A stretch of 64,000 nucleotides of DNA from an uncultured virus (IMG/VR IMGVR_UViG_3300007177_000029). Lineage: Duplodnaviria; Heunggongvirae; Uroviricota; Caudoviricetes; Crassvirales. The translations under genes and the position numbers were made by a program. The stretch's first letter is position 1. Each line of letters begins with the position of its first letter. This document shows, one piece after another, positions 1-64,000 of the stretch. Where the stretch lies: the IMG/VR virus record IMGVR_UViG_3300007177_000029. One strand, 5' to 3'. The notes beneath the pieces are model-generated. The model was not told the DNA's origin and made no database searches. It worked only from the letters and a program-made list of their open reading frames with translations.

Positions 1-33
1 ATAAAAAGAAAAAAAAAGATATAGTGTGTTATA

Positions 34-53
34 TCCAATATATAAACGGTGTA
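34..53 (-). repeat. Copy 1 of motif TCCAA-NNN-ATAAACGGTGTA (candidate phage early promoter)
   Basis: tccaa-tat-ataaacggtgta; one of four copies in the first 950 bp; strand inferred from neighbouring terminators. Confidence 0.8.
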
Positions 54-88
54 ATTTAAATTAAAACTTTATAAAGTTTAATTATTAC

Positions 89-108
89 TCCAAAATATAA
101 ACGGTGTA
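89..108 (-). repeat. Copy 2 of motif TCCAA-NNN-ATAAACGGTGTA
   Basis: tccaa-aat-ataaacggtgta. Confidence 0.8.
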
Positions 109-143
109 AATTAAAAGAAATGGTTTTTAATTAATTTATAAAT

Positions 144-182
144 TAAAGAAAAGCCTATCATTTACAAATAGACTTTTCTTTA
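144..182 (-). terminator. Intrinsic terminator
   Basis: Minus strand reads AAAGAAAAGUCUAU-loop-AUAGGCUUUUCUUU; the stem is uninterrupted (one U-G pair) only on the minus strand and ends in a U-rich tract. Confidence 0.7.
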
Positions 183-360
183 AGGTTGTTTTAACAGTTA
201 ATTAGACTGTTTTCTCATCATGGTATACAATCATAAAGTTCTCGCACAAGTTTTTTTAAAACAAGCTTTTTTACTCTATGTGTACGCAACCAAACCACTA
301 GCTAGAAATTACCTAGCACGTATTTTTATGTGTTTAAATATTTCTAGATTATAACATTAC

Positions 361-380
361 TCCAAATAATAAACGGTGTA
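361..380 (-). repeat. Copy 3 of motif TCCAA-NNN-ATAAACGGTGTA
   Basis: tccaa-ata-ataaacggtgta; the flank ttac matches copy 2 and the flank atttaaa matches copy 1. Confidence 0.8.
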
Positions 381-406
381 ATTTAAATGAAAGAATTTTA
401 AACCTA

Positions 407-631
407 CTAATTAGTAGGCTTAGATTTAACAGGAATGCTTATAACAAATGCTAGTATGCTTATTATTACTACACTAATAAATAAACTAAACAAATCAGCT
501 GTAAAGCCTAATACTTGACTAACATCTTTGTTAGTAAGCATTGCAAATATTATATCTATTGCTGCTACAATAAACACCACGAAATATAAAGCAGCTACCG
601 CTTTAATAAAGTAAATAAAAACATTTTTCAT
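407..631 (-). CDS. Small membrane protein with two TM helices, probable early gene
   Basis: 74 aa, two long hydrophobic stretches, tandem TAG TAG stops. Confidence 0.7.
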   Translation of the reverse strand: MKNVFIYFIKAVAALYFVVFIVAAIDIIFAMLTNKDVSQVLGFTADLFSLFISVVIISILAFVISIPVKSKPTN

Positions 632-650
632 ATAAAGTATTTTAAAGATT

Positions 651-690
651 AAACAAAATAAATGAGAGTGATAATTAAACCACTCTCATT
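651..690 (-). terminator. Intrinsic terminator
   Basis: 10-bp perfect stem aatgagagtg/cactctcatt followed on the minus strand by tattttgttt. Confidence 0.65.
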
Positions 691-833
691 GCATAAGTTG
701 CCACTATAATAATAGTTCTAAACTAAAGAATAGGATGCTAGTCCTATCTACGTTAGATGCTATTAGATAATAGGCTTGATTGTTATTATATCTATGTAAA
801 AATTATACAAAGAAATAATAATAATCAGAAAAA

Positions 834-929
834 GGAATAATCCACGTAGTTTAGTATGAAATAACTTAAAAAATTGAAAATGCGGAAAAGAACGTCTTTT
901 GTACATATTCAACTACGTGGGGGTATTCC
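834..929. repeat. Long imperfect inverted repeat (about 25-bp arms)
   Basis: ggaataatccacgtagtttagtatg (834-858) versus catattcaactacgtgggggtattcc (904-929), with a 10-bp perfect core. Confidence 0.8.
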
Positions 930-930
930 C

Positions 931-950
931 TCCAATGTATAAACGGTGTA
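931..950 (-). repeat. Copy 4 of motif TCCAA-NNN-ATAAACGGTGTA
   Basis: tccaa-tgt-ataaacggtgta. Confidence 0.8.
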
Positions 951-1101
951 CCCATTTAACTGAAGTATGTCAAAATCTTACTTCCCCATAAATTTTCAAA
1001 AACTAAAGTACGGGGGTATAATGATTAATTAAATTATCAATTAGTAAAACAGGTTTATGAAAAAAAATTCAAAAAAAATTTTTATAATATAGAATAGTTG
1101 T

Positions 1102-1109
1102 TATATTTG
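1102..1109 (+). promoter_or_regulatory. Bacteroidota housekeeping-sigma -7 element (TAnnTTTG)
   Basis: TATATTTG(CA) upstream of the plus-strand module; no clean -33 TTG seen. Confidence 0.4.
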
Positions 1110-1223
1110 CAATGCCTTTCTTTCTTTTTGACTTTAGTCTTAATTAGCTAGCCCTAAATAATGTAAAAAATTATTTAGGGTTTTTTATTTTTAAAAAAAT
1201 ATTATTAATATTGCAATATCGAG

Positions 1224-1372
1224 TTAGGTGTATAGTCCTTTCAGAAGATGTTAAATAATTATAGTGTGGTATCAACATCTGCCAATACACTATAAGTGTA
1301 ATTCCTAAATGGTGTGGATAGTGCTTATACCAATCTAGCAAATAAGTAACCCACAATACTTCAATCACCTAA
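1224..1372 (+). ncRNA. Putative structured RNA containing an H-type pseudoknot
   Basis: Closing stem ttaggtg/cacctaa; interleaved stems agatgtt/aacatct and ttatagtgt/acactataa; further hairpin gtgg..tgcttat/ataagta..ccac. Confidence 0.4.
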
Positions 1373-1686
1373 TAAAGTTGGAAGATTGTTGGACCTTGTA
1401 AACATTGTCAATAAACTTATGGCGCGGTGGTTAAGTTTTACATATTAGGAGTTTCTCCTTTTATGGTTTATAGGTGACTTTATGGGAAAAATTCCTTTTG
1501 GGGAAAAAAAGGGGGAGGGGAAAAATTCCCAAGTGTTTAATGTCTAGAAATTAACTAATTAGTTGAACTTCAGTAAATTAGTAATTTTAATAATTAAATT
1601 ACATTATAACATGAGTTTACGGAAACTATGTCTAGTTTGTTTTTTTGATAAATACTTTGTAATATTGTAGTATAAAAAGTATAAGG

Positions 1687-2061
1687 ATGAAAAATATAAT
1701 ATTAAATTTAGGGGATGCTAATATTAAGAAATTCTATTTTGCTTATGTAGAGATTATAGTTAGTCCTATATATAAGTTAAGAAAAAGAGAAGAAGAAATA
1801 TTAGCTTTACTGCTTTATTATAACAATATAAAAAAGCATATAGAAGAAGAAGATAGGTTAAAAATAGTATTTAATATAAATACTAGAAAAAAGATTTGTG
1901 AAGAATTAGGTGTTACAAATAGCATTATACAGCAAATTTTAAATTCTCTTAGAAAAAAAGGTTTAATTAAAGGAATTAAATTTAATAAATCTATTGAAGT
2001 TTATATTGGTGAAGGTGAAGTTATTTTAGGATTTAAAATGAAAATAGTAAATGATAACTAG
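1687..2061 (+). CDS. Winged HTH-like DNA-binding protein
   Basis: TRKKICEELGVTNSIIQQILNSLRKKGLI fits an HTH pattern. Confidence 0.6.
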   Translation: MKNIILNLGDANIKKFYFAYVEIIVSPIYKLRKREEEILALLLYYNNIKKHIEEEDRLKIVFNINTRKKICEELGVTNSIIQQILNSLRKKGLIKGIKFNKSIEVYIGEGEVILGFKMKIVNDN

Positions 2062-2251
2062 TAAATGTATGGACTCTGTTATTATTAGATATTCTAATTT
2101 AGAAGATTTTGTAAATAAATTAATAGAACAAGAAAGAATTGTAGAAGAATGGTTAAAAGAAAATAATAAATTTGAAGTTTATACAAATTCATATTTAGGA
2201 CCAGATAATACAGAGTTAATAGAAACAATAATTATTAAATTAGAGGACTAA
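2051..2251 (+). CDS. Hypothetical protein
   Basis: 66-aa ORF overlapping both neighbours. Confidence 0.6.
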   Translation: MITSKCMDSVIIRYSNLEDFVNKLIEQERIVEEWLKENNKFEVYTNSYLGPDNTELIETIIIKLED

Positions 2252-2550
2252 TGGCAGTAAAAGATGAAATACAAGATAAAACTTTATTAAGGTTATTAAA
2301 TGATATATCATTAAGAACTAATACACCTATAGAAACAGTAAAAAATGCTGTATTTAGTCAATTTAAGTTTTTAAAAATTAATATGGCTGTAGGAGATAAA
2401 GATGATGCTGATAGTTTTTTAACAATAGGATTAAACAAGATTGGTACATTTCATCCAAAAAAAGCTTATATTAATTTTTGTAAAAAGCAAGGAGTACTAG
2501 AAAAAAATAAATTAAAAAAGAATTTAATTAAAACTAAAAACAATGAATAA
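2251..2550 (+). CDS. HU/IHF-like DNA-binding protein
   Basis: Two N-terminal helices followed by IGLNKIGTFHPKK, the HU/IHF beta-strand pattern; such genes are common in crAss-like phages. Confidence 0.6.
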   Translation: MAVKDEIQDKTLLRLLNDISLRTNTPIETVKNAVFSQFKFLKINMAVGDKDDADSFLTIGLNKIGTFHPKKAYINFCKKQGVLEKNKLKKNLIKTKNNE

Positions 2551-2992
2551 AGAAGTAAAAGAAATAAATTATGTAATAGAAGATGTGTGTAGAACTTCAT
2601 CTTGTGAAGATTTTGGTAAAGTAGTTAAATATACTACAGAAGATGGTCCACATAATTTTATAGAAGCTACTGGTTTAAAGTATGCTCCTGCTTTAGGCAA
2701 AAAAATTGAAATGGTTTCTTTATTTCCTGTTAAAACTGTTTGTGTAAAATGTATGGTAGTTAAAGAAGTTGTTTCTAAAACACCTTATGAAACAGTAGTA
2801 AATAGATTTAAATCTATTGCAGCTAAAAAAGCTAAAGGAGATAGAAGTAAAAATTATTACAAAGACTGGTCTATTAAATCAACAGATTTAAAAGCAGACC
2901 CTAATGCAGGTAAAGAGTATAATAAATTATCTGCTGAAGAAAGTAAATCTATTAATGATAGATTTAGTAGAATAAGTAACAATAACAATTAA
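2543..2992 (+). CDS. Hypothetical protein
   Basis: 149-aa ORF within the operon. Confidence 0.7.
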   Translation: MNKEVKEINYVIEDVCRTSSCEDFGKVVKYTTEDGPHNFIEATGLKYAPALGKKIEMVSLFPVKTVCVKCMVVKEVVSKTPYETVVNRFKSIAAKKAKGDRSKNYYKDWSIKSTDLKADPNAGKEYNKLSAEESKSINDRFSRISNNNN

Positions 2993-3002
2993 ATATAGTA
3001 AC

Positions 3003-3302
3003 ATGGAGAATTTAAAAATTGAATTAGCAGGAGTAAACTTAGTAGTTGAAAATCCTTATGTAAAAGCTTTAGAAGAAAAAAAAGCTAATGGTCTTATTTT
3101 ACAAGAAAAAGATAAAAAAGAACTAGTTACTAAAGAAGATTTGGATAAACTTTTAGTAGTAGCTGTAAGTAATAATTGTAAACTTGTTAGAAAAGGACAA
3201 TTTATTAAAGTAAATAATCAAAGATTAGCTAATGCAGAATCTTTTGAAAAGGGTAAGTACATTATTTTAAGTGAACACGATATTTTATTTATTTATAAAT
3301 AA
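3003..3302 (+). CDS. groES: GroES/Cpn10-like co-chaperonin
   Basis: 99 aa; mobile loop NGLIL, LVVAVS...VRKG, and C-terminal GKYIILSEHDIL resemble GroES. Confidence 0.7.
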   Translation: MENLKIELAGVNLVVENPYVKALEEKKANGLILQEKDKKELVTKEDLDKLLVVAVSNNCKLVRKGQFIKVNNQRLANAESFEKGKYIILSEHDILFIYK

Positions 3303-3303
3303 T

Positions 3304-3840
3304 ATGAAAGGATTGATAACTAACTTTGATTATAAAGTAAATTTTTGGGAAATAAACCCATCATTTATTTCTATTAAACAATTTGGTAGTTTATATGAAG
3401 ATGATAATTCAAAAGGAAAAAAAGACAGCTCACAAATTATGTGGGCTGTTGCCTTTTTCTGTGATGTTAATGAAAACAATGTATGGAGAAACCTTGATAA
3501 TTCTGAAAAAATAGAATTAATTAAAGAAGATATATTAAAAAGTAAAAAGTTTGAGTGGCAATCATTAAAGCCTTTATTAGATACATATAAATCATTAATA
3601 CTTTCTACTGCTGAAAGAAAGTTAGTTGATTTTTATAATAAACTTGAAGAAAGAACAGAGTTTATTAATAAAACACCTTATGATTTAGAAAACGGTGAAC
3701 AGTTAGATAAAATGTTAGCTAACACTAAAAAGCTTTATGATTTATATTTTGAAATTAAAAAAGAATTTGAAGCTGATGATAAAGGAGGTAATGTAAAAGG
3801 TGATAGAAAAGAAAGTGCTTCTGAAAGAAAGTTATTGTAA
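3304..3840 (+). CDS. Phage protein upstream of terL, candidate small terminase subunit
   Basis: Helical protein immediately before terL; ATG at 3304 preferred to 3271 because it avoids overlap with groES. Confidence 0.5.
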   Translation: MKGLITNFDYKVNFWEINPSFISIKQFGSLYEDDNSKGKKDSSQIMWAVAFFCDVNENNVWRNLDNSEKIELIKEDILKSKKFEWQSLKPLLDTYKSLILSTAERKLVDFYNKLEERTEFINKTPYDLENGEQLDKMLANTKKLYDLYFEIKKEFEADDKGGNVKGDRKESASERKLL

Positions 3841-3842
3841 TT

Positions 3843-6161
3843 ATGGTAGAAAATCTATTTGTTAGAATTAATAATAAAAAAGCTTTTATTTTAAATGAAA
3901 TAGAATCTATTAATCCTTCATCAGGAAGATATATAAAGTATTGGAGAGATATTAAGAAAAAATGTATTGAAGGATTATGGGCACAAGATACTACTAATCC
4001 TAATGAAAAAGGTATGTGGAGGTGGATGCCACCTAATTTATTCTTTTATATAAACTTAGGAACTATTAAACATAGACCGCCACATTTACCTAAAACTCAC
4101 CCTAAGATTAAAATGAGACCAGATTTAACTGATTTTGATTGGGAGTTTATGTATAATTACATGGAATGTAGAGGATTTTCAGGATTTGATGAAGATGAAG
4201 AGTATTCCTGTGATTTAGAATTGTATGATTATTTAACTAATAAAGATACAGAATTAAATAAAGAAGATTTGCATAGTTCAGTGTTTAACAAAAAAGGAGA
4301 ATTAAAAAAATTTATACCTGCAAGAAATTATTTAAGAAAGTTACATGATAAACCTTTAGGTAAAGCATTTTATAACAATGAAGCTAAAAATTTATTTTTA
4401 TTATCTGCAAGGGGTGTTGGTAAATCTTATATAGTAGCTGTAGGTTGTATATTATGGGAAATAGTTTTTGACGGTGCTAGATATTACAATGAAGAATCTA
4501 TTTTAAATCCTGCTACTGTTGAGGTATTTGTAGGTGCAGCTTTATCTTCTAAATCTTCTGATATTTTATCTAAAGCAGAAGATGCTATGAGAGAACTTCC
4601 TGGTTCTTGGGGTATAGGAACTGATTTTTATGAACCATCGCCTTTATATAAATCAATGAAAGGAACACTTGCTCCAAATAACATGAAAAATCCTTGGAGA
4701 CACGCTTATGATAAAAAAGTAAATGGTCAATGGATTGAAGATGGTACTGGTTCTAATATAAAACATGGTATTTATACTACAGAAAACCCTGAAGTAGCAG
4801 TAGGTACAAGACCTGGTTTAATGGTTGTAGAAGAAATAGGTTTAGTGGAAAATATATTACAATGCCATGCAGCTAATGAATCTTGTCAATTTACTGATGG
4901 TACAGTTAAATTTGGTACATCTGTTTATATTGGTACTGGTGGTAATATTGAAAAAATACAAGGTAGTGAAACAATATTTAGAGACCCTATAGCTTATAAC
5001 TGTTTAGCATTTGATGATGAATGGGAAAATACAGGTAAAATAGGATGGTTTGTTCCTGCTGAATACGCAGATAGGTCATGTAAAGATGAAAACGGTAATA
5101 CAATTATTACTAAAGCTACAAGAGTGTATGATAAAAGAAGAGAAGAAAAATCTAAAGCAAATTCTTCTGTAGCTTTAAATGTTGAAATGATGTCTTTTCC
5201 TAGAAAACCATCTGAAATATTTTTATCTGCAAACAGTAATGATTTTCCTTTAGCAATGTTAAGAGAACAGTTAAGTGAAATAGAAACTAAAAAACATAAA
5301 TATGAAAATACTTCATGGATTGGTGAGCTAGTTCCTACTGCTAATGGTACTGTTAAATTTGTAAATACAGATAGAAGTAAATTAATTACTGAATATCCTA
5401 TTAAGGATAATAAAAATAAACCAGGAGCATTACAAATATGGGAAATGCCTAAAAAAGATTCATCTGGTGATGTCATATCAGGAAGATATATAATGGCTGC
5501 CGATACTTATGATGATGATGAGTCTAATACTAAATCATTAGGTTCATTATTTGTATTAGATGGTTATACTGATAGGGTTGTTGCTGAGTTTTTTGGAAGA
5601 CCTTCTGCTGAAGATTTTTATGAAGTAGCTTGTAATTTATCTATTTTTTATAGAGCTGTAAATAATTATGAGCAAAATAAAAAAGGTATGTTTGGACATT
5701 ATAAAAAGAAAAACATATTACATTATTTAGCAGAAACTCCACAAGTATTAAAAGATGTTGCTGATTTATCTACTTTTAAAGTAGGTAATAAAAAATATGG
5801 TACTTATGCAACATTACCTGTAATTAAATACGGTGAAAGATTAATAAAATCTTGGTTAGAAAAACCTGCTTATGGAGAAGATGAAGATTCTGGTATTTTA
5901 AATTTACATAAAATAAGAAGTACAGGATTATTAAGAGAATTATTATCATACGGTAGTGGTAACTTTGATAGAGTTTCATGTTTAATTTTACTAGTAATTT
6001 TTAGAGAAGAAAAATTTGGTCAGTTTGAAAACAAATCAGTTAAAGAAGAAAACACTCCAGAAGAAGTAGAAGATTTACTTAAACGCTTTAAATCAAATAG
6101 TTTTAGTTATAATCCTTCTAAAAATAATTCAAATTTATTTTCTAAATTTGAAAACTTATAA
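3843..6161 (+). CDS. terL: Terminase large subunit
   Basis: Walker A-like ARGVGKSY, Walker B-like MVVEEIG, GTGG motif, nuclease acidic motifs ADTYD and GNFDRVS. Confidence 0.93.
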   Translation: MVENLFVRINNKKAFILNEIESINPSSGRYIKYWRDIKKKCIEGLWAQDTTNPNEKGMWRWMPPNLFFYINLGTIKHRPPHLPKTHPKIKMRPDLTDFDWEFMYNYMECRGFSGFDEDEEYSCDLELYDYLTNKDTELNKEDLHSSVFNKKGELKKFIPARNYLRKLHDKPLGKAFYNNEAKNLFLLSARGVGKSYIVAVGCILWEIVFDGARYYNEESILNPATVEVFVGAALSSKSSDILSKAEDAMRELPGSWGIGTDFYEPSPLYKSMKGTLAPNNMKNPWRHAYDKKVNGQWIEDGTGSNIKHGIYTTENPEVAVGTRPGLMVVEEIGLVENILQCHAANESCQFTDGTVKFGTSVYIGTGGNIEKIQGSETIFRDPIAYNCLAFDDEWENTGKIGWFVPAEYADRSCKDENGNTIITKATRVYDKRREEKSKANSSVALNVEMMSFPRKPSEIFLSANSNDFPLAMLREQLSEIETKKHKYENTSWIGELVPTANGTVKFVNTDRSKLITEYPIKDNKNKPGALQIWEMPKKDSSGDVISGRYIMAADTYDDDESNTKSLGSLFVLDGYTDRVVAEFFGRPSAEDFYEVACNLSIFYRAVNNYEQNKKGMFGHYKKKNILHYLAETPQVLKDVADLSTFKVGNKKYGTYATLPVIKYGERLIKSWLEKPAYGEDEDSGILNLHKIRSTGLLRELLSYGSGNFDRVSCLILLVIFREEKFGQFENKSVKEENTPEEVEDLLKRFKSNSFSYNPSKNNSNLFSKFENL

Positions 6162-6185
6162 AATAAAGACATATAAATTTATAAC

Positions 6186-8555
6186 ATGGATAACAGAACT
6201 ACAATATTTCCGTCACAAAAAAAATCTCATTCTCAAAAAACAAAAGAATGGAGAATACAAAATGTTAAAGCTGCTGAAGAATATATAGCAAGAAGACATC
6301 TAGGATTTAGACAATCTCTTCATAATAAAATTATTAATTATAATCTTTATTCTGATATACTAGACCAATCTGATATTGAGCAAATTAGTAATCCTTTTAA
6401 ATTGTCTGGTAATTTTTCTTTACCAGCAAAAATGCAAAATTATCCTATAGTTAATCCTAAAATAGATTTACTAGTAGGAGAATCTAGTAAAAGAAGATTT
6501 GATTATAGAGTAAGAGTTATCAATGAAGATGCTATTTCTGATAAAGAAACTGAATTAAAAAAACAGTTTACTAATTTAATAGTAGGTTCTATAATGGAAC
6601 AAAATGATGATGAAGAAGAAGTAATAAACAAATTAAAAAAATTTCAAGAATATAGAAACTATGAATTTCAAGATATAAGAGAAAAAGCAGGAACACAAGT
6701 ACTAAAACATTTAACTTATACTTTAAGATTAAGAAAAAAATTTGTTGATGGTTTTAAAGATGCTTTATTAGGTGCTGAAGAAATTTATTTAGTAGATGCT
6801 ATTAACCAAGAAATTATATTTGAAAGATTAAATCCTAAAAATGTATATACTGTAAGAAGTGGTGAATCTAATTTTATTGAAGATTCTGATATTATAGTAA
6901 TTGAAAATTGGTACAGTCCTGGTAAAATAGTAGATGAATACTATGATGATTTATCTCCTGCTGAAATAGATTCAATAGAAAATGGTTCTTTTGGAACTTC
7001 TTCTACTAAAGGTATTGATATAGGTAGAAAAACACCTGTATTACCAGAATTTACAGATAGTTTGAATATAGCTATGCTAGAAAATGATTTAACTTTTAGA
7101 GATACATTTGATAGTGAAGGTAATATTAGAGTAGTAAAAGTATTTTGGAAATCAAGAAGAAAAATGCTTAAAGTAACTAAAATGAATAATGAAGGTGAAG
7201 AAGAAGTTACTTTAGAAGATGAAAAATATCCAGTAGATAAAGATAATGGAGAAAAAGCAGAAGTTTTATGGATTAATGAATGGTGGGAAGGTCATAAAAT
7301 AGGCGGTTCATCATTAGATGAAAATGATAGTGCTATATACACTAGAATGAGACCAAAACCATTTCAATTAAGAAGTATTGATAATCCATCAAAATGTTAT
7401 CCTGGTATAGTTGGTACTATATACAATACAAATGATAATATAGCAGTTTCATTAATGGATAGAATGAAACCATATCAATATATGTACAATATTTTAATGT
7501 ATAACACTGAATTACTTATATCTAAAAATATAGGTAAAATAATGTCATTAGATTTAGCAAGAATACCAGATAATTGGAAAGTAGAAGAATGGTTATCTTT
7601 TGCTAGAACTATGAATATAGCAATAGAAGATTCATTTAAAGAAGGTAAAAAAGGTAAAGCTACTGGTAAACTAGCAGGAGAAACACAGCAAAGAACTCCT
7701 GTTATAGATATGGAAATGGGTAATAGTATTCAACTTTATATAGGTTTAATGGAAAGAATTAAAGATGAAGTTGGTGAAATATCAGGAGTAAGTAAATCAA
7801 GACAAGGACAAATGTATGCTAGTCAAGCTGTTACTAATACACAAACAGAAATGGTACAATCTAGCCATATTACTGAATATTGGTTTTTACAGCATGAAGA
7901 AACACAATTAAGAGTAATGAAGACATTATTAGAAGTTGCTAAGTATGCTTGGATTGATTTAAAATCTAAAAAAATACAACACGTTTTAGATAATGGTACT
8001 ACTGAAATTTATAATATTGATGTAGAAAAATTTGTTGAAGCTGATTATGATATTGCTGTTATTAACGGATTTGATGATAATATGTTGAATACTGTTAAGC
8101 AATTAGCTCATGCAGGATTACAAAATCAAATGCTTAAATTCTCTGATTTAATAGATATTCTTACTACTGATTCTTTATCTTCTGTAAAACGTAAATTACA
8201 AAATAAAGAAGAAGAACAAGAACAAAAACAAGAAGCTCAACAACAAGCTGATAGAGAAGTTAAACTTCAAGAAGCTAATATTTATAAAGAAGTAGAAGAA
8301 AGAAAAATGGAGCATGATTTAGAAAAAGAAATTTTAAAATCTGAAGCAAAATTAGCAGAAAAAGAAATGGAAATAATGAATAGAGAAAAAGACGGTTTAG
8401 AAACTGCTAAATTTGAATTAGAAGTACAAAAGATTAAAACTGCTTTATCTATTGCTAAAGAGAAACTTGAAGAAGATAAAAGAAAAAATAAAGTAAAAGA
8501 AGATTTAGAAAGAGAAAAATTAAAAGTTTCTAGAAAAAGTAGTAAAAACAATTAG
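6186..8555 (+). CDS. Portal protein
   Basis: 789 aa directly after terL; YPIVNPKIDLLVGE, SLMDRMKPYQYMYN and SGVSKSRQG resemble crAss-like portals; C-terminal coiled coil. Confidence 0.88.
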   Translation: MDNRTTIFPSQKKSHSQKTKEWRIQNVKAAEEYIARRHLGFRQSLHNKIINYNLYSDILDQSDIEQISNPFKLSGNFSLPAKMQNYPIVNPKIDLLVGESSKRRFDYRVRVINEDAISDKETELKKQFTNLIVGSIMEQNDDEEEVINKLKKFQEYRNYEFQDIREKAGTQVLKHLTYTLRLRKKFVDGFKDALLGAEEIYLVDAINQEIIFERLNPKNVYTVRSGESNFIEDSDIIVIENWYSPGKIVDEYYDDLSPAEIDSIENGSFGTSSTKGIDIGRKTPVLPEFTDSLNIAMLENDLTFRDTFDSEGNIRVVKVFWKSRRKMLKVTKMNNEGEEEVTLEDEKYPVDKDNGEKAEVLWINEWWEGHKIGGSSLDENDSAIYTRMRPKPFQLRSIDNPSKCYPGIVGTIYNTNDNIAVSLMDRMKPYQYMYNILMYNTELLISKNIGKIMSLDLARIPDNWKVEEWLSFARTMNIAIEDSFKEGKKGKATGKLAGETQQRTPVIDMEMGNSIQLYIGLMERIKDEVGEISGVSKSRQGQMYASQAVTNTQTEMVQSSHITEYWFLQHEETQLRVMKTLLEVAKYAWIDLKSKKIQHVLDNGTTEIYNIDVEKFVEADYDIAVINGFDDNMLNTVKQLAHAGLQNQMLKFSDLIDILTTDSLSSVKRKLQNKEEEQEQKQEAQQQADREVKLQEANIYKEVEERKMEHDLEKEILKSEAKLAEKEMEIMNREKDGLETAKFELEVQKIKTALSIAKEKLEEDKRKNKVKEDLEREKLKVSRKSSKNN

Positions 8556-8657
8556 TTATAAAAATTAATTTTTTTACTATTTAATTATATTAAATATGTT
8601 GTTAAAGGTATAATTAGTATATTATTTAGTACTTGAGAAAATTAAAAAAGATGTAAT

Positions 8658-9827
8658 ATGGGTATTTTTGAAAATTTAGGAGATTTAAATTTTGTTGATG
8701 ATGAAAATGAAATCTCAATTGATGAATTAGAAAATGAAGAGTCTCAAAATGCTGAAAATAAAGAAAATGGTGATAAACCTAACAGCGGAGATAATTCTAC
8801 TAATGAACAAAGTAGTTCTTTGGATGATGAAGAATTAAAAACAGAACTTGAAGAATTTGAAATAGATGAAAATTCTTTAGAAGGCTTAGAGGAAGATAAT
8901 ATTGAAAGTGAAACAGATAATAATAATTCCTCCTCTGATGAAAGTTTTTCTCCTGTTACTTCATTAGCATCTTCTCTTTTTGAAGAGGGGGTTTTAGCTT
9001 CTCTTACAAAAGAAGAAGTTGAAAAAATTAAATCAGGAGAAGATTTAATAGAAGCTATTAAAAAGCAAGTTAAAGAAAATGAATTTGCAGATTTAACAGA
9101 AGAAGAAAAAGATTATCTTGATGCAATAAGAAAAGGAGTTCCTTTAGAAGAATACATAAAGTCTAAAGAAACATATAGTTCTTATGAAAGTATTGAAGAT
9201 GAAGATTTAGAGAGTGAAGAAAATAAAAATTTAAGATTTCAATTGATTAAAAATTCTTTTTTATTAAAAGGTATTGATGAAGTTAAAGCTGAAAAATTAA
9301 CAAAAAGAGCATTTGATATAGGTGAAGATGTTGAAGATGCCAAAACAGCTTTAGACGAATTAAAGAAATATGAAAAAGATAATATTGAAAATTTAAAAAA
9401 AGAAAAACAAGCTGAAAGAGAAAAGTTAATTAAACAACAAGCTGAAGAATTTAATACTATTAGAAATTTAGTAAATACTACAGAAGAAGTAATACCAGGA
9501 TTTAAAATAGATGAAAATTCTAAAAAAGCAGTAGAAAGATTAATAACTAAACCTTTCACAAAAGATAAAAATGGTAATCAAGTAAATGAAGTTATCGGTA
9601 AAATGATTGAAGATAAAAATTACTTTGTTAAGTTACATTACATTCATCATTTAACTGAAGGTTTTACTAAGTTTGATAAGTTTGTAAATAAAGCAAAAAC
9701 ACAAGCTGTTAAAACTTTAGAAGAAAAACTTAAATTACAAGATACTAGAATAAATTCTTCAAAACAAAATATTCCATCTAAAGCTAATGATGGTTTATTT
9801 AAAGTATTGGATAAAATTAATTACTAA
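8658..9827 (+). CDS. Capsid scaffolding-like acidic protein
   Basis: Highly acidic N-terminus and coiled coil, located between portal and MCP. Confidence 0.7.
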   Translation: MGIFENLGDLNFVDDENEISIDELENEESQNAENKENGDKPNSGDNSTNEQSSSLDDEELKTELEEFEIDENSLEGLEEDNIESETDNNNSSSDESFSPVTSLASSLFEEGVLASLTKEEVEKIKSGEDLIEAIKKQVKENEFADLTEEEKDYLDAIRKGVPLEEYIKSKETYSSYESIEDEDLESEENKNLRFQLIKNSFLLKGIDEVKAEKLTKRAFDIGEDVEDAKTALDELKKYEKDNIENLKKEKQAEREKLIKQQAEEFNTIRNLVNTTEEVIPGFKIDENSKKAVERLITKPFTKDKNGNQVNEVIGKMIEDKNYFVKLHYIHHLTEGFTKFDKFVNKAKTQAVKTLEEKLKLQDTRINSSKQNIPSKANDGLFKVLDKINY

Positions 9828-9848
9828 CAAAAATTTAAACTATAAAAA

Positions 9849-11324
9849 ATGGCAAAATTATCACCACTACAAATGACAGATGCTAAGACATGGAAAGGTC
9901 TTACTACTGAAAATCATTTAGGAAGTATTTGGGCACAAGAGCCACAAAAAGCTTCAGAATTAATTACTCGTATTCAAGCAGCTAACTTTGGTAACAACAT
10001 TGATACAATGTTATCACAGTTTCCAACTTTAGAGTTTGAAGATGATAGAGATTACACTTGGGAAATTACTTCTCCTGCTGTAGACAATATTCCTTTAGTA
10101 GAAGCTAGGATTAATGGCGTTGCTGTTACTCCTTTATCTGAAGCAGGAAAAAGATTTACAGAATTTGAATTAGTATTCGCTAAAGATTGGTTTGATGAAG
10201 GTCAAAGAATTGTAGGTGAAAAAAATGAAATGTACCCAATTTTAATTACAGGTGCTACATTTGAAGGTGCAAATGTTGTATATACTTGTAGATTAGATAC
10301 TGGTGATGCAGATTTATTTATCCCTTATGAAGAAATCACCAATTCAAAAAGATTCTCTGGTGAGTTTTCTCCTGTTGAAAGAACTTTATCTGAAAGAGGT
10401 AGACAACCACGTTACAGAAGTAATATCTCTATGAGAAACGCTTTTAGTCAAATTAGAATGACTAAGAAAACTCCTGGTAACATGAAATTACGTAAATTAG
10501 GTTGTTATTTACAAGATGACAAAGGTAAAATTTACAAAATGTGGCAGGATTATGAATCTTATATGTTTGATTTTGAGTTCAGAATGGATATTAACAGATT
10601 GTTAATGTTTGGTACTGCTAATAAAACATCTGAAGGTACTTACAACATTTCTGGTAAATCAGGTTATAAAATTGTTGAAGGTGCAGGTTTAAGACAACAA
10701 AAAGAATCTGCTAACACAGAATTTTATAACTTCTTTGATATTGAAGATTTAACAGAAAGATTGTTAGATTTATCAGAAGGTAAAATTCCTGGAGACCAAA
10801 GAGAGTTTGTAATGGACACTGGTGAAAGAGGTGCTTATCAATTCCATAAAGCTTTAGAAAACTATACTACTTTATACACTCCTTTAAGAAATGAAACTAG
10901 AATTTATGATGCTTCAGGACAATCAGGATTTAAAGCAGGTATGGGTTATAAAGGGCAATTTATTGAATATCAAGGTCCTAATGGTATTAAAGTTACTTTA
11001 AAAGTTAACTCTATGTACGATAACCGTGATAGAAATAAAATTATGCACCCTGATGGTGGTGTTGCTGAATCTTACAGATATGATATTTATGATATTGGTA
11101 CTACTGAAGGTAAACCAAATATTCAAAAAGTAGCTGTAAAAGGAATGCCTATTATTCACAAGTACATACCAGGATTAAGAAATCCTTATGACCCAGATGG
11201 TGCAGTATCTGCAATTGCTACAGGGTTAGATGGTTGGACTGAAGAAAAAATGTTTGTTGGTGGTATTATTTTAAGAGACCCATCTAAAACAGCTTCATTT
11301 ATTCCTAACTTGTTGGCTAAGTAA
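9849..11324 (+). CDS. Major capsid protein
   Basis: 491 aa; N-terminal WKGLTTENHLG and GAGLRQQ resemble crAss-like MCPs; followed by a strong terminator. Confidence 0.92.
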   Translation: MAKLSPLQMTDAKTWKGLTTENHLGSIWAQEPQKASELITRIQAANFGNNIDTMLSQFPTLEFEDDRDYTWEITSPAVDNIPLVEARINGVAVTPLSEAGKRFTEFELVFAKDWFDEGQRIVGEKNEMYPILITGATFEGANVVYTCRLDTGDADLFIPYEEITNSKRFSGEFSPVERTLSERGRQPRYRSNISMRNAFSQIRMTKKTPGNMKLRKLGCYLQDDKGKIYKMWQDYESYMFDFEFRMDINRLLMFGTANKTSEGTYNISGKSGYKIVEGAGLRQQKESANTEFYNFFDIEDLTERLLDLSEGKIPGDQREFVMDTGERGAYQFHKALENYTTLYTPLRNETRIYDASGQSGFKAGMGYKGQFIEYQGPNGIKVTLKVNSMYDNRDRNKIMHPDGGVAESYRYDIYDIGTTEGKPNIQKVAVKGMPIIHKYIPGLRNPYDPDGAVSAIATGLDGWTEEKMFVGGIILRDPSKTASFIPNLLAK

Positions 11325-11343
11325 TAAATAAGTATTAAATTTG

Positions 11344-11367
11344 AAGGGGGAAGAAATTCCCCCTTTT
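11344..11367 (+). terminator. Intrinsic terminator after MCP
   Basis: aagggggaa-gaaa-ttccccctt-tt. Confidence 0.85.
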
Positions 11368-11426
11368 ATAGCTTTGTATAAAAAGCTTTTAATGAAGTAA
11401 CAATTTTAAATTTTAATTTTAATTTT

Positions 11427-12359
11427 ATGAGAACAAAAAAAGAAGATGTTTCTAATGATTTAGTAAATGAATCAGTAGAGGTAGTTAATGAAAACAAATC
11501 ATTTACTTTACCACAAAAAAAAGTAACTGTTGAACCTATTTTTAGAAGTTCTGGTTGGGTAACAGACCCTGAACATGAAGCTTTCTTTTTATGCGGTACT
11601 TCAACAAACAATTTTTCTGCACCTAGAAATAAAATATCTGGTGAATTGATATGCCCATTAACAGAAGAAGAAAGAAATTATTTTGAAAATAAAGAATTAT
11701 CAGGAATGCCTTTTGATAAAGGTGATTTATCTCCTTATAAAAAACAAGGTAATTATTGGTTAACTAAAGAAGCTAAAATAAGATTAGGTAAAGATAAAAT
11801 TGAATTAGATTTATCAAATCCTTATCATTATATAAGATATAAAATTTTATTAGTTAATACAGATTTAATTGCCCCTTCTCCTGAAAAAGCATTTTCTAAA
11901 AAATCATATAAATATATGATTGTTGAAGAAAACTTTAAAATGGCTAAAAGGCTTAATAAAACAGAAAAGCTTAAAGAAGCTTATATGTTTTATGGTAAAA
12001 TTGAAGATTCTGTTAATGAAATGGAAACTTTCTTAAAAATTTATGGTAAAAAAGTACCTACTACAGCAAATAAATCTTGGTTACAAGATAAAATTTCAGA
12101 AATAATTGAACAAGATTTAGATGGATTTTTACAATTAGCTGCTAATAAAGATAGAAATGTTAGATTGTTTATTGAAGACTGTGTTGTTAATGGTATTATA
12201 GTAAAAGAAAACCATAAATACTTTTTACAAGGAGGTGAAAAATTAAGCTTTAAAACTGATTTACCTCTTATTGACAACGTAGTTAAATTTTTAACTGCTC
12301 CTGTTAATAGTGATTTATACATAGAATTACAAGAAAGATTAAAACAATGTAAAGAATAA
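11427..12359 (+). CDS. Conserved crAss-like virion-module protein
   Basis: Position after MCP; LDLSNPYHYIRYKILL motif. Confidence 0.7.
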   Translation: MRTKKEDVSNDLVNESVEVVNENKSFTLPQKKVTVEPIFRSSGWVTDPEHEAFFLCGTSTNNFSAPRNKISGELICPLTEEERNYFENKELSGMPFDKGDLSPYKKQGNYWLTKEAKIRLGKDKIELDLSNPYHYIRYKILLVNTDLIAPSPEKAFSKKSYKYMIVEENFKMAKRLNKTEKLKEAYMFYGKIEDSVNEMETFLKIYGKKVPTTANKSWLQDKISEIIEQDLDGFLQLAANKDRNVRLFIEDCVVNGIIVKENHKYFLQGGEKLSFKTDLPLIDNVVKFLTAPVNSDLYIELQERLKQCKE

Positions 12360-13024
12360 TGACTGCACAGGAAATTAAAACAAGATTTTTATTATTATAT
12401 GATAAGGTTGCTAGTTTAGCTGCACCTGGTTATGATGATTCAGAAATAAGCGAGTTTTTAAATATTGCTCAAGATTCTGAATTATTAGATATAATAGAAG
12501 GTTTAAGAAAAAGAGGTTTTGAGTTTAATGAAAGAAGAAGAAAAGATTTAAGCTCAATAGTAAAAGAAGATGAATTAGTTTTATCTGCTACTACTTCTAC
12601 TTTACCTAATGGATTTTTGTTTGATGTTTCTGAAGAAGTAGCTTTTGTTATAACAGAGTTTGTAGAAGTTGAATCAACTAATAGTTGTTTAAACAATAAA
12701 GTTTTAAATATATTACCCTATACTCATGACGAGTATAGGGCTAATATAAATAATCCTTTTAGAAAACCTGAAGATTCTTGTTGGAGATTAGACTTTAATG
12801 GTAAACATGAATTGATTTTACCTAACAATTGTACTCCAGAAAAATATGTTATAAGGTATTTAAAAAAACCAGTAAAAATAGATATAGAAAATAATGTTAC
12901 TTCAGAATTAGGTACTTATTTTATATTTAACATTATAAATAGAGCTGTTAGTATTGCTACTGGTGTTACAGTACCTAATGAATATCAGCTAAAATTTATA
13001 GAAGAGCAAAAAATGAACAAATAA
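12359..13024 (+). CDS. Head-tail ring/adaptor protein
   Basis: APGYDDSEISEFLNIAQ, NPFRKP and YVIRYLKKP resemble crAss-like ring proteins. Confidence 0.7.
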   Translation: MTAQEIKTRFLLLYDKVASLAAPGYDDSEISEFLNIAQDSELLDIIEGLRKRGFEFNERRRKDLSSIVKEDELVLSATTSTLPNGFLFDVSEEVAFVITEFVEVESTNSCLNNKVLNILPYTHDEYRANINNPFRKPEDSCWRLDFNGKHELILPNNCTPEKYVIRYLKKPVKIDIENNVTSELGTYFIFNIINRAVSIATGVTVPNEYQLKFIEEQKMNK

Positions 13025-13050
13025 TAATTTATTAATTTAAACTTTAAAAA

Positions 13051-14283
13051 ATGGCAACATTTTCACAAAAAGACATTACATTATTGTATGTAGCAAAGTC
13101 TCCAGTAGCTTTATCTACTGGTAATCCAGAAACATTAAATGATGGTGAAATTGGTGTATTTACACCAGGAGGAACTAGATTAATTCCAGGTAACTCTGCT
13201 TTAAAACAAGAATTTGTATTAATGCAAGGTAGAGGAACTGCAACTCCTATTGTATCTCCAAAATTATCATCTGACATTGTTAAAAAAGTAAAAGTAACCC
13301 ACAGTAAAGCTTCTGTTGAAAAAGTAGATTTTATTGGTTATAATGGTACATCAGGTTCAATTGATGCTATTAATGATAATCTTTATTATGTAAGATTAAA
13401 CATTGACCAATCTTTAACTTCTAATCACGGTAATCAGTATGTAAAACATGGTGTTTTTAAAACTGATACTTCTGCAACACAAGAAGAAATTGCTACAGGT
13501 ATTACTAAAAGCATTATTGCTAACTTTAGTAGAGAACCTGAAAAACAATTAAAAGTAGAAAGAGTAACTGATTCAGCTACTACTGCTAACACAGATTCTA
13601 GAACTATTACAGTTAAAAATGGTATTAGTGCAGGTGTATTATCAGGTGCTTATGCTGCTGCTACTACTATTGGTAACTTTATTAGAATTGCAGGTGTAGC
13701 TTACAAAGTTGTAAATGTATCAGGTACTACAGTTTTCTTTGATGTTCCTTATCAAGGTGCTTCTGCTACTGTATCTGCTGCTAATACTTTAGCTATTACA
13801 GCTGCTAATGCCGCATCTGGTAACTGGGGTGTTAAATTAACTGGTTTACCTTTAGAATTTAAAGTAGGTAAAATTCAATATAGAAAATCTAACTGGGTAA
13901 CTGTATTAGATGGTTTTGGTAACACTACTTTAACTAATTCTGCTACTGCTTTTGCAGGTAATGGTACTTTTGAACAAGCTGCTGAATTAGAGTGGTTTTT
14001 AAGAGGTAATGACGGTGAGTTTTTCAGAAAAGGAGAACCTAACATTTATGATAGAATTAATGATGTAGTAAATGCTACTTATGGGTTTGTAGAAATTGAT
14101 TTTAGTGGTATTGATGGTACAATGACACAAGTAGGGTTTAATAAAAAATTAATGCTATTAGTTCCTTCTTCACCAGTAGGCTCATCTGCAACTGCCCCAG
14201 CTTTTTATACTACTGCTAATGGTTTACAATTAACTTTAGAAGCATTGTTAGGGTTAACTGCTAACACTTTACAATTAAACTAA
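13051..14283 (+). CDS. Auxiliary capsid or abundant structural protein
   Basis: 410 aa, rich in T/A/G, has its own terminator; syntenic with the crAss-like auxiliary capsid gene. Confidence 0.65.
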   Translation: MATFSQKDITLLYVAKSPVALSTGNPETLNDGEIGVFTPGGTRLIPGNSALKQEFVLMQGRGTATPIVSPKLSSDIVKKVKVTHSKASVEKVDFIGYNGTSGSIDAINDNLYYVRLNIDQSLTSNHGNQYVKHGVFKTDTSATQEEIATGITKSIIANFSREPEKQLKVERVTDSATTANTDSRTITVKNGISAGVLSGAYAAATTIGNFIRIAGVAYKVVNVSGTTVFFDVPYQGASATVSAANTLAITAANAASGNWGVKLTGLPLEFKVGKIQYRKSNWVTVLDGFGNTTLTNSATAFAGNGTFEQAAELEWFLRGNDGEFFRKGEPNIYDRINDVVNATYGFVEIDFSGIDGTMTQVGFNKKLMLLVPSSPVGSSATAPAFYTTANGLQLTLEALLGLTANTLQLN

Positions 14284-14296
14284 TAAATCAAAAAAT

Positions 14297-14327
14297 AAAC
14301 AGGAGGGTTATTACTCTCCTGTTTTTT
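14297..14327 (+). terminator. Intrinsic terminator
   Basis: aaacaggag...ctcctgtttttt. Confidence 0.8.
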
Positions 14328-14345
14328 AATTAAACAATTTAAAAT

Positions 14346-14930
14346 ATGTTCCAACCTTTTTTTAAAGCTAGTATTAATTGTTGTGATAATAATTTAACTG
14401 TAAAAGATATAACTTCTTTTTATAGTGAAAATAATACTAATGGGTGGGGTTGTCCTAATATTAGTTTTGCAGATGTAACAAATGCAAAATTTATAGTTAC
14501 AAATTCATTAGGTTATACTGAATACGATGTAACTTCTGAAGTACAAAACATTAATGATTATAATGGTTCTTATGAATTTGATGATATTACATTAAGTTCT
14601 TATGTTGATGGTATAACAACTGTTCAATTTTTAATAACTGCTAATGATACACAGTATTCAAATACTGTTACTTTTATTTCATTATGTAATATAAGAAAAT
14701 GTATTGATAAATTATGGTTAGATTTAGCTAATGCTTCTTGTGATAATAAATGTAATATTATTGATTATATAGAAGATGCTGAATTAGCAGAATCTTTATA
14801 CCAAGCATTATTAAGTGCAGGTGCTTGTTATGATGTAAATGTTATTAATAATTTATTAAGTAAATTAAACAAATTATGTGGAAATAACTGTACAGGAAAC
14901 ATATCTGATTGTGATTGTGGTTGTAATTAA
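14346..14930 (+). CDS. Cys-rich tail hub or fibre-attachment protein
   Basis: Beta-rich N-terminus, helical Cys-rich C-terminus ending CDCGCN. Confidence 0.55.
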   Translation: MFQPFFKASINCCDNNLTVKDITSFYSENNTNGWGCPNISFADVTNAKFIVTNSLGYTEYDVTSEVQNINDYNGSYEFDDITLSSYVDGITTVQFLITANDTQYSNTVTFISLCNIRKCIDKLWLDLANASCDNKCNIIDYIEDAELAESLYQALLSAGACYDVNVINNLLSKLNKLCGNNCTGNISDCDCGCN

Positions 14931-14942
14931 AAAATTAATGTT

Positions 14943-16127
14943 ATGGAATTTGGTAATGAATGTTGTAATAAAAGTTTAAACATACCTACAGGACCACAAG
15001 GTTCACAAGGTATTCAAGGACCTCAAGGTATTCAAGGAATACCAGGAATACAAGGTATACCAGGAAATTCAGGTGTAGATGGTAAAGGTTATTTAGCAAC
15101 AAGTTCAAACACTTTAAATTTAAGTACAATATCATTAGGTAGTACTGTTAATTTAACTACTCAAACTAATTTAGCGTATACACCAGGAGCTAGAATAAGA
15201 GTTGCTAATGGTAATAATTTTTTAGAAGGTGTTGTTACAGCTTATGATTTAAATACAGGTAATTTATCATTTGTAATAGATTTAAAACTAGGTACTGTTT
15301 CAACTAATTCTTGGAATATTAATTTAGCAGGAGAATACGCTACTACTTTTGATACTGGTTGGAAAGATTTTAATGATTTTAAAACAAATGGTTCAGGACA
15401 ATTTGGTTTAGCTCCTGTTACTAATGGTTTTAGACCTAAAATTAGAATTGTAGGAAGAACAGTTTTTATAAATGGTGTGTTTTTAATTCCTTTAGGAGCA
15501 AATTCAGATGCTAATACTTTAAGAGTAAATGCTGCTGAATACCCAACAACTTTTCAAACAGATGTAAAACCTTATACTGGAGTTGATGGTGGTTTTACAA
15601 TAAATAGTCTTGGTAACATAACTTCAAAAAATCCAATATTACCACCTAATTTAGCACCTGAATTAAATCCACATATTATAGGAATAAATTATATAAGTAA
15701 TAGATTTTTAACGGTTAATAACGGTACTGTAGCACTTACATCTTTTTTTCCTAATGTTTTTTTAAATCCTAGTGGATTACTAATAATATCTACTTTAAGA
15801 GACACTGATGATACAGTAGGTAATGGAAATCTTTATAAAACTTTAGGATTTTATAATTTTACAACAAAAGTAGTACAAGGAGAAAGAGTTCCTTTATATA
15901 AAGCTACTTTATTTAATGATACAACAACTTACAAAACATCTTTTTCTCCTGACGGTTCAGTTAATAATATGGTTTATTCAACAGATTCTAATGTTTTGTT
16001 TCCTCAAACTGTGTTTGCAGATGACCCAGATTTTATAGGTGGATTTAGATTTGATTTAAATTTTTCTTACCCTTTAAAAAGTAATGTATCTATACAACAA
16101 GCATTAACAGCATTTAATGATATTTAA
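14943..16127 (+). CDS. Collagen-repeat tail fibre protein
   Basis: About ten G-X-Y triplets (GPQGSQGIQGPQGIQGIP...) after an N-terminal CC motif. Confidence 0.75.
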   Translation: MEFGNECCNKSLNIPTGPQGSQGIQGPQGIQGIPGIQGIPGNSGVDGKGYLATSSNTLNLSTISLGSTVNLTTQTNLAYTPGARIRVANGNNFLEGVVTAYDLNTGNLSFVIDLKLGTVSTNSWNINLAGEYATTFDTGWKDFNDFKTNGSGQFGLAPVTNGFRPKIRIVGRTVFINGVFLIPLGANSDANTLRVNAAEYPTTFQTDVKPYTGVDGGFTINSLGNITSKNPILPPNLAPELNPHIIGINYISNRFLTVNNGTVALTSFFPNVFLNPSGLLIISTLRDTDDTVGNGNLYKTLGFYNFTTKVVQGERVPLYKATLFNDTTTYKTSFSPDGSVNNMVYSTDSNVLFPQTVFADDPDFIGGFRFDLNFSYPLKSNVSIQQALTAFNDI

Positions 16128-17508
16128 AATGATAACAAGTATTTATAATTTAAAATGTTCTTTAAAAATTTTAGGGAATAAATTTGCAAATGAATTATCA
16201 ATTGCTTCTAAAAATGTTGTAAAAACTTCTTTAAAAATAAATAAATTTAAATATTTAGTAAAATTACTAGAAAGAAACAATTTAAATGATTATAAATTTA
16301 TTTTAAATAATAATACTTTTAATGAAGATAATCAAACTGTATTAAAACACATTAAAGTATTTCCAGATAATTCTACATCTACATTTTATGGAAAATGGAT
16401 TGGTTCTTTTAGCAGTAATAATAATTTATATGCTTTAGCAACATATCCTTCATCTGATTTTTTTAATATAGATGTTCCAGGAAATACTTTATTTGATAGA
16501 TTAGCTTTGTATAAATTAAATGGTACTAATTGGGAATTAGTAGATGTTACAAATCAAATAGTTACATTTACTACTTTATCTTCTATAAGTTTAATTTTTG
16601 ATAATAATTATATTTTTGTAAAAACTAATAATATATTAATCAAAATAGAATTTAATACTTTTGATGTAATAAGTACTAATTTAAATAATACATCTGGAAA
16701 TTATTATACGTTAAATAGTGTTTTTTGTTTATCTGAAAACAATAAAGAAATTTATGTAAAAGATGATAATACTAAATTTTTATTAGTTTATGATTATGAT
16801 TTATTATTATTTAAACGCTCAATTAATTTAACAGACTATTCATATAAAAAAATAATCTATTCAAAGTTTGATAATTCTTTATATTTTTTATTAGGAACAA
16901 TAATTTATAAATATGATTTAACTACAAATCAAGAATCAGTTTTTAAAACAACTGTAAATAATTTTATTGATTTAATTGACGGTTTAGATAAAGTTGTTGT
17001 TTTAGAAACTAAATTAAATACAAATGAATGTGAATCAGAAGTATTTGATAAAATTATTATTTCTTTTTATAATAAATGTAATCAAGAATTATTTAAAGAT
17101 ATAGATACTACTGATTATTACTACTCTGAAGTAATAAACAAAGTTTTATTTTTTAAAATAGATTATGATAAAAATGTTATTTTACTTTATAACACATCTG
17201 TTGATTTATTAGGAAATAAACTATCATTTAAACTAATTGATTTAAATAATAATAAAATAGTTTTTAAAAAGAAATATGTATATAATGCTTTTTTAGCAAG
17301 TGGTTCTGTTGATATGATAATTAATGAATATCAAAATTTTAATAATAATAAAATTGTTTGTTTAAACGGTACTGGTGGAGGAGGTTTAGTAGTTAACACT
17401 TACTCACAAATTATTAGTTATAAATTAAAAAATTGTTTTTGTAAAACTTTAACAGATAATGAATTAGATAAAATTTTAAAATTTTCAAAAAAAGTTATAG
17501 ATAACTAA
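16117..17508 (+). CDS. Structural protein with probable beta-propeller region
   Basis: Repeated short strands (IYKYDLTT, LVYDYD); helical Cys-containing termini. Confidence 0.5.
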   Translation: MIFKMITSIYNLKCSLKILGNKFANELSIASKNVVKTSLKINKFKYLVKLLERNNLNDYKFILNNNTFNEDNQTVLKHIKVFPDNSTSTFYGKWIGSFSSNNNLYALATYPSSDFFNIDVPGNTLFDRLALYKLNGTNWELVDVTNQIVTFTTLSSISLIFDNNYIFVKTNNILIKIEFNTFDVISTNLNNTSGNYYTLNSVFCLSENNKEIYVKDDNTKFLLVYDYDLLLFKRSINLTDYSYKKIIYSKFDNSLYFLLGTIIYKYDLTTNQESVFKTTVNNFIDLIDGLDKVVVLETKLNTNECESEVFDKIIISFYNKCNQELFKDIDTTDYYYSEVINKVLFFKIDYDKNVILLYNTSVDLLGNKLSFKLIDLNNNKIVFKKKYVYNAFLASGSVDMIINEYQNFNNNKIVCLNGTGGGGLVVNTYSQIISYKLKNCFCKTLTDNELDKILKFSKKVIDN

Positions 17509-17586
17509 CATTATAAAATTTATTTTTATTAAGTTATTTAATGTTCAATAATTAATAATATTATTTTTATTTAAAATATAATTACA

Positions 17587-20500
17587 ATGAGTATAAATCC
17601 TAAAAGTTTAAAAGAAATTATTAAAATCAAATTTGATGATTTTTTCTATTATTTTCAAAATAATAATTCTTATAGACTTAGTATTAAAAAATTAACTGAA
17701 TATATTACTGATAATGTTTTAAGTGTATTACCTCCTATATTAGATAAACATAGTCAATTAGATTTAGATGATGGTACTAATCCTCATGGTACTACTAAAT
17801 TAGATGTAGGATTAGGTAATGTTGATAATACTTCTGATGCTGATAAACCTATTAGTTCAGCAACAGCATTAGAATTTACTAATGTATATAATGAAGTATC
17901 TACTAAAGCAAATAATTATGTAGATATTGCTAATATAATTAGTGGTTACATTTTAACTGATACTGATGCAGGTAAATTAATAACTAACAGTGGTGTAAAT
18001 GTAAGAACATTAGTAATTCCTAGTAGTTTAAATTTACCTAATAATACTATTTTTATAAAAGGTAGAATAGCTATACAACCTAATGCAGGAGTTAACATAG
18101 AATTACCAGATACAACTATAATAACTTCACCTACTCAATTTACTTGTGAAGCAGATAAAATGTATGTGTTTCATAGAAAACAATTTACAGGTGATGAATG
18201 GATATTAGTTGAATTAAGTACTGTTTTATTAACAGATGGTAGTGGTACTACTGCTAATGGATTATCTATAGATTTAGGAGGAGTTTTAAATCCAGCGTTT
18301 ACACTCATAAAAGGAGCAACAGATGGTTCATCTTTACTATTTTTAGGTGGTAATGCAGAAAATGAAAACTTAGCTCAATTAATGGTAAATGCACAATCTG
18401 TTATTTTAAACGCTTTAACAAGTTATGATGGTAATGGTGGTGGGCATATAGTTAATTTAAATCCAGGTGGTTTTGAAAGTACTAGTTATCTTACAGAAAA
18501 TACAAGTAGTTCAATAGGTAACTATTCCGCAGGTAATTATTTACATTATTACGATAATAGAAAATTTAATTTAACAATAAATAGTCCAGGAATTGCACCT
18601 GGTTCTGGAGAGTCTTTTACTATTAATGGTGTTACTTTTACAGAAGGTATTGACTTTACAGGACAAAGCAATAATATATTAGATGCTCAAACCATAGTAG
18701 GTTTAAATTATTCTGGAGTAACAGATTTTGTAAGTGTTACTTATATAGATAATGTAGTTTATTTTACTTTTTCTAACATAGCTACGGTTTCAAAAACTAT
18801 AGCTAATAGTTTATTTACTAGAAAGTTTTATAAAGTTGAAGTATCTAGTGATTTTAATGGATTAACATTAAAAGATGGAGGTGATGGTTTTAGTATCAAT
18901 AAATTTTTAGGTGAGTACACTTTTACAGATACTACTACTTTACCAAAAGGTATTAAATACGCAGACAACTATGATGCCACTTTAGTTGATGATAGTTTAG
19001 TTCCTAAGAGATATGTGGATAATCAAGTAGCAACTAAAATTGGTGAAGTTGTAGAAGATACAACCCCACAATTAGGAGGTGATTTAGACTTAAATAGCAA
19101 TGATATTAATGGAACTGGTAATATTGATATTACTGGTAATGTTATTGCTGATATTGTCCAACTAAGAGGTGGAGTTAGTACACAAGGAGAAATGTCATGG
19201 AGTGCAGATGAAGAAACTGTACAATTAGTAATGGATGGCACTACTCTTCATATAGGTCAAGACACATTTGTTCACGCAAGAAATAATACAGCTTCAATTA
19301 TAACTAAGGGTACTGCGGTATATGCTACTGGTACACTAGGTGCAAGCGGTAGAATAACTGTAGCTCCAATGATTGCAAATGGTACGATTCCTGGAAGATT
19401 ATTTATTGGTCTTGCTGCTGAAAATATAGCAATTGGTGCTGATGGTCAGGTAATGACATTTGGTAAGATTAGACAAATCAATACAAACGCTTATACCGAT
19501 GGTGATGTATTATGGTTAAGCCCAACGGTTGCTGGTCAATTAACAACAACAGAACCAACTGCTCCTAACTTAAAAATAGCTACTGCTTTTGTAATACACG
19601 CAGCTACTAATGGTACACTTATGGTTAGAGCTGAACAAGGTAATGACTTGCATTCAGACCAGAGAGTACAAGTATCAGGATTAACTAATAACGATGTATT
19701 AACGTGGAATAACGCAAATCAAAGGTGGCAAAATGCACAGCCTACAAGTACAAATATATACACTAACAACGGTACAATAGGAAGTAATAGGGTTGCAACA
19801 TTAACCGATACTTTAAGTTTTAGTGGTGGTAGAGTATCGTTTGATACTACAACAAATGGTATATTGTTACCTAGAGTTACAACTGCCGAAATGAATGCAA
19901 TTGTTAGTCCAGCAACAAATTTGCTAGTTTATAACACTGATTTAAACGGTTTATATAGATATAATGGTTCTGCTTGGGTGGCGTTAAGTGCTGGTTATGG
20001 TATTATAGCGGTTAAAGATAGTTCAGGTTATCCAACCTTTTATGCTGATTTACAAACAGCTATTAATGCAACAGCTGATATAGATACAGTTTATATTTAT
20101 AGTGATATACAAGTAACGTCACAAATCAGTATTCCAAACAGAACTTCATTAACAATAGAAATGAATGGTCATAGGATATGGTGTAACACCACTTCTGGTG
20201 ATTTTAATTTATTTAGATTTGCTACTTCTGGTGGAGCAGGGACTGATAGGATATTTACCCTTAATGGTGGTGGTACACTCGAACAAGTTGGAACAGTTAC
20301 ATCAGCTATAAATGCTGCAGTTATTCACTTTTTCCAAACTGGAACACAAAGACAATTACAGATTTTCGCAGGTAATACACTTATAAAAGCGGAGAATGCT
20401 TTTAGTATTTTTAACCAAGCTAATTTAAGATTAATAGATGGTGGTATTTGGTATTCAACAAACGGTACAATAAGTTTAAATACAGCAGCTGCCCTAATTA

Positions 20501-21213
20501 GAAATGCAAATATTGATATTTTTACACAAACAAGTCAATTTTCAGGTACTTATGATAATTGTCATTTGAATACAAGGTCTGGAGCTTTTTGGATATCAGG
20601 TTCTATTATTAACAGTAGAGTTACTGGTGCTATACTTGTTGCTGGAGTAAACGTAGGTATGATTATGTGTAGTGGTAATGATACTATTTCTAACAATCTA
20701 ATTGAGAATGGAAGTGGAGCAGTCAATTGGGCTATAAATTGTTACTATGCAGGTTCATCTGGTAGAATAAGTAATAACACTATTAATTCAACAAATGCTG
20801 GTATTAATTTGAGATATGGTAGTGCTTTTAATAATTACATTTATGCTGGTTCTAATAGAGCAATAACTAAAGCAAGTTTAGGGAATGGAATTGCTTTTGG
20901 TAATACTTTAATAACTAATGCAACTAATGTAGAGGCTATTTACACAACTGGTGGGATTGGTGTTATTAATAACTATTGTTTATGTTTAAATGCATCGAAT
21001 ACCGCTTCTGCTATAAGAAGTGATGGAGCAAGTGAGCAAATAATAGGTAATACTGCAATAGTTAATAATGCAGCTGTTGCTAATATTAATTTAGCAGGTA
21101 ATGTTTATTTAACTGGTAATGTTTTAAGTGCTACTGGAACTGGTATTACTGGTGCTGGTGTTAATTTAATGACAAATACCGCTGATGCTTACGGAAATAT
21201 AAAAATAGGATAA
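17587..21213 (+). CDS. Tail fibre/tailspike receptor-binding protein with C-terminal beta-helix
   Basis: Fibre motif NPHGTTKLDVGLGNVDNTSDADKPIS; C-terminal repeats ISNNLI, ISNNTI, FNNYI, FGNTL, IGNTA. Confidence 0.82.
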   Translation: MSINPKSLKEIIKIKFDDFFYYFQNNNSYRLSIKKLTEYITDNVLSVLPPILDKHSQLDLDDGTNPHGTTKLDVGLGNVDNTSDADKPISSATALEFTNVYNEVSTKANNYVDIANIISGYILTDTDAGKLITNSGVNVRTLVIPSSLNLPNNTIFIKGRIAIQPNAGVNIELPDTTIITSPTQFTCEADKMYVFHRKQFTGDEWILVELSTVLLTDGSGTTANGLSIDLGGVLNPAFTLIKGATDGSSLLFLGGNAENENLAQLMVNAQSVILNALTSYDGNGGGHIVNLNPGGFESTSYLTENTSSSIGNYSAGNYLHYYDNRKFNLTINSPGIAPGSGESFTINGVTFTEGIDFTGQSNNILDAQTIVGLNYSGVTDFVSVTYIDNVVYFTFSNIATVSKTIANSLFTRKFYKVEVSSDFNGLTLKDGGDGFSINKFLGEYTFTDTTTLPKGIKYADNYDATLVDDSLVPKRYVDNQVATKIGEVVEDTTPQLGGDLDLNSNDINGTGNIDITGNVIADIVQLRGGVSTQGEMSWSADEETVQLVMDGTTLHIGQDTFVHARNNTASIITKGTAVYATGTLGASGRITVAPMIANGTIPGRLFIGLAAENIAIGADGQVMTFGKIRQINTNAYTDGDVLWLSPTVAGQLTTTEPTAPNLKIATAFVIHAATNGTLMVRAEQGNDLHSDQRVQVSGLTNNDVLTWNNANQRWQNAQPTSTNIYTNNGTIGSNRVATLTDTLSFSGGRVSFDTTTNGILLPRVTTAEMNAIVSPATNLLVYNTDLNGLYRYNGSAWVALSAGYGIIAVKDSSGYPTFYADLQTAINATADIDTVYIYSDIQVTSQISIPNRTSLTIEMNGHRIWCNTTSGDFNLFRFATSGGAGTDRIFTLNGGGTLEQVGTVTSAINAAVIHFFQTGTQRQLQIFAGNTLIKAENAFSIFNQANLRLIDGGIWYSTNGTISLNTAAALIRNANIDIFTQTSQFSGTYDNCHLNTRSGAFWISGSIINSRVTGAILVAGVNVGMIMCSGNDTISNNLIENGSGAVNWAINCYYAGSSGRISNNTINSTNAGINLRYGSAFNNYIYAGSNRAITKASLGNGIAFGNTLITNATNVEAIYTTGGIGVINNYCLCLNASNTASAIRSDGASEQIIGNTAIVNNAAVANINLAGNVYLTGNVLSATGTGITGAGVNLMTNTADAYGNIKIG

Positions 21214-21238
21214 TAAATAATATATAAAATAATATAAT

Positions 21239-21661
21239 ATGAACGCAAAAATTTACGAATACGGTATAGACCCAAAAACAGGTCTTAAAAGAAGATTAGT
21301 TAGGGACACAGCAGTTGTTCAGGAGGAAATGGATAGCAACCCAACACCAAGAGCGGTGGTTCACTTAAGATTACAAACCTATGTTGAAACTGCTGGAATA
21401 ATAACAGTGGTAACTGATGTTACAGCAGGTTATGAAGTTGTTAAGGGTAAGATATCTTATAATGTTGATGGTGAGGTGTTACCTAAGCGCATTATTGACC
21501 CAGTTACAGGAGAGATAACAACCCCAATTGACCCAGAAACAGGTGAGCCTTATCCAAGAGATAATGGATATGATAACATAATTACATTATCTAAAATGGC
21601 AATTCCATTTGATACGGTTTTAGACAATGGTATTAAAGAGTATTACAAAATAACAGAATAA
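21239..21661 (+). CDS. Putative tail-fibre accessory or chaperone protein
   Basis: 140 aa directly after the fibre gene. Confidence 0.5.
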   Translation: MNAKIYEYGIDPKTGLKRRLVRDTAVVQEEMDSNPTPRAVVHLRLQTYVETAGIITVVTDVTAGYEVVKGKISYNVDGEVLPKRIIDPVTGEITTPIDPETGEPYPRDNGYDNIITLSKMAIPFDTVLDNGIKEYYKITE

Positions 21662-21663
21662 TT

Positions 21664-22158
21664 ATGGCAGTAACAACAGTAAATAATGGTTTAAATCAGG
21701 TTTATGGTATTAAATATACTGTTATAACTGATACTAGTGCAGATTGGGCGAGTGTGTCCAATAGCACTTATTTTTATGATAAAGCTGACAAGTTACCTTA
21801 TTTTAAGGATAGTGGTGGTGTTGTAGTTAAAATATTTTCTCCTAAGACAACTCAAGAAACCACCTCAACTGCTACATTTACTATTAATGCAGATTTACAG
21901 GATTTAGGTGTTATAACAGCACAAGCTGCGGCTTTAACAATTGCTGCACCAACAGGCACACCTATTCAGGGTCAAAAATTAATCTTCAGAATTAAAGACA
22001 ATGGTACAGCTAGGGCTATTACTTGGAATGCTATATTTAGAATTATAGGAACAACATTACCGACAACAACGGTAATAAATAAAACAACATATGTTGGATG
22101 CATATACAATAGCACTGATACCAAATGGGATGTTGTCGTAGTTAACACAGAGGCGTAA
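21664..22158 (+). CDS. Small fibre/structural protein
   Basis: LTIAAPTGTPIQGQKLIFRIKDNGTARAITWNAIF..KWDVV resembles a phage fibre beta domain. Confidence 0.6.
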   Translation: MAVTTVNNGLNQVYGIKYTVITDTSADWASVSNSTYFYDKADKLPYFKDSGGVVVKIFSPKTTQETTSTATFTINADLQDLGVITAQAAALTIAAPTGTPIQGQKLIFRIKDNGTARAITWNAIFRIIGTTLPTTTVINKTTYVGCIYNSTDTKWDVVVVNTEA

Positions 22159-22159
22159 T

Positions 22160-22444
22160 ATGTTATATTATATATTAAATAAAACATACATTGTAAATAA
22201 TATATTAGTAGATGAACCTATTGGTTATTTAACTAATATGGATAATGCTTTGCTTATAAATTATAAGTATGAAACTACTTATTTGTTATGGGTAAATAAT
22301 AATATAACAGATTTAGAAAATGGTACTTTGCAAATTAGTGATTACTTTAATAGCATTGATGCTGTGTATGACTGTAATACGGAAACCACGTCAATAGATG
22401 GAATGGGATTAAATGAGATAACAGATATAACACCTTATATATAA
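22160..22444 (+). CDS. Hypothetical protein
   Basis: 94-aa ORF closely coupled to both neighbours. Confidence 0.6.
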   Translation: MLYYILNKTYIVNNILVDEPIGYLTNMDNALLINYKYETTYLLWVNNNITDLENGTLQISDYFNSIDAVYDCNTETTSIDGMGLNEITDITPYI

Positions 22445-23097
22445 TGGCTTTAACAGAAGGAAATTTTACGGGGGATGTTAGAATACCTGCTGCAAGTAGT
22501 TATTCATTCTCACACAACCAAAATGCTGGTTCAAATGGGTGTTTAATTGTTATTGTGGCGTGCCCTGCTGTAAGTACAACAGGTGTAACTTATGGTGGTC
22601 AAGCAATGACTAATGTTAGAAATGATAGTACAGCATATTCAACTGGGTGGAGTGTTTGGAGATTACTTAATCCACCAACAGGTGCAAACACAGTAACTGT
22701 AACATTAAATAGTTCAAGTTTCAATTCAACTTCGGCGGTATGTTATTCGTTTACTGATTGTGCAGGAGTTGGAAATACAAATTTCAATAACACACAAGCA
22801 AGTAACCAAACTACTTCTGTTACTATATCTAATAATTCAATGGTTATAGGTGCTTGTATAGGAGGTAATTCAACTTCTGCATTTATCGAAATACCCGATA
22901 ACACTGCAAGAACAGTAGATTGGAATCATAACATTAATAATTTTACTTGGGGTGGTATTTCGCCAAGTTTAGGTGCTGGAACTATAACTATTCAAGGTGG
23001 TGCAACTGCAACTAATATTATAATGGCTGTTGAAGTTATAGAATCAGCTGCTCCAGCAGGAAATAATACTGGCGGTTGGTGGTTAATTTTAAATTAA
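22444..23097 (+). CDS. Putative receptor-binding or structural protein
   Basis: VTYGGQAMT and NPPTGANTVTVT motifs; S/T/N/G-rich beta protein. Confidence 0.6.
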   Translation: MALTEGNFTGDVRIPAASSYSFSHNQNAGSNGCLIVIVACPAVSTTGVTYGGQAMTNVRNDSTAYSTGWSVWRLLNPPTGANTVTVTLNSSSFNSTSAVCYSFTDCAGVGNTNFNNTQASNQTTSVTISNNSMVIGACIGGNSTSAFIEIPDNTARTVDWNHNINNFTWGGISPSLGAGTITIQGGATATNIIMAVEVIESAAPAGNNTGGWWLILN

Positions 23098-23102
23098 TAA
23101 AT

Positions 23103-23246
23103 ATGACAAAATCTCCTTTAGAACATTTTGCGTTTATAGTATTATTTGGAATATTTTTTTATTTATTTGCGGTAAAATGCACCGCAGAAAAAAAGATAGA
23201 TAAAGCTAAATACCCACATTATCCATATATAATTAATAAAAAATGA
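23103..23246 (+). CDS. 47-aa membrane protein, absent from the ORF track
   Basis: MTKSPLEHFAFIVLFGIFFYLFAVKCTAEKKIDKAKYPHYPYIINKK; its stop overlaps the next start as ATGA. Confidence 0.6.
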   Translation: MTKSPLEHFAFIVLFGIFFYLFAVKCTAEKKIDKAKYPHYPYIINKK

Positions 23247-23458
23247 AAATTAATTTTAATAATATGAGAAACAAATTAGCTATATTTTATAGTTTTGTTT
23301 CAGTAGTTTATTTATTTTGTGTAACTTTTTTAAATATACCTAAAGACAATCATAGAGTTGTTGACACTATATTAGGATTTTTAATAGGTACTTTAGTTGC
23401 TACAATTATAAATTATTATTTTGGAGATAGCCAAACAAATTCTAAACCTACTGAATAA
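23243..23458 (+). CDS. Small two-TM holin-like protein
   Basis: Two hydrophobic helices, LGFLIGT..TIINYYFG; lies in the lysis cassette. Confidence 0.6.
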   Translation: MKINFNNMRNKLAIFYSFVSVVYLFCVTFLNIPKDNHRVVDTILGFLIGTLVATIINYYFGDSQTNSKPTE

Positions 23459-23955
23459 TGAAAACTTTTGAACCTTATACTGCACCATACAAAGACCAAT
23501 TATTTGGGAAGCCTTATACTTTTTTTACAGAGAAATCTGTTTACCAAAGTTTTTTAAGGCAAGTAGAAAAATATAAATTAAGTATTAATTATTACAATAC
23601 ACTTAATTTAATTTTTAAAAGTAGGTTTTGGGAAACAGTAGGGTTTGATGCTAAAACATTAGTAAAAGATAACTATGAAGGTAATATTTCAAGTTTTTTT
23701 CATGATTATCCTTCACGTTGTGGTTTTGGTGGTAAAAGAAATGATATTATTTTCTTATATTTAGAGCTTAAATCGGGAGCTAGTAAAAAATGGGCGTTTA
23801 CTCAATACTTTGCGGTTAGGTTTGCTGCACAATTTTTCATATTGAGAGATTACATAAGACAGCAAAGAATAGAAGAACCGCAATGGTTAATAGATTTACA
23901 TAAAGAAACAAGAAAGCGTTTGTTAAAAGAGTACAATATAAAATATTTAATATGA
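23458..23955 (+). CDS. DUF1353-like protein
   Basis: FD..T, FHDY..., ND.IF...G...W..QY.AVR pattern. Confidence 0.5.
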   Translation: MKTFEPYTAPYKDQLFGKPYTFFTEKSVYQSFLRQVEKYKLSINYYNTLNLIFKSRFWETVGFDAKTLVKDNYEGNISSFFHDYPSRCGFGGKRNDIIFLYLELKSGASKKWAFTQYFAVRFAAQFFILRDYIRQQRIEEPQWLIDLHKETRKRLLKEYNIKYLI

Positions 23956-24578
23956 CACCAATACAAATTTACCAACAAAATAATGGTTTAAAACCTGATG
24001 GAGTTATAGGTAAAATAACTTTAAATAAAATAAAAGAAGATTGTAAAATAGTTACAGATATTCAATTAGCTCATTTTATGGGTCAATGTCATCATGAAAC
24101 TGGTGGATTTAGAGCTTCATCTGAGAATTTAAATTATGATAGTGCAGGATTAAAAAGGTTATTTACAAAATATTTTCCTACTGATATTTTAGCTACACAA
24201 TATTCTAGACAACCTATGAAAATAGCTAATAGAGTTTATGCTAGTAGAATGGGTAATGATAATGAAGCTAGTGGTGATGGTTGGAGATTTAGAGGAAGAG
24301 GAGCTATACAGTTAACTGGTAAAGCAAACTATCACGCATTTTCTAATTATGTGAAAGACCCTGAAGTTATGACTAATCCAGATATTGTAGCGACTAAATA
24401 CTTTTTTGAATCTGCTAAATTCTTTTTTGATAGAAATAATTTATGGGTAATAGCTAATAAAGGAATTAATGGTATAGTTATAACAGAATTAACTAAAAGA
24501 ATAAATGGTGGCACACATGGATTACAAGATAGAATAAGACAAACTAATTTATACCATTCAATACTAAGTAACATTTAA
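23952..24578 (+). CDS. Endolysin, glycoside hydrolase family 19 with N-terminal peptidoglycan-binding segment
   Basis: YQQNNGLKPDGVIGKIT; AHFMGQCHHETGGF; DGWRFRGRGAIQLTGKANY; TKRINGG. Confidence 0.92.
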   Translation: MTPIQIYQQNNGLKPDGVIGKITLNKIKEDCKIVTDIQLAHFMGQCHHETGGFRASSENLNYDSAGLKRLFTKYFPTDILATQYSRQPMKIANRVYASRMGNDNEASGDGWRFRGRGAIQLTGKANYHAFSNYVKDPEVMTNPDIVATKYFFESAKFFFDRNNLWVIANKGINGIVITELTKRINGGTHGLQDRIRQTNLYHSILSNI

Positions 24579-24611
24579 AAACAATTAAAAGTAAAAAAAA
24601 ATAAAAGAAAA

Positions 24612-25040
24612 ATGAAAACTATACAATTTATCAAAGAGCATTTATATTTATTATCTTTAAGTTTAGTAAGTTTTTTAACTCCTGTAATACCATTAGTTTT
24701 ATTTGTTGGGTTTATTTCTTTTATTGATTTATGTGTTGCTTATAAAGTAAACAATATTTTATACAAAGAAGAGTTTAGTTCAGAAAAATCAAAAGGTTTA
24801 TTAATTAAATTAGCAATATACAGTGTCTGTTTACTTGCTGCTAGAGGAATAGATATATTTATATTAAATAATGAAAATTTAAATTTGATATTAAAATTTA
24901 CTGTAGTATATATAGTTTTATCAGAATTAAGGTCATTAGATGAAAAATACAAAAAAGTTTATGGAAAATATTTAATAAAAGAAATAACAGATTTATTTTA
25001 CAATATAATTAATAAATATAAATCAAATAAAAATGAATAA
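24612..25040 (+). CDS. Holin
   Basis: About three TM segments with DL, FSS.K and ELRSLDE motifs, next to the endolysin. Confidence 0.7.
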   Translation: MKTIQFIKEHLYLLSLSLVSFLTPVIPLVLFVGFISFIDLCVAYKVNNILYKEEFSSEKSKGLLIKLAIYSVCLLAARGIDIFILNNENLNLILKFTVVYIVLSELRSLDEKYKKVYGKYLIKEITDLFYNIINKYKSNKNE

Positions 25041-25587
25041 ATTTAAACTAATTGCTTTTTTAATATTTATAGTAAGTATTTTTTTAAATATAAAAAGCTG
25101 TAAAGAAAACAATAATATAGATAATATAGAATATAAAAAAGGTAAAAAAGATACAGTATTTGTTAATGTAACAGATACTGTTTTTAGTTTAAAACCTGTT
25201 TATGTAAAAAATAAAAAAGAATTTGTAAAAGATACGTTTTATTTAAACGATACTATTTTATATTTTAATGATTCATTAGTATTAAATGAATTTAAAACTT
25301 ATTATAAAGATAGTTTAATAGAAGCAACAATAAATTCTAAAGTAAAAGGAATATTAATATCTTCTGATTTATCATATTCTTACAATAAAGAATTTATATC
25401 ATCTACTGATACTATTATAAAAACAGTAAGTAATAATAAAAATAAATTTTATATTGGTGCTTTTTACGGTAATAATAGTATAAATCCTTCTTTAATATTT
25501 AGTTATAAAAATAAATATATTTTTAAAGCTAGTTACAACATTAACAATAATTATCCTTATATTGGTGCTTATTTTAATATAAAATAA
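25033..25587 (+). CDS. Membrane-anchored protein, candidate spanin-like lysis factor
   Basis: N-terminal hydrophobic helix then KSC, DT repeats, C-terminal amphipathic beta strands. Confidence 0.45.
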   Translation: MNKFKLIAFLIFIVSIFLNIKSCKENNNIDNIEYKKGKKDTVFVNVTDTVFSLKPVYVKNKKEFVKDTFYLNDTILYFNDSLVLNEFKTYYKDSLIEATINSKVKGILISSDLSYSYNKEFISSTDTIIKTVSNNKNKFYIGAFYGNNSINPSLIFSYKNKYIFKASYNINNNYPYIGAYFNIK

Positions 25588-25590
25588 AAT

Positions 25591-26289
25591 ATGATAACTT
25601 ATAACAAAATAGTATTTGATATAAAAGAAACATTATCAGCAAATAAAATTGTTGATGATTTTAATATAGACGATAGAAGAATAATATATTTATTTAATAT
25701 TCAAAGAAATCTTTGGTTAAGAAAAGAATATAATACACCAGGAAGAAATTTTAGTCCTCAAATTATACAAAGTATATGTGTAAATTTAGAATTAAAACCT
25801 TCAAATATTTGTCCGTGTGATGAAGTATCTGATTGTGATGAATTTTTAGTATCAACAGTTAGTATTCCTACATTACTAGAACTACACCATAAACCTGCAA
25901 TAACAAAAATAGGTTCTCCTGATTTAAAAAATTATTTTTTTTCTGTAGTACCTTATGCTCAAAGTGTTTATTCAGGAAGTGGTAGATTTAATAGTAGAGC
26001 TAATTTTGCTTTTTTAATAGAAAATAAAATATATATACCTATAAAAAGTAAATCTCAAAGATTAATAGAAAGAATAAATATAATGGGTGTATTTGAAGAC
26101 CCTACTGCTTTAACAGATTTTAAAAACTGTAATGGTACTATTTGTTTTGATAAAGATAGTCCTTATCCTATATCTTCTACAATGTTACCTTTTATAAAAG
26201 AAATGGTGTTAAAAGAATTATTATTACAAGGTCCTAAAGATTCAAATAATGATAGTACAAATACAATAGAACAAATACAAACTAAATAA
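25591..26289 (+). CDS. Tail ring protein
   Basis: IDDRRI, QSICVNLE and GVFEDP resemble crAss-like ring proteins. Confidence 0.65.
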   Translation: MITYNKIVFDIKETLSANKIVDDFNIDDRRIIYLFNIQRNLWLRKEYNTPGRNFSPQIIQSICVNLELKPSNICPCDEVSDCDEFLVSTVSIPTLLELHHKPAITKIGSPDLKNYFFSVVPYAQSVYSGSGRFNSRANFAFLIENKIYIPIKSKSQRLIERINIMGVFEDPTALTDFKNCNGTICFDKDSPYPISSTMLPFIKEMVLKELLLQGPKDSNNDSTNTIEQIQTK

Positions 26290-26290
26290 T

Positions 26291-26809
26291 ATGATTACGT
26301 TTAAGAGAGGATTAGTAGAACATAAGTTTGATGTTAAATCAACAGATTTTTTTAATTATTATAATAGTTTATATAAAGGAACTAAACATCAATTAAAAAA
26401 TTCTGAATTTAGAAAAATAATTAGATTATTTAATGAAGCTTTAATGAATGAAATAATATTTAAAGCTTATGATTTTAATATGCCTTATAAAATAGGTAAA
26501 TTATGTATTAGAAAATCTAAAACAAAAAATAAAATAAAAGACGGTAAAGTAATAATTAAACATCCTATAGATTGGAAAGCAACTAAAAATTTATGGGAAG
26601 AAGATGAAGAAGCTAGGCTTAGTAAAAAATTAGTAAGAATAGATAATAGCCATTCTGATAATTATATATGTAGATTTAGATATAAAATAGGTAACTCTAA
26701 ATCAACTAATTGTTTAGCTTATGCTTTTAAAGCAACAAGACCTAATAAAATAACTTTATCTAAAGTATTAAAAGATAAAAATTTAAAAATTGATTATTTT
26801 GAAAATTAA
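26291..26809 (+). CDS. IHF-like protein of the crAss tail module
   Basis: FNMPYKIGKLCIRK and IDWKATKNLW motifs. Confidence 0.65.
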   Translation: MITFKRGLVEHKFDVKSTDFFNYYNSLYKGTKHQLKNSEFRKIIRLFNEALMNEIIFKAYDFNMPYKIGKLCIRKSKTKNKIKDGKVIIKHPIDWKATKNLWEEDEEARLSKKLVRIDNSHSDNYICRFRYKIGNSKSTNCLAYAFKATRPNKITLSKVLKDKNLKIDYFEN

Positions 26810-26814
26810 ATATT

Positions 26815-27072
26815 ATGAACACAGAAATATTAAGAAAAACAATTAGTAAAGATAAAGTTTCTAAAACTTTAATTGTAAAACAAGCTAAAAATGGTTTTAT
26901 TATAGAAATATCAAAATCATGGGAAGAAGAAAATGATATGGGTGAAGAAGAATATAAACATTCTACTGAATATTGGATTTCTAAAACTAATCCTTTTGAA
27001 AAACAAACTAAAGAAAAAGAAACTAAAGAGCCTAAAACAATTTCTGAAGCAATAAAAGATTTAAAATTTTAA
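26815..27072 (+). CDS. Hypothetical protein
   Basis: 85-aa ORF within the operon. Confidence 0.65.
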   Translation: MNTEILRKTISKDKVSKTLIVKQAKNGFIIEISKSWEEENDMGEEEYKHSTEYWISKTNPFEKQTKEKETKEPKTISEAIKDLKF

Positions 27073-27074
27073 TT

Positions 27075-27842
27075 ATGTTAACTGGTAAATATAAAAGTTT
27101 AGAATTTGTTGTAGAAAAAGTTTTTAGAGATACAGGTCTTGTAGATGAAGTTGATATATATGATGTAGTAGAATGGGCAGGTGAATGTATAGAATTAATA
27201 GGTGTTCCTGATTCTTACTCTAATCAAATTTTTAAAATAAATATTGAAGACGGTAGAGGAAAATTACCTTGTAATATAATTTATTTAAGACAAGCAAGAG
27301 CTATTCAAGGAGGATTATATGTACCAATGAGATATGAATCTTCTAATTTTCATAGATATGTTGAAAATGTAAATGTTGATTATAAAAATGTTTGTGAAGC
27401 TACATATCAATTAAATGATGATTGTATTTTTACATCATTTGAAAACGGTGAAGTAGAATTAGCTTGTGATGTATTTTTAATAGATGAAAAAGGATTTCCT
27501 TTAATTCCAGATAATATTAAGTACGTAAAAGCAGTAGAATATTACATAAGAGAAAAAATAGATTATAAACTATGGAGAGCAGGTAAATTACAACAAGCTG
27601 TTTATGAAAAAACTGTACAAGACCAGTTATGGTATTTAGGTGCAGCACAATCAGCAGGTGTTATACCTAATGCAGATAGATTAGAATCTATTAAAAATAA
27701 CTGGATTAGATTAATACCTCAAATTAATCAACATTCAGATTATTTTAAATCTTTTGGAAGACAAGAACAAAGAGTTAATCATAGTGCAGGTAGAAGTAAT
27801 ACTTTTAACAGTAGAGAAGTTAACGGTAACACATTATTTTAA
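27075..27842 (+). CDS. Tail tubular/ring protein (P22 gp4-like)
   Basis: VEWAGECIELIG and DEKGFPLIPDN motifs; precedes the muzzle gene. Confidence 0.75.
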   Translation: MLTGKYKSLEFVVEKVFRDTGLVDEVDIYDVVEWAGECIELIGVPDSYSNQIFKINIEDGRGKLPCNIIYLRQARAIQGGLYVPMRYESSNFHRYVENVNVDYKNVCEATYQLNDDCIFTSFENGEVELACDVFLIDEKGFPLIPDNIKYVKAVEYYIREKIDYKLWRAGKLQQAVYEKTVQDQLWYLGAAQSAGVIPNADRLESIKNNWIRLIPQINQHSDYFKSFGRQEQRVNHSAGRSNTFNSREVNGNTLF

Positions 27843-27851
27843 TTTTACAAA

Positions 27852-30800
27852 ATGGAATCTAAAAATACTTTTTTTAAAGGGTTAAATCAAGATAATAGCA
27901 AATCTAAATTTAATGACACTTCTTATTATGATGCTTTAAATATAAGAATAACTACTGATACAGGTTTATCTAGTTTATCAGTAGAAAATGAAAGAGGTAA
28001 TAAATTATTGTTTAGTTTTCCTAATATACCAGGAAATTATGGTGATGTTTTAACATATAAAGACGGTTCTGATAGATTAATTCCTGGATTTACTGGTACT
28101 AATTTAAAAATAGTAGGTTCTTGTATTGCTAATGAATACATAATAATATGTACAACAAGTGAAACTTCTGAAAATCCTGTAAATCAATATGGTCAAATAT
28201 GGGTTATTAAATTTGACAACACTTTAAATGAAATAGAAGGTAATGTTTCTAATGTATTACCACTTACTGCTTTAAAGTATATAGATAAACTTAATTTTTC
28301 TACAGCTAATAAAATAGAATGTAAAGCTTTAATAGAAACAGAAAAAATATTTAATTTTTATTTTACTGATAATTATAATCCATTTAAATCTATTAATTTA
28401 GCTTTAACTTTTGAAGAGTTAGCTTTAATAAAACCTCAAAATTTAGAATTAAATCAAAATGCTGATTTAGTAGTTCCTATTATAACAGATTTAGTAGAAG
28501 GTTCTTTACCTTCAGGAACTGTAGTTCAATTAGCTTATAGATTATCTAATAAAACATTAGGAAGTTCATCTTATTCACAACCGTGTAATCCTATTACTAT
28601 TTCTGATTTTGATTATAAAAATATTACATTAGCTAGAAAACAAAAAGGTAATTTATATAAAGAACAAGGTGATAAAGGAATTAAATATTTTATTGAAGGT
28701 GTAGACACTAACTATGATTTAATAGAGCATATTGCTATTGTTTATACAGCTAAAGATTCTCCTACTATTTATAAATTTAAAGAAGAAATAATTAATGGTA
28801 GAAAAAGAATAGATAATGTATTAAGTGGTAATGAAGAAAAACTATTTTTAAATGAAGTAGAATATAATCAAATAAGATTTGGTTTTGAAACTTGTAAAAC
28901 TATAGATTCTTTAGCTAATATTTTAGTAGCAGGAAATATAACTACTAAGAATAGAGAAATACCTGATAATTTATTTGATGCTAGAGCTTATAGATTTAAT
29001 GCAAGTCAACAAGCATTATTAGTAGGTAAATCAGGCAATATTACATTAATAGGACCTACACCTAATTATGATAGTGTTCCTATTACACATGATGCTATAA
29101 ATCCTTTTAATGTACAAAAAGGTGCTAATGAAACAATTCCTAATTATGGTAATTATAAATATAAAGTAAACGGTACTACAATAGGAGGAGAAGGTAAATT
29201 TGTTTCTTATGAATTTGTTGAAGAAACTTTAGACGGTAATAATAATCCTGGAGATAATTCACATATAATTGTAAACAAAACAACTCCTACAATAGATTTA
29301 ACTACAAAAGATTATAAAAATGATAATATAACATTTGTAGGACAATCTCAATTTAAAAATTTTAAATCTCCTATAATTCAACATTACTATACTGGTTATA
29401 CTAGAGGAGAAATATATAGATTTGGTATTCAATTTTTTGATAAAAAAGGACAACCTTACTTTGTTAAATGGGTGGGTGATATAAAATTTCCTGAATCTGC
29501 TGATGGTTTTTATTATCATAATGTTGCACCTGGTGATGTAGAAAATGTATTATTAAAATCTTTAGGAATTAGATTTACTGTAAATATTCCTGAAGAATTA
29601 TTACCTATAATTTCTGCTTATAAAATAGTTAGAGTAGAAAGACAACATAATGATGAAAGTAGATTAGGCTCTGCTCCTGTAGTATTATGGGGTAAAAAAC
29701 TTAATACAACAGATATAGGTAATGAAGATAATAAAACAATATGGTATCAAAATCAAAGATTAGAACCTGGTGATGAATTTATAAGAGGACCTGTAGGAAA
29801 TCTTGATTATATGTTAAACTGTAGACCTTATAATAAAATTACAGATGCACAATATGATGCTGTTAGTAAAGAACCTGAAACATCAATGAGGGCATTAATG
29901 TGGTTTTCTCCTTTATTGTTATTTGGTAAATATTATAAATCAGGAGATTTTATTAATAATAAATCAGGAGATTTTTTAAAAACAGATTATTTTGCTAGAA
30001 GTTATATGCGTGAAATTAGAGGTATGTCACCAGCTAATAAAAAATTTCTTTCTTTAAATAAATATGATTTAAGAACTCCTTTACCTGTTTTAACAGAAAG
30101 AGGTTTAACAGAAGAAACATTTGCTGTAGAAAATCTATTTTATAAAGATTCTAATGCTACAGAATCAGGAAAATTTTTAAATTTAGATGTATTTTCTTCT
30201 GATTATTCTAATTTTAATAATTATACTATTTATAAAAATGCTAACGATAAAAATCCTAATAAATTAGGAAGTGAAAAATTTTATTCTTGTTATTTTTCTA
30301 TATGGAAATCAAAATTATCTGGAGGATTTAATAAAGGATTGTCTGGAATAGGTAATAATACTAATCTTATATTATGTAAAAACGATTCTGACCACACTAC
30401 TTATTCTCCTAACGCTTATAACGATTGGTATAATTCAGATACATTAATAGTATTATTAGAAAATCCTTCAACTACTATTTTTGGTTATAGTTTTAAAATG
30501 ATGTCTTATTGTAGAAAAATAAGTAATCAATATAATGGCAATGATTATGAATCTAGAAGTAACCAAAAATATATTAGTACAGGTCATTATCAATTAATTA
30601 ATGATACTATATTTAATAACAATTTAGTTTCTAGTAATTGTAGATTATCTCATAATATTTATGGTGGAGATACATTTGTAAACATAGTAGCACATGAATA
30701 TATTATACCTTCTTTAGGAAATACAAAATCATTTAATTATAGATTTATGTTTAGTGAAGTTGATGAAAATCAATTTAAAGGGGATGATACAAAAAGAGGT

Positions 30801-32135
30801 TTTTCAATGGCTTTAGTTTATCCTACAGAATCTACTATTAATACAGATTTAAATATAGGAGAATTTCAATATGCTTCTGATAGAACTGGTTTTCCTTCAG
30901 ATGAAAATCCTCAACAATTTGATAAAATGGCTGATACAGATGATACTGTTGTAGCAATAGGAGGAGAATCTATTTTAAAAAATGATTTTGTTTTAAATGA
31001 AAATTATCAGCAAGAAAATAATGTATCTACTAAAGGATTCACTAACGATTTCTTTAATCTTACTTCTGAAAAATTCACTAATAGATTATGGGCATCAGAA
31101 AAAAAATTAACAGGAGAATTATTTGATTCTTGGAGAGTTTTTAAAGATTTAGAATATTTAGATGTTAATGGTGAATATGGTGAAATAGTTAAAGTAATTG
31201 AATTTAAAGATAAAATATTATTTATTCAAGAAAGAGGTATAGGAGTAGTTAATATTAATGAAAGAAGTGTGATAACTTCTAATGATGGTACAGAATTAGT
31301 TTTAGGTACTTCTCAAAGTCAATTAAATTATTTTAAATACATAGCAACAGAAACAGGTACTAAACATCAATTTTCTGTAGTTAAATCTAATAATAGTTTA
31401 TACTACTATGATAGTTTAAATAATAAAATAATTAGATATGGTCAAGGAGAAGAATTATCTACATTAAAAGGAATGTCTTCATGGTTAATAAATAATGTAT
31501 CAAACAATACTAGAATTACAGATAAAACTTTAAATGGTACTGGTATTCATTCTGTATATGATAGTAGACATAATAGAGTGTTTTTTACATTCTTACAACA
31601 AAACAATAATAAAACATTATCATATTCTGAAAAAATAGATGCTTTTGAAAGTTTATATAGCTTTACTCCTAAACACTATATTGAAATAGATAATATATTA
31701 ATATCTACAGAAAATGTATTAAGTAAATCTTATATTCACGATAAAGGTAATTATGGTGTATTTTATGATAAAACTCCAGAAGATTCTTATATTACTTTAC
31801 TGTTTAATAATAATCCTGATTTTGTAAAAGTGTTTGATAACATATTATATAATACAGAAGTAAAAGATATAAATGGTAATGATATATTTAATGAAACTAT
31901 TACTAATATTCAAATTTACAATGATTATCAAAATACTGGAGATATACAACTTGTTGTAAATGACAATGTTAAAAGAAGATTAAGAAGTTGGAGATATGCT
32001 ATAGATAGAAATCAAAACACTAAAGAAAGAATTAGAGATTATTATGTATTCGGTAAATTTACATTTGATAATACAAATAATAGACGTTTAATATTACATG
32101 ATGTTATAATGTTTTATAGACCTTCTATATTATAA
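27852..32135 (+). CDS. Tail stabilisation/muzzle protein (P22 gp10-like)
   Basis: 1427 aa; NTFFKGLNQD, YYDALNIRI, GYTRGEIYRFGIQF, GGDTFV, DSWRVF, YSEKIDAFESLYSFTP. Confidence 0.82.
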   Translation: MESKNTFFKGLNQDNSKSKFNDTSYYDALNIRITTDTGLSSLSVENERGNKLLFSFPNIPGNYGDVLTYKDGSDRLIPGFTGTNLKIVGSCIANEYIIICTTSETSENPVNQYGQIWVIKFDNTLNEIEGNVSNVLPLTALKYIDKLNFSTANKIECKALIETEKIFNFYFTDNYNPFKSINLALTFEELALIKPQNLELNQNADLVVPIITDLVEGSLPSGTVVQLAYRLSNKTLGSSSYSQPCNPITISDFDYKNITLARKQKGNLYKEQGDKGIKYFIEGVDTNYDLIEHIAIVYTAKDSPTIYKFKEEIINGRKRIDNVLSGNEEKLFLNEVEYNQIRFGFETCKTIDSLANILVAGNITTKNREIPDNLFDARAYRFNASQQALLVGKSGNITLIGPTPNYDSVPITHDAINPFNVQKGANETIPNYGNYKYKVNGTTIGGEGKFVSYEFVEETLDGNNNPGDNSHIIVNKTTPTIDLTTKDYKNDNITFVGQSQFKNFKSPIIQHYYTGYTRGEIYRFGIQFFDKKGQPYFVKWVGDIKFPESADGFYYHNVAPGDVENVLLKSLGIRFTVNIPEELLPIISAYKIVRVERQHNDESRLGSAPVVLWGKKLNTTDIGNEDNKTIWYQNQRLEPGDEFIRGPVGNLDYMLNCRPYNKITDAQYDAVSKEPETSMRALMWFSPLLLFGKYYKSGDFINNKSGDFLKTDYFARSYMREIRGMSPANKKFLSLNKYDLRTPLPVLTERGLTEETFAVENLFYKDSNATESGKFLNLDVFSSDYSNFNNYTIYKNANDKNPNKLGSEKFYSCYFSIWKSKLSGGFNKGLSGIGNNTNLILCKNDSDHTTYSPNAYNDWYNSDTLIVLLENPSTTIFGYSFKMMSYCRKISNQYNGNDYESRSNQKYISTGHYQLINDTIFNNNLVSSNCRLSHNIYGGDTFVNIVAHEYIIPSLGNTKSFNYRFMFSEVDENQFKGDDTKRGFSMALVYPTESTINTDLNIGEFQYASDRTGFPSDENPQQFDKMADTDDTVVAIGGESILKNDFVLNENYQQENNVSTKGFTNDFFNLTSEKFTNRLWASEKKLTGELFDSWRVFKDLEYLDVNGEYGEIVKVIEFKDKILFIQERGIGVVNINERSVITSNDGTELVLGTSQSQLNYFKYIATETGTKHQFSVVKSNNSLYYYDSLNNKIIRYGQGEELSTLKGMSSWLINNVSNNTRITDKTLNGTGIHSVYDSRHNRVFFTFLQQNNNKTLSYSEKIDAFESLYSFTPKHYIEIDNILISTENVLSKSYIHDKGNYGVFYDKTPEDSYITLLFNNNPDFVKVFDNILYNTEVKDINGNDIFNETITNIQIYNDYQNTGDIQLVVNDNVKRRLRSWRYAIDRNQNTKERIRDYYVFGKFTFDNTNNRRLILHDVIMFYRPSIL

Positions 32136-32193
32136 TATATATCTGTTTTAAAATAATTTTGTTTTTATACTATTTACTTTTAATTTTATATTT

Positions 32194-34041
32194 ATGAATA
32201 AGAAAAAATTATATAATATCGGTGGTAATTTAATGCCAACTTCTGATTTTATGGCTCAACAAATGTCTTTTGTTAACCAACAACAAATGCCACAAGAACA
32301 AGAAAAAACTGTTGGTGATAGATTAAGTAATGCTGCTAAATATGGAGCATTAGGGGCTAAATTAGGTACTTTAGTTCCTGGTGTAGGTAATGTAGTAGGT
32401 GGTTTAGCAGGTGCAGGTATAGGAATGTTAATGAGTGAAGGTGGTCAAATAAATGGTTTAGCTAACAATGAACCTGGACAATTAACAGAATTTCAAGGTG
32501 GTGGTACACATGAACAAAACCCTAATGGGGGTATTAATATAGGAAATAATAATTTAGTTGAAGAAGGTGAAACAATGACTGATTTTGATGTAACTAAATT
32601 TGTTTTTTCTGATAGAATAAAAGTACCTGGTAAAAATAAATCTTTTGCTGATATGTCTAAAGCAATAAAAAATAAAGTAAGCAAAGATAGACCTCATGAT
32701 AAAGCTACTAAAAGAACTACAGAGAGATTATTAGCACAATTAGCTGATAAACAAGAAGCATTAAAAGCTAAAAAAGAAAAATCATTACAAAGTAAATTAA
32801 ATGATTTACAAGGCATAGGAATGCCTAATGAAAGTCAAATGTCTTATGGTGGTCAAATAGGTTTACCTAAAATTAAAATATTAGGTAATGGTGGTCCTAG
32901 AGAAACATGGGAATCTAAAACAGGTTTACCATGGTCAGAAGCTAAAAAAAGAGGTTTTACTACAGGTTCTTATGATGATAATGTAGCTTTATTAAATTTA
33001 TTAAATGCTCAAGATTTTGATAAGAATAAGTTTTTAAATTCTTCAAATACTACAAATAATACTACAAACAGTAATTTAAGTAAACATTTACAGTTTTCAA
33101 TGGACCCAACCAATCAAGCAATGGGTGCAGAAACTATAGCAATGGTTGAAAATGATTATAGGCAAAAAGAATATAGTAAAAGTTTAATGAATAATTTACA
33201 ACCTGAACTTGATAAACATGATAAATTATTAAAATCTAAAGGATTTACTTACCCTTCTAAACCAATTTCAATAAACGATGAATCTTCAATGGTATCTGTT
33301 AAACCTGGTAAATTTCTTGACCCTGAAACTAATGAACCTCTTACATTAAAAAACGGAAAGTATTATAGAAAAGATGAATTAGATTCTTTAACTGAAGTAG
33401 ATAATGCTAAAAAAGGAAATACTGATACAGAAGAAGATTATAATTTAAGACCTGCTTATGACCCTTATTTAGCAGCAGCAGGAACATTAGCTAATGCAAT
33501 ACCTTCTATGTATAATATTTATAGAGGATTAAAACCTGCTGAAAAAATAAATTTAGAAAGAAATAAATTTTCTAAAATAGATTTAGGAAGACAAAGACAA
33601 TTAATTAAACAACAAGCATCAGATGTTCAAAAAATGAATAATGAAAACATTAGAAGAACAGCTCCTAGTACTGGTGCTGCTTTATCTGCTAGTGTAGCTA
33701 CTGCTTCTGCTTTAAATCAAAGTTCTTCAAAAGCTATTGCTGAATCTAAATTATCTGAAGAAACTACTAATGTAGGTATATCTAATCAAGAAAATGCTTC
33801 TAATGTAGCTATTGCTAATCAAGAACAAAATTTAAGATGGCAAACAGAAGCTAATAGACAAAAAGCTTTAGAAGCAGGTTTAACTGGTGTAGGTTTAGCT
33901 GTAGCTAGTGGTGTAAAAGATTTTAGAATGGGTGAGGTTAATAATAGATATAATGAAAGAGTTTTAAAATTATTATCTACTAGTAATAGAAGATATAATC
34001 CTAAAACAGGAAAAACAGAATTTATATCTTATGAAGATTAA
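32194..34041 (+). CDS. Cargo/ejection protein 1
   Basis: Glycine-zipper hydrophobic segment and GGTHEQNPNGGI..VEEGET..VFSD motif; position after the muzzle gene. Confidence 0.7.
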   Translation: MNKKKLYNIGGNLMPTSDFMAQQMSFVNQQQMPQEQEKTVGDRLSNAAKYGALGAKLGTLVPGVGNVVGGLAGAGIGMLMSEGGQINGLANNEPGQLTEFQGGGTHEQNPNGGINIGNNNLVEEGETMTDFDVTKFVFSDRIKVPGKNKSFADMSKAIKNKVSKDRPHDKATKRTTERLLAQLADKQEALKAKKEKSLQSKLNDLQGIGMPNESQMSYGGQIGLPKIKILGNGGPRETWESKTGLPWSEAKKRGFTTGSYDDNVALLNLLNAQDFDKNKFLNSSNTTNNTTNSNLSKHLQFSMDPTNQAMGAETIAMVENDYRQKEYSKSLMNNLQPELDKHDKLLKSKGFTYPSKPISINDESSMVSVKPGKFLDPETNEPLTLKNGKYYRKDELDSLTEVDNAKKGNTDTEEDYNLRPAYDPYLAAAGTLANAIPSMYNIYRGLKPAEKINLERNKFSKIDLGRQRQLIKQQASDVQKMNNENIRRTAPSTGAALSASVATASALNQSSSKAIAESKLSEETTNVGISNQENASNVAIANQEQNLRWQTEANRQKALEAGLTGVGLAVASGVKDFRMGEVNNRYNERVLKLLSTSNRRYNPKTGKTEFISYED

Positions 34042-34071
34042 AAATATTATTAAATAATAAACAAAATAAAA

Positions 34072-36645
34072 ATGAGTGCAATAAATCCTTACAGTACAGC
34101 TTCAGTACCTAATATAATTTCTCAATTTGTACCAGAGCAACTGCCTACTGAACTTATTTTAAATAAATTAAATCAAGAACAACAGCTTCAAGATGCTTAC
34201 TATAATAAAGCTTTATCTATAGGTGATTATGACCAAAGAGCTATTTATGAAACAGATAAAGCTTATGTTAAAGAAACAAAAAAGAATATAAAAACTTTTG
34301 TTGATGAAGCTATGAATATGGATTTTAATAATCCAGAAAATAGACATAAAGTAATTAATTTTGTAAGAGATTTAAGACAAGATGAAAAATTAAAAACTAT
34401 TGCATCAAATGTAGCTTCTTATGATGAAATGATGAAAGAAAGACAAAAAATTATTTCTGAAGGTAAATCTGGTGAATATTTTGATTTACAGTTAGCTAAT
34501 ATTAATAAAAAAATTAGTGATTATGAAAAAACTGGTAAAGTAGATAAAGTTTTATTTAATACATTACAAGGTGATTTAGATAGAAGAGAAGAAATGGCTA
34601 AATACATGAAAGAGTTAGGTAATACAGAAATAGCAGGTTATGGTAATATAATTGATAATTATGGTAATTTAGATATTGATGTTATTAAAAAAGTAAGTAG
34701 AGCTACTAATGAACCTCAAGTACAAGCTGCTTTAAATTCTTTATTAAATAGTTATGGAGAAACTCCAGCAGGTAAACAATCTAAAGAATTATATAATGCT
34801 AATTTTAAAGGATTTAAAATAAAAGAAAAAGATGCTAAAGGTAATATTGTAGAAAGAGATTTTACTTTTAATGATTATTTAATCAATGAAGTTGGTGCAG
34901 GTAAATATGTTAAAACTAAATATGATGAAGACGTTAAAGTTTTAAGAAGTGCTTCAGATAATATTAATAGAAGAAAAGAACAAGCTGCTATAGATGCTAA
35001 AAATAAATTAGTTTATGGTAGTACTGAATCAGGACAAGATAAATTTTCAATAATAGAAAGTGATTTAGAGTCTACTGATAAAAATACTGTAAACAATGCT
35101 ATTGAAGAATATAAAGATTTAGCTAGACAAGGTTATGCGAGTTTAGATAAACTTAGTAAAGAAAAAGCTGATAGAGCTTTAAATGATTATAATTCTTTTT
35201 TTAATAAACTTTCTAATGAAAAAATAACTAATGATATTAAAAATGTTATAAATAATAGTAGTAATGATTTAATTGAAATATCTAATAATATTTTTAATTA
35301 TATCAAAAAGTCAGGACTAAGTACAAAATTAGCAGATATTTATAGAAACAGTATTTTATCACCAAATGGAGGTGCTAAAAATAAAACTGAAGTTTTAAAT
35401 AATGTAGAAAAAATAAAAAATAATTCAAAATATATAGTAGAAAAAAGTAAAGAAATGAATTTACCATATTTAGGAGATATGGAAATTATTAATAATTTAT
35501 ATTCTTACAATAAAGAAAGTATAGATAATCAAGCTATAAAAGAATTAACAGACTATTCTTCTGTAAAAAACTTTTTTGGTGGTATTGCTGATAATTATAA
35601 AATCAGTAAAGATATTATCAATAAATCTATAAAAGGTATGGGTGCTGTACAAATACCTTCTTATTCTTTAGTAGATACAAAAGCTATTAATGATATGAAC
35701 GCTTTTATAGGTAGTCATTCTTCAGAACTAAATACTATAGGTAGTTGGGCTAGTGATGAAGAAAAAGCTTTATTTGAAAGTGCTATAAGTAAAGGAGATA
35801 AAAAATTACAAGCAGTTAAATTAGTTTATTCTGGTAATAATAAAATTACTCCTAAATTAATGTTTGAAGTTCCTGGTAAATTCACTGATGCAAATAATAA
35901 AGTTATTCAAAACAAACAATTAACTTTTACATTAAAATCTGCTGATGAAATTTCACAGTTACCAAATAATGATAGAATTACTAATATGTATGAAGAAATA
36001 TTTAATTGGTATGGTGATACAGGTAAAACGTTAAAAGAAAATTATTTAAACAGAGCAACAAAAGTAAACACTAAACCAGAAATGAGTAAAGCAAATGATA
36101 TAAACAGAGTTGTTGCTAATAGATTAAATAATAATTATTCTGGAATGGCTTTAGGTTATAAGTATGATGGATTAAATACTGATAAAAATATAGCTAAAGT
36201 AGATTTAAATCCTACATCTGCTGATGATTGGAAGATGATAGAGAAAGTTAAAAAATTATCTGGTACTTATAATAATGATTTACCTTTAGATAAAACTATT
36301 AAAATAGGAGATGGTTTATTATTAATGGGTAATAGAAGTAATTTACAAAAGTATTTTGTAGATAATCAAAATGAATTTAATGAAATAATGAATAATGTAA
36401 TTAATTCAGATAATTCATTAAGTTCTTTAACAGATACTCAAAAAAATAGTATTAAACAAGATGCTAGAAAAGTTTTAGTTGATGGTCAATTAACTAACGA
36501 TTTAAACTATTCAGCACCTGATTACTTAAAAAACCTTAGTAAAGCTATAGAATTATTTAGTAATAAACCTTTTCCTGCAACACAAGAATTTTTAGAACAA
36601 ATAAATAGTGTAAATTATTTAAATACTTTAAAATCAAATCTATAA
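34072..36645 (+). CDS. Cargo/ejection protein 2
   Basis: 857 aa, helical, no Cys seen; syntenic position. Confidence 0.6.
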   Translation: MSAINPYSTASVPNIISQFVPEQLPTELILNKLNQEQQLQDAYYNKALSIGDYDQRAIYETDKAYVKETKKNIKTFVDEAMNMDFNNPENRHKVINFVRDLRQDEKLKTIASNVASYDEMMKERQKIISEGKSGEYFDLQLANINKKISDYEKTGKVDKVLFNTLQGDLDRREEMAKYMKELGNTEIAGYGNIIDNYGNLDIDVIKKVSRATNEPQVQAALNSLLNSYGETPAGKQSKELYNANFKGFKIKEKDAKGNIVERDFTFNDYLINEVGAGKYVKTKYDEDVKVLRSASDNINRRKEQAAIDAKNKLVYGSTESGQDKFSIIESDLESTDKNTVNNAIEEYKDLARQGYASLDKLSKEKADRALNDYNSFFNKLSNEKITNDIKNVINNSSNDLIEISNNIFNYIKKSGLSTKLADIYRNSILSPNGGAKNKTEVLNNVEKIKNNSKYIVEKSKEMNLPYLGDMEIINNLYSYNKESIDNQAIKELTDYSSVKNFFGGIADNYKISKDIINKSIKGMGAVQIPSYSLVDTKAINDMNAFIGSHSSELNTIGSWASDEEKALFESAISKGDKKLQAVKLVYSGNNKITPKLMFEVPGKFTDANNKVIQNKQLTFTLKSADEISQLPNNDRITNMYEEIFNWYGDTGKTLKENYLNRATKVNTKPEMSKANDINRVVANRLNNNYSGMALGYKYDGLNTDKNIAKVDLNPTSADDWKMIEKVKKLSGTYNNDLPLDKTIKIGDGLLLMGNRSNLQKYFVDNQNEFNEIMNNVINSDNSLSSLTDTQKNSIKQDARKVLVDGQLTNDLNYSAPDYLKNLSKAIELFSNKPFPATQEFLEQINSVNYLNTLKSNL

Positions 36646-36648
36646 AAA

Positions 36649-39600
36649 ATGAGTAAAGACACTAACAATAAAAAAACTTCTTCTCAAATAGCACCACAAG
36701 AAGATAAATTTTCTTATATAAATAATTTAGTAAACAATAGTAATAAAATACTAAATAATAAAGTTATATCAGAAGAATCTAAAAAGTATTCTAGTTTATT
36801 TGAAAATTCACTTATTGCAAATCAATTAGGTAAAACACAAGAATTATTACCAGGTGATGTTAAAAATATAACAGGAGGTGCTGATTATGAAAAAGTTCAA
36901 GATATATTAGGTCAAGGTTATAATATTTTTGATGGTAGTTTAAATGTAAGAAAAGCATTAGGAGATAAACAATCAGGTTGGGCACAAGCAGGTGGTGCAT
37001 TAAATCAAGCTATTGTAGGTGAAATTATTGGTGGTACTGTAGAAGGTACAGGTAGATTATTAGATATTAAAGGTTCTATTGATTTATATAATGGTAATAT
37101 TAAAGAATTTGATAATGTTTTAACAGAATTAGGTTCTGGTTTAAAAGGTTGGGCTGAACATAGTACTCCTATATTTGGTTCTGATGAAATGTTTTCTAGT
37201 GGTTGGTTGGCTAAAGGTTTAGTTACTACAGCTTCTTCTTTATCATTATTAATTCCTGCTATGGGTACTGTTAAAGCAGTAGGAGGATTAGGTAGAGCAT
37301 TAGGTGTATTAAAATCTATGGAAAATTTAAGTACAGCAGGTAGAACTGCTGCATGGATTAGAACTGGTATTTCACAAGCTGTAATTTCAAGACACATGGA
37401 AAACTGGCTAGAAGCTAGAGAAGTATGGGATAATACATTAAATGAATATGTTAATAATAAAGGATTAAGTTTACAAGAAGCTGAACAAGCTGCATCTAAA
37501 GCTGTAAGACAAAGTTATATTTTAAATACAGCTATGCTAATTTTTGACATACCTCAATATGTATTAATGGGAAGAAAAACATTTGGTTCATCTGAAGCTT
37601 CTGATAAAATTATGGCTGCTTTAGGTAAAAGTAAATCAAATATTTTAGGCTCTAGAGCTAAAGCATTAGGTTTTAACATGGCATCTGAAGGTTTTGAAGA
37701 AGCTTATCAATATGTTGTAGGTAATGAAGTAGTAAACTATCAAATGTATAAAGATGGATTAGCTACTAATCCTCTTTCTGATAAATTTTTATCAGGGTAT
37801 ATGAAAGACAATGATTTTTGGACATCTGTTATATTTGGTGCATTAGGTGCAGGAGTTCATTCTGGTGTTGGTAAAATGATTAATAAAGCATTTTACAGTA
37901 AAAAATTAGAAGCTAATGATAATTTAAGAATTGAGAATTTTAAAAAAACTCAAGAAATACAAAAAAGAATTTATAATAAATTAGCTAAAGCTTATGAAAG
38001 TAATAATCAGGAAGCTGTTGAATCAGCTATTGAAGAATTAACTTATTTATCAGCTTTAAATTCTTATGAGTTTGGTAACTCTGATATAGCTTTAGAAACA
38101 ATGGGTATGATTAAAAATGCTTCTAATGAGGAATTAGTAGCAATGGGTTTACCTGAAGATAAAATAGATGAATTTAAAGCTAACATAGACAATGCAATAA
38201 ACCAAACTAAAGATATATTCAAGAAATTAAAAAAGAATAGTAAAATATTTGGCGATGAAGTAAATAAAGAAGTAACTACTACTGAATTACAGCTTGAAAA
38301 AATAGATAGATTAATTAATAATTCAGAAAAAAATATAGCAGAAAAAAGAAAAGAATTAGAAAAATCTATAGATTTAAAAAATTTATCTCCTGAAGAACAA
38401 CAAATTTTAGAAAATAAATTATTTATTGATGGTGGTAAATCACGTATTATCGCCATAGATGAATTTTTACAAAAAAATAATCAATTAACAGAAGAACAAA
38501 GAATAAACTTTGAAACTCAAAAATCAGAAATTGAACAATTAGTTAAAGAAAAATCTAAAGATAATAAAAAATTAATCCAAGATTTATCAGGTTCTTCTTA
38601 TTTAGGTAATGTATTTTCTGATAAAGGATTAAGTTCTATATCAACATTATTTGATGAAGAATTTAATAGTATATCTGCTTCTGTTAATGATAATGCTGTA
38701 AGTAGTAGAGAAGAATATTTATCTTCACTAGATAAATCTAAAAGAGAAAAATTAGAATCTTTAGAAAAAAGATTAGATAAAATATCTAAAGCTAATGAAC
38801 TTTATACAGCTGAATTACAAAAAGAATTAGCCAAACATGGAGTTTTTAAACTTAGACAAAAAGAATTACAAAAAAATCTAGATTATTATACATCTGAAAA
38901 ATATATTAAAGAGAAAAAACAAATAATTGAAGAAGTAAGAAAAAAACAAGCTGATGCAGCACAACAAGCTATTAATGATGAAAAATTAGCTGATGATACT
39001 ATTAATAGTAAATTAAATCAAAATAAAAAAACTAATGAAGCTGAAACTACAACTGTTCCAGGTTTTAATGAAGTTGTTGAAAATTTAAACAATAAAGTAC
39101 AACAAAAAACTGAAGAACAAGGTTATAATGTTGAATTAGTAGATTTAGTTAATGAATTTTTTAACGCAAGTGAAAATAATAAAGTTAATAAACAAATTAA
39201 AAAACTTTTAGATAAAAATAAAATATATAATTTATTTTATAATATAGAAAATACAGAAAATTTTGAACTTTCTGATTTAGAAAATTCTATTTTAACTTAT
39301 GCTTCAGAACCTACAGAAGTTAATTATAATAAAATAAAAACTTTAACTAAAGAAGATAATTCTTATAATAAAGAAAGCGATGTTTTTAAAGCTGAAGAAG
39401 CTATTAAAGAAATAGAAAATCAAGCTGAAGAAGAAGTTAAAGCTGAAATAGTTGCAGCTAAAAAAGTAGTATCTATTAATCAAAGTAATGAAATACCAGA
39501 AATTACTAATAATTCAGTAGAAACTAATGTTCTTGATGAAAATGAAGATGTTTTTGAATCTGATATTAGAGAGTATAAAGAATACGATGAAAAATCATCA

Positions 39601-42600
39601 GGTGCAGTATCAGTAGAATCTACTTCATTAGCTTGGAGGTCATCTTCTGCTATTGATAATTTAGAAGAAGATAATGATGTAGAATTAACTAAATTTTTAG
39701 AAAATCCATCTATTGATATAACTGAATTTAACGCTGAATTTGAAATTGATGAAGATTATTTAAAACAGAATAAACCTTTATACGATAAATTAAATAGTGG
39801 AGAAACTTTAACTCAAGAAGATATTAATAATATACCTATTAAAGTTTATTTTTTAAATAAAGAAGGTAATAGAGTAAAAAACAGAAACAATGAAGATTTG
39901 TTTAGTTATTTACACGCTAATGATTTTTGGAATGGTAAAAATATACAATCTGTTAATCCTGAAGATTTAAAAAAAGAATTAGCAATTTTTAAATTTAACA
40001 TATTAAAAAAATTAAAAAATAACGAAAAAGCTATTTCTAAAATATTAAATCAAAAAGATGGTATATTACAGGAAGATTATGAAATGGTTTTAAATCCTGC
40101 TACTAATAAAAAAGAAAGAAGACTAGTATTTAAACCATTAAGTGAAGCTATTGCATTAGATGAAAATGAAATAGAATTTTTATTTGGTGATAGTTTTAAC
40201 CAATATATTTCTGGTAATTCAATTGACCAAGAAGCACTACAACATACTACTGCTACTCCAGGTGCTATATACATTAAATTTAAAAAACCTAATGGTAAAG
40301 TATTTCCTGCTAGAGTATTTGTTAGAAAACTTGATAATAATGATGTAAATGCTTTATTTAGTATTTTAAATTATGCTTATTCACAAAACCAACCATTAAA
40401 AACAGAAATATCTAAATTAAATCCTGAATTACAAAAAGAACTAAGTAATTCTCAATTTGTTAAAGATTTAATTAGTGTTTTAAGTTCTAAAGCTACTTTA
40501 TTAGATGTATTAAATAATTTTGTTTACGAAGGTAAAATTTCTCAAGGTAAAGGTTTAAATGAATTAAGAAAAGTAGGTAATGATGTTTTTATAAATGGTG
40601 TTAAATTTAATGTAAATGATTTTAATAATGGAAACCAGAGTAAAATAAAAGCTGAATTAGCTAAAAAAATGATTAATATTAATGCTAAAAAATTAAATCA
40701 ATCTTCTTACAAAAAAATATTACTTGATAATAATGTAATTCAAACACATATAAGATTAAAAAAAGGTTATGTAACACCTTTTTCAACACCTACTACTGTA
40801 ATTAGTAATAGATTAGAAGGTGATTCAACAAATCAATCTTCTGATGTTGAAGAAAGATTTGATGATGAAACTACAACTCAATCTACTCAAGAATCTAATA
40901 TTGAAGCTAAAAAAGCTGATATAGAAAGATTAGAGAAAGAAAAGCAAGATTTATTAAATCAACCTATTAAAGAATCTAAAGTAAAAGAAGTAACTCCTTC
41001 TAAAGTAGATACTTATTTAAGTACTCCTAATCAAGATGGTAGTTTTAATAGTTCTTCTTCTAGAATGTCTTTTATACCAGGAGCTTCAATAATGGCTTTT
41101 GAAAGTATAGGAAATAATAAATTTGCTGTATATATAAGTAAACAAAGCGATGCTGTAAATATGGCTTTAGCATATCCAGATAGAACAATTGACCCTGTAT
41201 TTGAAGCGTTATCTGCTTTTAACCCAAAAGCAAAAGAAATACAAGTTATAAAACCTGCTATTGTTGAATTGCAAGGAGATAAGTATGTTTTAATTGAAAA
41301 AGGATTAATTGATTATGATAGTGTAGGTATAAATAAATCTAATGAAACAAAAACTTTACCTGATACATCTAAAATAGATGCTCAAATAGCTCAAAAAAAA
41401 GCTGAGTTAGCTGAATTAGAAAAAAGAAAACCAGAAATAGTAAATAGATATTCTGATTCAGATGTAAAATCAAATCCTGATAAAATTTATGTTTTTGGAG
41501 ATAATGTACAAAGAACAGGAACTGGAGGTCAAGCACAAATAAGAAATAATTCAAATGCTTTTGGAATAGCTACTAAGTTAAAACCAAGTAATAACCAAGA
41601 CGCTTTTATGTCTGATAATGATTTAGAATCTAATAAAAAAATTATTGATTCTGATATACAAAAAATACTTAATCAAAACAAACATTTAGTATTTCCTAAA
41701 GATGGATTTGGTACTGGTTTAGCAAAACTTAAAGAAAAAGCACCTAAAACTTATGAATATTTAAGACAAAGATTATTAGAAGAGTTTTATTTTGATAATG
41801 AAAATGGAAAAATAATTGAAAACAATGAAAAATTAGCTAAATTAGAATCTAAACAAGAAGTTTTAGAAAATATAAATGAAACACTTACAATTAAAGAAAA
41901 TGTAATAGATAAAGATACTGAAAATGAAAAAGATAAATTAGAAAAATTTAAAGATACTGATGATGTTAATGATATTTCAGAATTTGATGATTTTGTACTA
42001 AACAGTAAAGAATCTGAAGACACAAAAACAGAAAAAGTTATTGAACAAAAAGTAGACAATTTTTTAGAAAATGAATTTAAAGAAGACGTAGAGAAAATAG
42101 CAAAAGAAGAAAATTTAACTGTCGAAGAAGTAAAACAAAAAGTTAAAGATAATTTAAATAATAAAAATTTATCTTCTTTTAGTAAATCTTTTAAAAATTT
42201 AATTGATAAAATTAAAAAACTAATTTTAACTTTATTTGTTTCTGGTGCTATAATAGCAGGAACTTCTAGTTTTTTTTTAGATAAAGATGGTACAGTTTCT
42301 TTTGATATTTTTTCTAATATTGAAATAGAAAACATAAAACAATGGGGTACTAGATTTTTAGATAAACAAGGTTTAATAGAAGTAGCAGATAATCAAATAG
42401 TAAAAGAGTCAAGTTTACCTAAAATAGTAGAAAATATAAAACCTCAAAAAATATTTGAGATTATAGGCTCTGTTCCAGATAGTTATAATTCATCTGATAC
42501 TTTATTATCTTATAGAAGTCAATGGGATAACTCTGAAGGATTTAGATATATACCTGTTCCTGTTAAAAAAGATTTACCAAAAGGAGGTATGAAAATTTCA

Positions 42601-45402
42601 GGTGTAGTAGGAGTAGGACATTTTTTATTAGATGCTTCTATTTCTGATAAAACATATTCTCATGAAAATAATAAAGTTTATTTAAGAAATGCAAAAATAA
42701 ATAATGATTGGATTCCTGCATTTGAAAAAAATAAAGATAATTCTGTAACATTAAAGTATAAAAAATATAATAATTTAACAAAAAATGATATAGTAGTTTC
42801 TCCTTTAAGACAATTTAAATTTACTAACATAGACTTTAACAAAAGTAAAAAACCAGAAGGATTTAAATCATCAATTAAAGAAGTTAAAACTAAAGATGGA
42901 AAAGGAACTTATTTAATATTTAAAGATAAAGATGGGTATTCTAGATTTAGTGGTGGTTCTGTTGTTTTTATATTTAACGATTCTTACGGTAATACAATTG
43001 TTAGAGATTTTGCAGGTTCTATTAATCAAATAAAATTAGAAGGTGAAAACATAACAAATTCTTACAATTTAAATGAAAATGATTTAGTTATAGGTTATCA
43101 TGATGTTGGTTCTTTTAGTGCAAAACCTAAAGCAAAAAACAATGAAATAAATACACAACAATGGTCAGGATTTAACCCTAATGGAGAAACTGGTGGTGCA
43201 TTACTTATTCCTACAGAAGGTAATATTAACAATTCAAAACCAATTAATTCTGTGTTTTCAACTAAACAAACACCACAAAAAACAGATAGCGATAAATTAA
43301 ATGAAGCAGTTGAAGTTTTAAATAAAATATTACCTAAAGAAGTAGCTATAACACTTCAAGATGATTTAATTAAAATATTTGAAAATGGTGATGCTGCTGT
43401 AGCATCTTTTAGCAAAGCAGGTATTATTTTATCTTCTTTTGCTGATGATACAGATGCTTATCATGAAGCTTTCCATGCTGTGTTTAGATTGTTATTATCA
43501 GGAAAAGAAAGAAATAGTTTAATAGAAAATTCTAAAAATGATTTCTTAGAACCTACTGATGAACAGATTAAAACATTAATGGATAGACATAATTTATCTA
43601 AAGAAGAAGCTATTGATTTATATTACGAAGAAATGTTAGCTGATGAATTTGGTAAATATATGTTAAATCCAAATGAATACACTTTTAATAATAAAGAACA
43701 AAAATCATTTTTTGAAAAATTATTAATCTGGATTAATAATATATTAGGTATAAAATCTAATAGAGAAAAAATATTTAGTTCTATTAGAAAAGGTGATTAT
43801 AGTAATAGTAAACAAGCTGAAGATTCATTAGTTAATTTAAATGTTAATTCTACTGAATTAGCAATGTTTAATAATGAAGTTAATTATATGCTTAAATCTG
43901 TTGAAATATTACAATCAGATAAAGCTAAACAAGTATTTACTAAAGCTGAAAAAAATAATTGGGATTTAAACAAAACTTTAACTGAACTACAAATACCTAA
44001 AGAACAAAAACAATTAATATTAGATTTAGGTATTAATAATAGAGAAGAAATAGCTTTAGAATTAGCTAGTAAATATAGTTATACTGTTGAAGTCAATACT
44101 GCTAAAAGTAAAGAAGATTTTTCAGATAGTGACACTCAAGAAATAGTATTTACAACGCCATCAGGAATAAGATATTATGGAGATTATCAAGAAAATTACT
44201 TTTCAAAAAATAAAGAGATTATATCAAAAGAAGAATTTGTTACTGCATTAAATAATAATAAAAGTATAAATAATTCTTCATATTACGCTAATCTAACAGT
44301 TCCAGGAGGTATTAATTATACAGAAAATGAAATAACTACTACGTTAATTACACCCTCTATTAAAGGTCATGCACAGTTTGCTACTGATAAAGGTATTGGT
44401 TGGTTTAGAAGTGATGATAAAATAATTAATATAAGAAAAAGAAAGTTTGACCCAACAGAAGAATTTGAAGGTAATATTACTGAAAATAATTTAACTATTG
44501 GTGAAGGTTCTAAAACTCGTAGAATACTAGAAGTACAATCTGATTTATTTCAGAAAGGTAGAAATATAGAATTTTTATCAAATAATCCTTATGTAACAGA
44601 TGAACAGCTTACTGCATTAAATAGTAGGAATTTATCTGATGAAGAATATAGTATAGAATTTAATAAAATTGCTGATAAATCTTCTAATCAATTCTTACAA
44701 CTTCTAAACAAAGACAATAATTGGGTAACTTTCTTTGTTAAATCTATTATACAAGACTCTGCTAAGAAAGGATATGAAAAAGTATTATTTCCTACTGGTA
44801 ATACAGCTAGTAAAGTTGAAGGACATACTACTTTAGAAGAGTTTAAAAAGCAGAAAGAAGATAGGATTAAAGTATTAGAAGCTGGTATAAATTTAAAACC
44901 AGACCCAAATATAGATTTTACTAAATATTCTTTTAGAGAACTAAAAGATATGGGTTATGATTATTTAGGAAATGAAGATGGAAAAGCTATTTGGAAACCT
45001 TTAGTAAAAGATAAAACCGAAGCTTTAAATGAAATAAACCAACTTAAACAAGAACTTGAAAGAGTTGAAACAGAAGGATTTGGTGCTTTAAAACCTATTT
45101 ATAATTTCTATGAAAATACTGTAACTAATATTCTTAAAAAACAAGGATATAATGCTGAATTAATTACTGATGAATATGGTAATACTTGGAATGAAGTTAC
45201 TATTAAACAGTCAAGAGATTTAAGTCCTATAGTGTTTAAAACTAAAAATAGAATAGTTGAATCTAAAGCTGAACAATTATCTTATTCAAATTATTTTGAA
45301 TCTAGAATAAATAAACCAGGTAATCCTTTATCTGAACAACAGTTTAATTCATTATCTTTGACAGAACAAGAAGTATTAATTAATCAAACAAAATATTGTT
45401 AA
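36649..45402 (+). CDS. Giant polyvalent cargo protein with zincin metallopeptidase and inserted domains
   Basis: 2917 aa; N-terminal Gly-rich hydrophobic helices, coiled coils, YHEAFHAVF...EEMLADEF zincin motif. Confidence 0.8.
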   Translation: MSKDTNNKKTSSQIAPQEDKFSYINNLVNNSNKILNNKVISEESKKYSSLFENSLIANQLGKTQELLPGDVKNITGGADYEKVQDILGQGYNIFDGSLNVRKALGDKQSGWAQAGGALNQAIVGEIIGGTVEGTGRLLDIKGSIDLYNGNIKEFDNVLTELGSGLKGWAEHSTPIFGSDEMFSSGWLAKGLVTTASSLSLLIPAMGTVKAVGGLGRALGVLKSMENLSTAGRTAAWIRTGISQAVISRHMENWLEAREVWDNTLNEYVNNKGLSLQEAEQAASKAVRQSYILNTAMLIFDIPQYVLMGRKTFGSSEASDKIMAALGKSKSNILGSRAKALGFNMASEGFEEAYQYVVGNEVVNYQMYKDGLATNPLSDKFLSGYMKDNDFWTSVIFGALGAGVHSGVGKMINKAFYSKKLEANDNLRIENFKKTQEIQKRIYNKLAKAYESNNQEAVESAIEELTYLSALNSYEFGNSDIALETMGMIKNASNEELVAMGLPEDKIDEFKANIDNAINQTKDIFKKLKKNSKIFGDEVNKEVTTTELQLEKIDRLINNSEKNIAEKRKELEKSIDLKNLSPEEQQILENKLFIDGGKSRIIAIDEFLQKNNQLTEEQRINFETQKSEIEQLVKEKSKDNKKLIQDLSGSSYLGNVFSDKGLSSISTLFDEEFNSISASVNDNAVSSREEYLSSLDKSKREKLESLEKRLDKISKANELYTAELQKELAKHGVFKLRQKELQKNLDYYTSEKYIKEKKQIIEEVRKKQADAAQQAINDEKLADDTINSKLNQNKKTNEAETTTVPGFNEVVENLNNKVQQKTEEQGYNVELVDLVNEFFNASENNKVNKQIKKLLDKNKIYNLFYNIENTENFELSDLENSILTYASEPTEVNYNKIKTLTKEDNSYNKESDVFKAEEAIKEIENQAEEEVKAEIVAAKKVVSINQSNEIPEITNNSVETNVLDENEDVFESDIREYKEYDEKSSGAVSVESTSLAWRSSSAIDNLEEDNDVELTKFLENPSIDITEFNAEFEIDEDYLKQNKPLYDKLNSGETLTQEDINNIPIKVYFLNKEGNRVKNRNNEDLFSYLHANDFWNGKNIQSVNPEDLKKELAIFKFNILKKLKNNEKAISKILNQKDGILQEDYEMVLNPATNKKERRLVFKPLSEAIALDENEIEFLFGDSFNQYISGNSIDQEALQHTTATPGAIYIKFKKPNGKVFPARVFVRKLDNNDVNALFSILNYAYSQNQPLKTEISKLNPELQKELSNSQFVKDLISVLSSKATLLDVLNNFVYEGKISQGKGLNELRKVGNDVFINGVKFNVNDFNNGNQSKIKAELAKKMININAKKLNQSSYKKILLDNNVIQTHIRLKKGYVTPFSTPTTVISNRLEGDSTNQSSDVEERFDDETTTQSTQESNIEAKKADIERLEKEKQDLLNQPIKESKVKEVTPSKVDTYLSTPNQDGSFNSSSSRMSFIPGASIMAFESIGNNKFAVYISKQSDAVNMALAYPDRTIDPVFEALSAFNPKAKEIQVIKPAIVELQGDKYVLIEKGLIDYDSVGINKSNETKTLPDTSKIDAQIAQKKAELAELEKRKPEIVNRYSDSDVKSNPDKIYVFGDNVQRTGTGGQAQIRNNSNAFGIATKLKPSNNQDAFMSDNDLESNKKIIDSDIQKILNQNKHLVFPKDGFGTGLAKLKEKAPKTYEYLRQRLLEEFYFDNENGKIIENNEKLAKLESKQEVLENINETLTIKENVIDKDTENEKDKLEKFKDTDDVNDISEFDDFVLNSKESEDTKTEKVIEQKVDNFLENEFKEDVEKIAKEENLTVEEVKQKVKDNLNNKNLSSFSKSFKNLIDKIKKLILTLFVSGAIIAGTSSFFLDKDGTVSFDIFSNIEIENIKQWGTRFLDKQGLIEVADNQIVKESSLPKIVENIKPQKIFEIIGSVPDSYNSSDTLLSYRSQWDNSEGFRYIPVPVKKDLPKGGMKISGVVGVGHFLLDASISDKTYSHENNKVYLRNAKINNDWIPAFEKNKDNSVTLKYKKYNNLTKNDIVVSPLRQFKFTNIDFNKSKKPEGFKSSIKEVKTKDGKGTYLIFKDKDGYSRFSGGSVVFIFNDSYGNTIVRDFAGSINQIKLEGENITNSYNLNENDLVIGYHDVGSFSAKPKAKNNEINTQQWSGFNPNGETGGALLIPTEGNINNSKPINSVFSTKQTPQKTDSDKLNEAVEVLNKILPKEVAITLQDDLIKIFENGDAAVASFSKAGIILSSFADDTDAYHEAFHAVFRLLLSGKERNSLIENSKNDFLEPTDEQIKTLMDRHNLSKEEAIDLYYEEMLADEFGKYMLNPNEYTFNNKEQKSFFEKLLIWINNILGIKSNREKIFSSIRKGDYSNSKQAEDSLVNLNVNSTELAMFNNEVNYMLKSVEILQSDKAKQVFTKAEKNNWDLNKTLTELQIPKEQKQLILDLGINNREEIALELASKYSYTVEVNTAKSKEDFSDSDTQEIVFTTPSGIRYYGDYQENYFSKNKEIISKEEFVTALNNNKSINNSSYYANLTVPGGINYTENEITTTLITPSIKGHAQFATDKGIGWFRSDDKIINIRKRKFDPTEEFEGNITENNLTIGEGSKTRRILEVQSDLFQKGRNIEFLSNNPYVTDEQLTALNSRNLSDEEYSIEFNKIADKSSNQFLQLLNKDNNWVTFFVKSIIQDSAKKGYEKVLFPTGNTASKVEGHTTLEEFKKQKEDRIKVLEAGINLKPDPNIDFTKYSFRELKDMGYDYLGNEDGKAIWKPLVKDKTEALNEINQLKQELERVETEGFGALKPIYNFYENTVTNILKKQGYNAELITDEYGNTWNEVTIKQSRDLSPIVFKTKNRIVESKAEQLSYSNYFESRINKPGNPLSEQQFNSLSLTEQEVLINQTKYC

Positions 45403-48400
45403 ATGGCACATTGTATTTTTAGAGGTAGTAAAGAATTTAAAGAACTTCAAAAAGAAACTAATTTACATGAAGATGTTCTTTCTGTTAAAATAGAATTATG
45501 GCAAAAGAATAAAATTAATGAATTAGGTATTTTATTAAATGAAAATAAAAAACCTATCTATTTACCTGAAAATAATTTATTTACAGTAAAACCTATACAA
45601 ACCACAGATGTAAAAGCTAAATCTAAAGCTAAAATAGCTACACAATATATTGGATTTGCAGAAGGTATTACAGGTAGTTCTACTGCTTTATATGCTAAGC
45701 AAATAAGTGAGCAAAGTAATAAGTTAATTTCTACAGCAAATATACCTCAAAATTTAGTAAGTGGTGTTGAATCTTTTGGAACAAAACAAGAAGCTAATGA
45801 CAAAGCTAAAAAACTACTTGGTAGCAATCCACATTCTATTGATATGATAGAAGCTGGTCTTAGAACCAGAACTACAAGAAGTGTAGGAGAAATGTCTAAG
45901 TATAATGTTAAGGTTGGTGATGTTGTAAAACAATTTGGTAAGTCTGCTGATGGAACAATTAAAAATATTTTAACAAGAATAACTGCAATACATCCTAAAG
46001 GAAGTCCTGAGTTTTTCAACACTTGGGAAAAAGAAGGGTGGACTGCTGAAGGAGTTGAAGCAATAAAAAGATTTAAAGATGGTGCAGCAGCTATTGAATT
46101 TGAAGTAATAAAATCTGATATAGTAAATTCAGGAAACTATTCTTCTAACGATGTAATATTTGTGTCTATTGGTGGTAAAAGAGGTAATGAAACTGTTAGA
46201 AAACAACAACAAGATAGAACTATTAGAGAAGCTATTAAAGCATTAGAAGATGGAGCTATTTTAATTACAGATAATGCTGCGTATGTAGAATCTAATTCTT
46301 ATAATGAAGGAGAAAAAAGATTAGCTGCTAACTTAAAAGCAAAAGGTTATAATTATTCTGAAATAACTATTGATGGTAATTTATTAGGTGTATGGAAAAA
46401 GTTAAAATCTTTTAAAGATGATAAAATAAATGAAATATTAGATACTTTTCCTACTAAAGAAGAGTTAGGTTATCAAAAATTACAATTATCTGATATTTTT
46501 ACTGCTGATGAAGTTGATGATTTAGTTAATGGTTATGTTTATTTTTTAACTCAAAGTAATTTAAGTCCTGAAATTGATACAATAGAATTTGATAAAACTA
46601 CTGCTTTAAAAAAAGTATTAGCTTCAATGAAAAAACAAGGTAATAGCCATTTAGCAGATATTATAGTTGAAGAAGAATTATTTAATGATATATATTCTTT
46701 AGGTGATGAATTTTTACAATCATTAGGTATAAAAATAGAAAAAACTTTTAATGATGAAATAGAAGAAGAAAATGAAGATGGGGGTATTGATATTTTAGAA
46801 TCTTATGAAAGAGACCCTTCATCAATAGCTAATTCTGATATGCTTATATTTTTAAGTTTAGTACCTAAATTTAAAGTAAGTTTAAGAGGTGCTACTGTTT
46901 TTGATAAAAGTGAATTAACTGGTATTCCTAAATTTTTAAATGCTAACGAAGTAAAAAATACATTATACGATATATTAAGTAATAATGTAACAGATAATGC
47001 TTATCAAGATGGTTATCAGATACTTCATAAAAAGCTAGAAGAATATGCAGATAAAAATCCTACAATTAAATGGGTTTTAAAATCTTTAGAAAAAAGAAGT
47101 GAGAAATTTAAAACTAATTTTTACCAAGTGTTTAATAATGCTGATTTAACTTTATTTTCTGTTTTATTAGATGATACTACTGGTACTACTAGAGTAAGAA
47201 TACAATCAAGTTCAATACAAAATGATGAAACTTCATTATTTAATAAATGGGTATCAGCACACACTTATAAATTAATTACTACTACATTTAATCCTGCAAC
47301 TAATGGATATGATTATATTTATGATAAAAATCTTGTAAAAGACATAAATTCTAAATATGAAGAAATAAAAAATTTATTAGTTAGAAAAAATTTAGAAAAT
47401 GAAGATTTGGAAAGTCTAAAAAAAAGTGTTTTAAATTATTTTGAAATGCTTGGTATTACTTTAACAGAAAATCAATACTATGAATTATTATCTACTTTTT
47501 ACAAATTAGACACTTTTAAAGGTAAAAATCCTACTAATTCAGAATATACTTTACAAGGATTAAAAAATCTATTTACTAGAGAAGAAGGTATTAGATATAT
47601 AACAACCCATTTTTTAAAAATGGAAAAAGAAAATAATTACAATGTAAAATTTAATGAGAAGTTAGGTAAAAATGATAATGTTATTGAAGACCAAAAATTC
47701 ACTAGATATTTAGCTTCTATTGTAAATAAAGTTGAGAATACTACATCTTCTCCTATAATATTAGGTGCTAAAGGTAAAAAATATTGGAATAAAATAAAAT
47801 ACAACCTTATTACTAAAAATGTATTAAGATGGAAAAATAACAAATCACTTTTAAAATCTTTTATTGATTCTAGTTTATGGGCTAAAAATTCTTTAATAGC
47901 TGATGCTATGTTAAAAGATGAAGCTGATATACAAGTTAAAATATTTAATAATTTTAAAGAAGTAGGTAAAAATGATGAAGGTGAAAAAGTAACTAATTTA
48001 AAAGAAAGTGAATTGTTAGTTGCTCATTTTAATATGACTTTACAAAATAATTTTGTTGGTTTAGCAGAAGCTGATAAAAGTATGCAATATGTAATAAGTG
48101 GATTTCCTACTCAAATAATTAATCCTAATGATATTAAATTTGAAAATGGTAGATTAGTATTAGCTGATACAGAAAACATGGTAATTGAAGTGATGTTAGA
48201 TTATCTTGCTGCTGAACTAAATAGAATTAGACAAACTTATGATGATTTGTATGATGAAAATAATAAAGAAAGAGAAAATGTAAAAGGTAAAATACAATAT
48301 CTACATACTCAAAAAAATGGTTTAAATTCTTATTTATTTCCTAGTTTAACTAATAAAAACAGAGCTAGTGGTGATTCTTTATTAACAGAACTAGGATTAG

Positions 48401-51400
48401 CTGATGCTTTTGGTAAACCGTTTCCTATAACAAAAGAGTTTCTTTTATCAAATGAAGGATTAAAAGTACATATTAAAAATGCTTTTGAAGAAGCTTTAAA
48501 TAAAGATTTAAAATTATTTTCTAATAATTATTTAATAGATAAAGTATATAATGAAAACAAAGAATTTATAAGTTATGATTCAAGATTTAAACCTGTTGAA
48601 GCTGTAGCTTCTCAGTATGAAAGTTTTAATCAGATGTTTGCAACATTTGTATTTAATTCAATGATAGGTTCTATAGAGATGTCTAAGTTATTTTTAGGAG
48701 ACCCTGCTGCATTTGAATTTAAAGGTTTAAGTTTATTTTCAGATATTACTAAAAGAATACCTTTAATAGTAGCTTCTGGTAATATTGCTAGAATATATGA
48801 AGATAAAGCTAATAATGTTAAAGTAAATCCTACATTTACTTCTGCTGTTACAAATAGTTCAAAAGGACCTTCCAGATTTTACTTTAATGAAAACGGAACT
48901 GTTAATGAAGAAATTATTGATAATTTAGTTGATTCTGCTAATAGCATTTTACCTATTGAAAGACAAATAGCTAAAGCTGCATTTAAAAGTAGTATTGAAG
49001 CTTATAGAAAAAATAATAAAGCAGATGCTCAATCTTGGATTACATTAGATTTATGGAAACAAAGATGGGCTTCATTTAAAGGTTGGGATGCTAATATGGA
49101 AGCAGCATATCAAAGATTAAAAACAAAAAATGCTAATTTAAACGATATAGCTTTAATATTACAACCTATTAAAACTGTAACTACTGAATTAAAAGTTAAC
49201 AAGAATAAGCAAACTTATGCTATTTATCAAAAAATGTCTGAAGCAGTATTACCTGATTTCTTATTTGAAGATTTCAGATTACAGCATATTATAGACACTA
49301 TGAAGAAAAATAAAGTTGACCAGCTGGTTACTTTAGATGCACAAAAAGTAGGAGGAGTAGATGTAAATGAATTTTTTGATAAAACAGGTCAGCCTATAGA
49401 TAATGTGGTTTTAGAAACTTTTACTGTTAATACAGATTCTACTGTTTTACAATTAGATATGCCTTTAAAAGGATTAAAAGACACTTTAATTGGTTCACAG
49501 TTAACTAAAAATGCTTTATCAGGAGTTATAACTACTGCTACTTATGTAAGTCCTATTACTGGTAAAGAAACATCAGGTAAAGATTTAATATTAGAGTATC
49601 ATAATTTAATAGCAGATTTATCTGATGAAGGTTTACAAGAATTATCTAGTAAAATGGGTATAGATACAGTAACCAAAGAAATAAATGATTATGGTAAACT
49701 ATTTGATTTTATAGCAGAATCATTACAAGATGATTTATCTTCTAGTGATATAGAAATGATAGTTAAATATAAAACATTAGATGTTGTACCTGGAGCTACA
49801 ATTAAAATTCAAAATACTATTAATAAAGCAATTAAAAAACATACAGTATCATTAAAGCAAAAAGGTGGAAGTGGTATTTTAATGTCTGGTGTTGGATTAA
49901 TTGGTGGTAAAGATTTATTTACTAAAGAAGTTAAAAATGGTATAGTATGGTTTAAAAATGATTTAACTAAAGGATTATCTCCATCTTATGTAACAAAAGA
50001 AGGTTCTAATTATAAAACTCAAAAAGTTCAAATTTTAATAGGTCATAAAGAAATAAGAAAAATTTTAGGAAATAAATTAAACACTTTAACAAGTGAAGAG
50101 ATTTCTAAATTAATAGACCCTAAAGTTTTAGAAGGAGTTATGTACAGAATACCTAACCAATCATTAGCATCTAATGATGTTTTTGAAATTGTAGGTATAT
50201 TACCTGATTTTATGGGTGATACTATTATTGCTTTTGATGAAATTACTACTAAAACAGGTTCTGACTTTGATATTGATAAAGCTTATTACATATTACCTAA
50301 TTTAGAAGTTAATGAAAAAGGTATCATATCATTACCAAAAACACCTAATGAAATGAGTGATGTAGAAGCATACTTTACTAAATTTAAAAAAGATTGGTCT
50401 AAATATAAATCAGCTAGAAAAATAAGACTAGAATTAGAGAATAATGAAAAAACTTTAAAAGAGAAAAAATACTATTTAAAAGAAATTGCAAAATTTAAAT
50501 CAGAATTAGCTTTATTAGTTGAACAAAAAAATGAAGAAAAACAAAAGCTAACAGCAGAAAAAACTTCATTAAGTGAAATGTCTTTAGTAATTGAAAACAT
50601 ATTAAAATCTAATATTTCTGAATTAAATAATGATATTAAAGCAACTTTAGAAAATTTAAAAAATTATAAAGAAGCTATAGATGAATTAAGTCAAGAAATA
50701 GAACAAGATTTAATGGATAGATTATTAGAAGAAGGTTTAATTCCTACATTAGAAGAATTTAAACAATTACCTTTTAATAAAAAAGCTACTAAAGAAGTTT
50801 TACAGAATAAAAGATTAGAATTTTTAAATACATTTTTAGGAGACCCTAGACATTTAGCTAGAGTAGTAAAACCTATTGATAACGATACTTTAAAAAAATT
50901 AATTATAGAATTACACGGTGAAGAAGATTTAAATGCAAATGATGATTTAAATTTCTGGAAAGGTACTACTCAATTAAAAACTAAACAAACATTTGATATG
51001 GCTAAATCAATGGTTGGTATTATTGCTAATTCTATGACTGACCATAATGTTAGTACTTCTGAAGTTTTAACTCATATTGGAGTAATGTTTGGTAGAGGTA
51101 TTCAAGAAAAAGGAGAATCTTTAGTTTCTGCTATTATGAATGAAGATAACATAGAAGTTTCAGAAGTTTTAAATGACTTTATGAATGCTATTGTAGATGC
51201 CGCTAAAGACCCTTTTATTGTAAGAGGTAATGTAAATCTTTATACAGCTAATACAGTATTTATGTTAGTAAGGGCAGGTGTTCCATTAGAGTTTGTAATG
51301 GCTTTTATTGGTCAACCAGTATTAAAACAATTATCTTTTTTAAAATCAACAAGAGAAGGTAGAGTAGCTGAAAATATGTATGAAAATGGTTTATTTGTAA

Positions 51401-52974
51401 AACCAGAAGATGAATTAATGAATAGTTTATTTGATAGATTATCAGAAAGTCAAATAAATGATATAAAATTTAATAGTGGTGAAGTTAATTTAAGCTCATT
51501 TGAGTTAGATAAGCTAAAAAATAATATAAAACTACACCAAGTTTCACCTGCTTCTGTTAATGTGTATGAACAAGCTTTAATATTAAAGTACTTTTTAAAA
51601 TTAATGGGTAATGCAAAAAACTTAAATAATTCTTTAAAAGTGACAAAAGAAGATGTTAATGGACCAGGTAAAGTTTTTATAGAATCTTATATAAAAGAAG
51701 AAAATATAAAACAAGAATTAAAAGAACCAAAAATAAGAAATCTAGATAAAAAATTAGGATTAACTTATAGTTCTATTTTTGATACTTTATTAGAAGATGA
51801 AAATAGAAAAATGTTTGGTGCATATTTTATGAACGGTACTAAAATAGTAAATAATATGTCTAGTGATATATCATTAACTAACAGTCAGTCATTTAAAAAT
51901 ATTTTAAGTATAGTTAAAAACTTACAGAAATCTGATATATTTAATAATCAAGATTTAATAGAAGAAATGCAAAAAGAGTTTTTATCTTTAGTTTTATCTA
52001 TGGGTGAAAGTCCTATAAATTTAAAAAATTCTGAAAAATTAAATTACTTTAAAGGTGAAAACTCTGTAGCTAGACTTTTATTAAAGTTTACAAATAATTC
52101 TAACAATAAAGAATTTGTTTTAAACAATCCTTTTTTAAAAATGTTAGGCACAAATTTATCTAACAGAAAAAATCCTTTAGATGTTATAACTTTTAATAAA
52201 AACAGTTCTTATACTGAAAAAGAATTAAAAGATGCTTGGGAAGCTCTAGATAATCACAGTAAAGAAGGTAGAATGTTAGCTAGAAAATTAGCTTTATATT
52301 CTTTTACTGCTAATAGTTTTAGTAGTGGTCTTTATACATTCCATGAATATATGCCTAGTTCTTACATAAGTTTATTAAATATTCATGATTTAGTAATAGA
52401 CGGTAAAAATACATTAGAAGCAAATAACACAGGTAAATTTGTTATGGATATGTTAGAACAAATTGTTAGAAATAATAAAGAAAGTAAATTAATAAGAACT
52501 GTTCCTGCTAATAAAAAAGATTTTATAGTTTATAAACAGTTAATACCTAATATTTCTAATGATTTGTTATTTGTTGTAAACAATAAAGACTTTTTAAGTA
52601 CTTTTGCTTTAAATGAAAAATTAGGAATTTATCCTATGTTTGTAAAAAAGAAAACAGCAAGTAAAACTAATCCTATTATTTTATATAAATTTATAGGGTT
52701 AGACCAAGGTTTACCAGTATATAGAGCTATTAAAAATTTAGGTTTAGAAGGTAAAGGGTTTAAAATAAAAGAATACGATAAGAGTGTAACTAAAACTTCA
52801 GCTTTTCAAAGTTTAAATACAAATCCATTACTGTTTAATATGGCTTCTAGTTTTAGTAAATTTGAAAAACAAATTAGTTCATTTGTTTCAATGCCTAGTA
52901 TCTATAAAGAAATAGAAAATAAAGTTATTACAGAAAAAGAATTAGATGATTTAATAAATAATTGTAAAATATGA
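45403..52974 (+). CDS. Virion-packaged DNA-dependent RNA polymerase (phi14:2 gp66-like)
   Basis: 2523 aa; YRIPNQ (about 50143-50160) and catalytic GSDFDIDK (about 50257-50280); also ELSK-like EMSKLFLGDPA, KR, DAQ and VDAAKD motifs. Confidence 0.9.
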   Translation: MAHCIFRGSKEFKELQKETNLHEDVLSVKIELWQKNKINELGILLNENKKPIYLPENNLFTVKPIQTTDVKAKSKAKIATQYIGFAEGITGSSTALYAKQISEQSNKLISTANIPQNLVSGVESFGTKQEANDKAKKLLGSNPHSIDMIEAGLRTRTTRSVGEMSKYNVKVGDVVKQFGKSADGTIKNILTRITAIHPKGSPEFFNTWEKEGWTAEGVEAIKRFKDGAAAIEFEVIKSDIVNSGNYSSNDVIFVSIGGKRGNETVRKQQQDRTIREAIKALEDGAILITDNAAYVESNSYNEGEKRLAANLKAKGYNYSEITIDGNLLGVWKKLKSFKDDKINEILDTFPTKEELGYQKLQLSDIFTADEVDDLVNGYVYFLTQSNLSPEIDTIEFDKTTALKKVLASMKKQGNSHLADIIVEEELFNDIYSLGDEFLQSLGIKIEKTFNDEIEEENEDGGIDILESYERDPSSIANSDMLIFLSLVPKFKVSLRGATVFDKSELTGIPKFLNANEVKNTLYDILSNNVTDNAYQDGYQILHKKLEEYADKNPTIKWVLKSLEKRSEKFKTNFYQVFNNADLTLFSVLLDDTTGTTRVRIQSSSIQNDETSLFNKWVSAHTYKLITTTFNPATNGYDYIYDKNLVKDINSKYEEIKNLLVRKNLENEDLESLKKSVLNYFEMLGITLTENQYYELLSTFYKLDTFKGKNPTNSEYTLQGLKNLFTREEGIRYITTHFLKMEKENNYNVKFNEKLGKNDNVIEDQKFTRYLASIVNKVENTTSSPIILGAKGKKYWNKIKYNLITKNVLRWKNNKSLLKSFIDSSLWAKNSLIADAMLKDEADIQVKIFNNFKEVGKNDEGEKVTNLKESELLVAHFNMTLQNNFVGLAEADKSMQYVISGFPTQIINPNDIKFENGRLVLADTENMVIEVMLDYLAAELNRIRQTYDDLYDENNKERENVKGKIQYLHTQKNGLNSYLFPSLTNKNRASGDSLLTELGLADAFGKPFPITKEFLLSNEGLKVHIKNAFEEALNKDLKLFSNNYLIDKVYNENKEFISYDSRFKPVEAVASQYESFNQMFATFVFNSMIGSIEMSKLFLGDPAAFEFKGLSLFSDITKRIPLIVASGNIARIYEDKANNVKVNPTFTSAVTNSSKGPSRFYFNENGTVNEEIIDNLVDSANSILPIERQIAKAAFKSSIEAYRKNNKADAQSWITLDLWKQRWASFKGWDANMEAAYQRLKTKNANLNDIALILQPIKTVTTELKVNKNKQTYAIYQKMSEAVLPDFLFEDFRLQHIIDTMKKNKVDQLVTLDAQKVGGVDVNEFFDKTGQPIDNVVLETFTVNTDSTVLQLDMPLKGLKDTLIGSQLTKNALSGVITTATYVSPITGKETSGKDLILEYHNLIADLSDEGLQELSSKMGIDTVTKEINDYGKLFDFIAESLQDDLSSSDIEMIVKYKTLDVVPGATIKIQNTINKAIKKHTVSLKQKGGSGILMSGVGLIGGKDLFTKEVKNGIVWFKNDLTKGLSPSYVTKEGSNYKTQKVQILIGHKEIRKILGNKLNTLTSEEISKLIDPKVLEGVMYRIPNQSLASNDVFEIVGILPDFMGDTIIAFDEITTKTGSDFDIDKAYYILPNLEVNEKGIISLPKTPNEMSDVEAYFTKFKKDWSKYKSARKIRLELENNEKTLKEKKYYLKEIAKFKSELALLVEQKNEEKQKLTAEKTSLSEMSLVIENILKSNISELNNDIKATLENLKNYKEAIDELSQEIEQDLMDRLLEEGLIPTLEEFKQLPFNKKATKEVLQNKRLEFLNTFLGDPRHLARVVKPIDNDTLKKLIIELHGEEDLNANDDLNFWKGTTQLKTKQTFDMAKSMVGIIANSMTDHNVSTSEVLTHIGVMFGRGIQEKGESLVSAIMNEDNIEVSEVLNDFMNAIVDAAKDPFIVRGNVNLYTANTVFMLVRAGVPLEFVMAFIGQPVLKQLSFLKSTREGRVAENMYENGLFVKPEDELMNSLFDRLSESQINDIKFNSGEVNLSSFELDKLKNNIKLHQVSPASVNVYEQALILKYFLKLMGNAKNLNNSLKVTKEDVNGPGKVFIESYIKEENIKQELKEPKIRNLDKKLGLTYSSIFDTLLEDENRKMFGAYFMNGTKIVNNMSSDISLTNSQSFKNILSIVKNLQKSDIFNNQDLIEEMQKEFLSLVLSMGESPINLKNSEKLNYFKGENSVARLLLKFTNNSNNKEFVLNNPFLKMLGTNLSNRKNPLDVITFNKNSSYTEKELKDAWEALDNHSKEGRMLARKLALYSFTANSFSSGLYTFHEYMPSSYISLLNIHDLVIDGKNTLEANNTGKFVMDMLEQIVRNNKESKLIRTVPANKKDFIVYKQLIPNISNDLLFVVNNKDFLSTFALNEKLGIYPMFVKKKTASKTNPIILYKFIGLDQGLPVYRAIKNLGLEGKGFKIKEYDKSVTKTSAFQSLNTNPLLFNMASSFSKFEKQISSFVSMPSIYKEIENKVITEKELDDLINNCKI

Positions 52975-55900
52975 TTTGTCCTAACAAAAATTCAGAAGAA
53001 TGGAAATTCTTAATGAAAAAACATAACAATAATGAAAGAGAAGCTCTTAGAAACTGGGCTGAAAACAATTTAAATGATTTTACAGATAATGTATTAGTTT
53101 CTGAAAAAGCTTCATTTGTTGTAGATGAATTATCTAAAGTTTTTGAAGGTGTTAATATTATTTATGATAATCTATTAGATGTACCTGGAAAAGTAATTAA
53201 TCAAGAAGGTGTAATATCTTTAGTTATTAATCCTCAATTAATGGAAAAAGATACTATAGCTCATGAATACGGGCATATATTTTTAGATACTATAGGAGGA
53301 TTAAATAATGAAACAGTTAAACTAGCTTTACAAGAGTTAGAAGAAACAGAAACAGCTAAAAAAGTAAGAGAATTATATTCAGATGAAACTAAAGAAGTTC
53401 AAGATAAAGAAATTATTATAAATGCTTTAGGTAAAGAAGTTACTTCTTTATTAGAAAAAGATAAAGATTCTTCTAGATTATCTAAATTAATTAGAGGTAT
53501 TTTAAATCAAATAGCTGAGTTTTTTGGTTTAAATAATAATCAAATTAAAATTTTAGCTAATCAAATGATTAAATCTAATTTTAAATCTTCAGAACTTGTT
53601 TTAGATGAAATAGAATATAGTCAAAAATTAACTAGTGAAGAAGAATTTAAAAAGCAACAATTAATTGATAAAATTAAAGTTTCATTAAATAGTAAAATTA
53701 ATGAATTAAAAAACCAATTAACTTTTAAAAATGAAGAAGCTGAAAATAATGCTACTTTAAATAAGTTTGAAGATTTATTTACAAAATTAAATTCAGCAAA
53801 TGCTGATTTAGCTATTTCTGATTATTTAAAACTAGGAGTTTCAAATTCTTCAGCAGTAATAGAAAGATTAAAAACTTTAAAAAAAGAAGATAAAATAGAT
53901 TTATATATTTTACATAAAATAAAAAACTATATAGATGCTTTTAGTCCTGATATTACAGATTCATTAATGGAAATTATAAATGAATTAGATGAAGTAGATT
54001 CAGTTAATTTAAAGAATTTAATATTTAACTATAAACAAGTAGAAGGAGAATATCATAATTTAGGTTTAAAATTTATTAAAGAAAAAATTAATTTAAGCTT
54101 TTCTAGTATTCTAGCTTTTTACAGAAGAAAAGCTAACATTGAATTTGTAGAATATGCTAAAAATAATAATATTTCAAAATCTGATAAACAAAAATATGAA
54201 GAAGCAAGAAATAAATATATTGAAGATTATCTAGATAGAAATTCTAAAAAAATTAGTGAAGAAATAGAATTAAAGAAAAATAAGTTTTTAACTGTAGTAG
54301 ATAGAGATATATCATTTTTAGATTATTGGGCTACAAACCCTAGAGATTTAAATAATAATATTATACAAGAAGCTATTAAAATATTAGATGAAGCTGATTA
54401 TGAAACATCTGCTGAAACTGATGATTATTTATTAAGAGCTAAATATTATTATGATAGATATGTTTCTTATGTAGGTAATAAAAATGACCAAAAAAAGTTA
54501 TATGAACCTATTTTACAAAAAGATGAAAAAGGTAATACTATAAGATTTTTAAGAACAGTTAATAAAAAAAGAGGTCAATCAGAAAACAGTGTTTTAGACC
54601 CTAAATATAAAGGTACTCCTGTTGAAGATTTATTAGTATTTTTAACAGAATCTTATAAAGAAAGAGATAAATTGATACCTAAAAAATATAGAATTAATCA
54701 TGCTTTACCTAACATTGAAAAAGATAATTTAGAAAGAATATTTGAAGTTGGTGCATTTCAATTAATTAAAGGTTCTTTTCAAGATTTATATACAGCTAGA
54801 GCTACTGATACTGATACTGGAGCTAGAGATGAAAATTTAAAAGAATCTGAAAATTACTTAGATAGAAAACTACAAACTGTAGTTAATGCTTCTGGTAAAG
54901 AAAAGCAATTTATTCCTATACATTATAGAAATAAAATAGATGAAAAAGATGCTTCATTTGATGTTGTTAGTTTAATGGTATTAGATATGCACCAAGCTTT
55001 TAATTATAAAAATAAATTTAAAGTACAATCAACATTAATGGTAATGAGAGATTTACTAGGTAGAGAATCTGCTAAAGTAGTAAAAACAGCAAGTATGTCT
55101 AAATTAATTAAAGAAGTATTTGGTGTTGAAGGTGTTGATGTTAAAACTCCTGCTAAAGAAAGTTTAGTTTATAGAGCTTTAAATGATTTAATTGAAGTTA
55201 GATTATATAATCAAAAATTAAAAGGAGACCCTACACTTAATAAAATAGTACAAAACTTTAAAAGTTATGTTTCATTAGCTTTAATGACACATAACCCTAT
55301 TTCTGGTGCAGCTAACTACATTCAAGGTACATCAATGAATATAATTAAAGCTATAGGTAGAGGAGATTTTACTTTAGATGATTATATGAAAGCTAGAATA
55401 AAAGTATCTAAAGATTTACCTAACATTACTTCTGATTTAGCTAAATTTCATCACAAATCAAAAACTCAACTTTTAATGAGGAAAATGAATATTAGAAGTA
55501 ATTATTCACCTTTAATTAATAAGTTTTCAGATAGTAATGTTTTAAAAAGATATGCTAGTCCATTTTCATTTATGTATTTTAACGATGTAGCTGAATTTAA
55601 TATTCAAGCATCTAATATGTATGCTTCAATGAATAATATTAAAGTAAAGAATAAAGATGGTCAGTATATAAATAAAGAAGGTAAAGTAGTAAAAGATAAA
55701 AAAGATGCAGCATCTATAGATGAAGTTTACAAATTAGTTTATACAAATTCTGAAACAGGAGAAACAATAACTGAAGAAGAATATGATAGATTACCTAAAA
55801 ATAAACAAGAATTATATTTAGATGGTAAATTGGAATTAATAGATGAAGCTTTTTCTGCTGATAGAATAGGTAATTTAAAAAATGAAGACGGTTCTATTAA

Positions 55901-56690
55901 TGATAGTGGTTTTAGAAAATTATCATTAAGATTAAGAGAAATAAACAGAAGTAGTTTTGGTAATTATGATGGTAATAATAGAGCAGGTATAGATAGATAT
56001 GCTTTAGGTACTTTAATTACTCACATGAGACAATGGTTTACACCTTTAGCTAAAGATAGATTTTTAGGAGGTTATTCTTTATTTAAATTTGATAAAAATA
56101 GTAAAGGTAAAAAAAGATTATCTTTTATAGGTTTAGATGAATTAAGGCTAGATGATATTAAATTTAATGAAAATCTAGAATCATTACAAGAAGGATTTTA
56201 TATAACATTACTTAGATATGTTGGTGATAGTGTTACTAAATTTAAACTAAACGCTTTTGTAGATAACTGGAATAAATTAGATGAATATGAAAAAGTTAAT
56301 ATGAGAAAATCTTTAACAGAAATCACATTAACTTTAAGTTTTGTAATTATTGGTAAAACTTTAGCTAGAATGAAAGGTGAAGCTGATGATGAAGATGAAA
56401 AACAAAGATTATTAGTAGCTTCTATTTTAGCAAACAGAGCAGCATCAGAGTTAATGTCATTCTGGAATCCTATGGAGTGGCAAAGAATAGCTACAACACC
56501 TGCTGTTTCTTTAGGTGTAGCGTCTAATTTATTTAAAGCTGCATCACAATTAATAACAGAGCCTACTGAAGTATATGAAAAAGGTAAATTTAAAGGTCAA
56601 AATAAAGCAAAAGTATATTTTTTACGTGCTACTCCTTTAAAGCCTTTATATAGAGATTTAGAGTCTATTCATAACTGGATAGTAAAATAA
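52971..56690 (+). CDS. Large cargo protein with N-terminal zincin motif
   Basis: 1239 aa; DTIAHEYGHIFLD; follows the RNAP gene with an ATGA overlap. Confidence 0.78.
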   Translation: MICPNKNSEEWKFLMKKHNNNEREALRNWAENNLNDFTDNVLVSEKASFVVDELSKVFEGVNIIYDNLLDVPGKVINQEGVISLVINPQLMEKDTIAHEYGHIFLDTIGGLNNETVKLALQELEETETAKKVRELYSDETKEVQDKEIIINALGKEVTSLLEKDKDSSRLSKLIRGILNQIAEFFGLNNNQIKILANQMIKSNFKSSELVLDEIEYSQKLTSEEEFKKQQLIDKIKVSLNSKINELKNQLTFKNEEAENNATLNKFEDLFTKLNSANADLAISDYLKLGVSNSSAVIERLKTLKKEDKIDLYILHKIKNYIDAFSPDITDSLMEIINELDEVDSVNLKNLIFNYKQVEGEYHNLGLKFIKEKINLSFSSILAFYRRKANIEFVEYAKNNNISKSDKQKYEEARNKYIEDYLDRNSKKISEEIELKKNKFLTVVDRDISFLDYWATNPRDLNNNIIQEAIKILDEADYETSAETDDYLLRAKYYYDRYVSYVGNKNDQKKLYEPILQKDEKGNTIRFLRTVNKKRGQSENSVLDPKYKGTPVEDLLVFLTESYKERDKLIPKKYRINHALPNIEKDNLERIFEVGAFQLIKGSFQDLYTARATDTDTGARDENLKESENYLDRKLQTVVNASGKEKQFIPIHYRNKIDEKDASFDVVSLMVLDMHQAFNYKNKFKVQSTLMVMRDLLGRESAKVVKTASMSKLIKEVFGVEGVDVKTPAKESLVYRALNDLIEVRLYNQKLKGDPTLNKIVQNFKSYVSLALMTHNPISGAANYIQGTSMNIIKAIGRGDFTLDDYMKARIKVSKDLPNITSDLAKFHHKSKTQLLMRKMNIRSNYSPLINKFSDSNVLKRYASPFSFMYFNDVAEFNIQASNMYASMNNIKVKNKDGQYINKEGKVVKDKKDAASIDEVYKLVYTNSETGETITEEEYDRLPKNKQELYLDGKLELIDEAFSADRIGNLKNEDGSINDSGFRKLSLRLREINRSSFGNYDGNNRAGIDRYALGTLITHMRQWFTPLAKDRFLGGYSLFKFDKNSKGKKRLSFIGLDELRLDDIKFNENLESLQEGFYITLLRYVGDSVTKFKLNAFVDNWNKLDEYEKVNMRKSLTEITLTLSFVIIGKTLARMKGEADDEDEKQRLLVASILANRAASELMSFWNPMEWQRIATTPAVSLGVASNLFKAASQLITEPTEVYEKGKFKGQNKAKVYFLRATPLKPLYRDLESIHNWIVK

Positions 56691-56710
56691 CGGAAAGTCT
56701 AAAAAAAATT

Positions 56711-56742
56711 AAAAGGTCTTACAATTAAGTAAGACCTTTTTT
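56711..56742. terminator. Bidirectional terminator between convergent modules
   Basis: aaaaggtcttac-aattaa-gtaagacctttttt, with an A-tract on the left and a T-tract on the right. Confidence 0.88.
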
Positions 56743-56775
56743 ATTAATCTGTTTGTTTATAGGTTAAACAACCAC

Positions 56776-56817
56776 CAGGTATTAACTATTGTCAAGCTAC
56801 CTGAACTTTCTCTTGAC
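56776..56817. ncRNA. Compact H-type pseudoknot
   Basis: Two interleaved perfect 6-bp stems, caggta/tacctg and gtcaag/cttgac. Confidence 0.45.
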
Positions 56818-56832
56818 TACAGATTATTATTT

Positions 56833-57690
56833 TTAAAAAATATATCTTATTTTATTCCACGGAATAATTTTATCATGAAGTTCTATAAAATCTTTTATAT
56901 AAAATCTTTTTATATCATGTTTATATCTTATATTTTCACCTCCATACTGACTAGTTTTATTTTCTTGGTATTTAGGATTCCATAATAATTCTTCACCTTT
57001 TCTATCTTTTTTTAAATTATCATAATGTTTTTTTTCATTATGTGTAAGAAATATACATTCTGCTAACACTTCATCTTTATATTCTACATAATCATTTACA
57101 TAATTAAACAATTCTTCATATTTTTCAAGCCAATTATCAGTAACTATAATAGGACTAAAATTTATATGTACTTCATATCCTGCATCAATAAAAGCATTTA
57201 TAGCTTTAATTCTATCTATAATAAGAGGAGTGTTAGGTTCTAGTAAAGTTGAATAATCTTGTGGCATTAGACTAAATCTAATTCTTACTTTTTTATTAGG
57301 ATTAAAATTTAAAAAATTAACAGGTATTATTTTAGTAGCTAAACTAGCTTTAGCTTTTTCATGATTTACAAAAAATTCAAAAATTGATTCCCAATCATAA
57401 TATTTACTATGTAAAGAAAAATCTTCATTGCATGAAATATCGTAAGTCCAATATATAGAATCTGTTTGATTTGGTGTTTTTTCTGGTAGCCAAGTAACAT
57501 GATTATTAATTGCAGCTAAAATATCTTTAATATTTTTTGCATAATTAAGAGATTTATCATTTGTATGACGTTTCATGTAACAATAACTACAGTCTAATAA
57601 ACATCCAAATCCAAAAGAAGGAGATATAAAATCTGTACTTCTTCCTGATTCTCTTATTTCAAATGTCTTTCTAATTACTTCTTTAATCAT
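56833..57690 (-). CDS. splB: Spore photoproduct lyase family radical SAM protein
   Basis: CLLDCSYC iron-sulfur motif, DISCNED, KVRIRFSLMP, R.AIN...AGYEVHINFSP; start at 57690 gives an ATGA overlap with mgsA. Confidence 0.88.
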   Translation of the reverse strand: MIKEVIRKTFEIRESGRSTDFISPSFGFGCLLDCSYCYMKRHTNDKSLNYAKNIKDILAAINNHVTWLPEKTPNQTDSIYWTYDISCNEDFSLHSKYYDWESIFEFFVNHEKAKASLATKIIPVNFLNFNPNKKVRIRFSLMPQDYSTLLEPNTPLIIDRIKAINAFIDAGYEVHINFSPIIVTDNWLEKYEELFNYVNDYVEYKDEVLAECIFLTHNEKKHYDNLKKDRKGEELLWNPKYQENKTSQYGGENIRYKHDIKRFYIKDFIELHDKIIPWNKIRYIF

Positions 57691-58055
57691 TTTAATCCTT
57701 TTAATGTTATTTGAGCATGACTTGGTGTTAAAGCTAAAGGAACACTTCTTAATACACAAGCTCTTATTAAAGCCATTATATCTGCATCATGTGGGTGTGC
57801 AGATTTAGTATCAATAAAAAAGAATACAGCAACAATTTTATTATCTAAAACTCTACTAGCTATATCAATATCACCACCATCATGACCACTTCTATATTTT
57901 TTATATATAGTAAAACCACTTTCCTCTAATCTGTCTCCAGTTGAACCTGTAGTTACTATTTTATAATTTAATTCTTCAATTAATTGTTTATTTTGTAAAG
58001 CAAAAGAAACCATTTGTGCCTTCATTGCGTTATGTGCTATAAATGCTATTCTCAT
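57687..58055 (-). CDS. mgsA: Methylglyoxal synthase
   Basis: IAFIAH..K, TTGSTG, SG..GGD, FFFID...HPHDADIMALIR. Confidence 0.9.
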   Translation of the reverse strand: MRIAFIAHNAMKAQMVSFALQNKQLIEELNYKIVTTGSTGDRLEESGFTIYKKYRSGHDGGDIDIASRVLDNKIVAVFFFIDTKSAHPHDADIMALIRACVLRSVPLALTPSHAQITLKGLK

Positions 58056-58414
58056 AATTTTTTATTTAAATTTCTTTTTAATAGTTCAGCTCTAGTTATA
58101 GCTTCAAGGTTTTTAATATTGTCATTGTTTTTATTACCGTCAATATGGTATATTACATAACCTGTAGGTAATTTACCATTAACTTCTTCATAAACAGCTT
58201 TAGGTCTTCTTATTCTTTTTCCTACTCCTGCATATAAATAAACACAATCGTTTTTATTATTCTGTACACCACCTTTCCAAGTATTATTTTTATCACCTGC
58301 TCTTTCTCCAGGTTTAAATTCTGATTTTTTAGACAAATGTATACCTTTTAACCCTTTATTCCAAGGAATATTACCTTTTGGAAATCTACCATTCAATTTT
58401 ATATTCTTTTCCAT
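58052..58414 (-). CDS. HNH endonuclease, probable homing endonuclease
   Basis: GRFPKGNIPWNKG N-terminus; IYHIDGNKNNDNIKNLEAITRAE. Confidence 0.85.
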   Translation of the reverse strand: MEKNIKLNGRFPKGNIPWNKGLKGIHLSKKSEFKPGERAGDKNNTWKGGVQNNKNDCVYLYAGVGKRIRRPKAVYEEVNGKLPTGYVIYHIDGNKNNDNIKNLEAITRAELLKRNLNKKL

Positions 58415-59072
58415 TTTGTTTTTCTATTACATCGTTAATAACTTTAAAGCAGTCATCAAAAGTTAAAACTTTAGGTTTATATGGATTATAAATATCTGTA
58501 ATACTTTTAATGTTTATATGAAAAGGATTTCTACAATATTCAATATAATCATCATTAAACCTAAGAATTATTATTCCTGTATTAAACCTTAACACATTAT
58601 AAAATAAATAATCAGTAAAAGGTTTAAATATATTCTTTTTTAAAGGTTTTTCTGTATTAAATAGTTCACAATTAAGCATAAGCACTCCTTGTTTAGCTAA
58701 ATAAGTAAAATCTGGACTATTAAACCATCCTATAGTACCATTATTATATTGAGATACAAGATTATGAAATTTATCATAAACTGTAGAATAAGGACCATTG
58801 AAAGAATTATTATAACTAAAAGCTAATCCTTTAGATTCTTTATGTTTAAAAGGTCTATTGTTTATAATAATTACTTTTAAATTATTAAAATCACAGTACT
58901 TAAAAGCATCAAACATATTATTAATACTAGGGTAAGTTATCATTGATTCTCTTACCTTTTTTATATTTTTAAACATAAGTATAAAATCTTCATTAAAAAT
59001 ACATGGCTCAAATTTACTGAACCATGTATTTAAATTTGTTTGAAGAAATTTTACGTATTCTTCTTTTTTCAT
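58386..59072 (-). CDS. Uracil-DNA glycosylase-like protein, catalytically degenerate
   Basis: YPS..NMFDAF, LKVIII, GLAFS and LAKQGVLMLN match family-1 UNG, but GQDPY reads NNRPF and HPSP is absent. Confidence 0.75.
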   Translation of the reverse strand: MKKEEYVKFLQTNLNTWFSKFEPCIFNEDFILMFKNIKKVRESMITYPSINNMFDAFKYCDFNNLKVIIINNRPFKHKESKGLAFSYNNSFNGPYSTVYDKFHNLVSQYNNGTIGWFNSPDFTYLAKQGVLMLNCELFNTEKPLKKNIFKPFTDYLFYNVLRFNTGIIILRFNDDYIEYCRNPFHINIKSITDIYNPYKPKVLTFDDCFKVINDVIEKQNGKEYKIEW

Positions 59073-59833
59073 AAAATGTAATCTTTTAAAAAAGTTTCTT
59101 CTTCAGGTATCATTAAACCATGAAGTTCTGCATTTTTTGGTAATTTTTCTTGTAATTCATTTTCTAAAAACATTCTTAATTCTTCTTTTTTATACAATAT
59201 TTGAAAAATTTTTGATGTTTTAGTAGCATTATGAAAACTAAGTATTCTAAGTTTAGCATTATCACTTATTTGACTATATTTACCACTTATAATTAAATTG
59301 TAATCATTTAAAAATTCTTCTGGAACTTTAAATTTATAAAGAGTATATTGTTTATCAGTATTTTTACTTTCTATAAAGTTTTCATTATCTACTAATTTTT
59401 TTTCTACTTCTTCTAATTCAATTATTGGTTTATATCTTAAATGAATATAAATAAATTTACCATAATCTCCAGTAAGTTCATTGCCTACATAGCAATTCAT
59501 AAAATATTTATCAAAACTAACTTCGTTTTTAGTTTTAACTATTAAAGGAGTTATAAAATTAGAACTTCTGCTAAAAACAGAACTATAAAGAAACAGTTTA
59601 TTAAAATAATCAGTTTTTTTAAGTTTTATTTTTTGCACTTTAAATTTTTCATTATTAATTACTAAAGTTTCTTTTAATGATAATTTAAAAGAAGGATAAT
59701 CAATATTACATATTTCTCCATTTTCGTAATTTAAATATCTGTTTACTACTGGTCCTAATTCAATGTACCTAGCATTAGTAGATATTAAAGTTACATTTAT
59801 ACCCTTTTCACATTTAATATGTTTATTAATCAT
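59069..59833 (-). CDS. Hypothetical phage protein
   Basis: 254 aa; FKVPEEF..DY.LI.SGKYSQIS motif. Confidence 0.7.
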   Translation of the reverse strand: MINKHIKCEKGINVTLISTNARYIELGPVVNRYLNYENGEICNIDYPSFKLSLKETLVINNEKFKVQKIKLKKTDYFNKLFLYSSVFSRSSNFITPLIVKTKNEVSFDKYFMNCYVGNELTGDYGKFIYIHLRYKPIIELEEVEKKLVDNENFIESKNTDKQYTLYKFKVPEEFLNDYNLIISGKYSQISDNAKLRILSFHNATKTSKIFQILYKKEELRMFLENELQEKLPKNAELHGLMIPEEETFLKDYIL

Positions 59834-59844
59834 TTTTTTTTAAT

Positions 59845-60624
59845 TTAAACATTTTTTACTTTAACTATTAATGGTATTTCTTTTAATTTTGGTAATTTAA
59901 AGTAATCTATTAAATCATCATTTGTAATCATTTGTAATAAATTTATATTTTCACAAAGTTTATTTATTGCTAATTGATTACATTTAAAATGTTCAATATA
60001 TTTTTTTACAACAGCTTCAAATAATTCTTCTTTTGTTTTTAAATCTTTAAGAATTTTATCAGCTTTAACTTTACCTAATTTTGGAATACCTATAATAGAA
60101 TCAACACTATCACCTGTAAGCAATTGCTTACATTTAAAATATTCTACTTCAAATTGAGTAACATTAACAAAATCACCTAATTTAACTTCTTCAGAATTGT
60201 TAAACTTTTTATACTGATAATTAAAATGTTTACCTTCTTTTTGATATAGTACATCTTTATCAGGAGAACATATAATACATTCATAATTTTTTAAATTATA
60301 AGCGTAATATAAAACTAAATCATCAGCTTCATACTGATTAATTACACAAAAGCCTAAATTATTCATTATAAAATCTTTCAATTTATAAAATAATTTAGGC
60401 TTATTATTATTTCTTCCTGATTTATAATCTTTTGTTTTAGCAATTTTATGCCTAAAATTATTTGAACAGCTTAAAAAAGCAACATATTTATTAGCTTTAG
60501 TAGTTTTTAAAATTATTTCTAATCTTTTATAAATACCTACTTTAGCTTCTTCAAATGTTTGTTCTTTAAAAGCTTCATAGTACAATAAAGCATCCCCATC
60601 AATCAACAGCACTTTTTCCATCAT
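59845..60624 (-). CDS. 5'-3' exonuclease (T7 gp6/FEN-like)
   Basis: LIDGD, YKSGR, EADD, SPDKD, GDSVDSIIGIPKLGKVKA. Confidence 0.9.
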   Translation of the reverse strand: MMEKVLLIDGDALLYYEAFKEQTFEEAKVGIYKRLEIILKTTKANKYVAFLSCSNNFRHKIAKTKDYKSGRNNNKPKLFYKLKDFIMNNLGFCVINQYEADDLVLYYAYNLKNYECIICSPDKDVLYQKEGKHFNYQYKKFNNSEEVKLGDFVNVTQFEVEYFKCKQLLTGDSVDSIIGIPKLGKVKADKILKDLKTKEELFEAVVKKYIEHFKCNQLAINKLCENINLLQMITNDDLIDYFKLPKLKEIPLIVKVKNV

Positions 60625-60632
60625 AAATAATA

Positions 60633-61451
60633 TTATTTAATTAAAGTTTCTGCTTTTATACCATTTAAAAAGTCATTTACAACAGAATCTTTTAAAGAAT
60701 CTAAATCATTAAAATAATTTTTAAAATTAATTGTTTTATCAGATATAAATATACTATTAAAATCTTTTTCTGATAATTCTTCTTTTTTTACAATAAAACT
60801 AGGACATTCATTAATTAATTTTCTATAAAATTTTTTAGATTCATATTTTAATTTTTCATTTGTATATAATTTTATAAAACCGTTATTTATAAAATATTTA
60901 ATATTTTCTGAAATTATATTAGTATTTGAATAATAAGTATCTATTAAATGTTTAAACAAAAATAAACCTGCATATTTTTTTTCTATACCAAAAAAACAAC
61001 AAATACCATTTTGATAATTGTTTTTATTGTAAGTATATATTACACTAGAACTAATTTTTATAAATAAAACATTATTAAAAACAATTGAAAAATTTTTTTT
61101 ATAAATAATTTCTCTTCCAAGAAATTTTTTAATATAATTATTATTTAAATCAAAAAATTTATAGAAAAACTCATTATTAGTTGAATATTGATTAATATTT
61201 AAAAAATTAATTTCTTTAATATTTGCTATGTTTAATGTATTTGTAAAATTTAAATTTTTTAACTCTTTATAAAAATTTTCTTCAAAATTTTTTAAATACT
61301 TTATTTTTTCATTACTGTTTAAATTATTATTATTTACAATACTATTTAAATTATTATGTAAATTATTTATACCTAATAAATTAATAAGAAAATCTAAAGG
61401 TACTATATCTGTAGTGTTTACAGGTAAAAATTCATTATAAATAAGTTTCAT
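60633..61451 (-). CDS. Hypothetical protein
   Basis: 272-aa ORF, extremely AT-rich and N/K/F-rich. Confidence 0.65.
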   Translation of the reverse strand: MKLIYNEFLPVNTTDIVPLDFLINLLGINNLHNNLNSIVNNNNLNSNEKIKYLKNFEENFYKELKNLNFTNTLNIANIKEINFLNINQYSTNNEFFYKFFDLNNNYIKKFLGREIIYKKNFSIVFNNVLFIKISSSVIYTYNKNNYQNGICCFFGIEKKYAGLFLFKHLIDTYYSNTNIISENIKYFINNGFIKLYTNEKLKYESKKFYRKLINECPSFIVKKEELSEKDFNSIFISDKTINFKNYFNDLDSLKDSVVNDFLNGIKAETLIK

Positions 61452-61457
61452 ATTTAG

Positions 61458-62165
61458 TTATTTAAATTCAAACATCATCATAGGTAATGATACTCTAGTA
61501 AAAAATGGTACATCCCTTATTGAAAATTCTGAATAATAGTTAGTAATATAATTATTAAATAAAGAAGTCATCATACTTGCAATCATCATACTACAATGTG
61601 TAGTTGATTTAGCTGTACAATCTTCATCAGGAATAGAATTATCTTCAAATATAGTAGCTCTATATTTTTCTATATCTTCTTCTGTAGGTTTAACAACTAA
61701 TACTTGAAATTCTTCTGCTAATAATCTACCATCAATAAATATACAAGGTTTATTTTCATTACCTTGCATTCTAGTAACGTTAACCCATCTTCCAAAAGCT
61801 ATTTTTCTAGCTTCCATATTATCAAAACACGAAAAAGTAATTGGTAATATAGTACCGCTAGTTCCTGATATTCTAACTTTAGATGTAAAAAAATCTTTTG
61901 TGTTTTCAGGAGATAATATATTAATTAAATTTTTTACAGAATTAACTTTTGGTTTATTAATATCAGAAATAGCTAATAATTGACCTCCTAAATTATGTAA
62001 TTCTACATTATCAAAATCTTGAATAAGTATTTGATGACCTTGTCTTGATAAACTTAGACCTAACCAAGAACCTATACCACCAGCACCAAGTATAGATACA
62101 GACTGTAAATTTTCATACCAAGGTAATCCTTTAAATCTGCCATGTGTTTGTATTATTTTCATCAT
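61458..62165 (-). CDS. ThiF/E1-like adenylyltransferase
   Basis: ILGAGGIGSW, DFDNVELHNLGGQ, CFDNMEARK, IDGRL, and a candidate catalytic Cys in DCTAK. Confidence 0.9.
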   Translation of the reverse strand: MMKIIQTHGRFKGLPWYENLQSVSILGAGGIGSWLGLSLSRQGHQILIQDFDNVELHNLGGQLLAISDINKPKVNSVKNLINILSPENTKDFFTSKVRISGTSGTILPITFSCFDNMEARKIAFGRWVNVTRMQGNENKPCIFIDGRLLAEEFQVLVVKPTEEDIEKYRATIFEDNSIPDEDCTAKSTTHCSMMIASMMTSLFNNYITNYYSEFSIRDVPFFTRVSLPMMMFEFK

Positions 62166-62179
62166 AATTTTTTTAATTT

Positions 62180-62201
62180 AAAAAGGGAGCAAAGCTCCCT
62201 T
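62180..62201 (-). terminator. Intrinsic terminator between JAB and ThiF genes
   Basis: Minus strand aagggagc-ttt-gctccctt-ttt. Confidence 0.65.
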
Positions 62202-62204
62202 ATG

Positions 62205-63569
62205 TTATTTTTCATTTGATTTTAATCTAAATTCTTCTTCTAATATTACATTATCTAATGTATGTTTAATATGAAGAGCTTTTAATTTTAAATTAATTTG
62301 GTTTAATAAATCTGTTTCTTCTTTTACAGATAATTTTTCATCTGTACAAAAATCTTCAAATTGTTCTTCTAAACATTCAATAAATGAGTACATTGAAAAA
62401 GTATCAAAAGAAGTACCATTAATATGTTTATAAAATTCACTAAATTTATAAGTAAATTCCATATTTTCAGGTATATTTTTTAAATCTAAAGCTAAAATAG
62501 CTTCATCTAATGAATCAGATAAAATATTAATAGCACTTGTTTCTTTAGATAATTTACCTTTACTTTTTTTATTTTTAAGTTTAGGAACATAAAAATCATC
62601 GTCATTATCCCAATAATTATGTGTTTTTTTATTATTTAAAAGTTCATTATCTTGAAATAATCTACCGTTACCATAAAAATTATTATTACTTTGATAATTA
62701 TAATCTGGATAAAAAGTATATTTAGATTTTTTCTTTTCTATTTCTTCATATCTTTTTACAAAAGATTCTGGTAGGTTTACTACATCATGTTCTTTATACT
62801 TAATTGTACAATCATAAGTAAACATTGCTTTTTCTTTTAAATCTTTTTTAGTACTATTATTTCCAAAAGTACCATCATCTTTTTTAAATTTTAATACTCT
62901 AGAATAATTTTCTTCTATTTCTCCTTCAAAAGCAATTTTTGCACACCATTTATCAATATCTTGAAAATTTACAATTAATGATAAATAATAATTATATGCA
63001 GTATGATTATCAATTAATTCTTTTGTATCAGTACCAGAAAAGAAACAAGACATACTATGATGCGTGTGAATATGTCCTGTTTTTAATGTTTCATCATTCA
63101 TTAAAGAATTTATTTTATCGAAAACATAATCATCTTCAGTTAAAGCTTTAGATAAAGAATATTCAGTATAAGAAGCAGAACCAATATCCATTAAAATAAT
63201 ATCAATCATTTCAATTACAAATTTTGAAGGGTTTTCTATACTTTCTTTAATTATTTTATAGATTAATACACCACTCCATTCAACTGATTTTACTTTATTA
63301 TGAAGAAAATCTACTTTATCTTTAAATTCTTTACTTATTAAAATTGTTGGTTTTTCTGGTAAAGAAATTTGTTTAATTGTGGGATTTACTACATTGTTAA
63401 AATTATTATTAAATCCTATAGGATTATTAACTTTATAAGGTAAATTTACATCATCATCCAATCTATGTAATAAATTATTTTTACTAGATTTACTTTTTTT
63501 TACTTTTGCTAGTTTATTATCAGCAGTAAAATTTTTAACACTTTTCAATTTTTTTAATATATTTGTCAT
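62205..63569 (-). CDS. JAB/MPN (JAMM) metalloprotease domain protein
   Basis: VEWSGVL...GHIHTHHSMSCFFSGTD, matching E...HxH-x7-S-x2-D; ATG at 63569 preferred to the TTG at 63608. Confidence 0.85.
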   Translation of the reverse strand: MTNILKKLKSVKNFTADNKLAKVKKSKSSKNNLLHRLDDDVNLPYKVNNPIGFNNNFNNVVNPTIKQISLPEKPTILISKEFKDKVDFLHNKVKSVEWSGVLIYKIIKESIENPSKFVIEMIDIILMDIGSASYTEYSLSKALTEDDYVFDKINSLMNDETLKTGHIHTHHSMSCFFSGTDTKELIDNHTAYNYYLSLIVNFQDIDKWCAKIAFEGEIEENYSRVLKFKKDDGTFGNNSTKKDLKEKAMFTYDCTIKYKEHDVVNLPESFVKRYEEIEKKKSKYTFYPDYNYQSNNNFYGNGRLFQDNELLNNKKTHNYWDNDDDFYVPKLKNKKSKGKLSKETSAINILSDSLDEAILALDLKNIPENMEFTYKFSEFYKHINGTSFDTFSMYSFIECLEEQFEDFCTDEKLSVKEETDLLNQINLKLKALHIKHTLDNVILEEEFRLKSNEK

Positions 63570-63999
63570 AAATTTTTTTGTTAAAATAATATTTAATTTT
63601 ATTTTCAATAATAGTTTTTAATGAAGATGGTATTCTTTTTTCTTTAATTTGTTCTAATTTATTATCTTCTAATGTTATAAAAATATCTTTATTTGTTAAA
63701 TCAGTATATAAATACTTGTTTGTTAAATTTACATTATTTGATGAAGACGTTCTTTTTATATACCTTACAATACCTAAATTATCTTTATCTGTAATATAAT
63801 TGTTAGATATTATATCATAATAAAATTCTTCATTTATAATTTCAGCGTTTATGATATTATTATTTAATAAATCAGATTCTACACTAATAGATAAAGTTTT
63901 TTTTATTACATCTTTATTAAATAAACTGTTAGTATTTAATTTTTCAATAATTGATGCAAAACATTCTAAATTTATAGCTTTTTCATCAAGGTCATTATA
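63535..63999 (-). CDS. 3' part of a gene truncated by the window edge
   Basis: Open frame of 154 codons plus stop (YNDLDEKAINLECF...DKYIKKIEKC) overlapping the JAB start. Confidence 0.7.
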   Translation of the reverse strand, partial: YNDLDEKAINLECFASIIEKLNTNSLFNKDVIKKTLSISVESDLLNNNIINAEIINEEFYYDIISNNYITDKDNLGIVRYIKRTSSSNNVNLTNKYLYTDLTNKDIFITLEDNKLEQIKEKRIPSSLKTIIENKIKYYFNKKIYDKYIKKIEKC

Positions 64000-64000
64000 A

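Follow-up and report, generated by a model that had tools for sequence, protein, structure and literature searches.

Paired terminal cysteines at the gene junctions of three giant, probable virion proteins in a Crassvirales phage and its relatives

Described systems with cysteine-poor ejected proteins

A disulfide between two ejected proteins has been described in the cyanopodophage A4 (Anabaena phage A-4L), where Cys1715 of gp27 is bonded to Cys5 of gp26 in the pre-ejectosome resolved by cryo-EM (PMC12002296). In the A-4L record, the sole Cys of gp27 (1717 aa) lies three residues from the end, and the sole Cys of gp26 (1114 aa) is at position 5. Depletion of Cys is known from other podophages as well. 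The giant virion RNA polymerases and co-ejected proteins of N4 (gp50) and DEV (gp71-gp73) are nearly Cys-free, which the authors attributed to passage through the oxidising periplasm; the N4-like polymerase is a single protein of ~3,400 aa, for which that study describes no pairing of terminal Cys (PMC11445570). In T7, the ejected gp15 and gp16 contain no Cys and gp14 contains one, at position 2, with no C-terminal partner Cys and hence no pair rule.

The true homologues of the proteins studied here are g067-g066-g065 of phi14:2 and gp47-gp50-gp49 of crAss001, which share with our locus the gene block following the muzzle and cargo genes. In phi14:2, g065-g067 carry a record annotation as MS/MS-identified virion proteins, and the crAss001 atlas reports gp47, gp49 and gp50 in virions, along with disulfides in the virion tail, and considers the ejection order 'likely' to be governed by packing and interactions (PMC10172136). 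The string 'cystein' has 0 occurrences in the atlas text (PMC10172136), and 'cys' and 'disulf' have 0 occurrences in the preprint version of the phi14:2 paper. Overall, Cys-poor ejected proteins and the A4 disulfide are known, and what we did not find described is a terminal Cys pair rule in Crassvirales: a literature search with most subscription journals outside its reach returned no description of terminal Cys in crAss-like cargo proteins.

Four cysteines in three giant proteins of the window

The stretch analysed (hereafter the window) comprises 64,000 nucleotides of an uncultured Crassvirales virus, and all genes below lie on its plus strand. The gene order, muzzle, cargo 1, cargo 2 and then the giant proteins, matches that of phi14:2. 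A Pfam scan of the window placed the muzzle (PF25731) at 27852-32135 and also found PF25729 in the muzzle/cargo block. The cargo protein 1 homologue (615 aa, 32194..34041) matched PF25725 crAss_CARG1 with an E value of 3e-19. The 857-aa protein that follows (34072..36645) had no Pfam or PHROG match; it showed weak BLAST matches and occupies an equivalent position in relatives, and was assigned by position as probable cargo protein 2.

Protein A (2917 aa, 36649..45402), the first chain member, resembles phi14:2 g067 and crAss001 gp47 in position and Cys pattern. Its sole Cys is the last residue, encoded by TGT at 45397..45399 with the stop codon TAA directly after it (45400-45402), and its N-terminus carries none. 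Pfam placed DUF7831 at residues 1599-1707, and residues 2193-2389 (window 43225-43815) gave a single weak PHROG endolysin match (E 0.004) and no match in NCBIfam. Protein B (2523 aa, 45403..52974), the virion RNA polymerase, matched the phi14:2 gp66 RNA polymerase (6VR4 chain A) with an E value of 1.9e-101 over query residues 458-1638, and the catalytic DFDID motif is found at residue 1621. It contains only Cys4 (TGT, 45412..45414) and Cys2521 (TGT, 52963..52965), the latter being the third residue from the end, ahead of Lys, Ile and the stop. Protein C (1239 aa, 52971..56690), the last chain member, agrees in position and Cys pattern with phi14:2 g065 and crAss001 gp49; its sole Cys is at position 3 (TGT, 52977..52979), its C-terminus carries none, and HEYGH occurs at residue 98. 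For the modules B 42-340, A 2400-2917 and C 1-500, searches of Pfam, PHROGs and NCBIfam yielded no significant match, and B 42-340 had no usable match in the ESM Atlas. As judged from these homologues, A, B and C are most likely packed and injected by the window's phage.

The first-pass annotation, made by eye, had proposed that four Cys in about 6,700 aa all sit at termini facing the next gene. A programmatic count reproduced this exactly and revealed no overlooked internal Cys: A, B and C contain four Cys in 6,679 residues, at 2917 (A), 4 and 2521 (B) and 3 (C). It was likewise correct that the outer termini and both cargo proteins have none (0 Cys counted in each cargo protein), and cargo proteins 1 and 2 are outside the proposed Cys-linked chain. 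The 28 other window ORFs of at least 150 aa contain 119 Cys in 10,877 aa (1.09%), a rate at which ~73 Cys would be expected in the 6,679 aa of A, B and C. If four Cys were placed at random, the chance of all falling within the 16 junction-facing terminal positions is ~3e-11. With both cargo proteins included, the 8,151 aa contain no internal Cys, compared with 1.09% elsewhere in the window. The pattern points to end-to-end disulfide links, as far as the sequence can indicate. No thiol oxidase or thioredoxin was detected by Pfam among the 28 further window ORFs.

The gene boundaries also read as had been claimed. At the A/B junction the genes abut (TGT TAA ATG at 45397-45405, boundary at 45402/45403), and at the B/C junction they overlap by ATGA (52971-52974). 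The shared terminal motifs described earlier are present, with CIFRGSKEFKEL and CPNKNSEEWKFL at the N-termini of B and C, and TEQE..LIN..C and TEKE..LIN..C at the C-termini of A and B. The N-terminus of B is retained in a 94%-identical relative (P0001) that lacks the region behind it: the first 41 residues including Cys4 (45403..45525) are kept at 100% identity while the next 288 residues are missing (P0001 1-41 aligns with B 1-41, and P0001 32-2228 with B 330-2523).

Cysteine pairs among relatives, at splits and in fusions

The Cys pattern is conserved among relatives, is coupled to gene splits and fusions, and is independent of gene adjacency. A Cys falls within the last 10 residues in 89 of 100 B homologues and within the first 10 in 65, and 67 are free of internal Cys; in total there are 69 internal Cys in 298,923 residues. 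In alignment A1, with 26 homologues of 21-32% identity that were hand-picked after the pattern was already known, the 73 invariant columns include C4 and C2521 as well as D1621, D1623 and D1625 of the catalytic motif, whose F1622 and I1624 are nearly invariant (at least 90% of rows). C3 of protein C is invariant in alignment A2 by construction, since the rows of A2 were selected as downstream partners of Cys pairs; this invariance is uninformative and was not used as support. The terminal pattern in phi14:2 and crAss001 is identical to that of the window, although their giant proteins share only 24-27% identity with the window's. The predicted conservation of terminal Cys in homologues was borne out, the residues being kept at 21-35% identity.

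For the junction count, one locus was taken per 70% cluster, giving 61 clusters of related viral contigs from 80 loci. Across these clusters, 99 junctions carried both Cys, 74 carried neither and only five were mixed. Control ORFs had a Cys in the first 10 residues in 13/184 cases and in the last 12 residues in 29/184. In the 304,500 aa of the 159 chain proteins there are 204 terminal and 29 internal Cys, an internal frequency of 0.0095%, compared with 1.2% Cys in the other ORFs of the same loci. The two ends of the chain are nearly always free of Cys: no N-terminal Cys is present on the first chain protein in 49/53 complete cases, nor a C-terminal one on the last in 57/58.

We then examined what accompanies the Cys. 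Over the 99 junctions, the offsets range from -1 to -12 on the upstream side and from 2 to 8 on the downstream side, with modes of -2 and 3, and the offsets of the two sides are uncorrelated (rho 0.16, p 0.10). In the flanks, an acidic residue occurs at -5/-6 in ~45% and Leu at +11 in 38%. CPNxN[ST]xE[WF] is a subfamily motif, and the Cys is the one constant feature among relatives. The earlier proposal of co-occurring motifs at junctions therefore holds for the pair of C- and N-terminal Cys and fails for the motif around it, which is clade-specific. The notion of a "docking code" did not survive, with the Cys alone constant and the flanks weak, and neither did the idea that the motifs order the chain: the two window junctions look alike, so the motifs alone do not account for an ordered chain. 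There are some exceptions to the pattern. The Cys closest to the C-terminus in cr273_1 lies at -50, and the totals there are 14 and 9 Cys; the Cys of L033 is at -32, and those of L008 are at -64 and 11. Gut Suoliviridae have more internal Cys.

The coding capacity of this block is divided in different ways among relatives, and Cys pairs occur at five split positions: A2|A3, A3|B1, inside B1, inside B2, and B2|C. No pair is present in A+B fusions (14 representatives) or in B+C fusions (L065, crAss002). The suspicion that fused homologues would have lost the pair was thereby confirmed, with the pair absent there and present at extra splits. Apparent frameshift breaks carry no Cys pair (L041 vs L045, L076). 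Cys gain and loss go together in every architecture examined. To follow these changes, a tree was built on the polymerase core, with the split or fused state scored by the length of sequence preceding the core. The split/fused state changed seven times on this tree, and so did the N-terminal Cys. Supported branches provide only four independent contrasts, of which ~3.8 are concordant and 0 opposite (sign test p 0.125), so few that the test is underpowered. The association between splits and Cys is inherited.

A proposed disulfide tether and its rivals

We consider it slightly better than an even bet, with a probability of roughly 0.55, that A, B and C are a polyprotein cut at the gene level and rejoined head-to-tail by two disulfides. 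In this proposal, Cys2917 of A would bond to Cys4 of B after translation, and Cys2521 of B to Cys3 of C. With each Cys only a few residues away from a terminus, the three would form an almost linear thread, 6,679 residues long and ordered N-to-C. The purging of internal Cys would avoid wrong bridges and would also spare the unfolded chain from oxidation while it crosses the host envelope. Such a tether would hold the three proteins together in equal numbers inside the capsid, each protein would pull the next one through the tail, and the links would be reducible in the host cytoplasm. For the window's phage, we infer the formation of the bonds, the pairing order, the threading of the chain and its reductive release. 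A complex prediction with B 2400-2523 (A1) and C 1-750 (A2), run without controls, returned no answer (score 0.08, mark 0.32) and is neutral as to binding.

A4 provides the nearest parallel to this tether. There, as here, neighbouring genes encode proteins, capsid-packaged in A4 and most likely so here, whose sole Cys is C-terminal in the upstream protein and N-terminal in the downstream one. By contrast, the A4 link joins two proteins in a folded ring without an RNA polymerase, and a three-protein chain is proposed for the window. No homology between A4 gp27/gp26 and the window proteins was detected (BLAST best E 0.05; hhalign probability <1%), a profile of C homologues returned no A4 chain from the PDB at E 0.01 or better, and crAss-like phages have 0 occurrences in the A4 paper (PMC12002296). 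The window and its relatives also differ from N4-like phages in that Cys depletion is accompanied by a conserved Cys at every split.

Several points count against the tether. Virion assembly takes place in a reducing cytoplasm, and members from the gut live under anoxic conditions. The similarity of the motifs at both window junctions means that an A-to-C pairing, B-B polymers or a ring of B would be compatible with the sequence as well. In addition, the phi14:2 preprint suggests that fused forms are cleaved; if this is true, permanent linkage is not needed.

The pair rule bears on how, and in which order, podophages move protein in megadalton quantities through a narrow tail. If true, it would also help annotation, indicating chain membership and true start codons in the phages that are most abundant in the human gut. 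Extended to all Crassvirales, the tether would make the injected machinery a single covalent thread that exits the tail in gene order and is reduced in the cytoplasm, freeing the RNA polymerase. Any linker could then serve as a cut site in the genes for a polyprotein of 6,000-7,000 residues, since the Cys pair placed there would rejoin the pieces head to tail. We hold this extension tentatively, with the odds leaning against it. If true, one principle would cover the A4 pre-ejectosome and the polymerases of two phage groups, a single giant protein in N4-like phages and split in crAss-like phages, and would account for the free fission and fusion of genes in this block. One could then read co-travelling virion proteins and their order from the terminal Cys pairs, which could also correct start-codon calls such as that of crAss002 gp33.

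Disulfides might also form and be static, locking a folded three-protein complex in the capsid and fixing its stoichiometry and position, with no exit as a covalent chain. We regard this as unlikely, although it deserves the most attention among the rivals. The A4 bond stabilises a C-terminal helix of gp27, which docks into a gp26 cleft as part of a folded pentameric ring (PMC12002296), and for the crAss001 cargo proteins a folded, helical structure is predicted (PMC10172136). Nevertheless, a static lock would need neither Cys at the extreme ends, where the modal offsets of the 99 junctions place them, nor a strict N-to-C order mimicking that of the fused proteins; neither point is decisive.

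It is improbable that each terminal Cys acts alone, in a homodimer, with another virion protein or as a site of modification, the pairing at junctions being merely inherited. The small number of independent split and fusion events is in keeping with such solitary Cys, as are the Cys of T7 gp14 without a partner in gp15 or gp16 and the lone Cys at position 5 of FpV4 gp30. Against this stand the joint gain and loss of the two Cys, the Cys-free ends of the chain, and the cargo proteins 1 and 2, which offer no Cys to bond.

Binding of a metal ion (Zn, Cu or Fe) by the terminal Cys pairs in place of a disulfide is quite improbable. The acidic residues common 5-6 positions before the C-terminal Cys are possible ligands; however, there is a single Cys per terminus, the 99-junction profiles contain no conserved His or second Cys, and the one solved case, A4, is a disulfide (PMC12002296).

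Split inteins or trans-splicing were rejected: A, B, C and their terminal parts contain no Hint-type Pfam family at E values up to 5, and no domain-sized stretch separates the Cys from the terminus, which is 1-12 residues away. Finally, chance is countered by the ~3e-11 obtained from the window itself, and a nucleotide signal at gene junctions, for instance translational coupling, was rejected although partner genes mostly abut or overlap (87/99 gaps are at most 30 nt), which leaves this pair of explanations a practically negligible share: eight pairs are separated by at least 354 nt, the C-terminal Cys is still present in crAss001 and cr85_1, where the A gene is encoded on the opposite strand, and the distance from the Cys to the start or stop codon is variable.

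Cysteine content of the giant proteins

A block of structural genes from a crAss-like phage lies in the window; it includes the terminase, the portal and the major head protein (PHROGs) as well as ring proteins and an auxiliary capsid protein. A muzzle protein (PF25731) is followed by a cargo-1 domain protein (PF25725), an 857-aa protein and then, all on the + strand, three consecutive giant ORFs, here named A (36649-45402, 2917 aa), B (45403-52974, 2523 aa) and C (52971-56690, 1239 aa). B can be identified as the virion RNA polymerase by its match to the solved gp66 of phi14:2 (6VR4, E 1.9e-101) and by a DFDID motif at residue 1621. Phi14:2 is the nearest named phage, with only 27% identity in B. 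The HEYGH at residue 98 of C is in line with the zincin-like domain that the available text of the phi14:2 preprint reports for gp65 orthologues.

We counted the cysteines by script. A has a single Cys, at its very end; B has two, at positions 4 and 2521; C has one, at position 3; and the two cargo proteins have 0. The first-pass annotation, which had read by eye four terminal Cys and none elsewhere in A, B, C or the cargo proteins, was therefore exact, and the A/B and B/C genes abut as it stated. From the Cys content of 28 other window ORFs of at least 150 aa (1.09%), about 73 Cys would be expected in the three proteins together; if four were placed at random, the probability that all fall within the 16 junction-facing terminal positions is about 3e-11. 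The pattern is real and far beyond chance.

The same pattern recurred among homologues of B. Searching with B gave 100 proteins that share 22-94% identity with it; a Cys lies within the last 10 residues in 89, within the first 10 in 65, at both ends in 61 and at neither in 7. Internal Cys were absent from 67 of them and numbered 69 in 298,923 residues overall. Homologues without the N-terminal Cys were mostly proteins of 3,600-4,400 aa with A-like and then B-like sequence in one protein. When B was aligned with 26 homologues close to it in length, chosen after the pattern was known, C4 and C2521 were among the 73 invariant columns, as were D1621, D1623 and D1625 of DFDID. The pattern is conserved across Steigviridae, Suoliviridae, Intestiviridae and Flavobacterium phage FpV4.

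Cysteine pairs at gene junctions

We then surveyed gene junctions on viral contigs. An alignment-based scan matched 231 stretches, 173 of them encoding a relative, and the best 80 of these loci were used; all 79 new ones were open under table 11. ORFs of at least 500 aa were called on the + strand from the first ATG, and each consecutive pair was scored for Cys in the last 12 residues of the upstream and the first 10 residues of the downstream protein. Over the 80 loci, window included, 124 junctions had both Cys, 92 had neither, and 4 + 4 were mixed. With one locus for each of the 61 clusters formed at 70% identity of the polymerase ORF, the numbers became 99, 74 and 3 + 2. Hence the C-terminal and N-terminal Cys co-occur at adjacent junctions, as the proposed docking had led us to expect. 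Unrelated genes were inserted between the partners at three of the five mixed junctions (loci L041 and L066), one had an apparent frameshift (L026), and at the last (L033) the sole Cys lay 32 residues before the end. The junctions with neither were muzzle / cargo 1, cargo 1 / cargo 2 and cargo 2 / A. For comparison, among complete 150-499 aa ORFs at these loci, 13/184 had a Cys within their first 10 residues and 29/184 within their last 12.

The chain proteins, those with Cys pairs at facing ends, numbered 159 and together comprise 304,500 residues, in which 204 Cys are terminal and 29 internal (0.0095%); 140 had no internal Cys at all, and Cys made up 1.2% of other ORFs in these loci. At the 99 junctions, positions ranged from -1 to -12 for the C-terminal Cys, most often -2, and from 2 to 8 for the N-terminal Cys, most often 3. 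The outer ends of the chains were mostly free: the first protein had no Cys at its N-terminus in 49 of the 53 complete cases, the other four having a partner that was truncated, short or with its Cys at -32, and the last protein lacked a C-terminal Cys in 57/58. Complete chains comprised three proteins (n=33), two (n=13) or four (n=1).

The Cys rule has predictive use for start codons. In crAss002 (region 14247-14345), gp33 has no N-terminal Cys when read from its annotated start, and Met-Ser-Cys occupies annotated residues 33-35, with a 170-nt gap before the annotated start. This fits the rule and suggests that the annotated start is too early, the true one probably being 32 codons downstream.

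The rule is looser in two gut Suoliviridae with recoded stops, cr273_1 and cr125_1, whose last protein retains its N-terminal Cys. Internal Cys are numerous there (14 and 9 in cr273_1, 7 and 8 in cr125_1), and the closest C-terminal Cys in cr273_1 is at -50. Lone Cys for which a partner is not obvious were seen in FpV4 gp30 (4889-6685, 598 aa, cargo-1 position; Cys 5) and T7 gp14 (3729-4319; Cys 2). In the window itself, a 194-aa protein (14346-14930) has 13 Cys (6.7%), many within its last 35 residues, and directly after it comes a collagen-like 394-aa protein (14943-16127) with Cys only at residues 7 and 8. These two probable fibre proteins may be a further case of facing-end Cys.

Gene splits, fusions and a proposed link between neighbours

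A nucleotide signal at the junctions was rejected as the origin of the pattern, because the Cys are kept when the partner is on the opposite strand or far away. The A homologues crAss001 gp47 and cr85_1 gp056 lie on the opposite strand, away from the polymerase gene start, with their only Cys at -3 or -4, and the polymerases of these phages keep Cys 5 or 3. Moreover, the genes of 8 of the 99 Cys pairs are 354-1,924 nt apart.

When each protein was mapped onto conserved stretches of A, B and C, gene boundaries were found to shift between loci, and the Cys pair shifted along. The window and most relatives are split between stretches A3 and B1, L016-L019 between A2 and A3, and most loci at B / C; the polymerase itself is split near B residue 1530 in L059 and near 1903 in L013, and L051 has an additional protein with a Cys pair at both its sides. 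Loss of the pair in fused homologues, which the docking proposal anticipated, was seen in both kinds of fusion. The N-terminal Cys is absent where A and B are fused (14 representatives; also FpV4, cr55_1, cr4_1, cr125_1 and cr113_1), the C-terminal Cys often being the sole one, and the C-terminal Cys is absent where B and C are fused (L065 and relatives, crAss002). Fused L065 has 0 Cys in the stretch equivalent to the junction, and the last or first ~20 residues of split relatives did not align to it. Breaks from apparent frameshifts showed no Cys pair at the break (L041 vs intact L045; L076). As the association is inherited, we also traced changes along a polymerase-core tree: the split or fused state changed 7 times and the N-terminal Cys 7 times, and four independent contrasts on supported branches gave ~3.8 in the same direction and 0 in the opposite one (p 0.125), too few for significance.

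Since a Cys pair is present at every cut and gone at every fusion, the simplest reading is that both Cys act jointly across the cut, on both proteins. A disulfide would be the simplest bond; over the 99 junctions each terminus carries a single Cys, and no further metal ligand is conserved. A precedent is reported for cyanopodophage A4, where cryo-EM resolved a disulfide between gp27 Cys1715 and gp26 Cys5, the C-terminal helix of gp27 sitting docked in a gp26 cleft (excerpts of PMC12002296). In the A-4L record, the sole Cys of gp27 (1717 aa) is at -3 and that of gp26 (1114 aa) at 5. No similarity of A4 gp27 or gp26 to A, B or C was found, so the window system would work alike, as far as can be judged from sequence, without belonging to the A4 protein family. 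The head-to-tail link at the junctions, the core of the first-pass annotation, is well supported by comparison and one solved precedent, and is a putative one in these phages. Cys so near the chain ends would be what a thread through a narrow channel needs; the proteins may likewise pair in a set order and be released when the links are reduced in the cytoplasm.

The first-pass annotation further proposed a docking code, which fared less well. The two N-termini are alike in this phage and so are the two C-termini, but across the 99 junctions the Cys alone is constant. Glu/Asp at -5 and -6 from the C-terminal Cys occurs in ~45%, Lys is frequent at -2 and +1, and Leu at +11 from the N-terminal Cys reaches 38%. 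The N-termini of many C-type proteins and of the shifted-split B-type proteins share the motif C-P-N-x-N-[ST]-x-E-[WF], so a small N-terminal element may be conserved in part of the order. B residues 1-41 match at 100% in a relative that is 94% identical and lacks the next 288 residues, which argues that the N-terminal peptide is a separate unit. Specific docking motifs are only partly supported, and similar motifs at both junctions are insufficient alone to explain an ordered chain.

In the accessible literature, Cys suppression in ejected proteins of N4-like phages is described and ascribed to periplasm passage (PMC11445570). In T7, gp15 and gp16 have no Cys either. Disulfides are reported in the tail of crAss001 virions, and the same study ran mass spectrometry on reduced and untreated virions (PMC10172136, consulted sections); the readable part of its supplement is silent on terminal Cys. 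The gp66 termini, unresolved in the crystal according to the phi14:2 preprint's available text, fit flexible ends. Our full-text search, over what such indexing covers, found no description of terminal Cys in crAss-like cargo proteins; the available text of the phi14:2 preprint version contains neither 'cys' nor 'disulf', and that of the crAss001 atlas lacks 'cystein'.

Movable modules and downstream genes

Domains near the junctions switch sides or hosts between relatives. Right behind the polymerase N-terminal peptide lies a ~280-aa module (B residues 42-329; 45526-46389) that is missing in 94%-identical P0001, a match from the B search, and recurs at 50-84% identity, in widely differing places, across many giant proteins that are otherwise distant (P0007, P0013, P0031, P0038 and others). 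The module resembles a mobile domain cassette and had no family match in Pfam, PHROGs, NCBIfam or the ESM Atlas. A second movable module (A residues 2408-2864; 43870-45240), at the C-terminal end of A in the window, heads the C-type protein in L023, L046, L049 and L056 and the polymerase in L015 and P0006. The most widely conserved stretch of A (residues 2193-2389; 43225-43815), which lies in the polymerase gene in some relatives, has an HExxH motif (HEAFH at residue 2272) and a weak PHROG endolysin match (E 0.004), and may act as a metallopeptidase or in wall degradation. Precomputed Pfam matches gave varied extra domains in giant-protein relatives (P0020, P0035, P0038, P0049, P0057 and others), namely helicase families, DUF1768/NADAR, 2OG-Fe(II) oxygenase and a zeta-toxin-like kinase. 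The ejected chain seems to be a carrier of changing enzyme cargo.

Downstream of the giant ORFs, early or middle genes occupy 56833-62165 on the - strand. Among their products are a spore-photoproduct-lyase-like radical SAM protein (PF20903, E 5e-22), an MGS-like domain protein, an HNH endonuclease, a 5'-3' exonuclease and a ThiF-family protein.
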